64,000 bases of DNA, taken from the NCBI GenBank assembly GCA_002269645.1, contig NIVC01000900.1, positions 276,117 through 340,116 of the forward strand, given 5' to 3'. Within the stretch, counting starts at the first letter, position 1, and every line of letters begins with the position of its first letter. The notes below the pieces were generated by a model. It was not told the origin of the DNA and did no database searches. It saw only the letters and a list, made by a program, of their open reading frames with translations. A program made the translations under genes and the position numbers. This stretch comes from Macrostomum lignano. Taxonomy: Eukaryota. Of the stretch, positions 1 through 64,000 are shown piece after piece.

Positions 1-427
1 CAAGAGTCGCATGTTAGATTCATTCATTGTATCAACATCATTATAGAATATACATATTTTCACGGAAATTCATTGTGTATTCTTCGGCTTGTACGAACCA
101 ACGCCCTCAGACTGTCTACAGACTACAGTAACAGACAAAGGGAAAGTCATGATATATGTACCCCTGTGTTAGTTTGTGTGCTGAGCAACACCTAGTCTGT
201 TTCCTATCGGTAGATTAACAACTTATTGATTCTCGAATACTTCGAATACAAAGGAGTCGAATACAGTTGACTGCTTAAATTCGAGTACTGAAGACATTTA
301 TCTTCCAGAAGGTTGACTGCTAAATCTAGAACCTAGAACTAAACCTAACCCTAATAAAAAAACCCGAACCAGAAACTAAACGATAACCTAAATAATGTTA
401 GCTTAGCTAGTACGAAATATTTGTAAA

Positions 428-3400
428 GTGGTTTCACTTCCCCCCTCACGAGCAGTTCCTGATGACACCGTTGGACCAAGCGGCGTCACTCCAGTTAACG
501 GAACGAGCGAAACTGCCGACAGCACTTGGCGGTCTCTTCAAGTGACTTGGCCCGCCACCTTCAGCCGGCTTGGTCCAGTAATTGAATACCAAGTGCGCGC
601 CTACCACCCGATAAACGGAAGCCTGCTTGCTGAGCACTCGATTGTTGCAGCGGACATTTTTGAAACAAAGTTTACGTCACTTCTGACTGGCTTAGCGCCC
701 TTCAAACGTTATCGAGTTCGAGTTGCAGCTTGCACTCGAACTGGCTGCGGAGACGGCACTGATTACATCGACGCTACAACTCTTCCTGCGGTGCCGACTG
801 TGGCATCTCTACTGCCAATCTCTCCCCCGCTTTCCATTGGACCTACCTGGATATTGATTTCATGGACTCATCTGCCATCAGTGACAGCCGATGATCTCGA
901 AGCTGCTGCCGAAGCACTTCCGGGGCTGAATGGTCCGTTGATTGCGTATCAGCTGATCCAGCTTCTGCCTCCGCCGGTAAGATACGTCTATGAAGCTGCG
1001 TTTTAGCACAGAAAATGAAGCTGCCTCGTCGAGGCAAAATGTGCCATAGAAAAAGTAAAATTTCACAAGAAGAAAACGCATTAAAACAAACTAATACTGA
1101 CGAGCGTCTTTTAGTCGGACAAATTTAATGTCCATGGAATTTTCATGCAGGCACACATTGTAGACATTTTTTTCTTTTTTTGACAGGTTACAGGGAATAG
1201 GAATAAACAGAAAAGAAATTTCCGAGAAACCTCGTGCGATCGTGCTTTAAAGTAATAAGCAAGAACTGGTTTTTGGGATCATACTCTTCGTACACTGAAT
1301 TTATCCGTTGACACAACTGTGAACAAACACATTCAAATTTTGATTCGGTTATAAGTGTAAACTTTCTCACATAGTATAGGAACTTTTGTAACAGACAAGT
1401 GCTAGAATTATAAGGTGAAAAGAATTGGCCTTCGTAGATATTTTTGTTACGAGCTGAATGTCACAGAAACATGGCTTTCCAATCCATCTGCGAAATCAAT
1501 ATCACACTACAGGACGATCGACTTCTTTTATATTCCGGTCAGCAGAGGCAGTTCAATCACACCGGCTTGCAAGGGCCACAGCGTACTCCTATGCACTGTC
1601 TGTCTGCAACCAGCTCGGCTGCTCTCCGATTTCCGGCGACAGAGTCGCACAACTAGAAACGGCTCAGCTGCCTCCTGAGGGCATTGCTCCACCGCGGATC
1701 ATGCCTCTCGGCGCCGATTCGGCCCGTATTGCATGGCTTCCTCCAGCTAAACTCAATGGGAAACTTATGGCCTATCAGTTAGTGATTACCAACGTCTCGG
1801 ATTGCAGCAATCAGAGCAGCGATTCCACTACCTGGCTTGCGCACAGTGACTCTTCGGCTGAGGCCAGGAGTGTCGTAATTGATCATCTCGAGCCGGATAC
1901 CGAATACTGCATGACATTGAAGGTAGGATTTTAATGAAGGGGTTCTTCATGCATAAAAGCTACAAACTCAAACTTAGTTTTGATTAGATTTTAAGCCTTG
2001 TTTTCCGTTTGAATCACCCATGAAATAGCTTATATAGGATACTGTTCATGATCCTTTAGCATTTACGGATGTATCCGTGTGTCACACCCAGGTATGCTCT
2101 GGCGGAGGCTGCTCCGAAAGTGCACCAGTCGCTTTCAAAACTGCAGAGAGCTCACCTGAGCAAGTACCTCCTCCTAAAGTTGTTTTTGTCAATGCTACAT
2201 CATTTACGGTTGTCTGGAATCTGGCTGAGAAACCAAACGGTGAGGCTTTTATATGTTTAAAACATATCGTCGAGCTAACCAATTTTTAAAAAAGGCGATA
2301 CTTTTCCTACTAAACACAGGCGAAATTCTATTCCATCGAGTGCTCATTAATGACGACGAAGTGGCCAATCAAACTGACCGGAGTCTGTCTATGACAGGCC
2401 TGTTGCCATGGAGCCTTGTTACCATCCAGGTGTTTCAGTGCACCCTAGGAGGTTGTGGCGGCAGCCCGACAGTGTCGGTGCGAACTCTAGAGGCTGCACC
2501 AGTTGGCGATGTCCGACTGTCAGCTTTGACGCCAAACGAGGCCAGGTCAGCCCAGCTGTTCTGGACGAACCGAATTGCGCCAACGGTTTGTTAAACTACA
2601 CAGTATTTGCTTTGGGTTCGTTCTACACCGGCGGCACTGGTTTTAACTACTCTACTGTCCTTGAGATGCGACAGGTTGCGGTTACTCAGAGCTATGGACA
2701 GTGGATGCAGATATCCGGTCTGCTGCCAATGTCTGTCTACTACTTTCATGTCAAAGCGGAGAATTCTGTTGGATCGTTAACTAGTAACACAGTGACAGTT
2801 GCTATGCCATCTGGTAGTAAGTTTTTCGACGCATGTTTGCCTGTGTATTCTTTGATGAAGCTAAAGACCTCCAAAACAATATTTCACCCGTTCAGGTCCA
2901 GACGGCGTTGAGCCTCCGAATCTGATTGTCATAAACGCGACATCAGTGCAAGCCACTTGGGGCAAAGTTGGGCGGGCGAATTCGGCTCAGCGAGTGAGCG
3001 TGACGCTCCAGATTCAAAAAGGGGACGATGGAGAGTGGGACAGGTAGGAGTTTTAAGTTTTTAAACAGCAATACAAGCTTCAAAAACAAGCAACGGATAC
3101 ATCCCTTTTTTACTGCTCAAAATAAAATTGTTTTGAATAAAAACGTTATCAGAGCATCCGACGCAGTGCCATCGGCTGAGTCTTCAACTGCCAGTGCTCT
3201 GGTGTCGGATCTGCTCCCAAATACGCAATATCGATTCCGAGCAGCTGCTCAGAGCCTCTTTGGAACTGGCTATTCGGTGCCGGTGACGGTTAAAATGCCG
3301 GAAGCAACCCCGGGTCCAGTGGGTGCTCCACAGATTGCCAACATTACTTCTGTCAGCGTTCTGTTGACTTGGACTCCGCCAAACAGACCGAACGGAAATA

Positions 3401-6400
3401 TTGTGGCGTATCGTTTGTTAATGAATGAAACTTTGATTGCAACGGTGAGTGAAAACTTTTAATCTCTTCTATTTATTTGTAAATGAATAATAAAAAAATT
3501 CTAATGCACTTCCGTCTTAATCAGCTGCCACCGATGAATCTGAGCTATCAGGCTGTCGGACTGTCACCATGGCAGCGCTATTTTTTGCAGTTGTGGCATG
3601 CACCAGCGCAGGCTGCTCGCAGCATTCGTCAGCTCCAGTGATGAAGGCTCGAACTGCAGCAGCTCCAAGCGAAGGCATTCCTGCTCCAGAGGCGATCCCG
3701 CTTTCACCGACGTCTGTCAAATTGAGGCCTCGTCCTCCAAAACGACCAAACGGTCCTCTCATCGAGTATCGATTGTTTAGAAATAACGGAACAGGCCCAA
3801 CTGAAAATAAAACCGATGTTTTGGTCGGTGTCATCTCTGCGACTGACAGCATAGTAGAGTTGATTGACTCCAAAGGAATCAGGCCTTGGAGCAGCTTACG
3901 GTATCGCGTTCAGGTGGTCAATTCTGTCGGATTTTCTTTCGGTGCCTGGGCTGAAGTACGAACTTTGCCAGCAAGGCCAGAACCGCCATTGAAACCCGTG
4001 CCAAGTGTTAATCCTGCATCGCCTAGAGCTGCAACGGTGGCTTGGAAACTAGATTTAAAATCTCGTTTAAACGGGCCATTTCAGCGGTTGGAGCTAAGAG
4101 TAGATACTATGCGAACAATATTGCTCACGACTTCCAAGGCTGAGGCTTTTTCAGGCGGTGTATCCATCGTTGACGATCTGCGGCCGTGGTCCAACCACAC
4201 GGCTAGCCTGAATCTTTGCAATACTGGAGGCGGCTGTGCAGAGAGTGACGTTTCAATGTTCTTCAGCCCTGCTGCCCCGCCCGCCGAGCCAGCACATGCG
4301 CCTACTGCGATCGCACTCCGTGCTGTTCCAGCAGCCATTGAAGTCGCATGGAAAGCTCCAGACTGGCCCAACGGTCCGCGACTTCGATACCGAATTCGTC
4401 GCTTAAGTGTGCCAGTCGACTTATGGAGCTATGAAAATCCTCGCAATAGAGGGGTCTGGAATAATGAATCCTACTTTGGATTCAATACCGAATTTAGAGA
4501 TAATGATGTTCAGCCACTCGTAGTATACAGCTACAGTCTGGCTGTGCTTAATGATGCCGGCGCAACTGGATTCGGAGAGCCGTCTCGACCTGTTTTGCCT
4601 TGGAGTGGTGGTCCTCCAGATGCCGGGCCTATCATCTTTGCTGCACCAGCAGGACCTCAAGCAGTGCGCGTGAACTCACGCTGCCCACGCTGCGACAGCT
4701 ACGAGGCTTCCCTTCCAGATGTCGCGTTGAATTGACGAGTCCGGCGGCTTTCACGCGTGTTTTGGAAGTGCCCAATTGTGGGGCAAATAGGTGGACTGAG
4801 GTTTTTGTTCGAAACCTGTTTCCAGGCGTTGTTTATAGTGCGATTGTCAACCTGACAGTAGTGCCGGCTGGCTGGGTCCTGAGCAATTCAGCTAGTGTAT
4901 TAACACTCGACTCTGGTGAGTTATTTGAAACAGTTATGTATATTCGCTTCTAAATTTAGTCACAAATAGTCGAATTTAACAGTCATATGGTGTTAAAAAT
5001 CTTCTTTGTTTCTTCTTTTTATTTAGTTTCCGACACAATCAAGCCGCCCTACCGAGTTAGTGTTCTGAACTTGACCGCGGTGCAGATCTACTTTACACCA
5101 CCCGCCTCGTTCTCCACTAACAACTTCACAGCCGATTGGAAATATTCAGTTTTGGTGAACGACCGAAAGTTTTCGATTGATTTGGAGCAAGTTCAGTTGA
5201 ACAGTACTGGACTTTCGGCTCTCATAACAGCCTTGATTCCAAATCAAGCAAACAAGGTGCAAATAGAAGCCTGCTGCAGTTTTTATTGCGTTCTTAGCAA
5301 CGCTACTCAAGTCGCTACATCTGAGGTTGCACCCAGGGGTCAAGGTCCACCGGTGGTTAAGTCAGCTGGGAGTCGTTGGCTTCAACTTAGCTGGCCTGTG
5401 CCTAGAGAAACGGGAGGGGTAATCGATGTTTACCGTTTGTACCGCCGTTCGGTTCAGCATCCGTGCAGGAATGAGACCAGGTCTTCTGCATACGCCACGT
5501 GCCAATACGCGAGATGTCCTATTGGTTGGCTAGCTTGCAACCTCGGCGCGTGCTACAAGCCAGAGGAGCAAGTCTGCTGCGAGGGAAAGTTACACACCAT
5601 AACTGACGGCTTTCAGTGCTGCCCCGGAGGTGGCTACCAGAGCGTGCCTAATGTAAGCGTCTGCTGTAGAGATGCAGAATTTCCCGACGCCTTCAATGTC
5701 GGATTGGGCAATGCCTGTTGCGGAGGACTTCCGTACTACAATGAAACAGATGGAGATCAAGTTTGCTGCTGTGGTAAGGAAACTCTTTTCTTCTCTTTTG
5801 GAGTCCATCTATCGCTGCATATTGGAATTTTACCAGTAGTAACTATTAACATTCAAACACTATTCCAGGTCACTTGCACAGCAGTCTAAATCAGCAATGC
5901 TGCGGTGGTTAAATGGTCCCTAATGATCTAGTGTGCTGCGGCGACTCCATCGCTTATCAGCCACAGTCGAATATGTCTTGCTGCGGCGACCAGTATGTTC
6001 TACTAGCTGGAAGCGATAGTGAAACAGTTTGCTGTCAAGAAGGTAGTGAAGCTCAACTTTATACGCTTTCACGAGATAACTTTGACGGTGAGTCTACATG
6101 GTCTTGTTGCGGCCTGCAGCTCGTCAAGGGTGCAGAAAGCTCAAACGGCTGCTGCGCTGGTCGAAAGTTCAATTCAAGCCTCGAGGTCTGCGCTTCATCT
6201 GACTGGTGTGGTTTTGGTGTTACCTGTCCCATTGGGTCAGACAAATCCGCGGCTTGCGATGCCTGTGATTTTGTGTCTGGCAATGAGACATGTCATGCTG
6301 TACATGTACGGTCGGACTCGACCGAGACTGGGCCTATCAGTGCTAGAGAAACTCTTCACGAAGCAATTAAATACAAGTGCTTATCGGAGCCCCAGCTCGT

Positions 6401-9400
6401 GTACGAGGGTCGAAAGGCATCATTTAATGGTGAGAATTTCAATTAGAAACGATTCTTTTTATGAATAGCTTTATTTGAATAAGGGTTCAAAAATGATTCT
6501 TTATATCCCTTCAAAGCAGTAAAAGTAAAATACCATTGAAAAATATTTTATGATCTTATATATTACCAATCATACATGTATGTATAGATTGTCAATAATA
6601 CTTCCCAAAAATTTGACTAATTCTAGACAGCCAGTTGAGTCCCAGCACCAGATACGCCTATGCTGTGGAAGCAGTAAACTCTGCTGGTGCTACCAACCAA
6701 TCCTCGCTGACAATTGTGAGCACTTTTTCGGCTGCACCAAAGTTTGTAACGCCACCAGTTGCTGAACCAATCAGGCCAGATGCATTGAGCCTGACTTGGA
6801 GTCCACCCAGCAAACCCAACGGTCCAGTGAAGTCCTACCGAGTCGAACGGCGTCAGAAAATGGTGAACAAAACAGCCGACTCTTTGAATTTGTTCAGTGG
6901 GCTCGTCTTCAAGTTTGTTGACAGTCTTGCATTGGAGCCATTCAAAGTTTACGAGTACAGAATAATTGCATGCACCGATGGCGGGTGCACCGCTTCTGAA
7001 TGGGTAAGTTTACTAAATGGTAACGAAGCGTACATTCATTTGTAGTCTATAAGCATTGCTACTCGCAAGAAAATGATGGTTTTATGAATGGTTGCAAAAT
7101 GGAGTCGAATTAACGTTTGGATCTGCGCAAACAAATTAGTTTGTGGTTCGTCAGGTTATCTGCGTCTTTGAACACCAGCTGTCAACCCGACGTTTTATAC
7201 ATGTACTTTCCTGATAATGAACAAAATTGTAAGTAAGACCATGGCACTCATGTAAGATAGTGGGCCTAGGTGATGCGAGAACAAAGCAGTGACCATAACT
7301 GCTATATCTAAGAGTAATAGCATTGTCGGTGGCTGCGTATCGACTGTCGCTTTTATCAGCGCTGTGTTGAAAACCTCTCATATTTAACATTATATCACTA
7401 ATTGCTTGCATATCGTAGTGTAGAATCGATTGTTACATAAATAATAAATTACACCGGCAAGGGTTTTCACACGTCATGTCAAAAAGCCACTACAGTTAAA
7501 CAATCTAAAATAATATTCTAGATTGAAGCAGCAACTGCGGAATCGGTTCCAACAAGCATTGAGCCTCCCAGATTAACGGCCCTAGCAGTTGATGCGCTTT
7601 TGGCTCAATGGCAACCGCCGGATCATCCAAATGGACGCATTACGGAATACCAGTTACACGACGTCACAAACAAGCGTCAGATCTATTCAGGTCTGGAAAC
7701 CATCTATCGATACGGCGGATTACAGCAAGACACGTTATACGCATTCCTAGTTTCAGCTTGCACAAGACAAGGCTGCACCAACAGTACCAGCTGGCTAGCC
7801 ACTGTTAGAACACTCGAATCACCACCTGCTGGTTTGAAAGCTCCGGGAGTGGTCCTCACAGGGAGCAGCTCGGTATTGGTTTACTGGTCAGAGCCTATTA
7901 GAGGCGGTCGGCCCATCCGGTATTCGATTGAGCAGAAAGTCGACGGCGACGACCAATTCCGGTTAGTGGCTAGTGACCTTCCCGCTTGGCAGAGGAACGC
8001 GAGTTTTACGGATCTGCAGATCAATAAGCGCTACTGGTTTAGAGTAATTGCTCACGGAGTGAAAAACTCAACGAAACTTGTCGGTCCGTCCATCATGGTT
8101 CAAACACCTGCTCGCCAGCCACCTATTGCAAGCAACATTCAGGCGTGTGAGCCTCTGAACGATGGCAGTCTGCAAATCTCTTGGAATTTGCTGCCACTGG
8201 AGCTTGGCATTGATCAGTACATTTTAACACTGATTGGTGAATTTGGCGATTTAATACAAAAGCGCTATTTGCTTCGAGAGACTTTTGGCACGGTCTCAAG
8301 TTACGACGGCTTACGGCCAAACTGTCAATACAGCGTTGCAATGATTGTCTGCCAGAATATCAGCGACTACAGTTGTCGAGCGGGCGACTGGGTACTTACT
8401 CGCACCGTTGATGGAGCACCGTTTCAAATGCCAGGCCCACTCGTGTTCGCAGTGGATGCTTATGCAGTGCAAGTGCAGTGGCAAACAGCACAGCTTACCC
8501 GAAGCCAGCAAAACATTCGCACCTTTAAAATTGAGCGTCGCAAGCTCTACGAAAATCCTGCTGCAGTTGCTGCCGAGTCTACCATCAAACTCGCTGGTCA
8601 AGTTGACGGCGGGCGTCGAAATTTTCTCGACTTCAGTCCTGACCTTACTCCCAACTCCGCTTTTGAGTACCGTCTCGTGGCTGTTAACAACTACGGCAGG
8701 ACGGCAAGTAACTGGACAGAAGTAGTAACGGCTGATGATATTCCGCAGCACGTCCCGACGCCTATCGCAGAAGCTCTGGATCCATTTAGCCTGAATGTAT
8801 CTTGGACGAACAGTGCTGAACGGAGTGGGCGGGTACTTTTGTACCGACTGGATTACAAGGTAATTTGCGGAAGGCTAGACATTAAAGTGTTTACATGTAC
8901 ATATCCGGAATTACGAAGCTCTGATATTCTGGTATTAGAAGCACTTATGTTGCAGCTTTACTCATTTTAGGCAATTCGCAGCGCGGGAATCGCAGTTGAA
9001 GGCACAGGAAAGCATATTGAGCTAGATGGTAGCCGTGGAGGTTGCATTATCGGTGGCTTATCGCCGGCTACAACCTATAATATTCGTCTCGCTGCCTTTA
9101 ACAGCCGCGGGGTCGGTTCTGGCCCCTGGACCGAAGCAACGACCTGGGAGGCGCCGCCCATTGGCCTCGCTGAAATAACAGCAACGCCAAATGCTGACGG
9201 TCGCGAGCTTTTACTTAACTGGCTTTCTCCTCGTCGTCCAAATGGTTTTGTGAAATTGTATCGGCTGAAGCATATGCTGACTGTTAACAGTAGTGTATTA
9301 TTATACGCTGGTCGTTCGACAGGTTTTCGATGGCGTCCATTAGAGCCGTACACAGTGTACAATGTAGCTCTGGAAGCGTGCACACAAGCTGGTTGCGTCA

Positions 9401-12400
9401 CTGGCCCCACAGAAAGCCTCCGCACCGCTGAGGCACGGCCCGAGGCTCAGTCGCCACCGCAAGTCGCAGCCATTATTGTTCCTGCTAACGTCAGTGGTAC
9501 TATTGAACATCCAGCTACCAAAAATTCAACAATGCACAGCAAATCTGCCGACACCTTAGCTACTTATGGGTCTTTAATGAATGTTAACCAGGCCACCAGA
9601 TACTCGATTACTGTCCGCGTGAATTGGTCTGCACCGGCTGAGCCAAATGGAAAAATTCTAATCTACCGCATCCTGCGCCGCCAACGCTCAGAAACTAGCG
9701 AAATGTTCGATACTGTCGGAAGTTTAAATTTGTCAAAGGCTGATAATGGCCGGTCAATTTTCTCCGCAACTGACTCGAGTGCAAAAGCTTGGACCAAATA
9801 CTCCTATGCCATTGAGGCTTGCAACTCTGTGGCCTGCATTAGGAGTGCCTTTGTAGAGTTGGTCACTCCAGAGACGAAGCCAGGTCCTCCAGATGTGCCA
9901 GGCGTTGCACCATTGCTTCCAATGTATTTGGTTATTTCTTGGAATCCACCCGTCCAGTCTAATGGTCGAATTATAAAATACAACATTTGGAGAAACGGCT
10001 CAATTGTCTCAAGTATCAAAGGCATAAACCAAAATAGTTCTACAATATCGTGGACAGATAAAGGCTCAGATCTTAGACCTTTCACGCCTACTCAGTAGTG
10101 GCTTGCAACTCTGCCGCCGACCCAGCACCTCCTTGTGGCCCTGCATCACCGCCTGGCATCGGTCGCACTCCAGAGGCACCACCAATAGGAGTGAAAGCGC
10201 CCCAGATTTTCTCTGTGACAGCTAATGCCGTGCACTTATCCTGGTTGCCGCCTGCGATTCAAAATGGTGTTATTACTAGGTAATGTTTCAGCTATAAAGT
10301 TTTTGCAGAAAGTACAAAATTTTATACTGTAATTTTGCTCATCCTAACTATTTTCAATTGCAGATACATGCTAAAACAAAACGAAGTTCCTCTGTTTACA
10401 AACTTACCGGCTGACACAAACACCACAGCAGTAGTCGGCTTAATGCCGTTCGCGCAGTACGCATTTCGCTTGGCTGCCTGCACTTCATCAGGCTGCACTG
10501 ACAGTCCAGTCACAACTGTGCGCACTTCAGAAGCAGCACCTGCCGATCTGGAAGCACCAATTCCGACTACTCTTGACTCCAGTCGTATAGCGATTGAATG
10601 GCAACCACCAAAACGACCAAACGGAGTTGTGACATCATACAGACTGTTGCGCAACAGTCAAAAGTTTACGGAGGTTTCCTCAACGACACTTCAGGTAGTT
10701 GACGCTGGCTTGTTGCCTGACACAGCCTATTCCTACGCAGTTGTAGCAGTCAACTCCGCCGGCGGCGTTCGCAGCGCCGATGCCATCGCCGTCACTGAGG
10801 CTGGCTCACCCGAAGGACTTCAAGCGCCTCGTATTGCTGAGCTAAACGCTACTGCTGCAGTTATAGCCTGGGTGCCTCCGTTGCGCAGCAATGGCGAATT
10901 ACGCAACTATAGCCTTGCAGTAACTCCTTTTGGCAACATTCCTTTGCCACCAACGTATCTTTCCTTCGCTTTGTTGGCCCTTCATCCGTTCACGAATTAC
11001 TCAGCTCGGCTAACAGCTTGCACAGACACTGCTTGCGCGACAACAGAGACCATTTCGTTTCGCACGTTAGAGGCACCACCAACTGGTCAACCACCGCCAT
11101 CACTGCAGCCTGTCAGACTCAACTCAACAAACGGTACGCAGGTTGGAATTCGGGTCACTTGGTTGTCGCCAAGCCAGCCGAATGGTCGTATCGTAAGCTG
11201 CCGCTTGGAAAGGCAAGCGCAACTGCATTCAGACAGCAGTTTCTCTGACGCAGTTGTCATCTTCAGCGGGGCAGATTATGATAGCGATGGGAGCTGGAAG
11301 TTTATTGACGAATCAAATGAACTCTTTCCGTACGCGTTCTACCGCTATCGAGTCGGCTGCTTCAACTCATTGCCGGAGGGCAGCTTAAGTGACTGGGCGT
11401 TAGTGCGTACAGTTGAGATGACACCATCGGAGGTCTTTGCTCCTCTGCTGTTGGTACGTTTTATACATAGTTCTTGCAACAAACGTTTTTAACAGTTTCT
11501 AACTCAGAATGCGTCTTGTATCATTAATATCATATGTTTTTTTCTGCAAAAATCAGCATTTACAGTGCAGCATTCTATTAGCATTCAACTTATCAATAAC
11601 TGTGCTTTACTCAGTCACTTGTTTTGCTTTTATTGCAGGGAGTCACCAACGTTTCCGCGACTTTACAGGTTCAATCGCCAGTAGCAAATAAGCCAAACGG
11701 TCACATAAAAAATCTCAGCATCATCCTTAACGGATACCAAATACAGCTTGACAACAACTTGCTGGTTGTCAGCCTGCGTAATCTGACACCAAACGCGGTA
11801 TACTCGACGAGGGTGGAGGCTTGCAATTCAGCGGGCTGCGGTCGCGGTCCTGCAGTAGAGTTTTCTACGCTATTTGGTGTTCCTCGGGGCCTGCGTCCTC
11901 CAGCTGTCGAGGCCACTAGCGCGAACTACATCACTCTTAGGCCTGTACCGCCTGCAAATCCGAACGGTCCCGTTGATGGGTACGAGCTTCTAGTTGAGGT
12001 CTTTGGAACAGAGACGATAAAGAGAAACTATCCAATAATACAGGCTTCCGGAGCTTGGAACGTCACCGGTTTGGACCCTTATCAAGAATTAAAAGCGCGT
12101 CTCGTAGTCAGCAATTCCAGGTTTCGCAGCGATGAAATTGTCTGGCTTCGAGTGCATACCTCACCAGCAGGTAAGATCAAATTCGTTTATTAAAGTCGAA
12201 ATTATTGCATGCGAAATTTTATTTTTCGTTTTTCATACTCCTCCATGCAGATCCCGTCTATATTCAGCCTCCACTGGCTGAGTTCTCTGGCCCTCTGGTT
12301 CGCCTTGACTGGTCCGGCAGCTTTCGATTAAACGGTCCCCTCCTGTCCTACAGGCTAACATTGGACGGCAGGTCAATAGGAGGCCTGTCTGAGACGGAAT

Positions 12401-12992
12401 TCGCTTTCAAAGAAACACCTCCAGGACCAAAATTTTATACGGTGAAGATAGAGGCTGCCACCACTATCGGTGGAGTCAGCAGTCCATTGCTTTACCTCAA
12501 TCCAGCTAGCCGTGAGTTCGAGTCCAGCTCTCCGGCCTCGGTGCAGATGATCACTCTCTCATCTGCGACATCGCTGCTTGAGGAGCAGCCCTGGCTTTTG
12601 CCCGCACTGCTGGTGGCTGGGGTGGTTATTGCTGCAGCACTGGCCGCTGCTTTCTGCGTTCTTTCCAGTCGACGAGGTGGCAGCAACGGAAGCAGCTGCA
12701 TCAGCGTCCGCGTCTTCTTGCGAGAACGGCCACCCCTACGGCGACGTCGTCCCGAAGAATAGATAGCGTCGAGCCTGCGTCTCTTCCGCGACCGCCCGCC
12801 TACTGGCAGAACGCTTCTCCACCTGAGGACTTTGACGACCTGGCCTCAAATGCAACTTTATCCTCATCCTCTCTGTACGAGCGTGTGCCACCAAACCCTA
12901 ACAGGATCTGGCCACCGCGGCCACCGCCGCCGCCGCCGCCACCGCCGCCTCTGCGAGACGCAATGAAGCTACTTAGCGACAGTAAAGTATAA
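428..12992 (+). CDS. USH2A: Usherin (USH2A)-like multi-exon gene, 3' portion: many FN3 repeats, Cys-rich insert, transmembrane helix, cytoplasmic tail. The 5' end lies outside the window.
   Basis: A chain of + strand ORFs repeats W..P..PNG.I..Y / Y.Y...AC...GC FN3 motifs with GT-AG boundaries (e.g. donors after 976 and 1922). The Cys-rich CC-repeat block at ~5470-6300 (CCEGKL..CCPGGG..CCGG..CCGD) is typical of usherin. TM WLLPALLVAGVVIAAALAAAFCVL lies at 12592-12663, followed by RERPPL as in the vertebrate usherin tail. Four apparent 1-nt deletions interrupt exons (see findings). Confidence 0.85.
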
Positions 12993-14501
12993 ATCAATCT
13001 TGACGCGTGTCAAAGTACAAACTTCTGGATTTAAAGGTTTTTTGTTCCAAAAGAAAGTTCGACTGTTGTTGCTTATTTTGTTTTCTCACAGAGAATAGCC
13101 TCTCTCTCTCTCTCTCCTAGTTGTCACAGTTTTGAATTCCTCGATAAAAAGAAATTATTGCACTAGGTGCATTGATGCTTTAAACGCTTTGAAATCATAG
13201 TACTTTAAAGCAAGTTTTATCTCTCTGTGAACGAAGAGTTTAACACTTTCAGTACTAAAATTCAGATGGCTATCGACGTCTCTGGAAAATGGGTATAACG
13301 TCGTTATCTATCGATGTACTGTAATAATACTCGTTCGCCAGCGACGAAGGGAATTCGAAAGAGCCGTATGCTTCACTTTCAGGGTGTAAAGTTTAGCTGT
13401 GTAATTGCGGGATCATTAAAATAAATTGTTTATTTACAGTGTCACTAAAATAGCTTAAGTCTTATCACTACGAAACTACGAACTTTCACGATGCTTTAAC
13501 AAAAAAGTTTTAAAGCACTGTTTTTTTGTTTGTACTCGTACCAACATTTTAAAGCAATCAGCTAAAAACAGATTGAATGAGGGAGAGCTTTGGTTATTTA
13601 CGCCGAGACGTCGTCACTCGTTAGTCATCAGTTATTTGGTTACTTTGGTAATCTTTCAATTCATGGACGAGTCCAAAAATGCATCAGGAAGTACCCGTGG
13701 AAGCGTTCACGCCTGCAGCTTCAGTGCCTGGAGCTCTTTCCTTTGAGGCTGCACCGTCTTGGCCTTCCGCAGGTGCACTGGCAACACCGGATGGTGATTT
13801 CAAGCTGGAATTCATAATTCGATAAGTAATTAGTCTAAGGATGATATGAGCTCAGCTTCTTTATAATCCTCTACGATTCGACAGTTGCACGGTAAATGCC
13901 TATAAGAGTTTTTCACGAAAGTTTGGCCAAGTGTTTGTCCAAGATTAGGGAGAAAAGTCTCAGCGTACAATTCATTAACCTCATGTACAATGCTATTGAT
14001 CAGCTAGATAGTTGCTGTTATGCGACCACGTGCGATGATTTTAAATTTTTCCGCGACTCTACGAGCATAGCGAGAGTATATCATGGGCAAATTTTTGCAC
14101 CAGTTTTCAATACACATTTTAAACTTCAGTAAATGTTTCAAGCGATGTTGATTTGTATTTTTTGCATGGCGCTGAACATGATTTCGCCACAGACAAAAAC
14201 AGTGTGAGCGTGTGTATGAGTGCTTGCCTGCGTACAGTGTACGAGCTCGGGGTTATGGGATCGGACGATGTTGTCGAAGGCGTTGCACCAATGAGCCCAC
14301 AACCCTGTTGCCATATTATTGCCTAAAATTCGAAGTCCACAAGCTGAGACATTGTAAATTTAGTACTTAAAAGCTGAACATATCCCAACTTTCTGACGCT
14401 TTTTGCTGCGAAAATTGGCCTGCATTAAAACCTGCAAGTGCAGCGTCCTTCTACTTTTTGAGAAACGCATACGCCCGTGTTCCTGGACTTTTTATTTCTA
14501 C

Positions 14502-16591
14502 TTACGCATTGTCTGCAACTGCAGCTAGAAGTTGCGCCACCTCGACGTGACCCTCACGCTGAGCTAGCTGAGCCGCCGTCAGCCCGTCAAAGTTTCTCCG
14601 ACGCCAATCGGCGCCAGAGTTCAGCAGCAGCCGGAGCAGAGCGACTTTGGCGTTCAACGCCGACCACATCAGCGCCGTTCTGCCGCGAGAGTCGCGGATG
14701 TCAACGTTGGCTCCGGCCCTGAGCAGAGATCGAGCAATCACCAGCCGCTTAATCTCGCTGCCACCAGCTCCGCTAACCGCTCCACTCTCATCGCCGCCCC
14801 AAGCGGCGAACATGAGTGCTGTCCTGCCCCATGCGTTGCGCAAATCGATCCTTGTTGACCGGCACGTCAGCAGGCATTGGCAAACCTTTGGCGAGGCGTA
14901 GCGAGCCGCGTAGTGCAACGGTGTGCAACCGTGGCCGTCTCTGGCATTGGGATTTGCGCCCAACACGAGGAGCAAAGCGGCGCAGTCTCCCGCGCCTGCG
15001 TCCACCTGATCGCTTTCAGGTCCGGCAGCGGCGGCAGCGGCTGCGGTGGCCGCACAGTGAAGCGGCGTCAAGCAGCGCACTGAGTCGCGACAGTTGACGA
15101 TGTTTGTAGCGTAAGCGGCGTCGACGACGGACCGGTCTACCGAAGTGGCTACGTCGACTGTGACGCCAACGGCAGTTAGGGCGGCCGTCAAGGCGATGGG
15201 GCTACCGGAAGCTGCAGCTGTGCAGATTCGATCCGCCTGCCACTGGGCCAGTTGAGGCTGCTGCTGCTGCGAGTTCTATTGAGCAGGGTTAGAGAGAAGC
15301 AAACATTACCATACTTTAGGGCTGTTGTTTTTAATGCTTTTTATAATGGTTTCAAGAGTGTTTTTGAGTCTTAGTGTCCGTTTAAGTGTGTCATGGTGCT
15401 TCTCTCAGTTATTGCGAGCGTATATTTTTAAGCATTAATATTAACATAAGATAGCACACTAGCTACAGATTTATAGTACACGTGTCTATCCGAATCGCTG
15501 TACTGATTTGTGTACATAGCTTTTAAACGTTCAGTTTGATCATTTTCAAGGTCGTACAAGCGTATATAGCAGAAACTGTGTAGAGACTTATTAAACCATA
15601 CCGTAATGCTCTACTTAAAGTAATATTCTAGGAAAGTCAATTTATTCTAGAATGAATGAGGAATCACGCGCAAACAGAATGATTTAGAACCCTACATTGT
15701 TTGATCAAGGAACCGGATTCCAACAGCTCTATTTGCTTAACCCCATATATGGTAATGCCCAAACATGCATAACCGCTTAATCAAACATTTGTGACCTAAG
15801 TAAATACCCAATCCCAAACCGGTTTTTCTCCAAAATTTTGCTATAAATATAAGTGAAAATTCGAGTCAAAAATTCAGACTCAGAGCGGTCTCTAAGAAGA
15901 CTCTGAAGGAACAAAGAAGACCAATCTCTGAGGGACCCCACTTGTCCAATTGGTAAGCGTTTACCGGATTCAGTTATTTGATTGTTAGCGTTAACAAGTT
16001 AATTAATTGAGTTATACGAGAGCAGTTCATTTTCGATACATTTGAGAAAGGCCTTGTTTCCTAGGATATTCCTAGAGGGTTTATTGATTTAATTGAGTTA
16101 TCCGTTACGTTTCGGACGTAACGAAGGAGCCGCCCTTCAGGAGGACCTACCACAGAAACTTAAAGAATTCAATTGTTCATTAGGGCGCACGTTCTATTGG
16201 TAATTCCGAGCTCGAGGACCGTCAAGAAGTTCTGATTCAGATAAAAGTCAAGGACTCCCGGAGGTAGCGAGCCACCTAAGCCAAACCAAGACGTCTACAA
16301 GCCACTAAAGGATCCGCTGCAGTAAGAGTTTTTTGATTTTGCATATACTCGTACCTAGGCAATTGTTCCCCAGTGTCTAGAAGTGGGAGTTTTCGAGTGA
16401 CTGATCACCACTCTTAAACTCTTAAACTGTTTACTATTGCGTTTGATTAAATTCTGCTCCGAAGACATCCAAATAAGATGAGATTTATTTTTATAGATTT
16501 ATTAGCAAATCTACCGGTAAAAATATAAGATAAGAGCGATACTCGTACTTACGTGAGAAACCATCATGGCTGACTGTTGAACCTGCTGCAT
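14502..16591 (-). CDS. Ankyrin-repeat protein, about 270 aa, two exons: join(16553..16591, 14502..15275)
   Basis: Ankyrin motifs TPLHCAA, G.TPLHYAA, GRTALMFAA, GRTALMWSA, G.TAAQLA. ATG at 16591, 13-codon exon ending CAC|GTAAGT, acceptor CAATAG|AAC at 15275 in phase 0 and open into the ORF. Confidence 0.85.
15579..16425 (+). mobile_element. Solo LTR (family A) inside the ankyrin intron
   Basis: Begins TGTAGAG, ends CTCTTAA, flanked by 4-bp direct repeat ACTG (15575-78 / 16426-29). Homologous to 57768-58510 in the opposite orientation. Strand label is relative only. Confidence 0.7.
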
Positions 16592-17797
16592 GCTGCGTGC
16601 AGTGGCTATAACTGGCTCGTGTCCACCAAAAAATACGTCACAGCTCCGGCTGAGCCAAGCGTTTCCTTCGTTTTATATCTTCATTAAAGCATCTGGGCGA
16701 TGAAAAAAATGAAAACGAGAAGATTGACGCTGAGAGCTTCTCTGCCTGTCATTGATGGGCAGAGAGAAGCGAAAGAGAAAAGCACACAAACTCACTGCTC
16801 AAACTGCTCTTCTGCCACTCTTCGACTCAACCAACAGGCGGGCTATTCTAGCTTGCTTCTACTATTTTTCTCTCCCAATTCTTTCGCTTGCCGGGTACAG
16901 CTTTGGCACCATTCACGCTTAAGCAGTCTCTCTCAATCTGTCTCCTAGTGAGCAATGTAATGCTAAACATTTTAAGCATAAGAATTGCATCTGCAAGTTG
17001 GACTGTTGTAGCTTAGAATTCTTTGCTTAAACTTTCTATGCCATACTGAATGCAGCTCAACTAATCTACTATTTTATTTTACAGATTTATAAGTAGAATT
17101 TGCGTAAAACTTTGTTTTTTCAGGACGCACGCCGCCCATAAATTTTACATTGATGACTCATTCTAAAGCCAATCTAAAATGCGCGGCCGAGACAAAGAGA
17201 CAAAGCTTATGGGAAGCCAACTGGACTTAATTGAAGGAGAAATTCATTGTATAGACGAAACCGGCGATTCTGTTTCTGTCAATAATTCACAAGTCCCGGG
17301 GAAAGCGGAGGGTAGTTCCTGCATTACCGATAAGTCTTCCTAACTCATGAATTGGCATCGCAGAATGGCTATTGAAGAGACCACTTTTTCATCAACTTTC
17401 TGCGCTGAAGTGGCCGCCGCGGAGAGGACGCTGGAAGGAGAAATCCAACGGTAAATTCTTTGTAGAGTCAACAAAGGCGAAATTCACATGTAGATATTTG
17501 AGCCTGTCATGTCAGTAGAAGCAGATACTTCCCGAGAAAATTCGATTTCCTGTTAGAAAGCAACATCAGAAGTAGTATTATCTGAGAGCAAACACGGGAA
17601 ATACAGTGAAATCAAGTGTGAGTTTTTTAGGCCGCTTCCGTAACCATGCCAACATGACGAACAGCCAATAGAATTGTCTCTACATTCCCCCTCCCATACC
17701 ACATGTAAGGGGAAGCTCAGTGCCAATAAAATGTGATGGAGCTAAGGCGGACTCTCACTCCATCGTGTTAATATTCTGTCTCAAACCTTGTTAGAAA

Positions 17798-19764
17798 ATG
17801 CATCGCTACCCGCGAATTACAAAGCTATGTCTACCGATTGCCATGCTAATGACATGCTGCTGCCAGCTGTCTTCTGCTCTCGGCTTCCAAACGGACAGTC
17901 TGACATTCCAACGCACTTCGCTCTGCCCCACCGACGCTGCAGTGATTGCGGCGTCCAACGTTGGAAGCAACGCTGAGTGCTCGGTGCACTGCAGCCTGCA
18001 GCCGCTTTGTGACGCCTTCCACTTTGATCCGGACACTCGGCTGTGCTACACTGGCGACTCCTGCTCGACATTGGAACAATGGACGTCTGGAAGCTGCGAC
18101 ACTTATCGGCATACGGGTGCTTCTAGTAAGTGGGCTAGCACGAATGAATCTGCCAAGGAACACTATTTTCTCTGCGAAAAAAGCGACACTGACTCTTGCA
18201 GTTTGGTCCAATCAATATTCTTGATTCACACAAAAATTCAAGACAAGGTTGTTTCAGCAAGCCAACTTGTGTGAAAAGATGCTCAGAAACTCGTTGATCC
18301 GTTGTTTGTGTGTCAATTTAAACATGGAGAAGACTAAAGTTATACAAGATTTGATGTGGGCAGGGCAGTGTCGCTTCTTGGTCAGCGAAAGAAACCCAGA
18401 CGATACTCTGACTCTACACTTCTCCCACGTTAAGGATAGAGTCATTGTCGTAACGTACCTTGCCTATTTTTCAGAAAACGCTGGTCTACTGAGCCAGCTG
18501 CAGATGAAATTGTTTTACCGATTCACGCACAGCGGCTTACTGAACGAGGTGAATCCAAGGCAGTATTGCCTCACCGCTCGCAACGTGAACCTTGGGACCG
18601 ACGGTGCCCAGCTGATGGGGCACAACGACTCCTATCTGATTGCTAAGACGCCTGGCCTTGAGCACGATTTGGACTTTAATAGAAATTATTCATTCTACAT
18701 GCTAGCTAGGCATAACATGACGAGCGGGTGAGACAATATTTCAAAATTATCTTGACAATCGTGTAGTTTGTTAGAGATCAATTAGGGTAGAGATAAAGCG
18801 ATAAAGATAAGTGGAGAAGAGAATAAGGACATAGGGGGCCTGGGCAGGGAATGAGGAGGGAGGCTGGTGCAGGGAGTGAGGAGGGTGAATGGGGCAGGGA
18901 GTGAGGAGGGGGACTGGAGCAAGAAGTGAGGTGGGGGACTAGGACATGAAGTAGGGTGGGGTACTGGGGCAGAGAGGGAGGTAGGGGACTGGGGCAGGGA
19001 GTTAGGAGGGAGACTGGAGCAGGGAGTGAGGAGGGGGACTGGAGCAAGAAGTGAGGTGGGGGACTAGGACATGAAGTAGGGTGGGGTACTGGGGCAGGGA
19101 AGGAGGTAGGGGACTGGGGCAGGGAGTGAGGCGGGGACTGGGGCAGGGAGTGAGGAGGGGAACTGGGGCTGGGAAGGAGGTAGGGGACTGGGGCAAGAAA
19201 TGAGGTGGGGACTGGGGCAGAGTGAGATGAGGGGCTGGGGCAGGGCGGGATAAGGTGGGGGACTTGGCGCAGAGTGAGGAGGGGTATGGTGTAATGATTG
19301 TTCATAGAAAAAATCTGACGAGTGACTAAACTTTCAGCTACAATTTCTACCACCGGATTCAACAATGCGACGGAACCCAATCGGCTAGTACTTGGGCAAA
19401 ATATAGCCGTTCATTGTACGCCTATTTTCATTGGATGAACGGATATTTCCAGTATCAACGTTGGTCAGCTTACAACCTGTTTACTAACGATGACTCAACC
19501 AGTTTAATCTCAGTTGGCTATTCGTTCGCCGCCAACGCCGAAAGTGTGAAATTTTATTTTAACGGAAGCATCACGTACGCGGAGCCAACGCAAAATGGAA
19601 GCATTGGGAGCGCTGCTGCGAGTCGCTTCAGGTGTCTGCGACTAGGCTATAGCCTGGAAGATGATAGGAGTTTCAAGGGCACAATCCGCTGCTACGGTAT
19701 GAGCAGTCGGAGCCTCACCGGACTGGAGTTCCAGCAGCTGCAGGACTACTGCTCGATGGGCTAA
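17798..19764 (+). CDS. Secreted PAN/apple + LamG/concanavalin-like domain protein, three exons (~17798-18125, ~18364-18727, 19338-19764)
   Basis: Hydrophobic signal peptide; PAN motif C...C...P.C.AF.F......C; LamG-like C-terminus (SVGYSF..VKFYFNG..LRLG..FKGTIRCY). Phase-compatible junctions A|GTAAGT..CAG|GG and GG|GTGAGA..TTCAG|C. Confidence 0.7.
18830..19285 (+). repeat. G-rich degenerate minisatellite (GGGGACTGGGGCAGGGAGTGAGGA-like units) in intron 2 of the PAN-LamG gene
   Basis: Tandem units read directly. The Pro-rich minus-strand ORFs here are by-products of the repeat. Confidence 0.9.
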
Positions 19765-19851
19765 GCCAAGGACACCTAATTGATCAAGATTAAGAGTTTG
19801 AAACATACAGAAACCAGTGGAATAAATTAAAGGAATAGACATGGGTGCTAC

Positions 19852-20628
19852 TACGAGGGCTGTTCCAAAAGTAGTAGTGTTACTTTTCATTATAACTCTT
19901 GTGCTAATGATCCAAATAACATCATTTCGCAAAATTTTATAGCGGCAACTCGATCTTCGTGGTTATAACTTTAACATCTTCAAAAACAAACAATGGAAAT
20001 AAAAGTTACATGTATGAACTAAAATGTAGCAAGAGTCCGACTATATAGACTTACAGTAAGTAAACAATCTAGCGGAATGTAGCAAAAGTACTTTTGATTG
20101 AATGCACTCAAACTTCTTTGTTAGGCCGCTGTCTATGGAAATATATCTATGGAAAAACTCGAAGAAACATATAACTTTTAAAGCAGTGAAATATTTCCCA
20201 TTTGGCTTCAGCTTCGGTGCTTTTTGCTCCCTTCCTTTTGTTGCGCCAAGTCATGTATGTGCATTCAAGTGTTGCTCAGAGGAGTGTGGTTTACATCCTA
20301 TAGGATGATGGGGCACAGTGCAGCCGAGATTCATGCTCAACTTTCATCGGCTCATTGGTTTAGTGCAGTCATTTACCGCAGTCATGCATTTTATAGCATT
20401 TACTTCAGCCAGCTTTACCATTTTTGTCAGCTTTTACTTCGAAATGTTGACTTACTGTACATTAAATGTAGCTCCTGCTACATTTTTGTTTTCATTGTTT
20501 TTTTAAGATTTCAAGTTATTATCTAGAAAATAGAATTGCCGCTCTAAATTTGTGCAAAACGATGTTTTTTGGATCATTAGAACGAGAGATATAATCAAAG
20601 TAACACTATCTTTGGAGGAGACCTCGTA
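19852..20628. mobile_element. Mariner-type MITE with ~100-bp imperfect TIRs
   Basis: Left TACGAGGGCTGTTCCAAAAGTAGT.. matches the reverse complement of the right end TACGAGGTCTCCTCCAAAGATAGT.., with similarity continuing through CTAATGATCCAAA..GCGGCAA. TA dinucleotides at both ends. Confidence 0.75.
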
Positions 20629-23600
20629 CAAGGGGCAGGTAGCTAGCTATACTGTTTGAAATACATGTAAAATTGCTATCTATGGGATATTGAGTCGATT
20701 AAAATAAATTAGATACGTAGTTTGTATTGAATCGATTTCAATTGCACAATATAACTTAGACACTGGACGAGCTAGATAAAATAGATTTACAATTGCATCA
20801 AGTATATCGAAGTCGCTTTGAGTCGAATAGCTTAAGAATTGAAGTCGAGTAGTATAGAATAGATAAAAAGCTCGTATTTAATTTTAGTAGTAGTTATTAC
20901 TGATGAACAGATTTAAAATAACATTCGAGTACATATTGAACAGATGGATATTAAATGAATCAAAATCGTCCAGGATTATCGAATGCAAGATCAATTAACT
21001 TTTTGAAATACTTCTATTTACCCTAAAATGGTTCATAGTCGGCATCTTTCTGTAAAGTTTTTAGACTAGGTGTCCAAAAACGTGTCAATTTATTTTTTTT
21101 TTCGGATGTTGTAATTCCCGGACTATTATTTTTGATTTAGTCGTCGAAGTCATGTTTATTTTTTACCTTTTACTATCAGTGGCAGGTGTTGCAGCATACT
21201 TCAGGTATGGCTTTTTTCTCTCACTTCCTGAAGTCACTTTTGAATATTGATTATGCCTTAAGGACAATTTAATTCAGTTGGAAAATAAAAAGCTAACCAA
21301 ATGCGCACATCATGTTTATATAGTGAGATGAAAAGTGTGCATATCGCACTTATTTTACAAGCCCTATTCTTCGAAAATTGTAGAATTTGACTTATCCTGT
21401 GGTAGTTTTAGTTTTTTCTGTAGCTTATTCTTAATTAATATTAACTTGACATATTATAATAATATACATAGCTATAATACGATAATCCTAGTTAATTATA
21501 GGAATCTTATATCTAATTTCAGTCACCTGTCTTTTTTTCTTGTCTGATTCCAAGACATTTATCAGCTGACAATTTACTTTTTCTCTAAATTTTAGTTTAA
21601 AACATTGTCGAAAAGTATATTGAAGTATCCTTTGCTTAATGGTTTTTACATTTTTTGCCTTTAAAATTATCAAGAAACAACCAAATTCTCCAGCTTCTTC
21701 TATCTTGGCTAAAAACATTTAAATTTGTCCAAGTTATTTTTTACTGTCTTTAGGCGAAATTGTGCATCATCGCTGATACTGTTTATTGTATTCATCAATT
21801 GATAACTTTTAATAACTCTCGAGTGTGAAAAGTTTGTTTTGCGAAATGTCACGTTTTCTCGTAACTTTATTAGTGAGCTGATCAAAGATATTTCCAATAC
21901 ACGATTTCTTGCATACCAATGCCGGATATTCACTACTCATTAATAAATAAATGAAGTAACTGACCATTTAACTATCTAATAAATGATATCTGTTAAAAAT
22001 ATATCCTCTTACTTGGAAATTCTTTTTTAAAACGAAAGCAGGAAAAGCGTAAGTTAAAAGCCGATTAGCTACTTTTTCTAACGTACGCTCGTATTTTATG
22101 GGGGGTTTCTGATATGCCAATTATTACTCATGACGGGATTGATGAAATGCTGTGGCTTATGAAAAAGGCGGAGGGTTGCTGAGATACCAAAGGTCAATTG
22201 AAAGTTGTTGGTATGTCAAGCCAAAGGAAAATGCAATGTCAGATAAAAGTGAGATCTTAGTGCTAAGGCCATACATAAAACACATACGTAAGCGTTTTGT
22301 ATGTTTCGACAAAACTAGTTTAAACAAATTGCTTTTCTGATGCAATTTTATACTACTGCATTACTGCATTATTACGTAATAACATTTAGATCATTCTTCG
22401 CTCAGAGGCTCGAATTTACCAGCCGCCAATTTACCGCTCGACCTGCAACTGCATAGAAATAAAGAAACAAAAGCTATCATAAGAACAAGTCTCCGTTTTT
22501 CGGGCAACAGCGCCGGTGGCACGTGACCGTGAGGTGCAAATCAAAGCGAACGGCGGCGCTCATTTTCAAAAACAACATTCTCGTAGACGCTGAAACTTTA
22601 TCAGTGATCTGTCTAGAATGACTAGAAGACACTGTGACAAGTAGCACATACGGCACACACACGACACGCAATAAGATATGACTGTGTCATTTTCAAATAG
22701 AAGGAGCCTGCTACTTTGTAAAAAAAGTAAATACGTAGTTTTGGCTATCTAATTTAGGAAAAACCTAAAAAACAGAGGGGCAAACAGTTTAATAGTAAAT
22801 CAAAGTAATCTATTTTATTGCCTATAAAAAGAACCAATGAAGCGTTTTAACGCACCCATTAAATTGGTGAGGAAGCAAAAGAAAAAATAAAATTTGAAGA
22901 AAAACAAACTGATTCTCGTTTTTTTAAAGGCAGAAAGAAAAATTCATACAGTTAAAAATAAAAATAACACGACTTTGGATTCGAAAAGTAGATTAAACAC
23001 TTTTCTGTTAAAAAACTGCAGTTTTCTTAATACAAAGGTTTTAACAAAAAAACCGTGGCTTACGTGAATCAGAAAAAAACAAACTGAAACTTCCAAATTG
23101 AGCAGAGCAAGAATCATTGACGGACTTCAACGGGAGACTATGGGGAGATTTTTGGGTAAAAAAAGAAACATCCTATTTATAAGAAGTTTCTTGGCAACCG
23201 TTTTAAGAGAGGGCTTGATAACGATTCTAAAAAATAGATTGGTTGGTGACCCGAAGAAACGGCCTATAAAAGATTTCAAGGGCTGAGGAACAATTCTAAG
23301 AAACGGGCTTGGTAACGATTCTAAGAAACTGATTATCGCTTCTGAGTAACTGATACTCCATTCTGGGAAACTGATTCTCCCATTGAAAAGGGGTTTAATA
23401 TATTTCGGGGGGGGGTAATTAACTAATAGCCTGAAGGTTGATTAACGTAAATATAGGTAAATAAACGTTACTTGACGTGACTTTACTTTACGGAGGGTAA
23501 ATTTACGTTAATTTACAAGTTTGTTAACGTACAAAGTGTTCACGTTAATCAACGTGAATTCGCTCTTTCGAAAGTTAAACTATGGTAAATTAACGAACCA

Positions 23601-23865
23601 AAAGTTACTTTTCGTTTACTAACTTTCAAGATTAACCCTTATTTTTAACGGGCTAGATTCTAAGAAACTGATTCTCGATTTCGAGAACGGCTTGACAAAG
23701 ATTCAAAGACAGGGATTATTAATGATTCCAAGAAGCCTGTTGATACGATTTTAAGACACCTCTTGGTGGCAAATCCCAAGTACACATCTTGGGAAAGATT
23801 CTAAGACAAAGCTGAACGAAATCAAGTATGCTATTAAGCGTGAGCATCCCAAACTGACTCAATAT

Positions 23866-26800
23866 TCAACGCGCGCCAGGGAAGGCTCGACGAAAGCGCG
23901 CTTTGTACTCGAATGCCACCTGTTTGAAGGCGCAGACCACCGGATCGTCGGGATCAGCGGCCAGCTGAGTCAGCAAATTCGCCACGGCCCTGCAGGCCAG
24001 TGAGAAGTCTTTGAGCAAGTCGAACAAGTCGCCCTCCCGAATTCCATTATCGCGAACAATCGAAGCCCGACTGCAGTGAGTGAAAAAGTCCAAAGCGTAG
24101 GCGTTTAACAGTCGCTTCGTAGGCAGCAGCGGAATCAAATTGGCATCGGTGACGATCTCCAATGGCAGCAGGCGACGCAACTGTTCCGAGCTGTTATTAC
24201 CGCTGTTCAATAGCACGCGACGAAGTGCTTCGTTAGAGTCAGGAGTGGTGGGACCCCAGGATAGCCGAGCCAGAGGAGCCACCGCTGACACTTGGAGCTG
24301 GCAATCGCTGCTAGGCACAATGGGAGCGGATTGGCTGAACGGCAGAGCGGTAGAGAATTTCAACAGGCCAGAATCGGCAATGCAGCGCAGGTAGTTGGTG
24401 TAAGTCACAGCTGTGGCCGAGTTGTAGTCACGGACTGCTGATTCAATATCGGTTGGCAGCGGCTTCAGAAGCACCTTGGAGTTCTCGGTTGGCCTAGAAA
24501 TCAGTAAGGGAGAGATGGTACTGTAAGCAGGCTCGCACTCATACACACGCTCAGACAAGGTGTACAGCGGCCCTGGCTTTCTAATAGTCAGGCATGTACA
24601 TTCTGTGCCTTGAGGGACTGGTCCTCATGGCTGTGAATCGTATGTAGTGCATGCGCCCTTGCCGGTTTGCAGGGCGCGATGCACTTTGGGGCTGGCTAGG
24701 GGGGGGGGGGTTGGCGGGCGTGGCAGGGTCTGGCTGGCGGCCCAAGCCGTGCCCCCCCCCTGCCCCGTGCTCAGGGCTGGTTGGCTGCGGCTGGGCCGTC
24801 TTTGGCGCGGGTGCGGCCCCTCCTCTCTAGGCGGGGTTTTGATTGGCTGACCAGTGCGCGTTTGTTTTTTTCTCTAATTTTGTGGGCTTAGCCGGTGAGG
24901 CCGTCTGCCCCCCTCCCCTAAACCTAGGCCTGTGGTGGTATTTTTTTATTTGGGCCCAGGTTTTTCTGACTCGCCCCTTTTTTTTCTCGGGGTTTTCTCG
25001 CTCCTACTGCGACCTGAACAAAGTTTCAAGTGGTTCAACGCGTCAAATAAATCGACAACGATCCAAAAAGGGCAAACGTGCATCTAATAACTCGGCTACC
25101 GGTAAGCCGCCTGTTTGAACTCAGTCTTTCCTGAGAAGCTTGATAGATTACAGTAAATTCTCGCCAGAGCGTCATAACGCCGGGAGAGCGAACCCTTTAG
25201 TGCTTCCAGCAACAAAGGCATTAAGACGCGAACTTGGCACAGAAACGAAGCAGGCTAAAAAAAAATTCACTGCGAGAAGGCAAAGTGAGTCGCCAGTAGA
25301 GCGCGACGGGGGTTTAAAAACACCCCTGCCACCCAAAGGGGGGGGCAGGCGGCGATGTACAATCAACGCGCTTGGCACTAAAGCCGGTTTGTGCGCTTTC
25401 GCCGCACAAACCAGTCCAATATACCATACTTACGAGCAACCTGGTACAGTAATACCATATTGGCAGAGCGTCACAACGCCTGCAGGTACCATCGCATTGT
25501 ACTTGGGCTGGACACCCGAACCGACCCGGGTTAAGACACGTAGGACAGCCCCAAGGCTAATTTTTGTGCACAAGCCCTTAAATCTGTGTTTGCGCACGTA
25601 ATCGAGCCAGGAGTCGTGGCGCGGTGCGACAGTAGGTGAAATTCTAGCAAAAAATCGAAGAGCTTTTTACCTAGCATAATGCAGAATTCCATCAGCCGTC
25701 TTTTTAACCAGAGACCGGGGCAACTCCATTTTAGTGAACAGGAGGCACATGATTCGAACCAATTTCCTCAACGTTTTGTGGGTGAATTGCACTCGCAAAG
25801 GCGGCAATTGAAGCTCAAAATCTGCGGCCGTGTGCTGCTGCTCCCAGCCCCGGCTGTGATTAGGGCGGCCAGAGTAGCAGCTGGCGCACAGGCTGTAGTC
25901 AGACCAGCACTTGGTGCACTTGAATCTCTGACCAACTATCGGTTCATCAGTCTGACAGCCGACGCAATAGAATTCGTAGTGAATTGGCGGCAGCTGATTG
26001 CTGGCTGGCTCGCACAGCTGGCGCAGAGCGGGAGTTCGTAGCAGATAGGTGAGCACGAAGTTGCCAGGCTGCAGGTAGCCCATGTGGCACACTAGGCCGG
26101 CCAGGTCCTGGAGAATGGCCGAATAGTATACCCGTTTAAAATGTTTCCGTGACAAGAATCGCTAGTCATTGCAAACAACTCTTTAGTGACTCTAGCAACT
26201 TGTGATTTTTTAAAGACTCAAACGACTGTAATGCTACGGAGAGGCGACTGCTGAGTTACGAAAAAGTCATCCAAGAGTCGTGATAGCGCTTAACTTTCTA
26301 TTTAAGTAGACTAAACAGAACTGTAAATTCTAAATTCGATTCTAATTGATAAATGCAAATTGACGCAGATTCCTTTTGACGGAACTCAGTGGTTCTAAAG
26401 TGACTCTAGCGCACACACCTTAAGAATTGCAATAATTGCATATATTATTCATACTTCAAATAAAACGGTATGCAACTTGAAAAAAAGCTGGGTGGCCATT
26501 CGTACAACACTAGTAACACTATGAAACTCACCAGCGGAGCGCCCAACTCATTAATAAGATCCTGCCTGTACAGAAACTCCGCACTAAACAGAAAGAATAA
26601 TCGTAATTGCTGCATCATATCCGGCCTCTGATGCGCAGCAAACGGATGCTCCAAAACCGTAGCCGCTTGATTGTAGGCCACCTCGGGATCTGTGGCATTC
26701 CCAGTCAGTAGCAACAGTCTGAGAACGAAAGCGCAGGTAAGCGGAAAGCCGCCCTTCAGTTCTGGCAGGTCGGCTTGGATCAGGTGAGCAATCTTGGAGG

Positions 26801-29800
26801 CGGGCACGCCGTAGAACACAATGTTACCGATGTTGTCGAAGCCGCGTCGACCAGACCGACCGGCCATCTGGTGATAGTTGAGCGCATCCAAAAACTTGTC
26901 GTCGCTAGCGAATACGACAGTTTTGCAGGGCATGTGAACGCCCAGAGCCAGGGTGGCGGTTGCTGTGACCACCTGGACGGGGCGGTGAGACTCTTAAGTG
27001 AATCACTGGCTGCACGAAATAAAAGATGACACCCAATATTATTTTTGATTGGCCGACCGAATCGGGTAAAGAAACTTTCAGCGTTCTGCTCTATTGAGTT
27101 TTAAAAATATCAAAAAGTTATTCCGTAAAAACCTCAAAGCTGAAATTCCTGTTGTCTTTCGCACCGAAAAGATCGCTAAGTTTAGATCAAATCAGAAATC
27201 CAGTGTGCCCCGACCTCTCGCTGCAGGTTTTGTTTACAAATTTAATTGCTCTGATGACCAGAGCATTTCCTATATAGGAAAGACCAAACGACACATGTAC
27301 ACGAGGATTAGAGAACATTGACTAAAAAACTCTGCCATTAATGAACATTTGCTCACCTGCAAGAGCTGCTGTGACACTGAACCACACGAAATGATTAAGA
27401 CTATAGAATTTTGTAAGAACGATAACAAACTTAGCTTATTAGACGCTATGCACATTAAGGCCCAATAACCTACTCTGAACAATCAGCTTGCCATGTGGGG
27501 GTGTTAGCCGTCAACTTTAACTTTTTTAGCTCGCTCAATAACCGGACTGGACAGCTGTTTTGATATGTTCCACGCCTTTCACCCAAACTTGTGTACCCAG
27601 TTTTGTACTTCATTTTTACTCCTCTGTCAAATATTACAATTGTTCAAGTGTTCAAGACACTCTCTCCAAGTCTAGAGTTGAAAAAATAGCATTTCCTGCA
27701 AGCGCCTCTAAAGTTTCATCCATTCGCGGCGGTGGAAAGGGTCAAGACTGGTTACTTCATTTAGCCGGCGATAATCCAGGCACAGCCAGATGGATCCGTC
27801 CTTCTTCCGTACATGCATGACTGGGCTGACCCACGAGGATTGACACTCGTAGATCCTACCGCAATCTATTAGCCTGTCGATTTCTTTATCGATTTCTGGC
27901 CTAATGTGCGGCGGGATGCGGCGTGGTGGTTCTCTAGTTGGCCTGGCGTCCCCGGTGTCTATGGTATGCATTGCCTGGTCAGTTGAACCCAGCTCGCTAT
28001 GGTCCTTGGCAAAGACATCTCTGTTCTGACGGTTCAACTTTATGAACGACACCTGCTGGTCCTCGGACAAGTCCGGCGAGTCACAACTGCCCAGATGCTC
28101 TACAGGATCCCAGTCTGTCGAGAGAGACCTGGTTAACTTGTGCCTTGGGTTCTTCATCAAGATTTGGTTGGCTGTCATGGATGGGCGAGAACCAGCTAAT
28201 CTGCTTTCCTTTTGTCAGGACTACAGGTTCTACCGACACATTGGTGATCTTGAGAGGGACGGAACCGTCAGCAGAGGGCACAACTGACCTAGGCAGCATC
28301 ACATGGCCTTCAGTCTGGGAGCGGGTCTCTGCTATTCCTAAAAACCGAAATTCCTTCACTCCTCTCCGACTTAGCTTAGCTCGAATGATTTGAGACCGAT
28401 TTGCAGGAACTGTTTCCGATTTCGAAATGACTATCCGGCAGAGAAGGGGTCACTCAGAAGACATACAAAAAGAAAAAGTTCCTTCCGAAGTGACGATCTG
28501 ATGGTTGGCAAAATCTAACGTGGCTGATTGGGATCGGAAAAAATCTGCATTAAGGATGCAACGGTGCAGTATGTGTGAGACGACGACGAAGGTGTTGACG
28601 AAATCTATGCGAGCCAATGGAAAATTCCCCAACGCACTCCCCCAGCACATCTTTGACATCGCCATTTGCAACTTTAATACTCTTTCTTATGTAGCTTGGC
28701 TTCAACCCGGCTCGATTCGAGTTCCTCTTCCACGCGGCTTCACTTAGCAGGGAGATACTTGAGCCGGAATCTAGCAAGCATGCCATACTACTTGTTCTGC
28801 TTTCAAATATCACATCGACAAAACCAAGTTCTGTACCTTGTGCGGGTTGGCTCCGTGCGCTGGGTTGGGCCTCTATTGCTAATTCGGGTGGGTGCCTGGA
28901 TGGCCCTGCCTCCAGGTCACCTGACCGTTTCCCGTCTGCTGCTGGTCTCTTTGCAGTTTGAAACACCTGGCCTGTTTGTGACCGGGCCGGTTGCAGTAAT
29001 TGCAAACTATAGAGTTTCTGCATTGCTGGGTCGTGTGGGTGATCTCGAAACAACGACCACACTGGACAGTTCTCTGAGCTGGTGCTGCAGCCAGCTCAGA
29101 GTCACGGCACGGCACGAGTGTTGTGATATAGGCCAGATCGCAACTCTAGTTATCTCAACGGACGAGCCCAGAGATGGCGTCAGTCAACTGGCCGGACTGA
29201 CTTCGGACTCTGAGCGTGGGATCGCGCCAGGAGACTTGATCAGCTTGTCCCTACGGCACAAATTAAACCAAACCAGTCCTTCGAATGAGAAAGACACGCG
29301 AGTCACTCTCTTTATCTTCACACGCAACAGCGATGGCGGCGGTAGGGGTGGCTTCTCTCAACTTCTGGCGAAAGTTCTGAGTAAAGACTGGCTTCTGAGT
29401 AAGTTCGGTTTTGGTTGTAATAGAGCTTGTAGCTGCGTCTAGATCGACACGAAAGGATGGCCTCCCCTACCGCCGCTCCTGCATACATTTATATTTACGC
29501 TAGCTGGTTAAGCCCTGGGGTATCGTATCGCTACCCCAGGCCCAGCTAGCCAAAATTACGAGTCTTAAAAGTTACAAAGCCCGCCGGGGTCGCGATTGGA
29601 AGGGGAGAGTACACAAACCGATTGGCTGGGCCGCCAGCCAATCGCAGGGCGAGCGAGGGGGCGCACTGGGGCGCAGCCAGCTAAAATCTGTTGGCTTATA
29701 CAGACAGTGGGGTGGGTGCAACTGGGAGGGGGGTTTGACGCAGACAGAATGGGGGTGTTGACGCCGGCACGCGGCTGGGAGGGTTAGGAGTGCATTGCCG

Positions 29801-30900
29801 GGCACACTTGATCGAGAGTCAGAGATTGTCATGCTTCTTTTTTGGTCGATCCAACGCTTCGTAAGTTTTTATGCGTTTTATGTCTACTAATTAAAACTAA
29901 AAATTCAAGTGGAATGATATTTTGTCAACACGGCCAAGTAAAAACAGCTTAGTTTTTTTACACCGCATCGATTGAGTAATCAAGTCAAAAGGCTAAATGT
30001 GCAGATCGAAGCAAAAATTATTATTTTAATTCTAGGCTCCCGAATTATTTTTGATTTGATTTACGTCTAGATTTTTTAGTTAAGCTACCTCTATATGTTA
30101 ACACTATAAGCTAAACTTACATACATGTACAGTCCTAGCTCGCACTCAGAGCCATGGATCAATCAAGCTGAAAAAATAAGCAAACAGCCTAAACTAACCT
30201 GCAAATGACCGCTGCGGAACAGCATCTCAACAGCTTGTCGGTGCTTTGCAGAACAACCGGCATGGTGATAGCAGACGCCAAATTCTATCATATTCGTCAC
30301 ATTCTCATTTAACGGCTTCAGTACTTCCTTAAGAAAAGATTCTTGTACGGCCTGCGGTTTAAAATAGGCGCAGGCCTGAATTTTGCTGCGCAGTTCTAGC
30401 CGATGTCTGTAGTAGGATTCCCGTTCGGCGGCATCGACCGGATTTTCATCGTCCGAATCATCTTTGTCACGATTGCGCTTGTGGGCGATGGCCATCGCTT
30501 CGCGAGCTTTCTCCATGCGCTCTAGCAGTTTCGGATCGACAGCTTGCTTAATCCTTTCATTAGCTCGATCAACAAGCGACGCAGCAAGCTTTTCAATGCC
30601 TTTACGATCGTTCATAAACACCAAAGCTGGTAAGCGACCCTGGGAATGAAGCCGATCAATTAGATCGGGAAATGCGCTAATAATATCAACGTCGGATAGA
30701 AACTCAAATTGTTGAGTTATATTCTGCTGGTCATCATTCAGCTGAATTGTAGTAAGTAGCTGGGTAGACTTTGCCTGCGAACTCTGACAGTGAGTCGGAA
30801 GTAGAGGAAAAGGATAAAGGGTCTGCGAGATTGCTAGAGTGCGGGAAGTGCGAGGGGTCTAAGGACTGCTTCGTACTTTCGTGCATTAAAATACAGCGCA
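23866..30900 (-). CDS. DDX60: DDX60-like Ski2-family RNA helicase, C-terminal half. Exons ~30199-30783(+), 26532-26972, 25671-26107, 23866-24580.
   Basis: ARKYE; LPALVF; GVCYHHAG..VEMLFRSGHLQ|VVTATATLALGVHMPCKTVVF; QMAGRSGRRGFD; LAGLVCHM.Y..P.NFV; LNAYALDF..H.S....DNG..EGD...LLKDF, all recalled from vertebrate DDX60. GT-AG junctions checked as phase 0, 0 and 2. No DExH ATPase exons recognised upstream. Confidence 0.85.
24643..25596. mobile_element. Solo LTR in the last DDX60 intron
   Basis: TG(TAGTG)...(TGCG)CA termini flanked by 4-bp direct repeat CGTA (24639-42 / 25597-600). Internal CCAAT-like boxes and G/C runs. Confidence 0.6.
27094..27530 (+). mobile_element. Penelope-like retroelement 3' fragment (GIY-YIG endonuclease), degraded
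   Basis: FVYKFNC..SISYIGKTKRHMYTRIREH, followed by a decayed SAI.EH..C region and an I....PTLNNQL-like tail. Stops and frameshifts present. Confidence 0.8.
27700..29810 (-). mobile_element. Ty3/Gypsy LTR retrotransposon remnant (gag zinc knuckles, protease, start of RT), 3'-truncated, inside a DDX60 intron
   Basis: CGRC..ITH....C and CNYCNRPGHKQARC knuckles; protease LLDSGSSISLL; RT entry IDTGDARP..PPRRIP..SSWVSPV.HVRKKDGS.WLCLDYRRLNEVT. Frames are broken. Confidence 0.9.
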
Positions 30901-32349
30901 ATGTTAGGCTGCTATTGGTAGCCTGCGTTTAGCGAATCAGCAGATGAAAGTGCATAGATGAGGTTTTGTACTAAACGCTAAATGCATACGGTGGAATGGC
31001 TACATTTCACCCCTATTTGGCCTTAGCTCACCCCTTGGTCAGCCACCCTATAATTTTGTCATCTAGTATACAGCCACCTCACTCTCACTATGTATATTTT
31101 AATGATGGGTTTCGACCTTTCGGCCCCCTTGTGGGGAAGCCTTCGGGCCTCAGGTCTCAGAAATAAATCAATTATAGTCCTGGCCCCCCACTCCTGTCAG
31201 ATGGTCAGCCCCATGGTAGCTTGATCTTGGGGCGAGCAGTCTAGGTCCTATAGCTAAGAGAAGACAGCGAGAGACAAGCAAGGAGAATTTTGAAGGTAGA
31301 AATTAGCTAATCCGCAGATCAACTAATTTGCTGCCACCAGTCCATGCGCCCTGGCTCACCACACCGGGACTCTCGAAATCGGGCTTCCGACTAGAAGGGG
31401 CTTTGCACTTACCTGCCAACTAGTGTCTTTTTGCTGTCAATCTCGAAGTCATAGCCGATGATAAGGGACACTGCTGGGACTTGATCGCATTGGCCATGCA
31501 GGTACAGAGGGGACTTGTGCAGGGGATTCTTGCAGTGACGAGACTATGGGGTAGCTACATGTACTATTTACATAGCTAAATACGAAGATATGTACTTTTG
31601 GCCTTCAACACGCCAACCAGCCTCTCCTAGCGCTGATGATAGGCTAACTCGAACTTCAGAGACCGCATGATTCATCACCCGAGCTGCTTAGCTAACCTAG
31701 AGTGCACAGAGTACATCTCTGGCGCCGATTCTGCACTTCTGGCAGTTTTGCTCACTGATTTGATAGTTTGATCGACTGAGAACTGCCTTGCCATTGGTCC
31801 ACTGCGACCGGCGCCTACTAGCTTAGCTACTCATCTGAGCCATCGGCGAACAAAGAAATAAAACCGATAAAAATAACTGTTAGATTTAACCTTCTCCTTA
31901 GATCAGTAAGATTACTTTGCACTTCAGATTGAATTAGAGTTTTAGACTACTAGCAGTATTATTGAATGACTTCTGCCTCAGTAACAGCACTACTGAACAA
32001 AAAGAGCAAAAGTGTGCGCCTAATTCAGCTGCTGAAACAGGGGACAGATAGCGCGGGAATCACCCGATCAAGCAAATCTAGGTAGCCTCTCACCCAACCA
32101 ATCAGAAACTCAACAGCCGGAGACCAGGTAATCCACCTGCAGTGACCGAATCGGCTTGATGCTTCGCAGCTGTAGACTCGGGATGATGCTGATGTCACAA
32201 TCTTCGCTGATAGATAGCAGGTGATGCTCTTCACTTTGATGGTCGCTGCCGATGACCGGGGGGACTCGTCCTTGATGATGATGATGGGGGGAAGTCGCAA
32301 TCCGAGGATCAAGAGACGACGGTCAGGCCAGGGAAGAGCGAGTTCCTGG

Positions 32350-32510
32350 CCGATAGCAAGCGTCTGGGGTCCGAGCGGGCCAAAAACACCGGTTTAAATA
32401 GCCGCCAATTGGACCACAGTTTGTTATAATGGAACACGTCGATTCTGATTGACTGAGTCGCTTTGTTAAAATGAGCGCCGAATTTTCTGATTGGCTAAGC
32501 TTGTTGCTAC
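32350..32510 (-). promoter_or_regulatory. CCAAT-CCAAT-TATA promoter-like arrangement, possibly LTR-derived
   Basis: The minus strand reads AGCCAATCAG...AGTCAATCAG...CCAATTGG..TATTTAAA, oriented towards the DDX60 exons. Confidence 0.4.
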
Positions 32511-35500
32511 CAGAATCACGTGACCGGGAGATCCTATCAGTTCCCACAGGGTCGTAAAAAGATGACAGGTGCGGCCATAAATCAATCAAAATCGCAACAA
32601 AATGATGTATGACTTTTCGCATAGGATTGACAGAAATTAATGAAAAAATATACATTAGAAAGCTCTTATTAAATAGAAGGTGAAGGTAATGAAGAGAAAT
32701 CGCTAATCGCTAATCCCAAAGTACTTTTAGGGGTAAAACGCATAGCTGTCAAAGCTGTCACACGCTTGAGTGAACCCGAACAATAGGCCCTGACCTCATA
32801 AATCTGATGGCCTGTCAAGAATGATGAGAAAAAAGCCATCATTCGCATCCCCTCAGATCATCTGGCGCCAGCCTCAGCACTGAGTGAGGCGCAGGTGGCT
32901 GTCAGACCAGCTTCGAAAGCGATGATTTATGACCCAAAAAGCTGCGCCTATGCATGTTATTATGACTACTAGTATGACCAAACATTATATCTAGTATAGA
33001 TTCTATGACAATTCGCAGAAAAAGGATAAAAATGCCCATAGACCACTGTTAGTAGGCTAGTAAGGTTAGAGCCCATGTGCTAGCGCGGGGTTTGGAAAAA
33101 AGTGCGTCCTCATCATTAATATCAGTTTTAGTTTTAATATCAGTAAAAACCAATTGGCCAAAGTTATGTATTTATAGCAATAGATATAGGCCTATAATCT
33201 TAGTTATAGGGCCTTTTCATATTGCTTGTTCTGGTTCCAGAACCAGAACCAATTTGTGAAGTATAACTTTTTGTCTCCATAACTAGAGGGAGATATGTGC
33301 TATAAAGTTTTTATTATTAAATGACAATCGCCAAGAAGAATGTGACGTTGCCAGTTTAAGGTGGTCCCGCAAAAGGGCCGTTGGACTACAATTTTCCTTA
33401 CAATTTCTCATTTAGATTTCCAATAGTGTATTCTCACGTTTACTTGTAGTAGCGCGCAAATAATCTGTATCAATTGCTAAATCACTGCGTACTTTGTAAG
33501 CCTTGCGTACGGCTGCAGGGTCTCGCGCGATCGATTTTCTTGTTTTTCCCTCGCCAGCCAATGAAAACTCTCCGCATATATTATGTTAACCCTCCTGCGC
33601 TCCTTTATTAACCCCGCCTGGCGGCGGGCTGGGGTTTTTTTCATCTTTCCTCCTTTCGCGCCTTCGCTCCTCTTGTCCTTTCGCTCTCTCGTTCTCTCGT
33701 CCTCTCTCTTGTTATCTCTCGCCACGGCTCCACTCTGTCTGGGCCAGACTGTCTACGCACTCTTGCTCCACTACTGCCACGGGCCGACGCCCAATCTCGC
33801 CACTTTGTCTGTTTGCCTACTTGTTACTCACTGCCATCACTGTGCTCACAGCCATCACTTGCTACTCGGCTTCATCCCAATTATCATCATCTACTCTGCC
33901 ATTGTTGAGTTCACCATCCTTTTGGGACTAATAACGTCAGCACTCTCGTCAAACGGCCCTTTTGAGGGCTATAGCCACTACTACGCCAATAACGTGACAA
34001 AGAAAGTGAAAATCGTGCAAAGTGAGGCTGTTAAGGCAGTCAAACATTCAACAGAATTAAATAGTTATACTGCTGTTTTTCTTGGAAGATCCGAACCGAT
34101 TCTGATTCTGGAATTGGTAATATGAAAAGCCTCATAGTTTCTTGCTTTAATTTTTTGAGTTTTAAAAATAACTCAATAAGTTAAAACAAGTTAGGCCTAG
34201 TCTGTAGTGATTTAAATGAATAAGGTGTAAAATAAACTTCTTGAAGTCAAACAATTCCAATAAAAAATATTCGTTGTGATGACAGACGGATGAATGAATG
34301 CGTCCTTGTTTGGTGGGTGCAATGAGCCTTACTTTATTTCATATTTATTTGTAAAATCTATTTGTAATAAAAGTAATTAGATTTATTATTTAAACTGGAT
34401 GGACTTGAATTCTGAAAACTACGCTACTCTACTGCAACTACTACACAGCGCCTAGAAAACCCCTAACACCAAACACAGCGCATTCGCGTTTTAAATACGA
34501 TAGGAATTAACATACAGTAAAACAATAGTAATAAAGTACGTACAGTAAGTATCGCGGAAATAGGAAACTCACTACTGAATAAATACTGACTAAATAATAA
34601 CACAATAACATTCAGGAACGCCGGATACATCATAAAAAGTGCGGGGATTTAATCTATACATAAAAATACTTTACAAAGGCGCGTAAAGGCGGTGGTTCTT
34701 AATATTATTGCTAATGAGAGAGGTTCGTAATCGTAAGATAGGTCGAAAAAAACTGCAACCGTTTGATTGCGGGTGCTTTATATTTATAGCTTTCTCATGG
34801 AACATTCCGGAAGAGGGAGTTTTCTAGAAAGAGTTCGCGCGGGAATTCAAGTTACTATATTTAGAATCATAGAGTATAGCGAGGAAATTTCTAGAATAAA
34901 ATGTTTACTGCATGAATGGCTGAAAGTTTTGCAAAGGTTTAGTACAAGGTCACTACAAGTATATATGTATTTATACATTTTTCTGCATTTGAATTTTTCA
35001 ATTTCAGTTTATTTTTAGGAAAAAAGTAGACTTAATAGATGAAAACAAGTTAGGCCTAGTCCCTAGTAATTCAATCAGTATACATGTGTTTGATATTCAA
35101 TCAATCTATATAACAATCAAGCAAATAGCTTGATTCTGCATGACTTACCTACCCCTTCACCTATTGGTCAGCCTTGAGCTATCCCATTCTACTTGTCCAG
35201 TTAGCATCTATCCTATTCTTACTATATACATTTTTCTACAAGTTTAACATCAGTAAAAACTAATCAGCCAAAGTAAACTCAAACTCAAAATAATTTAATA
35301 TGGAAACTAGGACTATTATACATGAGCAACCTTGAGAATCACTTGGCCATTTCTATTGGCAACACACACATGTAATGTAAGTTGCTATTGGCTAAGAGCA
35401 GTCACGTGACTACTATTTTGTCTAATAGCAACTTACATGTGTGTTTTCATCCATGTGTTTTCATAGTATGAGGACTATGCTATTTAGGCAGTTGTTATTG

Positions 35501-35879
35501 TTATAATAAAAATTATCATTGTGACCTTTTTATAGTTTGTTTTATCTTTGAAATAAATTAAATACAATTCAAATATATTGTTCATAAATCAAGACTAAGA
35601 CCTTATTTATACATTCATTGATTCATATTGTAGGCTTTTTACTGAAATTACTATTGCCAAAAAAGTTATTTGTCTTAAAATGGTTGCCAAAATGTCTTGT
35701 CACCAAAATGACTAGTAGCCTTTTCTTATATCTGGATTAATATTTTTTATACTAGCCTAGTGTAAGCAAAGCATATATATCCACAATTAGGTCTATATTT
35801 AATTTTTTTTGCTTTTGCAAATAATTTAAGTGAAAAACTAAGATTACAATATAAGATATATACTAGTATAACCACCATG

Positions 35880-37000
35880 GCCATATTGCCAGGAACTGCA
35901 AGTAGCTGTGCCTGTTGGGAAATGGCATAGGCTGGGGTGAAGCCTATACCCTTGGCCCATTCTGAATGTGGGCCCTAGTGTGAGCAGATTGTTCTGGGGT
36001 GCTTATGGGAATAGTGCAGGTGTAGCCAGTAGCAGCGTAGCAGCTGTTGTCACAAGGCTAAACCCATTGATATCCAATTTGCAGTGCAAGATTGGAGGTG
36101 TAGACATCATAGTGCTGATCAACTCTGGCAGCCAGGTATCAATTGTAGACAAGTGGGTCCTACAAAGCATGCAGCCAGTTCAGCTAGAGAGTGTGCACTT
36201 GGAGCTATGGGCAGTCAACTAGCAAGTGGTACCCGTATAGCAAGTGGCCAGCCTAGCATTGTTGCTTGGTGGCATCAAGTGGTGGCATCCATTCTATATG
36301 TTGGAAGGCCTGGTAGCCATTGTCATCACTGGGCTAGACTTTATCAAGGCCTGCAAAATGTGCCTGGACTTCAGTGACTGCACAGAGGCACCACCAATGA
36401 CATACATGCGCATCCTTGGGATTCCCTTGGCTGTTTCTATTGGCAACACATACATGTAAGTTGCTATTGGCTGAGAGTAGTCACATGACTGCTATTCTGT
36501 CCAATAGCAACTTATGTGTATATGTTGCCAATAGAAACAGCCAGGTGAATCTCTAGGTTACAGCCAAGCATGACCAAGGAAGGAGCTTGTGTACAATGGA
36601 TGGCATAGGCCACCTCAATGCTAACAGCTAGCTGGAGGAACTCAAATAGAGGCTGGTGCTAGAGTTTAGCAATGAAGAGGTTGACCTGCCTATTATAAAG
36701 GACCTGGACATCTAAGCCCTAGTGCACAATTTCAGCAAAATCTTCTCAAGGCAGCTAGGTCAGATTGCCAGATTGTCATAAGCATAGCATCCCTGTGCAG
36801 ACAATACCAAGGAAGCTGCTAGTGCACTGGGAGCCCAAGGTGAACAAGTTGATCCAGGAGCTGCTCAACAAGGATATCATCGAAGAGTCAGACAGCCTGT
36901 GTGTGGTACCCCTAGTGTACATGCAGAAGAAGAATAGAGACCTGCAGCTGATGATTGACTACCACAAGCCAGAAGATAGGTAGAAGATGGCCTTCAGCCA
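35880..37000 (+). mobile_element. Heavily CpG-decayed Gypsy protease/RT fragment
   Basis: CKIGGVDIIVLINSGSQVSIV (protease, catalytic D to N); KVNKLIQELLNKDIIEESDS..VPLV...KK..DLQLMIDYHK (RT entry). Confidence 0.75.
36425..36546. repeat. Palindromic MITE-like element (~60-bp arms) inserted in the Gypsy fragment; related partial copy at ~35350-35440
   Basis: Arms GGCTGTTTCTATTGGCAACA..TAAGTTGCTATTGG and their reverse complement, centred on TCAC/ATGA. Confidence 0.75.
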
Positions 37001-38005
37001 TAGGCCCAGAGTGCCAGTTCAATGCTACTATAACATTTCAATAACTGCCAGGGAACAAGGGCAAAGAATAAAACCATTACATTTTTATCTAACAATGCTG
37101 CTGACTCTGCCAGATCCATAGGCATAAGGAAATTTGGGTTCTTGTGCTTGAACTCTAGCAATTACTGTCTGGTTAGGCTTGGCTAATATGTACAATTAGG
37201 CCTGTCGAATAGACAATAAACTAACAACTAACAATATGTGATTAGTGGTGCAGAAAGGAAGGAGGAGAAAGAAGAAGTGAAGGGCCTAAGCCGTGGGTTG
37301 AAGTTGTATTTATACTAACAATAATGAACAGGCTAGCCAAATTGTCTGTGGTAAATGAACGGTTACGATAGTCTGTGGGAAAGGCATAGTAGACAAAGGG
37401 AGACGGTTAACTGAAAAGTACAAGGTAATAGAAAGTACAAATATTTGGAGGATGGAAATCCAACAAGGCCTATCACCAAGCCAGTCTGCAAATCATGCTA
37501 TTGATGATTGAAATCTGGGTAGAATTCCTAATGGATATTAAGATAGACATTCAAAACAATTATATTTTACTTTTTCAAAAATGGTAGGCTTTACTATATA
37601 TTATATTAATAATAATGATCTTTTGGATATATACTTAAATTTGTTTGTTGGGTAACCAACATAATTCTCCCAACATAGATCACCAACATAGATCACCTTT
37701 TCCCATGATTGTATTTTGAGATAGATATGTTCATTGAGATAAGCATTTAAAAGGAGCAATTTTATAATTGTTGAATTAATTGAATACTAAGAGAATGCCA
37801 AAAAAAACTAAAATTTGATCAATATTGTCCTAATTTGTTTATAAAAAATAAGCATTTAGTATATGCCTCTAGTATAAATAATGTTTTGGTGACTTTGATA
37901 GTTTAGACATTAGTCTTTTAATGTAAATCTATAAAATAAAATGTCATAAAATTTGCTAGTCCTTATAATACCATTCCAAAAATAAGATTCTAGTCTTCCA
38001 TGACT

Positions 38006-39290
38006 GCTGAGCAATAAGTTTCTGGATGTGTGCAGACAGAAATAGTTAGAGAGAAAAAAGCAGTTACATCTTTTCAAAGTACTCCAGCAGATTCAATGCA
38101 AATTTTCATGTGCTCAAACCACTTGCTGAAGTAGCTGGACCAATCTGAAGTAGGCACCTCCTCCAAATGCTAGATGAAGGCCTCCACTGCAGCTTCTGGT
38201 GATCCATAGTGGATTCCACGCATCCTGCGCTTGATTTGTGGAAACACAAAAAGTTGCACAGGGCCAGGTCGGGGCTATAGGGTGGATGACCAAGCTCTTG
38301 AATGCGGTCTCCGGCTAGGAACTCTGCCACCTGTCGAGCCTTGTGGGCTGGGGCATTGTGATGGAGAAGGATTCCCCAAGCTTGAGTCCTTGGGCAACGC
38401 CTGGAGAGAATGCTCAGCACTTCTGGCAAGCAAATATTGGTGTACTGATCACTGGTGACTATGCACTGCTGCATGAGTAGAACCATGGCCAGATGACCAG
38501 TTTTTGCCACAAAATTGGCCACCATCTGCTTTGCCACGCTGTGCTCTCGCCGAAGCTGGGATAGTGGGGTGCCAGTGTGCCACCAACTGGAGTCCACTGG
38601 GCCAACTGCTACTTAGTCTCTAGGTCGAAACTATAGATCCAGGACTTGTCACCACTGACAATATCCCAGACCAAGTTTGAGCTACCTCCATTGAATCTGT
38701 CAAGCATAGTGTGGCACCAGGTCACCAGAGCCTCCTTTTGCTTCGGAGTCAGCTAATGAGGCATGCAGCATGCAGAAATCTTGCTCAGGTTGAGCTGTGA
38801 ATGCAGGATTGTCCTGATGGATCCTGATGAGATGCCCACCTCTGTCTCTATCTGGGCCACAGTCACTCGGGCATCATCCTCAACCATGGCCCAGATAGTA
38901 GCAACATTATGTTGTGGACAGGCTAGCCACTGTACTCCTCATCATCTAGACTCTGCCTGCCGCATCAAAATTTAGCAAACCAGTAAAAATGGTGGATCTA
39001 GATGGTGCTTCATCCCCAAAAGCTCCTTGCAATTGCTCAAGACTTTCTTGCTGCCGCAAACCACTTTTAAAATCGTAATAATTGCTTTAAAATGACTCCT
39101 ATTGAGCTCCATTGTGAATTTGATAGATAGGGTAGGTATGCTAGCTTGGTTTGGGTGCTGCACTGGCTATATATAACCAGTGTGTCTGAAACTTTACAAA
39201 TATTGTACTTATATAATGTACTTGACACCTATGGTGTTAGATTCTGTCAGCTGCCTCTCTGGAAACACATCTAGAAACTTATTGCTCAGC
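38006..39290 (-). mobile_element. Mariner transposon, ~1.3 kb, degraded transposase
   Basis: LLHHNAPAH..HPPYSPDLALCNFL. TIR pair GCTGAGCAATAAGTTTCT(G/A)GATGTG at 38006-30 and 39266-90. Confidence 0.85.
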
Positions 39291-40156
39291 CCTCCTTTAA
39301 TCTATAATGTTTAAAATATTGATAAATATGAGTATAAATATAACAATAAGAATATATCATAGTAGTTTTCTTGACTAGTAGTATACTTTATTACTTATAG
39401 CATTCTTATGCTTAATAAATATTTTACATAAAGTAGCTTTTATGTTTATTTTATTAGCCTCCATTTTTCATATGTATCTCTTAAAGAATCATTTAGTTAA
39501 CAAAGTTCAAACTTATTTTGTCCTTAGGTATTAGCAACCAAGATAAGAGAATTCTAATTGTTTTAATAAATGATATATTTAATAATATTGATATATAGAG
39601 TATGATTTTTGGATGATATTTTTGGAAATTTTTTTCTACTTATAGTTGAAACAATAGCTGTCATGAATGTAATTCCTAATCTTTTTTAAATATTCAATTA
39701 TTTTTATTATATTATAGTTATAGAAATAAAAAACCAATATTTGAAAAACTTAAAGTGAGTTTTAAACAAAGTATATTTTTTAAAATAAAAAATATTTTTC
39801 CAATTAACTAGTTATCTTAATATTGACATTTATCATAATAATAGTATCAATTAAATCTTAGTGATCAATTTCACTTAAATTGCATCAGTTTATTTGTATT
39901 ATATTGTTGTTGGTACTAGTTCTTTTAAGCCAAAAAGAAGTTATTTTCGAGGAAAGAAATGATGTTTTGCCCAGCTAACAGTAGTTTAAGTTATGCAGAG
40001 CCATGATCTACTAATAGTCATCCTTGATACTAAGCTTATACCAAAAGAAATGTTTGCTTATGTTTTTTTAGCATTTTAGTGCTACTTTAAATATAACCAA
40101 ACTGAAAATGTATGGCTCTATAATGGTTCATATTTTTTGCATGTGCCCAGGCCAGA

Positions 40157-43100
40157 ATGAGTGACAAAAATTTGCATGAGCCACTGCTGAAAGACTCGCA
40201 AGATCTGCAACAGCATCCTAGTGCCATAACATCATATGATTATGATGATGTCTTGATAGGCTACTATAAATTTAGCAGCACTGCTCACGCTGCCCTGGAA
40301 CGTTTCTCTAATTGCTTCAAACAGCTGTGCATTGATGATATTGCTAAACTGGATTTTGTTCTTGAGAAGCAGCTGTTGGATCAGTCTGCTTTTGCCAGCA
40401 TTGACGAGTTTCTCTTCCGGATTTTTGAAAGTAGTCAGGTAGGTATATATTGTAGTATTTGCTGAAAGAATGAAATTAGGAGTGAATGAGGCAGTCAGCT
40501 CAACAGGATGGGGTGAATGGGGCAGCCAGTCTATCAGGATGGGGTGAATGGGGCAGTCAGCTCACCAGGATGGGGTGAATGGGGCAGCCAGTCTATCAGG
40601 ATGGGGTGAATGGGGCAGTCAGCTCACCAGGATGGGGTGAATGGGGCAGCCAGTCTATCAGGATGGGGTGAATGGGGCAGCCAGTCTATCAGGATGGGGT
40701 GAATGGGGCAGCCAGTCTATCAGGATGGGGTGAATGGGGCAGTCAGCTCACCAGGATGGGGTGAATGGGGCAGCCAGTCTATCAGGATGGGGTGAATGGG
40801 GCAGTCAGCTCACCAGGATGGCGTGAATGGGGCAGTCAGCTCACCAGGATGGGGTGAATGGGGCAGCCAGTCTATCAGGATGGGGTGAATGGGGCAGTCA
40901 GCTCACCAGGATGGGGTGAATGGGGCAGTCAGCTCACCAGGATGGGGTGAATGGGGCAGTCAGCTCACCAGGATGGGGTGAATGGGGCAGCCAGTCTATC
41001 AGGATGGGGTGAATGGGGCAGTCAGCTCACCAGGATGGGGTGAATGGGGCAGTCAGCTCACCAGGATGGGGTGAATGGGGCAGCCAGTCTATCAGGATGG
41101 GGTGAATGGGGCAGTCAGCTCACCAGGATGGGGTGAATGGGGCAGTCAGCTCACCAGGATGGGGTGAATGGGGCAGCCAGTCTATCAGGATGGGGTGAAT
41201 GGGGCAGTCAGCTCACCAGGATGGGGTGAATAGGGCAGTCAGCTCACCAGGATGGGGTGAATAGGGCAGTCAGCTCACCAGGATGGGGTGAATGGGGCAG
41301 CCAGTCTATCAGGATGGGGTGAATGGGGCAGTCAGCTCATTAGGATGGGGTGAATGGGGCAGCCAGCTCATCAGGATGGGGTGAATTGGGCAGCCAGTCC
41401 CTCATCAATATCTGTTGCTGAAAGCAGGGCTGCTGAACCCTCCTCTCCAACAGGTGACCGTGAGCAGGCTCATGACCACAATGGCTGAGGATGATCGCTA
41501 CCGTGAGTTGCGACAGAGCATCACAGACTTGTTCCGGGTGACTCGCAGCGACAGCCTTCGGCGCTACCTGCAGCCGGGGAGCTTTGTAACAGCCCAGACG
41601 CTGACGAGGGACTTGCACTGCAGCCTGCTGCTGTCCAACTTTGACCTGTTCAACTCGGACACGTTCCAGCCTCGCAGACATCTGGTTGATGGCTACATCG
41701 AAAAAATGGGGGATGCTGACCGGGGCAACGTCATCAGGGGCTACTCGGGTCTGCTGCAGCTCGCGGGGCTGACCCAGCTGGACCAGTATAGGACTACAGT
41801 GAGTCAGTCTGCAACCCTCCCAGATCGGCAGCTATCCACAAATGCACAGTGACACCAGACACAAAAAGCATAGAGTGACACCAGACACAAATGCATAGAG
41901 TGACACACCAGCCACATACATAGAGTGACACACCAGACACAAAAAGCACAGAGGGACACACCAGACACAAAAAAGCACAGAGTGACACACCAGACACAAA
42001 AAAACACAGAGTGACACACCAGACACATGCATAGAGTGACACACCAGACACATGCATAGAGTGACACACCAGACATGCATAGAGTGACACACCAGACACA
42101 TGCATAGAGTGACACACCAGACATGCATAGAGTGACCCACCAGACACATGCATAGAGTGACCCACCAGACACATGCATAGAGACACACCAGACACATGCA
42201 TAGAGACACACCAGACACATGCATAGAGTGACACACCAGACATGCATAGAGTGACCCACCAGACACATGCATAGAGTGACCCACCAGACACATGCATAGA
42301 GTGACACACCAGACACATGCATAGAGTGACACACCAGACACATGCATAGAGTGACACACCAGACACATGCATAGAGTGACACACCAGACACATGCATAGA
42401 GTGACACACCAGACACATGCATAGAGTGACACACCAGACACATGCATAGAGTGACCCACCAGACACATGCATAGAGTGACCCACCAGACACATGGATAGA
42501 GTGACCCACCAGACACATGCATAGAGTGACACACCAGACACATGCATAGAGTGACACACCAGACACATGCATAGAGTGACCACCAGACACATGCATAGAG
42601 TGACACACCAGACACATGCATAGAGTGACACACCAGACACATGCATAGAGTGACACACCAGACACATGCATAGAGTGACACACCAGACACATGCATAGAG
42701 TGACACACCAGACACATGCATAGAGTGACACACCAGACACATGCATAGAGTGACACACCAGACACATGCATAGAGTGACACACCAGACACATGCATAGAG
42801 TGACACACCAGACACATGCATAGAGTGACACACCAGACACATGCATAGAGTGACCCACCAGACACATGCATAGAGTGACCCATCAGACACATGCATAGAG
42901 TGACCCACCAGACACATGCATAGAGTGACACACCAGACACATGCATAGAGTGACCCACCAGACACAAATTCACTCTGTCCCCCACCTCTGCTCCACCCGC
43001 AGTCGGAGATTCTCCGCACCGCCCTGGATCGGGTCAGGGACCGCAGAATTGAGGAGGTCCTGCGCTCGATTCTGGAGCCTCGCGACGGCTTCCAGCTGCT

Positions 43101-44148
43101 TCGCCTTGGCCAGCTCATCGCATTCTGCTTGGGCCAGCCCGCCCTGACAGCGGAGCCCAGCCCGCCCGGCTTCATCCGCAGCTTCCTCCGCGGCCTCATG
43201 CAGCAGTGCAACCCGGCCAATAATGCCCGAATGACTGGCGTCGGTCCCAGCTCTGTTGCTATGCAATTCGTGCTCAGACTGCGCTCCTCTGTGCTGGTTG
43301 TTGACGAATACCCGGGCGGTCAGCCGAGCACCAACTTGAGCCGCCTCATCTGCATGTTTCAGCAGGACCGCGCCGAGGCCGTCAACCTGGCCGATTACCA
43401 GGTGTACGTGGCACCCTACTGCGCTGACGAGTGCACCAGGGCTCAGCATTTTGGCAGCGACGAGAATCTAATGACACTGTTCGCCAATGAGCAGCTCAAT
43501 AATGTGAGCTGATCTGACATTTACTGACACCTGACAGTCATTTGACGCATCTGACACCCACCTGACACCTACCTAAACTCACCTGAAACCTGCTGAAACT
43601 CACCTGACACCTACCTAAACTCACCTGAAACCTGCTGAAACTCACCTGACACCTACCTGCTAAACTCACCTGAAACCTACTGAAACTCACCTGACACCTA
43701 CATAACCTCACCTGACACGCTGAAACCTACTGAAACTCACCTGACACCTACCTGAACTCACCTGACACCTACATAACCTCACCTGACGCCCACTGAAATC
43801 CCACAGCCCTCAGTCCGAGCCGTGGTATTCTTCATTGGCGCAGACATGGCTGCCAAATTGGACCAGTCAAGCAGTCTAGAGAGCCGCATGCTGAAGGCCT
43901 GTTTCGGTCAGCCACGCTGCGAAGTGCTCATGCTCATGGACGAAGGCGTGGACCTGACCGAAAAGGCCCAGTCGCGAGTGAACTGGCAACAAGCCAACCG
44001 GTTTGTGCTGTCTGTTCCTGACGATGAAATTGAATGGCGCAACTTCCTGGTGCGACTGGCCAACCTGCCTGGGCCGCCGCTGCCGCCGCAAACGCCAATG
44101 TTTGACCAGCCGGAGTCTGTCAACAGCGTCTCCGTTGTTGCAGTGTAG
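40157..44148 (+). CDS. ~489-aa protein with probable SEFIR/TIR-like domains. Exons 40157-40438, 41454-41798, 43003-43503, 43807-44148.
   Basis: All three introns are GT-AG and phase 0, giving one continuous frame. The C-terminal alternating beta/alpha pattern (SVLVVD / YQVYV / VVFFIG / VLMLMD / FVLSV..EWRNFLVRL) fits a TIR/SEFIR fold; the domain call is by eye only. Confidence 0.65.
40477..41404 (+). repeat. 31-bp minisatellite, ~29 units: CAGGATGGGGTGAATGGGGCAG plus CCAGTCTAT or TCAGCTCAC
   Basis: Units read directly; fills intron 1 of the SEFIR/TIR-like gene. Confidence 0.95.
41845..42967 (+). repeat. 25-bp minisatellite GACACATGCATAGAGTGAC(A/C)CACCA, roughly 45 units
   Basis: Units read directly; fills intron 2. 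Confidence 0.95.
43514..43795 (+). repeat. ~20-bp degenerate minisatellite (CTCACCTGACACCTAC.. / CTCACCTGAAACCT..)
   Basis: Units read directly; fills intron 3. Confidence 0.9.
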
Positions 44149-45323
44149 AATTTCTACTACTCGACTGTAATTTTTTCTCAACCATAAATTTGAAATCGAA
44201 TTATTTGAGTTTCTCATGTACTCACATTTTTTATTTCTAAGTGTCAATCAGTTGTTTGATAATCCTTTTGATGATTCAATACTCATTTGAAAGCGCCAAA
44301 GGTTTTTAGAACACATTATAAAACCGCTCTGTGTGTTTTCGGTTTGTTTTGTTGTTATTCCAGACTATAATTGTAGCTTTTTTAAAGAGAATTTTCATTC
44401 TCTAAAACCGTTTCCATTGTAAATGAAAAAAACCATCGTCAGCTCTATTAATTACATTGTTGTTTTCTGTGTTTAAAGTTTTAAGCTATTAGCGACACAC
44501 TGGTTAAAAAGACAGTTTAAAGCTTGGAGTTGTGCACTTCTATTTTGACACGTTTGATTGTCCTGTTTTGATATTGATATTTTGCTAAGCGTTATTTAAA
44601 TATCAGTTTCTTCCCGTGTTGTTTGTCTATTCCAGGTTTTTTTATTAATTATCATTCGCGTTTCTCTGCAGCTTTTATTGTTGTCCTTTTTTTTAACGGG
44701 CTAGCTTCCGTGTTAATATAAACATTGTAAAGTAACATGACTTAATAAGTACGAAATAATTACGAAGGGTACTTTGTTTACTGTGAGCGACGGGAATGTC
44801 CGAAGCCATGCCAAGAATGATTTGACATCCTGAGTAAATGGCATTACTGCCCATTCCGCCGACTCCCCTGAGCAGGCACACAAGCGCACGGATACGTACG
44901 CAGTTATACGCACATGACCTAACTTTATCTGTCATTTTCAAGGCATGTACACTTCACTGTGCCTTGTGGGGTTGGCTCTCAACACCGTTAATTGCACGAG
45001 CAGAGCCAAGCCGAGATTCCAATTTAGCCCCTAATTAATGGAATCGAGCCTGGAGTTTAAAAGTATTATCAAGTTTTTACTACTTAAAATGTCAAATTGT
45101 TTTGTAGTTTTACCATTTAGCTGAGCAAATGTGCAAGGAATTTTGGCTGAAATTTCAGCTTATTTGGACTTTCCTGTCGTTCACAGTAAACGCAGGTCAG
45201 AATACCTGCAAACTCACCCTCTCGTTTGCTATATACACCCTTACTTTAATGAACTTCATTAATTTCAAGCGTAGCTCTTTGAGTTTTTTTATTTTTTATA
45301 ATTGTTCTTTGTAGTGCATTAGG

Positions 45324-46294
45324 TACTTCGGGTGTGTCAAAAGTTATGTCACTGATGTGAAAACAGACGAACTTGCAATCGCAGATAAACAAAACTGTAC
45401 CACTCAACAATATAGAGTCCCCCAATATCAATCACCCTCTGGCAGTGCTCATATAGCTTGTCCACCTCAGCCTGCAGGTGTTTTTAATCCAACAGCCATA
45501 ACCAGTGCAACGCGGCCTGTTTAACCTCTTCATGATTTGCGAAACTCCTCTTGGAAAAGTCAGCCTTTAGTCATTGGAACAGAAATCTGTCGCACAAGTT
45601 GAGGTCCGGGCTGTAGGGACTCTGTCAGAGCAGATTCACTCGCCGTGCAGGTAGAAAATCCGAAACAGCCTTACAGGTGTGCGACCGTGCGGTGTCCACC
45701 TGCCACAGAACCTCGTCCAGGAGACATGGAATTTGACCGAAGAGTGCGCCAAAGGACCCCAGTGTGCCGGGAAAAAGCGGATAAAAACTACTGACAATCG
45801 AACTTGACGTTTAACCCTCGATGAGACATCTTTGTTTGGCGTAAAGGCCACCAGCAGCATGGTCTTCTTGTCCGAGACGGACCTCGTGGTCACGGTCGGC
45901 AGCAGACCCCAGCTCCCAACCAGCAGCGATTGTCTGCCTTGCTGCCCTTGCCATCCAGGTGGAGCCAGCTTTCATCCTCAGCAACCAGGCAGTTTAGGAT
46001 GTCATTCAAGCCCCGGCTGCTAAACACCTTGCGGATCTGCTTGGTGCAGGCGTCTTGTCGAGATTCATGGTTATTTTTGTTCGCTGCATAGACGATTTTT
46101 CATCGCGTTGCACTTGCTAAATCTGCTTGGCGTATTCTTGCGATAGCTTGGGCCATAAACAACCTATGCACGTCTCAAATGCACTGCTATTGCTTCACTA
46201 AGTATACTTTGCAGCTACACTACCCACAAATCCATGTGCCTACATATTTTAGACAGAGGCCTGCAGTGACATTACTTATGACACACCCGAAGTA
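45324..46294 (-). mobile_element. Internally deleted mariner transposon
   Basis: TIR TACTTCGGGTGTGTCA(A/T)AAGT(T/A)ATGTCACTG at both ends with TA. Remnant LVAEDESWLHLD..K...W, QVDTARSHT and PYSPDLNLCDRFLF on the minus strand. Confidence 0.85.
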
Positions 46295-46664
46295 TAAAGT
46301 AAGTTTTTTAGGGAAATTGTGAAAGTAACGTCAATACGAGCGTAGTATGAGCGATTAAGGAATTAACGAAATCTTATGTATGTTTGTTTAAAAAACTACG
46401 AGCACTTAAAAATAAACAACGATTATGTTCTTGAAAGCAAGGAAACAATTCTGCTTCGATCTATGCTTAAACTGCTTCTACAGAAGAAGAAAATTACAGC
46501 GCTGTGGAAATCTCCGAAAAACCAAGGATAGCATTGCATTGTATTTGTCGTCAGCTTTTATACTAAAAATTTTCTCTGACAGGTAGGCTTTGGATAGTGC
46601 CAATGATTCTTCTAGAAACACAATGTAATTGTTCAGATTCGAGTGGTTTGTGGCAATAAAATCC

Positions 46665-47145
46665 GTAAAGTCGTGCTGAAGGAGGCGAAGGAGGTCCTCG
46701 ATCGGTCGCTGGCAGTTCGACAATTAGAGGATCGGGTCGAGGAACATGCAAGGGACCATGGATGTTCAGGGATGAATCATGCATAGCAGATTTCAAGGAC
46801 TCATTCGTCCATGATTCTGGGTCTAGGGCTCATATTCTCACGCGTTTGGCTAATTGAAGAAGCAGCTTGGACGTTGCGACTATATATTAAGCAGTTTATC
46901 GAGCTGGGTTTGGATAGAGTGGAAGGCATTCAAGCTCGAGTCGCTGATGAAGCTACTTACGGAAAACAAGCAGAGATGCTGCATCGCTTGAAATTATGTA
47001 AAGTTCTTGTTCTGAATTCTTTCTAGTGAGGACAGCTGGTTTGACCACTTCCCTGGTGAACAGCGAGAAACACTTGACTGTCGTGGTTCCATGCAGTGAA
47101 GGAGGTCGATCAGCAGCTGTGCTGTGATTGGTCGGGAGGCAGACG
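46665..47145 (+). pseudogene. Frameshifted copy of the C-terminal domain of the neighbouring IFIT-like gene, in opposite orientation
   Basis: DNA and peptide matches to the 48.8-49.3 kb region: VLKEAKEVLDRSLAVR; SHAFG*LKKQLG; KAFKLESLMKLL; SSEDSW..VNSEKH; DQQL..DWSGG. Contains a stop, frameshifts and a ~65-bp insertion. Confidence 0.85.
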
Positions 47146-48678
47146 TGTAAACGCCCGAACTCTCACTTCCAGACCGCAAGTCTGCAAGGGAACAATTTAT
47201 TTCTCATTTACTGTTGCTGCAGGCTCCTCTTATAGTAGTTCCAGTGCGCGTAGTTCTCTTCTTCGAATCTGGAATTACATGTAGCCGTACACGAGTGCAG
47301 ATTTTCTTTGCGAAAATTATTCAGTCTAACACAGTGATGCGCCCTAATAATCAATTTACTATCGGCAATCAGGTCCACCAGAAAGTTCCCGTCTTCTTTC
47401 AGCTAATCATGATTTATCTCTTGTGTCATACATAGCAACATCATCATGCTTTTATAAATTTACTGGGTGTGTACTCTACTTATAGTAGGGATTTATGAAT
47501 GGTCTAACTCTACAGGCCGGAGTCGGAGCTGATGAGGCCACTCCGAGTTGCCAGGTAAAGTGGCACTCAAAGTCTTTCAATATCAAAATTCGGGAACATT
47601 ATGTGATGTTTAACGCTCGTATTGTGCATGACAGAAGTAGGTTTTCTGGAACGTTAATCCCAGCGATCATCGAACTAGGTTATAACCATTTTTACACTGC
47701 CTTTTATCGATGGAGATGGATTAAAACTGTTTCAGTGCTTGTTTCCACCAAGTATTGCAAGAAAATCGCCTGCTGAATTTTTTAAATGTATCAATAGTGA
47801 TATTATCCTTGGCTTTGGGTGGGGGAATTATCATATGGATAGGGGGGGGGGGGCATTATCTTTGGGTAGGGGAATTATCATATGGGTAGGGGGGGCGTTA
47901 TCTTTGGGTAGGTATATTATCCTTGAGTAAGGATATACACTATTCCTTTCAGGTAAGGTTATTACCCTTTTAGGGGTGTTATCTTTGGGTAGCAAAAATA
48001 TTATCCCTTTTTTGTTGCCTCTCCTATGGGGGCCGAAGGTTGCTAGTCTAACTTCTCAAATTCTCCCTGCTTGTCAAGGCCCTCTTCTCTTAGCAAAGCA
48101 AGTAAGGTTTATACGACCTGGAAGTAAATTATCTTTGCCGTTTTGTAGAATCTTCAAAATTGAAAGCAATAAGCGACGAACTTTATATTTTGTTCAAATA
48201 GCAATCAAGAGTGCGCTAAACAAGGTGTCGCTACCCAGGAAACATCGAAATATTTAAAGTTTGTAAATTTACGGTTATGGACTGATGTAATATCAATAGA
48301 TACACCGTACTTATGAGTAACCTGTTTTAAAACTCTTACATAAAACTCATGACTACAAAAACGAGTATAAAAAAACTCTTGATTCGTTGCTGTGCGACTT
48401 AAACCTCTCAGCAAAGTTACAGGAGAAACGCTTGCAACCAGACAAAAATTTGAGTTATCTTGAGAATTGTGGATTGGCATATTGAGTTTGACTCAATAAT
48501 AGTTTCGTATGCAAAAAAATAGAATAAAAAACTTAAACTCTAAAAAATAAAGTAATCGAATTCAATCAACTTACATGCAATACCGAATCTACGAGTAGCT
48601 ATAGCGATTAAAAAACACTTTCAGTAGAACGGAGAAAATATCACTCTTACTTGCGATGAGACGCATGTAAGCTTAATG

Positions 48679-51312
48679 TTAAGCCTCTCGTTGCAACTCA
48701 GACTTATTCTTCTGGTTCTGAGCACCAGAAGCAGATAAACTTGAGACGCCAACTCCATCGGAGAAGACGGCCCACGTCTCCTCAGCGAACTCTGCTGCCA
48801 GATGCGCCACGTCGTAGGCCGCCCTTCGACACTCTCCGCCTCCCGACCAATCAGATTTGAGCTGCTGATTGAGCCCCTTGACTGCAATCTCAGTCGAGTG
48901 CTTCTCGCTGTTTACTGGGTAGACCCAGCGGACAATCCAGCTGTCCTCACTTGACAGAATTCTGTGCTCACGACTCACCATGAAGTTAAAGACGTCTCTG
49001 GTGTCTCTCGATTGGTGAAAGTTGGGATCAATTCGCTTCAATTCTTCTAGCAGGCATTTTCGCACCTTTTCAAGCGATGCAGCATCTTTGTTTTCTTTGA
49101 GCAGCTTCATCAGCGACTCGAGCTCGAATGCCTTCCGCTCTGTCTCCGAACTCAGCTGTTTGAACTGCTTTTTATAGTCATCTCCAAGCTGCTTCTTTAA
49201 CTGGCCAAACGCGTGAGGGTATGAAAACTCTCGACCCGATCCCTTAAGCCGAACTGCCAGCGACCGATCGAGGACTTCCTTCGCCTCCTTCAGCACCGAG
49301 ACGATCATGTTGTTCATTTCTTGAAGTCCTATGTCAGTCTCTTTTATCTGCAGCTTCGTCATGAGAAATCGATTCGATCTCATGAGGTTTCCGCGATCGC
49401 CAGCGCCTTCAGCTGACCGAGTCGAGCCCGCCTTGCTCGTTAGCAGATTGAGCTCCAAGAACTCAGCAATTCTGAGCTTTAAAGACTTCTTGAAATCGTC
49501 CGAATCCAATTCAGTTTCAATAAAGAAGCTGCTGGAATCGTCCAGAGTGAGTTCGATCTTGGCGCACAGCTCGTACAATTCTCGGCGGAAGAACAGCGGG
49601 TCTTTTCCAGCTTGAGATGATGTTGACGCATCCGCCATCACCCTTTCGGCAGTTTTCTGTTCGGACTTTCGTCGCTCGAGAATGTCGAAAATTCGAGGAG
49701 CCGCATCGCGACATCCGCACTCGAGACACTCCATCAACTTCGTCAAATCCGAGGCGGGGTCTCTGAGTAGCGACTCAGCTATCAGTGCTTGCTTGTTCTC
49801 GTAATCACTGGACAATTTTCTAAAACTTGCAGCGGCCTTAGAAAATTCATCATTCTTCATAAAATGGCGACCCAGATGCTCCAGAGCGAAATCGTTTTTG
49901 TCGTCTCGCCCCAGAGCCGTCCTGTAGAGGCCTTCGACGTCGAGCTGAACTTTGAATGTCCCGATGTTTTCGGCATACCAAGCCAGGTACTCTTCAAACC
50001 CTTCCTGATTCTGGTTCAGCAGTCGAAGAAAGTTTTCCTTCTGGTTGGGCCATATTTGGTCCAATGTTTTCTCAGCCTCAAAGGCAGCAACGCACGATTC
50101 TACAGCCTCCTTTGTTTCTCCAATTTTTATTAGGTACATGGCCTTGTAAAACTCGACTGTGGCGACATTTTTGTTGTAGACCCTGAAGGTTTCTCGTAGA
50201 GAGTCGTACGCGTCTACAGCTGTGTCTTTTCCCCATTGTTCTCGCTGAAGCTCTATAATTTTCAACTCAATCCAGATGTGACCCGGCTCACCTGCTTTTT
50301 CCTGGCCCTCTTCAAGCAGCTGGACCGCCTCCTCTTTATGGCCGGAGCTTAGAGCTTCTTTGGAAAGCTCAAGGAAGAATCCAGGATCGTCAGATACGCT
50401 TGCCACTTCTTTAGCATCCTCAAACAGCCGATTTCTAATGGCCTTTAAATTGTTTGAGTTTGACTTTCTTAAAAGATACCGAAACACTTTCAGGCAAATT
50501 ATGTACACGACTTGTGACTGCTCTTTCTGCTCTTTATCCATTCCTAGTAGAAGATTTGCAGCCTTTTCGGCCAAGCCTTGGCACAGACTGGAATACCGGT
50601 AGTTGTGCAGAATGGCTTCAGCATAGTTCGCGTAGAATGTAGCCGTCGTGAGACCTTTCTTCTCACCGACGTCTTTTGCCCTTCTCCATAGGTCCAACTG
50701 AACTCTGTCAGCGTGTTTATTCGCCGTCTGCCTATCGCAACGAGCTCTTAAGTAGGCTTCGCCATAGAGCCAGTAATAGTTGCACGCCTTGCTGTGGTCC
50801 AATAGGATCCTTGACGCCTCGGCGAAGGCACTGGCGCCAATGGCGTATTTCATTGGACCAAAGCAGTCGAAAGCGACTCCCTTCGCTGCAAACGCTCGAG
50901 CCTTGCTGTTTGGGTCAGTCCAGAGTTCGTTCAGTCTCTGCATGTCTGTTTCGAGTTCTTCAGGTCTTAGTGGCCTGCCTTTTCCTCTGCTCAGCTGCTT
51001 GAGGTGCAGCATGTCGGCCCTGATAACCAACTCGCTTGACACCATGCAGTCTTCCTGACTGTCTTGCTGTATTTGTGCATCAATTTCCAACGCTTCATCG
51101 AGATGTTTCTTGGCCAAGTCGAACTTTTTGACGCGTCTGCGAGTGTACAGGTATGCTATGGTTGCCAGGTATGCGGCCTTTTTGTGAGGCTCGCGCTTTA
51201 TCTTTTTCTTCGTCTTTTCGATCACTTCATCGATGTTTGAGTTTGTGCAGTTATCATCTGGTTTCCAGGTGAAATGGCACTCCAGCTGGTCTAACGACTG
51301 CAGGCTAGTCAT
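48679..51312 (-). CDS. IFIT: Intronless 877-aa IFIT-like TPR protein with an additional ~300-aa C-terminal region (candidate HEPN-like domain)
   Basis: N-terminal L.QLECHFTW signature (aa 7-16); AYLATIAYL..A...L.EA; KG.AF..FG...Y..G..AF..A matching the IFIT KGWALLKFG..YY.KA..AFEKAL motif; further TPR-like helices; ATG to TAA uninterrupted. The symbol denotes family resemblance, not orthology. Confidence 0.8.
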   Translation of the reverse strand: MTSLQSLDQLECHFTWKPDDNCTNSNIDEVIEKTKKKIKREPHKKAAYLATIAYLYTRRRVKKFDLAKKHLDEALEIDAQIQQDSQEDCMVSSELVIRADMLHLKQLSRGKGRPLRPEELETDMQRLNELWTDPNSKARAFAAKGVAFDCFGPMKYAIGASAFAEASRILLDHSKACNYYWLYGEAYLRARCDRQTANKHADRVQLDLWRRAKDVGEKKGLTTATFYANYAEAILHNYRYSSLCQGLAEKAANLLLGMDKEQKEQSQVVYIICLKVFRYLLRKSNSNNLKAIRNRLFEDAKEVASVSDDPGFFLELSKEALSSGHKEEAVQLLEEGQEKAGEPGHIWIELKIIELQREQWGKDTAVDAYDSLRETFRVYNKNVATVEFYKAMYLIKIGETKEAVESCVAAFEAEKTLDQIWPNQKENFLRLLNQNQEGFEEYLAWYAENIGTFKVQLDVEGLYRTALGRDDKNDFALEHLGRHFMKNDEFSKAAASFRKLSSDYENKQALIAESLLRDPASDLTKLMECLECGCRDAAPRIFDILERRKSEQKTAERVMADASTSSQAGKDPLFFRRELYELCAKIELTLDDSSSFFIETELDSDDFKKSLKLRIAEFLELNLLTSKAGSTRSAEGAGDRGNLMRSNRFLMTKLQIKETDIGLQEMNNMIVSVLKEAKEVLDRSLAVRLKGSGREFSYPHAFGQLKKQLGDDYKKQFKQLSSETERKAFELESLMKLLKENKDAASLEKVRKCLLEELKRIDPNFHQSRDTRDVFNFMVSREHRILSSEDSWIVRWVYPVNSEKHSTEIAVKGLNQQLKSDWSGGGECRRAAYDVAHLAAEFAEETWAVFSDGVGVSSLSASGAQNQKNKSELQREA

Positions 51313-52319
51313 GGATAGTTGGAAGTTTTAGTTCCTTGTTGGCTCGTGAAACATTTATAGCATTTATGTGCCTTTAAGAGCAAGCATATATGCATTATAT
51401 GCCAGCTTCAAGTACTGTCTACTGCTTAAAATGAGACTTGTGCGCTCCCATTATGTTCAGCTGTGATTGTAGAAGGTATGAATGTACGTAATAGTAGACG
51501 TTTATTTCTCTTACCCAATTTTCATTTCACTTCAACGTACAGCTTTAACTGTTCAAAATGCTATATACAATATTTTAGTACCTTGTATGCCCAGAATGCG
51601 CATTTATTCGTGCAAGCATTATATACAAGTTGAAAGTACTGTCAGCAGCCAAAATGAGACGAATCCACTTTCAAAATGCTCTTTAATGGCCGGTTGGTAT
51701 GAATGTTTGCAGCAGAAAGTTCTGTTTTGCCTTACTGAAATCTGCACTTTACCAAATTATTATTCTAAGGACTGTTTAAGACAGTTGCATTTGCAGTGGA
51801 GCAGCCAAGAAGGGGAGATGGGGGAGACGAAATCCGTTCTCCAAAGTGGTACGTGGCGCTACACCCTCCGCTTGTCATCCAGCATGAATGTACAGTATAG
51901 AAAGACGCAAAATTTTTCCTAACCCACTTAACGAACTTTCACTGTCCAGTCCAGAGCGCCGTACTGCTGATCTGTGTACGCTATACAAGACAGACCACTG
52001 TACAGACAATAAATGAAATTTAATGGAAATTTTTCCGGAAAGAAGGTTTTTTCAAGCCATAAGAAATCATTTCTACTGCATTTAGATTTTTACATGTATA
52101 TCTTTTTACATGTGTTTCTGGCAATGTTTTTTGCGGAATATTCGTACACATTTGCCAATACGAGTAAAAAGCCAAGACGATGTAAAAATTGTATTCAGTT
52201 CAGAGTCATTCTTATGCTTAGATCCATAATTTTATTCTCTTGCTCCAACCTCAACATTGTTACCCCTCCTTTGTGGGAAGAAATGGGATGCTCCGAGGGC
52301 ACGGATAGCGGCTGCTGCT

Positions 52320-55300
52320 ACTACATATCGCGCCAAAAGTGGTTGATTTTCAGATGTTTTGACGCAAAAAACGCAAATTATACTACTATCTGAAAATGAA
52401 GTAAGTAGTATACAACAACGCTATCCTAAGCGTGATATGGCAATATGTAGTCGTAATAATCCATGTGCTCATATATGTACATTAATCCCATGTACTGCAT
52501 TAATCCCTATCTATCTCAAATTGTAAATGTACATTGTCTACTTCCATGTCTATCCCAATTCTACATGTGTATTGTCAACTTGTACAATCCTTCTATATGT
52601 ACACTTGCGCATTAATCTACTTCTATGACAATTTTTATATGTACAGTACATTATGTACATTAATCCCCAATCTACACGACGGCCCCCGCTCTGCGTATTT
52701 GAATCGTCAACCCCACAAGATTATATGTACAACTCGAAACACTAATTGTTACGTGTACAGCACAGTATATGCGCAGAGGTGGGTCGGTGTGTGCGCGCCA
52801 ACTGTACAATCTCACCTACTACCAAATGAGTCAACTAACATCCAAGTTTTACAGAACACGTCATATATGCATATTTATATGTGAATTACTCAAAACCAAA
52901 TGTAACTGATTACGCCATACTACCATTAGTAGAGTTTACAAGTCGAGATTCTTACTGAAAAAGATTACATTCATAATTTTACATTTTTATATTGAAAAAG
53001 CTGATATCATGTTTATTTTCAACTATTTTCAATAGTATTTCAAAATATTTTCAAAATATTTTCAATATTTTCAATTTTCAATAGTTGAAACAGAGAGCAT
53101 GCAGAAGCGCCCACCCACCCAAATTATACCCAAAATTTGCAAAGCGGCCGCACATCCAAGAATTAACTCTTCATATTCCGCTGACCCTCAAAAAGCAAAC
53201 AGTGTACGCAGAAACCGCCGCCCATCCCCAAAATTGGCGGAGGAGGCATGAGTTAGCCAAAAATTGCTGTCCACACTGTTATATCCACTCCTTTTATACT
53301 TCATCCCTCTAGAATTCCGCCCTCGTCGCCACTCCGAGACAATTACGTCATTCCCAACCCCTCTCCCCGAGTCAAAAAAGTTTTCAAAAGACGTATATAT
53401 ATGATACGTATACGATTTATTTAGTCGGCCTCTAAATTCAAGACTGTGAAAGCAATGTTTTATATGTTTCGTATCACAGTGCGGATGATACAAGACCCTT
53501 GTCGCACTTTATCCGCAAAATATGCCACTGACGCTGGTGTACACTATGGAATTAATTATGTTGCATGTTGAATCACCCTTTATCTCCGGCCATATTCAAA
53601 ATTCAACCCCAAGACTTGTTCGAAAACATCCACCCCTCAGCAGACCCCTATATAGCAAATCGAATAGAACCACTCGTCCCTGTTTCTCTCTGCACCCTTC
53701 TAAATGCCAAGGAATTTCGACCCCTCTCTCCATTTTCAGTGTACAAACAGATCTTTTCACAGCACGGACCCTATATTAAACCTCATTCAGCAAAACCCCT
53801 CTTCTCCAATTACGTCATCCATGCCGCCCCAGTTAGCAAGAAACTAACTTTCAATGCACACATCAACCCCACGAATCTGAGCAAATCCGAGTCAACCTCC
53901 AACTGCATCGACCCAATACCCCTGCATCTGTCAATGTACACAGCCTATGAATCAGTGTCTCCTCTGCATACAATTCCGAGACTGAATTCTATAGATGTGT
54001 TTTGTCAAAGAAATACTTTGGCACTATAACCAATGCGGTATACTAGAAGTAGTGAAGTCCACCCGCCCAAAAACGTGCAAATTAGCTAACATTATTATCT
54101 CTATTGATAAAATGACAGATTTCGATCCATAAAGTAAGCATTTTAACGTTAAAAATCGAAAAAATGAGGAAAACTCGTGTTTTTCATGAAAAAAGTTTGC
54201 ATTTCTAATAATTTAGCCTCTATTAACCATTTCTTAGGCTGGGCTGGCTTGTGGACTTCCGTGTGGGATCATTCTTGCTTCGAAGCCGTCTCAAGTAAAG
54301 TTGAAACGGCATTTGGGCAAATTAGCTGTTGAAATGATGGTTTCCAGTGATGAAATTACTGATTTTGATCAACAAAGTCTAACTTTTAATGTTAAAATTA
54401 AAGAAACAGGAGAAAATTCGCCTTTTATGAAATGACGGAATTCCAACTTGGAGAGGTCCGTGGGTATTTCATTCCTGCTTCGAGCGATCGAACTTTCATA
54501 GAGTCTGAAAGCTTTTAGTGAGAGGGTAGTGGAAGCGATAGAATTGGCATAGCAGCACGTTTTTGGGCGGGTGGACTTCACTACTTCTAGTATACCGCAT
54601 TGGTTATAGTGCCAAAGTATTTCTTTGACAAAACACATCTATAGAATTCAGTCTCGGAATTGTATGCAGAGGAGACACTGATTCATAGGCTGTGTACATT
54701 GACAGATGCAGGGGTATTGGGTCGATGCAGTTGGAGGTTGACTCGGATTTGCTCAGATTCGTGGGGTTGATGTGTGCATTGAAAGTTAGTTTCTTGCTAA
54801 CTGGGGCGGCATGGATGACGTAATTGGAGAAGAGGGGTTTTGCTGAATGAGGTTTAATATAGGGTCCGTGCTGTGAAAAGATCTGTTTGTACACTGAAAA
54901 TGGAGAGAGGGGTCGAAATTCCTTGGCATTTAGAAGGGTGCAGAGAGAAACAGGGACGAGTGGTTCTATTCGATTTGCTATATAGGGGTCTGCTGAGGGG
55001 TGGATGTTTTCGAACAAGTCTTGGGGTTGAATTTTGAATATGGCCGGAGATAAAGGGTGATTCAACATGCAACATAATTAATTCCATAGTGTACACCAGC
55101 GTCAGTGGCATATTTTGCGGATAAAGTGCGACAAGGGTCTTGTATCATCCGCACTGTGATACGAAACATATAAAACATTGCTTTCACAGTCTTGAATTTA
55201 GAGGCCGACTAAATAAATCGTATACGTATCATATATATACGTCTTTTGAAAACTTTTTTGACTCGGGGAGAGGGGTTGGGAATGACGTAATTGTCTCGGA

Positions 55301-56313
55301 GTGGCGACGAGGGCGGAATTCTAGAGGGATGAAGTATAAAAGGAGTGGATATAACAGTGTGGACAGCAATTTTTGGCTAACTCATGCCTCCTCCGCCAAT
55401 TTTGGGGATGGGCGGCGGTTTCTGCGTACACTGTTTGCTTTTTGAGGGTCAGCGGAATATGAAGAGTTAATTCTTGGATGTGCGGCCGCTTTGCAAATTT
55501 TGGGTATAATTTGGGTGGGTGGGCGCTTCTGCATGCTCTCTGTTTCAACTATTGAAAATTGAAAATATTGAAAATATTTTGAAAATATTTTGAAATACTA
55601 TTGAAAATAGTTGAAAATAAACATGATATCAGCTTTTTCAATATAAAAATGTAAAATTATGAATGTAATCTTTTTCAGTAAGAATCTCGACTTGTAAACT
55701 CTACTAATGGTAGTATGGCGTAATCAGTTACATTTGGTTTTGAGTAATTCACATATAAATATGCATATATGACGTGTTCTGTAAAACTTGGATGTTAGTT
55801 GACTCATTTGGTAGTAGGTGAGATTGTACAGTTGGCGCGCACACACCGACCCACCTCTGCGCATATACTGTGCTGTACACGTAACAATTAGTGTTTCGAG
55901 TTGTACATATAATCTTGTGGGGTTGACGATTCAAATACGCAGAGCGGGGGCCGTCGTGTAGATTGGGGATTAATGTACATAATGTACTGTACATATAAAA
56001 ATTGTCATAGAAGTAGATTAATGCGCAAGTGTACATATAGAAGGATTGTACAAGTTGACAATACACATGTAGAATTGGGATAGACATGGAAGTAGACAAT
56101 GTACATTTACAATTTGAGATAGATAGGGATTAATGCAGTACATGGGATTAATGTACATATATGAGCACATGGATTATTACGACTACATATTGCCATATCA
56201 CGCTTAGGATAGCGTTGTTGTATACTACTTACTTCATTTTCAGATAGTAGTATAATTTGCGTTTTTTGCGTCAAAACATCTGAAAATCAACCACTTTTGG
56301 CGCGATATGTAGT
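52320..56313. mobile_element. Non-autonomous foldback-type element: 1,759-bp inverted arms (52320-54078 / 54555-56313) around a 476-bp spacer
   Basis: Mirror coordinates all sum to 108633, four ORF pairs are identical on opposite strands, termini are ACTACATAT...ATATGTAGT, and GCTGCT flanks both sides. Confidence 0.9.
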
Positions 56314-56319
56314 GCTGCT

Positions 56320-57155
56320 CTCTCTCTCTCTCTCTCTTCACTCCGACCTGCGGCCGCCCGCGGGAGGCCGGGTCGGGGCTGCTCTGCCACCTGGATCGTC
56401 TATAGGCGGTTTTTGGCGGCCCACCCTCCGCAGGTAATCACAGAGGAGGCTGCCCTCGCCCCCCAGCACGGTATTCCAATCAACGCTGATGCCGGGATGC
56501 GAGCCTGGTGGTAGCCTGGGCAGGTTAGGAGCAGATGCTCGACCGAGTCCGACTCTCCACGGGTAATGTATCGGTCGTCAGTAGTGAGGCCGAATCGGTG
56601 GAGTGTGTCGCGCGTGAGCGGGGATTTGCGCGTTCTCAGCTGGCAAAGGGTGACCTGGCCCCATCTCGGGAAATCGTCGTGGCCAGGCGTCGGGCTCGGA
56701 TACGGGTGCATGTGGTCTCGCGTTTTTCGCCAACCTCGGATAACATGATTGATGGCAGTCCTAGCGGCGATAGGGGTGACGGAATTAGGCTGTTGTTGAG
56801 TCTCGGTAGCTCTCCCGGCCAACTCATCAGCCGCTTCGTTCCCAGGGAGGTTAGCGTGACCCGGCACCGATTGCAAGTGAATTTTGCAGCCACTCGGCAG
56901 GGCAGCGATATTAGCCCAGACGCATCGGGTGACATCGTCCGCCGCAACGGTCGGGCCGCGCAGAATCGTTTGGAGGCCGGCACGGGAATCCGTGCACAGC
57001 CTGACAGTAATGGCCGGGCTGCCGCCACTACGGAGGAGCTCAGCCAGGCGGGCAAGTGCCGCTTCGATCGCAACGAGCAAATCGCCAATTGTTCCGGCCA
57101 CACTCACCCGAGTAGCAGATTACAGTCACCCATGGCCCGTCCTACCGGCCAGCGC
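56320..57155 (-). mobile_element. 5'-truncated non-LTR retrotransposon (RNase H-containing LINE) with (GA)n tail
   Basis: RNase H motifs AIEAAL, LCTDSRAGLQ, VPGHANLPGNEAADELA; decayed C-terminal knuckle E.DSVEHLLLTCP; (CT)n at 56319-56337 is the 3' tail on the minus strand. Confidence 0.85.
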
Positions 57156-57336
57156 CTGCTGCTGCTGCTGCTGCTCGTGAGCACCAAGCGCATAAGTAAA
57201 CTAGAAAAATGTTGGCAATGATTAACTATCAGAAAATACTAGAAGACGAGATTTCAGGGCTTACATCAGCAGAGATATCATTTGTGTTTAGTGACGACAT
57301 GCCTTCTGGGGAGTTTCATCAAACACCGGTTTAACT

Positions 57337-57693
57337 GTGGAGCAGACCTTGAATCTAGATGCTTTCGACAAGTGGCTCCATGACAGTTACGGCATACAAA
57401 ATCTAGCTCAATTGACCGCTGATCAACATCAAGAAATCAAGGACATGGAGGCAACAGCGGTGGTGAAATCTACCGAGGCTCAAACTAGACAACATGTGGC
57501 GAAATTCGAAGCATTTTCGAGATACCATTCGAGTTCGTCGGCCTTTGGCGGGCATTCCAGCGCGCGATACCTGAAAGAGTATTTTCTACTGTTACTTGCT
57601 CGTCTTTCTAAGAAGGATGGAAGCTACTACGCTCCTGAATCATTCACATGCATTCTTGCTAGTCTTCATCGTGCTATCTATGGGCAAATTTAG
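57337..57693 (+). mobile_element. Crypton / DUF3504-type tyrosine-recombinase N-terminal fragment
   Basis: KSTE.QT...V.KF..F ... L..YF......KKDGSYY.PES...ILASLHR pattern. No catalytic domain follows; a solo LTR begins at 57768. Confidence 0.55.
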
Positions 57694-57767
57694 CGGGCAA
57701 AATTTTCCGGACACATAATGAGGTTAGAAATTGCCTATCTCCGTCAAATTTTAGCGATTTTTGCGGG

Positions 57768-58510
57768 TGAAGAGTTTAAGAGTGGTGATCAGTCACTCGA
57801 AAACTCCCACTTCTAGACACTGGGGAACAATTGCCTAGGTACGAGTATATGCAAAATCAAAAAACTCTTACTGCAGCGGATCCTTTAGTGGCTTGTAGAC
57901 GTCTTGGTTTGGCTTAGGTGATTCGGTACCTCCGGGAGTCCTTGACTTTTATCTGAATCAGAACTTCTTGACGGTCCTCGAGCTCGGAATTACCAATAGA
58001 ACGTGCGCCCTAATGAACAATTGAATCCTCTAAGTTTGTGATAGGTCCTCCTGAAGGGCGGCTTCTTCGTTACGTCCGAAACGTAACGGATAACTCAATT
58101 GAATCAACAAATCCTCTAGGAATGTATCCTAGGGCTATGGTTCCTCAGAGATTGGTCTTCTTCTTGTTTCTTCAGAGTCTTCTTAGAGACCGCTCTGAGT
58201 CTGAATTTTCGACTCGAATTTTCACTTATATTTATAGCAAAATTTTGGAGAAAACCGGTTTGGGATTGGGTATTTACTTAGGTCAAAAATGTTTGATTAA
58301 GCTGTCATGCATGTTTGAGCATTACCATATATGGAGTTAAACAAATACAGCTGTTGGAATCCGGTTCCTTGATCAAACAATGTAAGGTTCTAAATCGTTC
58401 TGTTTGCGCGCGATTCCTAAAATGAGATATGACTCATTCTAGAATAAATTGACTTTCCTAGAATATTACTTTAGGTAGAGCATTACGGTATGGTTTAATA
58501 ACTCTCTACA
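57768..58510 (-). mobile_element. Solo LTR (family A), second copy
   Basis: TG...CA termini, 4-bp TSD CGGG (57764-67 / 58511-14). Reverse complement of 15579-16425 apart from substitutions and a ~110-bp indel. Confidence 0.75.
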
Positions 58511-59793
58511 CGGGCAAATAAAGCCGTAGAGACATTATCGGGCACGCCTAAAGGCTCGATGACTTAAAAAGCCTACTAACAATTCCGCTTTGCAAACTGA
58601 AGGCTGCCCATAAAGTGGACAAGAGGCAATTCGTTTAAAAGGTCTGCATAGATATGCTTATTTGTGCTATTCAGCGCAAAAAAGAAGGCCCATGCAGTCA
58701 ACCAAGTTTAGAACCAACAGTTAATTACATTGTAGTGATAGTTACTAAGGCTTTTCGTCCTATGCGGACACATTTTCAGGGTGTATTTCATTTTTAAACA
58801 AAAGAGTGTATAAACTACGAGTAAGACAACATATTTATTTATCTCTGGTATTTGGGTTAAAAAAAAGAATATAAAATCAACGACCCAACCCAAATATATT
58901 AATGTAAATATGTTGCCTGCTAACTCCTTGGTAATTATACTCTTGGTTAGAGGAAGACATTTTAAAGGATAGATTATGTAGCTATTTCAAAAGCCAATGC
59001 TGAAAGATTTAATTTTAGACTCACGGTTGAGCATTTAGCACATTGATGTACACGTAATGCGCGCTTTGCCTGTCTATTTCACTGGTATTACAACTCGCGG
59101 AGAGCATCAGTAGCCTAACTTTGCTACTATAGTAGTAAGACAGCAAAAAAGCAGTATTTTACATTATTGGGTATTAGTTAAATACAATAGAATAATTTTT
59201 ATAATTTGAATTGTTTTCCTTCGGATCTAATTCGTGCTATCTACTAAATTAAGATGGTATTTGTTATAGAGAGTACTATATTATTTATTTATGCCCATTT
59301 CCTAGTTCATTTTATCGATTTAAATTCGGACGCTCTAAAGTTCAGCTTTAAATATTTACATTTAAAGATTTTGTAGGAAACATTTTTCTGCATCGAACCG
59401 GACATTTCTGTTTCTGTAAATTGTTAAAAATAAAAAATGATCGCCAGTGCTTTGATAAACAGTTCAATTTATTTATTGCCATAAATCGGCCAAATTCATT
59501 TTGATTATTTTGAAAAATAACAATATTTTTATCCAGCTGTGCATTACTAAAAAGTTTTACCGATTAATATAGTTGATGACTTCAGTACAAGCGAAGGTTT
59601 AATAAGAAGCCGTGCAAAATACGATCTCCTACATGGTAGTAAAACAAAACTGTTGCTCTACTGTATCTTTATCAAAGAATTAGAAGCGTAGAATACAATA
59701 ATTTGTAAGGTTTTAACTCGTAAACACACTGCAATCTTTTACACCGCGGATCGCTACAAAGGAAATCTTATTTTCCTTTGCTGATTTCTTACA

Positions 59794-60636
59794 TTAAATT
59801 TTGAAGTACCAGAAGGGATCGGCGCATTCGCAGGCTCCAAGCATCGCGTGATAACTCGATCTGTCGTTCAAACCAAAGTACTGAATTCTGGCTCGCTTGT
59901 CGCTTTCGTAGGTTCCGCTACCCTTACTGGCTTGCCAGACTCCTCCGCTTGTCGTGTTCAGCAGCGGCAGAGGCCAGCCGCAGTCCGCCCACTCCCAGAG
60001 GTCGTCGTTCACCATCGATGCGCTAACCCATATATCCTCGGTGGAAAATCCGGTTGAATTCCTCACGTCCTGCAGCTCCTCAACGCTGCTGAGATCGGCC
60101 AGCTTTGTCAGCCGCATGACGGACCCGTCCGAGCTGCTCAAGAAGCTCCGGCAGCTGTTGGTCTGAGCACTATAGTTGGCCATCTGCCCGCTCCCAGCAG
60201 CCTTGTACAGCGAGCCCTTGAAGCTGCTGCCGCTGACGCCGGACACCCAGCGATAGTCGGCGGGACAGAGCCGGCCCGGCTCGAGACCCTCCGACTGCTT
60301 GACGAAGACTCGGAGCTGCCGGCTGGCGCAGCCGCTGTTCGCTATCGAGCTGGCATCGAGCAGCAGCTGCGAGCTGCAGGCATCGAAGGAGAACAGCAGG
60401 CAGACCTGAGCGTCCGAGGCGTGTCCGGCCTCCATGGCGAAGGCCCGGCACCGCGGAGCTGCCCGACAGCGAATTGCGCAGGTCAAAACATCGACTTGAA
60501 GCTCCTGGTAGTGGCCTGGGGACACGCAGTTAGAGGTGATGATGGAATGAAAGTCCGCTCTCTGCCTGCAGCAGGGCGCCAGGCGACTCAGCAGCAGCAA
60601 AGTCAGCAGCAGTCGCGCAACCTCGTCTAAAAACAT
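59794..60636 (-). CDS. Secreted PAN/apple + C-type-lectin-like protein, 280 aa, single exon
   Basis: Signal peptide; PAN C...C...PRC.AF..VC; CTLD-like CP..Y..C..LA..EE..WV....WEW.D..W..ACEC. Confidence 0.75.
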   Translation of the reverse strand: MFLDEVARLLLTLLLLSRLAPCCRQRADFHSIITSNCVSPGHYQELQVDVLTCAIRCRAAPRCRAFAMEAGHASDAQVCLLFSFDACSSQLLLDASSIANSGCASRQLRVFVKQSEGLEPGRLCPADYRWVSGVSGSSFKGSLYKAAGSGQMANYSAQTNSCRSFLSSSDGSVMRLTKLADLSSVEELQDVRNSTGFSTEDIWVSASMVNDDLWEWADCGWPLPLLNTTSGGVWQASKGSGTYESDKRARIQYFGLNDRSSYHAMLGACECADPFWYFKI

Positions 60637-61524
60637 GGCTTGGGTTTAGGGACTTGTTGAAAACTGGTGCAGCAGCCTAGGTAGAGATCGATGGGTGTGA
60701 AAGACGCCTGCTGCAGCTAGACTTATAGGCAATTTTTTCTTGCTTGTCGCGTTCATTCAAGTGTTTCTGCGCCGGCTCTCGTGGGAAATTTTGCCCCCAG
60801 AGTTAGATGCTGCGTTCAATATTTAATGAGGCACGATTTTCCGCATGAGAAACAACCAGCGTTTTTCGCTTTCTCTTGCGATTCCCATATAGAAAAGAAT
60901 GGCTACTGCTTTTTTATTGTAATTTCTTAGCAGTTTCTCCATCGCCAGTCTACAGCCTATAGGGCTTAGAAATTCAAGACTTATAATGAGGTAAAGCAGA
61001 AAGATAGAACAATAGAACTGGAGCAATTAGGGGTCCAAAATAGTGCGCAGCAGCGCATGGCAAAACTACAGCAGCCTCTATCGATCATTTCAGACAGAAA
61101 CCAAAGGCGCGGCGGCAACAGGCGGAGGCGGCCCAGTCGCAGAATTCCAATTGAGCCGGGCACGGAGGCCGCTCCAAGGGAGGAGCATGGGACACGTCGA
61201 CTGGCGTAGCAACCGAGGGACGGACGCGCGGACCGGCCTGTACAAAAGGACTGTGAAAAAACTTAAGACTGAACCTCCCCCGGATACTCTAACGCAACCA
61301 GAGTAAACTGGAGGAGGCTCACCGCCCAACCCTCACCCCCTTAGCAACATATTCTACATATCTAGTCTCAATTCTGTTGCATGCACTGTTTGTGTAAACC
61401 TACCGTCGTCAACCTAGGGATATCCCACCCCATCGACGGAAGGGGAAGAAATTGTGGGAAACAGAAAAAAGACTCAATCTGAGCCCCGAGCGGCACTTCT
61501 GCTTTTCCTCAGTTTAGAGAACTC

Positions 61525-62006
61525 TGTAGCAGAAAACGTTTGCAAAGTTGATTGAAGAATTATTTTAGTTAAAGTACACTTGAATTAAAGTACACTTGAG
61601 TTCAAGTACCGAAGTAGCCAACCGTGATCTCGATAGGGTTATCGATACGAGTATAGAGCCTTCAAATTAGGTAGTTCAACGAAGTAGAGTCTTACACAGC
61701 CTTTCCAACAGAAGTATCACTCTTTAATAGTCCAAGACCCACTGAAAAAGCCGATAGCGTGCCGCTAGTGAGCCACTATCTATATGGTGGCATATTCATG
61801 GCAGACAAAACATGAAACAAGTGCTTAAAGTGCAACACACTGATTTATAGACTTCTCAGGCAGGTAGTTGCGACAGACTTCGATGAGGCATAGCTACCGT
61901 CACTGGATCTTCAACGTCACTGTCCCAGCGCTCGAGCTGAGGGGTTAGGTGCAGTTATCCGCTTCTTCGTCGCTTCTCTAGCTACCACTGGTTCGAGATC
62001 GTAACA
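61525..62006. mobile_element. Solo LTR (family B), 482 bp
   Basis: TGTAGC...GTAACA with 4-bp TSD ACTC (61521-24 / 62007-10). TATAAAT on the minus strand. Confidence 0.7.
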
Positions 62007-62814
62007 ACTCAGTTGTTGTGCAATCGTGCCCTTTTTCGCCCCGTGCCCCGTCCTAACCCTTCCAGTCTGCCCCACCCCTCCATTTTTCTGATTAATCGAT
62101 GCGTACGCCGATCACGCCATCTCGCACCACCTCCCCCTACTGTACCGTACATCTGTTCTAAATGTATTCATGTACTCGTAGGTCAGATAATAAATATAAT
62201 TAATTTGCTGTCTATCTGCATGATATGCTTTGCTGTGATATGCTTTTGCTTCGATCCATGACTTGATCATCCTGCTCCTGCAATCTCCAACATTTTCAAT
62301 TCGCATTACAGGATAGATATGTATTTCAAAGGCCACTACTGTGAACATTTCATTTGAGACTCACGGTTGAGCTAGCTTTATTAGCACATTGTTAGACATG
62401 TAAATACGCGCTTTGCCTGTCTATTCCACGAGTGTTAAAAATCACGGAGAGCATCAGTAGCCTAACTTTGCTACTATATACTAGTAACACGGCAAAAATT
62501 TTATTCGTGCATCAAAATTGTATTCTTAGTATAGCTACACACTCATAAAATTAGAACATGGAGCGTAGTAGTCAATTACGAATAACAAAGAACAAGATTA
62601 ACCAGTGTTAGCACTGTGATGAACTTTAATTTATTAGAGAATGCACTTTGCTTAGTAGCCGTCAACGGCTGAGAATCCTATTGATGTCTATGGACATTTG
62701 TACAGTTCAATTCTGTGGCTTAAAGAGTTGCCAAAATATAATTGAAAAAGACCAAGCGTCTGCAGAGTTAAGCTAAAGGCTGAGACTCGATCAATTTACT
62801 TACTCGTCCCAAAA

Positions 62815-63345
62815 AACGAACACTGGCGACGACGGCTGGTCTTATCGAGCCTCTGGAGACAGAAGCCCCAGCGGAAATTGAGCGCTGGTTCCAACGCTTC
62901 GAAGCAGTTTCCAAGCTGAACAAGTGGGATGACACCGCTCAGAAGTTCGCCCTCATCGCACACCTCGGCAAGAAGGCCTTCGCACTGTTGGCGGACGCGC
63001 TATTGCCAGATAAGCCTGACGCCAAGACCTACGCTGATCTGAAAACTCAGCTGATCAAGGAGACGAAAGCGGCGAAATCCGAGATTGCATACCGCGTACG
63101 CGTTCCATCACCTCAAGCAGGACGACGGCGAAGACGTTTCTGCCTACGCAAGAAGGCTGCGACTGGGTTCGGAGAACTGCGGCTTTTCAACCGCCGAACT
63201 GAAAGACCGCCTGCGGGACCAATTTATCTTCGGATTGTCGAACAAGGAGATCGTAAGAAAGTTGCTAACGGAGAAACTGAAAGATCTGACGTGGGAAAAA
63301 GTAACTACGGTGGCCAATGCATGCGAGGCCGTAAGTCGCGGCGAG
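62815..63345 (+). mobile_element. Gypsy (Mag-like) PBS and gag fragment, frameshifted
   Basis: PBS-like CA-CTGGCGACGA; W..RFE..KFALIAHLG..LPDKP..KTYADL; KQ..GE.VSAY..RLR..NCGF..LRDQFIFGL..I..KLL.EK..LT.EK. Confidence 0.85.
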
Positions 63346-63847
63346 AGATTTTTGATTTTGATTTTGATTTGATTTATTGACAGAACTCGGCCGAATTCAT
63401 TTTGATTCTTTTGAAAAATAACAAATATTTTTATCAAGCTGTGCATTACTGAAAAGTTTTACCGATTAATATAGTTGACTACATCAGTATAATAGCGAGT
63501 GTTTAATCTTGCAATCTTGCAAAATACGACTTCGTTCATCGTAGTAAAACAAAATCTTAAAGAGAGAAGTTAGTTGCTGAAATTTAATTGCTGATTGATT
63601 TTTTCGGAGCAAAGACGTCTTTAGGAGAAGACAATGCGCTTGATAATTATGAGTTGATAACCATCAGTTGAAAAGTTAAAAAGTGCATTGTAAACGGAAA
63701 GAAAAACAATATTTAATGGAGTACATGCTCATAACAGAAGCGTGAAATAAAATAATTTGTAAGGATTTAGCTCGTAAACACACTGCAATCTTTTACACCG
63801 CGGATCGCTACAAAGGAAATCTTATTTTCCTTTGCTGATTTCTTACA

Positions 63848-64000
63848 TTAAATTTTGAAGTACCAGAAGGGATCGGCGCATTCGCAGGCTCCAAGCATCG
63901 CGTGATAACTCGATCTGTCGTTCAAACCAAAGTACTGAATTCTGGCTCGCTTGTCGCTTTCGTAGGTTCCGCTACCCTTACCGGCTTGCCAGACTCCTCC
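63848..64000 (-). CDS. 3' end of a second PAN/C-type-lectin paralog, cut off by the window edge
   Basis: 63771-64000 is near-identical to ~59716-59946, including the stop codon. Confidence 0.8.
   Translation of the reverse strand, partial: GGVWQAGKGSGTYESDKRARIQYFGLNDRSSYHAMLGACECADPFWYFKI

What the first reader, a model, noticed from the sequence alone, without database searches (positions are those of the whole stretch)
48679..51312. IFIT-like TPR RNA sensor fused to a candidate HEPN-type ribonuclease domain
Seen: a single-exon 877-aa ORF with the IFIT N-terminal ECHFTW signature and TPR helices, extending about 400 aa beyond a vertebrate IFIT (~470 aa). The last ~200 aa contain LKEAKEVLDRSL (from L674), FSYP, and W....PVNSEKH (N801-H805) followed by a final helix. 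Established: vertebrate IFITs bind 5'-ppp or cap0 viral RNA, have no enzymatic effector and act downstream of interferon; HEPN domains are helical RNases with an Rx4-6H motif. Inference: the spacing resembles bacterial HEPN-like proteins of the ..LRSALD..FP..W...L..N..KH type, with N..KH as the motif variant. If so, this is a sensor-plus-nuclease protein in an animal without interferons, resembling bacterial TPR-HEPN defence proteins and a compact counterpart of OAS/RNase L.
Basis: partly seen in the sequence, partly recalled or inferred. Interest (0 to 1): 0.88.

Follow-up and report, generated by a model that had tools for sequence, protein, structure and literature searches.

The report
Flatworm IFIT-like protein, orphan C-terminal domain
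An intact 877-residue gene of the flatworm Macrostomum lignano joins a domain that looks like the vertebrate antiviral RNA-binding IFIT proteins to a conserved all-helical tail that matches no known fold, and none of the tests run here supports the proposed HEPN ribonuclease.

Summary
The window is Macrostomum lignano.

The N-terminal half (aa 1-525) is IFIT-like:
- It carries the LECHFTW hallmark at the same N-terminal position as human IFIT5 and IFIT1.
- A confident AlphaFold model has human IFIT5 as its five best PDB matches, aligned over the full length (TM 0.48-0.61), with IFIT1 close behind. Generic TPR proteins score TM 0.5 or less.

The C-terminal 340 aa is a real, conserved domain. 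The representative search returned 28 proteins at E <= 0.001: Macrostomum paralogs, unnamed eukaryotic contigs and one apparently spurious hit. It models confidently as all-alpha.

Nothing supports HEPN:
- No HEPN hit in Pfam or PADLOC, in a PDB sequence-profile search, or in Foldseek against the PDB.
- No conserved Rx4-6H motif.
- No bacterial relatives were seen among the hits whose source could be checked.

N801, K804 and H805 are conserved (about 21 of 23 sequences), within a polar constellation R781, E782, N801, K804, H805, H837, E841, E844. The weak DUF1722 hit was tested and rejected.

The C-terminal half has been recently exchanged with a paralog. Synonymous divergence is 0.19 there and saturated in the N-terminal half, with a sharp breakpoint at codon 529/530.

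Best reading: an IFIT-type RNA binder with a family-specific, non-HEPN output domain. Whether that domain is catalytic is open.

The parts
48679..51312 (-). Complete single-exon ORF, 877 aa, of a Macrostomum lignano IFIT-like family gene
   Evidence: It is 99.88% identical to GCA_002269645.1 contig NIVC01004191.1, where five 1-bp deletions break the frame.
49738..51312 (-). N-terminal IFIT-like TPR domain, aa 1-525
   Evidence: AlphaFold model with pLDDT 87.9 and pTM 0.81. The five best Foldseek PDB matches are human IFIT5 (E 6.6e-8 to 2.8e-6, TM 0.48-0.61), followed by IFIT1. A profile search hits IFIT5 at E 7.3e-5 over aa 7-182.
51265..51282 (-). ECHFTW motif (aa 11-16), the IFIT N-terminal hallmark
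   Evidence: LECHFTW is identical to human IFIT5 residues 16-22. SLDQLECHFTW compares with IFIT1 SLEQLRCHFTW, and 7 of the 8 weak PDB hits of the first 60 aa are IFIT1 or IFIT2.
48721..49737 (-). C-terminal conserved all-alpha domain, aa 526-864, of unassigned fold
   Evidence: 28 hits in the representative search and a 16-sequence alignment. Model with pLDDT 81.6, pTM 0.84 and 15 helices. No significant PDB or BFVD structural match.
48751..49038 (-). Most conserved terminal helical module, aa 759-854: R781-E782 ... W792 ... W796 ... N801-x2-K804-H805 ... Y833-D-x2-H837-x3-E841-x2-E844
   Evidence: In a 23-sequence alignment, W792, W796 and E844 are invariant. R781, E782, I785, N801, K804, H805, Y833, A836, H837, A839, E841 and F842 are at least 90% conserved.
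48898..48912 (-).
   Evidence: Position confirmed. Conserved in about 21 of 23 homologs and replaced in P0018, P0021 and partly P0013. It is not an Rx4-6H motif.
48748..49725 (-). Tract recently exchanged with paralog Mlig031348 (codons ~530-855), by gene conversion or recombination
   Evidence: Third-position identity jumps from 0.2-0.5 to 0.8-1.0 at codon 529/530 and falls again after about codon 855. dS is 0.19 in this tract and saturated in the N-terminal half.
46673..47148 (+). Decayed, inverted partial copy of the C-terminal domain (about aa 667-825), 1.5 kb beyond the gene's 3' end
   Evidence: tblastn of the ORF against the window. blastn against the paralog locus L005 gives 75-90% identity.
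51353..51359 (-). TATAAAT, 41-47 nt upstream of the ATG. A possible core promoter element, read from the sequence only.
   Evidence: Read directly. Function was not tested.

Best explanation
The gene encodes a cytosolic two-part protein of a lineage-restricted, multi-copy family.

N-terminal half (aa 1-525). It is a homolog of the vertebrate IFIT TPR clamp. By analogy it most likely binds single-stranded RNA, probably at 5' ends (inferred).

C-terminal half (aa 526-864). It is a family-specific all-alpha domain and is not HEPN. It always sits directly behind the TPR array. In paralogs it is followed by further RNA-binding appendages: zinc fingers that UniProt names C3H1-type, or RGG repeats. 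I consider it most likely a non-catalytic output or binding module. It would extend the helical scaffold and use its conserved polar patch (R781, E782, W792, W796, N801, K804, H805, H837, E841, E844) to hold RNA or a partner protein. The protein would then act as vertebrate IFITs do, by binding and sequestering RNA and recruiting partners rather than cleaving it.

Shown: the fold class, the IFIT similarity, the domain conservation, the absence of HEPN features, and the mosaic evolution.

Inferred: RNA binding, an immune role, and the non-catalytic nature of the C-terminal domain.
For: - IFIT likeness: the LECHFTW motif is identical to IFIT5, and profile positions 7-182 align collinearly with IFIT5 residues 13-182 at E 7.3e-5. 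IFIT5 and IFIT1 are the best full-length structural matches among 350,542 PDB chains.
- The C-terminal domain is real and constrained: homologs have 21-29% identity over about 340 aa, and the model is confident.
- Its weak structural neighbours are helical-repeat scaffolds (14-3-3, ARM, HEAT, designed repeat proteins), not enzymes. The terminal module has a weak, non-significant resemblance to importin-alpha ARM repeats.
- In the members whose architecture I read (the full-length proteins, P0020 and P0025/P0037) the domain follows TPR sequence. P0025/P0037 are named C3H1-type by UniProt, and P0020 carries RGG repeats.
- Family behaviour fits a sensor gene under diversification: several distinct paralogs in M. 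lignano, tandem copies in another organism, N-terminal halves diverged to synonymous saturation, and a C-terminal half homogenised between paralogs.
Against: - No biochemical or expression evidence exists for RNA binding or for an immune role.
- IFIT5 triphosphate-contact residue K150 aligns with an invariant Cys150. Only R186 has a plausible counterpart (R191), and that comes from an ungapped extension of the alignment.
- Nine of the 15 most conserved residues of the terminal module are polar or charged, including three near-invariant Glu and two His. That pattern fits an active site at least as well as a binding surface.
- I could not inspect model coordinates, so spatial clustering of these residues is untested.
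- PDB-only Foldseek cannot exclude similarity to folds known only from predicted structures.
Confidence: 0.45

Rival explanations
1. Sensor plus novel enzyme. The C-terminal domain is a previously undescribed all-alpha hydrolase or nuclease, not HEPN. Its site would be built from R781/E782, N801/K804/H805 and H837/E841/E844 and would act on RNA captured by the IFIT-like clamp.
For: There is a dense cluster of near-invariant polar residues in a roughly 100-aa module. H837, E841 and E844 are spaced i, i+4, i+7 on one helix face. The fusions to C3H1-type and RGG RNA-binding modules also suit a nuclease. The diversified sensor half next to a conserved C-terminal half matches sensor-effector immune proteins.
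Against: No similarity to any enzyme by sequence or structure. N801, K804 and H805 are replaced in P0018 and P0021 while the rest of the module is kept. The domain was not seen attached to any other type of sensor in the architectures read. The weak fold neighbours are scaffolds.
Confidence: 0.3
2. The last ~200 aa are a HEPN ribonuclease with NxxKH as a variant of the Rx4-6H motif, making the protein a compact counterpart of OAS/RNase L and a relative of bacterial TPR-HEPN defence proteins.
For: N801, K804 and H805 are conserved in about 21 of 23 homologs. N lies four residues before H, as in the RNxxxH form of the HEPN motif (my own knowledge of HEPN families, a recalled resemblance). The region is all-alpha.
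Against: No HEPN model hit in Pfam or PADLOC for any of 16 to 23 family members. No HEPN chain in PDB profile searches. No HEPN structure among the top 50 Foldseek matches, with the best E 0.31. The Arg of the motif is absent: the position before N801 is V, D, I, S, G or another non-basic residue. The motif lies at the end of a helix, and two further helices follow it. None of the hits whose source was checked is bacterial.
Confidence: 0.05
3. Not an immune protein. It would be a lineage-specific TPR scaffold with a housekeeping role, for example in RNA metabolism or translation. Its IFIT resemblance would reflect only shared descent from an older TPR clamp, and the mosaic pattern would be neutral gene conversion in a recently polyploid genome.
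For: No expression or induction data exist. The IFIT5 triphosphate-contact residue K150 is not conserved. The literature searched dates IFITs to jawed vertebrates and rejects invertebrate TPR candidates (PMC3688568). M. lignano is described as a hidden tetraploid with many duplicates (abstract of PMC5704211).
Against: The family is multi-copy, rapidly diverging and tandemly arrayed, which is unusual for housekeeping genes. The exact IFIT hallmark motif and whole-domain architecture are retained.
Confidence: 0.15
4. The middle of the C-terminal region (aa 670-740) is a DUF1722 (YbgA-like) domain, as the UniRef name of paralog P0001 suggests.
For: Pfam PF08349 scores E 0.0026-0.0055 for the query, below the curated cut-off, and E 4.5e-6 for P0001.
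Against: Only 2 of 16 family members match. A profile-to-sequence hhalign of the family alignment against E. coli YbgA gives probability 0.03%.
Confidence: 0.02

Closest known systems
Vertebrate IFIT proteins (human IFIT5 and IFIT1; PDB 4HOR, 4HOQ, 3ZGQ, 6C6K, 5UDK)
   Same: The N-terminal L-x-CHFTW motif is at the same position. An all-TPR body of about 480-520 aa gives a full-length structural superposition (TM 0.48-0.61), the best of all PDB chains.
   Different: Sequence identity is only about 14-15%. IFIT5 K150 is Cys here. A conserved 340-aa C-terminal domain is added. The gene is single-exon. The host is a flatworm, a group without interferons (my own knowledge). The literature searched places the origin of IFITs in jawed vertebrates (PMC3688568).
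HEPN ribonuclease superfamily (RNase L/Ire1 KEN, Cas13, Csm6, RnlA, HEPN-MNT toxins)
   Same: Small all-alpha domains with a conserved His preceded by Asn four residues earlier, and a sensor-plus-effector logic. This resemblance is recalled, not demonstrated.
   Different: There is no conserved Arg and so no Rx4-6H motif. There are no sequence-model or structural matches. The motif sits at a different place in the helices.
Helical-repeat scaffolds (importin-alpha ARM repeats, 14-3-3, HEAT proteins)
   Same: These are the weak best structural neighbours of the C-terminal model. The E-A-A-W ... N motif weakly resembles the ARM-repeat Trp/Asn ligand-binding array.
   Different: All scores are non-significant (Foldseek E at least 0.3 and TM at most 0.30; hmmsearch E 0.3). 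hhalign between the C-terminal domain and the protein's own TPR half gives probability 1.4%.
Macrostomum lignano hypothetical proteins BOX15_Mlig031348g1 (P0001) and BOX15_Mlig030191g2 (P0002)
   Same: Same two-domain architecture. Overall identity is 64% and 53% (BLASTP). The C-terminal half is 86-88% identical to P0001.
   Different: They are distinct paralogs. The N-terminal half is only 52-54% identical and synonymous sites are saturated against P0001. They have different low-complexity tails.

Membership tests
IFIT family | N-terminal L-x-C-H-F-T-W motif in the first helix | tested here: met
   ECHFTW lies at aa 11-16. LECHFTW is identical to IFIT5 residues 16-22. SLDQLECHFTW compares with IFIT1 SLEQLRCHFTW.
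IFIT family | Whole-domain TPR architecture of IFIT1/IFIT5 rather than a generic TPR superhelix | tested here: met
   The model has pLDDT 87.9. IFIT5 takes ranks 1-5 (E 6.6e-8 to 2.8e-6, TM 0.48-0.61) and IFIT1 scores TM 0.49-0.60. Other TPR proteins score TM 0.5 or less.
IFIT family | Significant sequence similarity to IFITs | tested here: inconclusive
   A 3-sequence profile hits IFIT5 at E 7.3e-5. A single-sequence search finds no IFIT. A broader 9-sequence profile gives IFIT1 only at E 0.45.
IFIT family | Conserved RNA 5'-triphosphate or cap pocket residues (IFIT5 E33, T37, Q41, K150, R186, Y250, R253; list from my own knowledge) | tested here: inconclusive
   K150 aligns with the family-conserved Cys150. 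R186 plausibly corresponds to R191, by ungapped extension of the alignment. The remaining residues could not be aligned reliably.
IFIT family | Induction by interferon or virus, and binding of ppp- or cap0-RNA | not testable with these tools
   This needs expression and binding experiments.
HEPN superfamily | Conserved Rx4-6H motif | tested here: not met
   R830-x6-H837 occurs in the query, but the Arg is not conserved in the 16- and 23-sequence alignments. NxxKH has no Arg.
HEPN superfamily | Four-helix HEPN fold detectable against solved HEPN structures | tested here: not met
   Foldseek of the confident C-terminal model against 350,542 PDB chains gave a best E of 0.31, TM at most 0.30, and no HEPN entry in the top 50. 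A search with the sub-domain alone could not be run.
HEPN superfamily | Match to a HEPN sequence model | tested here: not met
   No HEPN family appears in Pfam for 16 or 23 members at E up to 1 or 10, nor in PADLOC.
HEPN superfamily | Metal-independent RNase activity | not testable with these tools
   This needs biochemistry.
DUF1722 (PF08349, YbgA-like) | Score above the Pfam gathering threshold, and a match shared across the family | tested here: not met
   The query scores 17.4-18.4 bits against a cut-off of 22.5. Only 2 of 16 members match. hhalign against E. coli YbgA gives probability 0.03%.
TPR repeats (C-terminal half as further TPR) | Profile similarity of the C-terminal half to TPR | tested here: not met
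   hhalign of the C-terminal alignment against the N-terminal TPR alignment gives probability 1.4%. No TPR Pfam hits fall in aa 526-864.

The most novel reading that the evidence does not exclude
This would be the founding member of a new animal sensor-effector family. An IFIT-type RNA 5'-end clamp, showing that the IFIT fold predates vertebrates and interferon, would be covalently coupled to a previously undescribed catalytic all-alpha domain (R-E ... W ... W ... N-x2-K-H ... H-x3-E-x2-E). That domain would degrade or modify the captured RNA. Sensor halves would diversify while the effector half is kept uniform by gene conversion.
Probability: 0.25. Interest if true: 0.8.

Novelty: new variant of a known kind. 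Interest (0 to 1): 0.55.

Why it matters
The paper read here (PMC3688568) dates the IFIT family to jawed vertebrates and ties it to interferon. A protein in a flatworm with the exact IFIT hallmark motif and an IFIT5-like whole-domain architecture argues that the IFIT clamp is older than interferon signalling, or that it was acquired independently.

Its fusion to a conserved domain with no detectable relatives in Pfam or the PDB offers a defined, testable candidate for how an interferon-less animal might couple RNA recognition to an output.

M. lignano has established transgenesis methods (abstract of PMC7053086), so the question is experimentally tractable.

The full-length protein is missing from public annotation. 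The deposited assembly carries five 1-bp deletions in this gene, four of them at runs of two or more A.

Tried and rejected
1. HEPN. Tested with Pfam and PADLOC scans of up to 23 family members, PDB profile searches, Foldseek against the PDB and motif conservation. All were negative.

2. DUF1722. Only the two closest paralogs match, and hhalign against E. coli YbgA gives probability 0.03%.

3. C-terminal half as more TPR. hhalign gives probability 1.4%.

4. Viral relatives. Foldseek against BFVD found nothing with E below 0.17.

5. Word-indexed homolog searches with the C-terminal and N-terminal profiles added almost nothing: only the window's own fragment and one ENA protein. The exhaustive representative search was what found the family.

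6. Naming the organism behind the ENA contigs (assemblies ERZ26859043 and ERZ25074608). Cluster look-ups gave no names, Rfam found nothing on the loci, and the accessions appear in no paper.

7. Literature searches for invertebrate or flatworm IFIT-like proteins, or for an IFIT fusion, found only the 2013 study that rejects invertebrate candidates.

8. A GAAA-rich stretch upstream of the gene (near 51510-51530) was read by eye. It does not fit the ISRE spacing and was not pursued.
Full report
**1. Observation**

The minus-strand ORF 48679-51312 is present and encodes 877 aa from an ATG. An in-frame TAA lies six codons upstream of that ATG. Two paralogs start in the same way, so the gene model is complete and single-exon.

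**2. Source organism**

The closest database proteins are hypothetical proteins of the flatworm Macrostomum lignano: P0001 (BOX15_Mlig031348g1, 64% identity) and P0002 (BOX15_Mlig030191g2, 53%).

A 393-aa fragment identical to the ORF's C-terminus (P0003) lies on M. lignano assembly GCA_002269645.1, contig NIVC01004191.1. That stretch is 99.88% identical to window 46679-51865. It differs by one substitution and five 1-bp deletions, four of them at runs of two or more A, all in the N-terminal half of the gene. These deletions break the frame in the public assembly. This explains why the full-length protein is not in the databases.

Neighbours in the window are a multi-exon fibronectin-III repeat gene, an ankyrin-repeat ORF, a retroelement RNase H fragment and long minisatellites.

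**3. N-terminal half (aa 1-525)**

- Single-sequence searches see only weak TPR matches.
- A profile of the three Macrostomum proteins hits human IFIT5 at E 7.3e-5. Profile positions 7-182 align collinearly with IFIT5 residues 13-182, and LECHFTW is identical.
- The first 60 residues alone retrieve almost only IFIT1 and IFIT2 from the PDB, at weak E-values. The aligned motif is SLDQLECHFTW against IFIT1 SLEQLRCHFTW.
- An AlphaFold model built on nine family sequences is confident, with pLDDT 87.9 and pTM 0.81.
- In Foldseek against 350,542 PDB chains, ranks 1-5 are all human IFIT5 (E 6.6e-8 to 2.8e-6, TM 0.48-0.61, about 550 aligned columns). IFIT1 scores TM 0.49-0.60. OGT, CTR9, APC subunits, BBS4 and similar TPR proteins score TM 0.5 or less.

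I conclude that this half is a genuine IFIT-like TPR clamp, not a generic TPR array.

Caveats: a broader profile weakens the sequence signal (IFIT1 at E 0.45). The IFIT5 triphosphate-contact residue K150 aligns with a conserved Cys. R186 may correspond to the conserved R191 (the residue roles are from my own knowledge of the IFIT5 structures). RNA binding is therefore inferred, not shown.

**4. C-terminal half (aa 526-864): family and model**

An exhaustive HMMER search of 1.84 billion representative proteins with the three-sequence C-terminal profile found 28 proteins at E <= 0.001. They fall into these groups:
- Further M. lignano paralogs: P0020 with RGG repeats, P0021, and P0025/P0037, which UniProt names C3H1-type zinc-finger proteins.
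- Proteins from unnamed contigs in ENA assemblies ERZ26859043 and ERZ25074608. The three loci inspected have 35-39% GC, intronless family genes, retrotransposon-type neighbours and tandem family copies, which points to a eukaryote.
- Five short hits (P0022, P0024, P0026-P0028) whose source was not looked up.
- One hit, P0029, which looks spurious.

Several of the ENA proteins are full-length, 860-1117 aa, with an ECHF[KN]W N-terminus and the same C-terminal domain. The two-domain architecture is therefore conserved beyond Macrostomum.

The 16-sequence alignment has 21-29% identity between distant members over the whole 340 aa. The AlphaFold model is confident (pLDDT 81.6, pTM 0.84) and purely helical, with 15 helices.

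**5. C-terminal half: HEPN and other known families**

- No HEPN family, and no other informative family, appears in Pfam for 16 whole domains or 23 terminal modules. PADLOC gives none either.
- PDB profile searches return only designed helical proteins and importin-alpha, at non-significant E-values.
- Foldseek against the PDB has its best hit at E 0.31, with TM at most 0.30. There is no HEPN structure among the top 50 matches, which are mostly 14-3-3, ARM, HEAT and designed helical-repeat proteins and ABC-transporter helical domains. BFVD gives nothing.
- The Rx4-6H motif is not conserved. R830-x6-H837 is an accident of the query.
- The DUF1722 hint matches only two family members and fails hhalign against E. 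coli YbgA, at probability 0.03%.
- The domain is not detectably TPR either. hhalign against the protein's own N-terminal half gives probability 1.4%.

**6. What is conserved in the C-terminal half**

In the most conserved terminal module (aa 759-854, 23 sequences):
- W792, W796 and E844 are invariant.
- R781, E782, I785, N801, K804, H805, Y833, A836, H837, A839, E841 and F842 are at least 90% conserved.

P0018 and P0021 replace them.

By the model's secondary structure, R781/E782 lie in one helix. W792, W796 and N801 lie in the next helix, and K804/H805 lie just after it. Y833 to E844 lie in the last long helix, with H837, E841 and E844 on one face.

Such a polar constellation marks a functional site, but it does not say whether the site catalyses or binds. 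I could not read model coordinates, so spatial clustering is untested.

**7. Mosaic evolution**

I compared the window gene with the paralog gene for P0001 (L005 6001-8766).
- The N-terminal half has saturated synonymous differences (pS about 0.8) and dN 0.41.
- Codons 526-860 have dS 0.19 and dN 0.07.
- Third-position identity jumps from 0.2-0.5 to 0.8-1.0 at codon 529/530, which is the domain boundary. It falls again after about codon 855.
- Similarity does not continue into the 3' flank.

This is a recombination or gene-conversion tract. It explains why the C-terminal half is 86-88% identical to P0001 while the N-terminal half is 52% identical. Against P0002 and the distant members the two halves are about equally diverged, so the C-terminal domain is not intrinsically slower-evolving.

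A decayed inverted partial copy of the C-terminal domain lies 1.5 kb downstream, at 46673-47148.

**8. Mechanism**

Most likely (about 0.45): an IFIT-type RNA-binding clamp is extended by a family-specific helical output or binding domain. The protein would act by binding and sequestering RNA and recruiting partners, as vertebrate IFITs do. The reasons are these:
- The weak fold neighbours are scaffolds.
- In the architectures I read, the domain was not seen attached to any other sensor type.
- Paralogs add RNA-binding appendages.

The main rival (about 0.30) is a novel non-HEPN hydrolase or nuclease that uses the conserved Glu, His, Asn and Lys residues. The HEPN model rates about 0.05. A non-immune housekeeping role rates about 0.15.

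**9. Novelty**

In the literature I could search, IFITs are dated to jawed vertebrates and invertebrate TPR candidates were rejected (PMC3688568). I found no paper on flatworm IFIT-like proteins or on this fusion.

I recall that automated annotations label some invertebrate proteins as IFIT-like. That is my own recollection and was not checked here. For this reason I class the finding as a new variant of a known kind: an IFIT-like protein with an orphan conserved C-terminal domain. The specific HEPN claim is not supported.

Noticed in passing
window 50076, 50124, 50296, 50335, 50777 (within the ORF): The public M. lignano assembly (NIVC01004191.1) differs from the window by five 1-bp deletions, four of them at runs of two or more A. 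They truncate the called protein to 393 aa. They are probably long-read assembly errors, which would explain why the full-length protein is unannotated.
   Followed up: yes
window 48748-49725 versus L005 7300-8550: There is a sharp gene-conversion or recombination tract between two paralogs, and it coincides with the domain boundary (codon 529/530). dS is 0.19 inside the tract and saturated outside it.
   Followed up: yes
window 46673-47148 (+): An inverted, decayed partial copy of the C-terminal domain lies 1.5 kb beyond the gene's 3' end. It may be a relic of the duplication or conversion events.
   Followed up: partly
window 428-12762 (+): A series of long ORFs encodes fibronectin type III repeats and ends in a transmembrane-like segment. 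This appears to be a large multi-exon FN3-repeat receptor or adhesion gene.
   Followed up: partly
window 14502-15191 (-): ORF with strong ankyrin-repeat matches (Ank_2 at E 5e-24).
   Followed up: partly
window 56400-57107 (-): ORF with an RNase H match (E 4.9e-6), likely a retroelement remnant.
   Followed up: no
window 40482-41397, 41868-42966, 18833-19284: Long minisatellites: a 31-bp unit in 29.5 copies, a 25-bp unit in 44 copies, and a G-rich 25-bp unit in 18 copies. The 41.8-43 kb array produces spurious long ORFs.
   Followed up: no
L002 10001-12610, 16666-18762, 20300-20590: In an unnamed ENA contig the family is tandemly arrayed. The second copy appears split into an N-terminal ORF and a separate terminal-module ORF.
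   Followed up: partly
P0037 (M. lignano) aa ~540-916; P0020 aa ~490-1001: Paralogs carry C-terminal appendages after the conserved domain. P0037 has two Cys-rich units that UniProt names C3H1-type zinc fingers. P0020 has long RGG and GGS repeats. Both are typical RNA-binding add-ons.
   Followed up: partly
window aa 775-802 (48907-48990, -): The motif FxxRREHxIxxxEAAWxxxWxxxxN weakly resembles importin-alpha ARM repeats (E 0.3, not significant). It may hint at an ARM-like ligand-binding surface.
   Followed up: no
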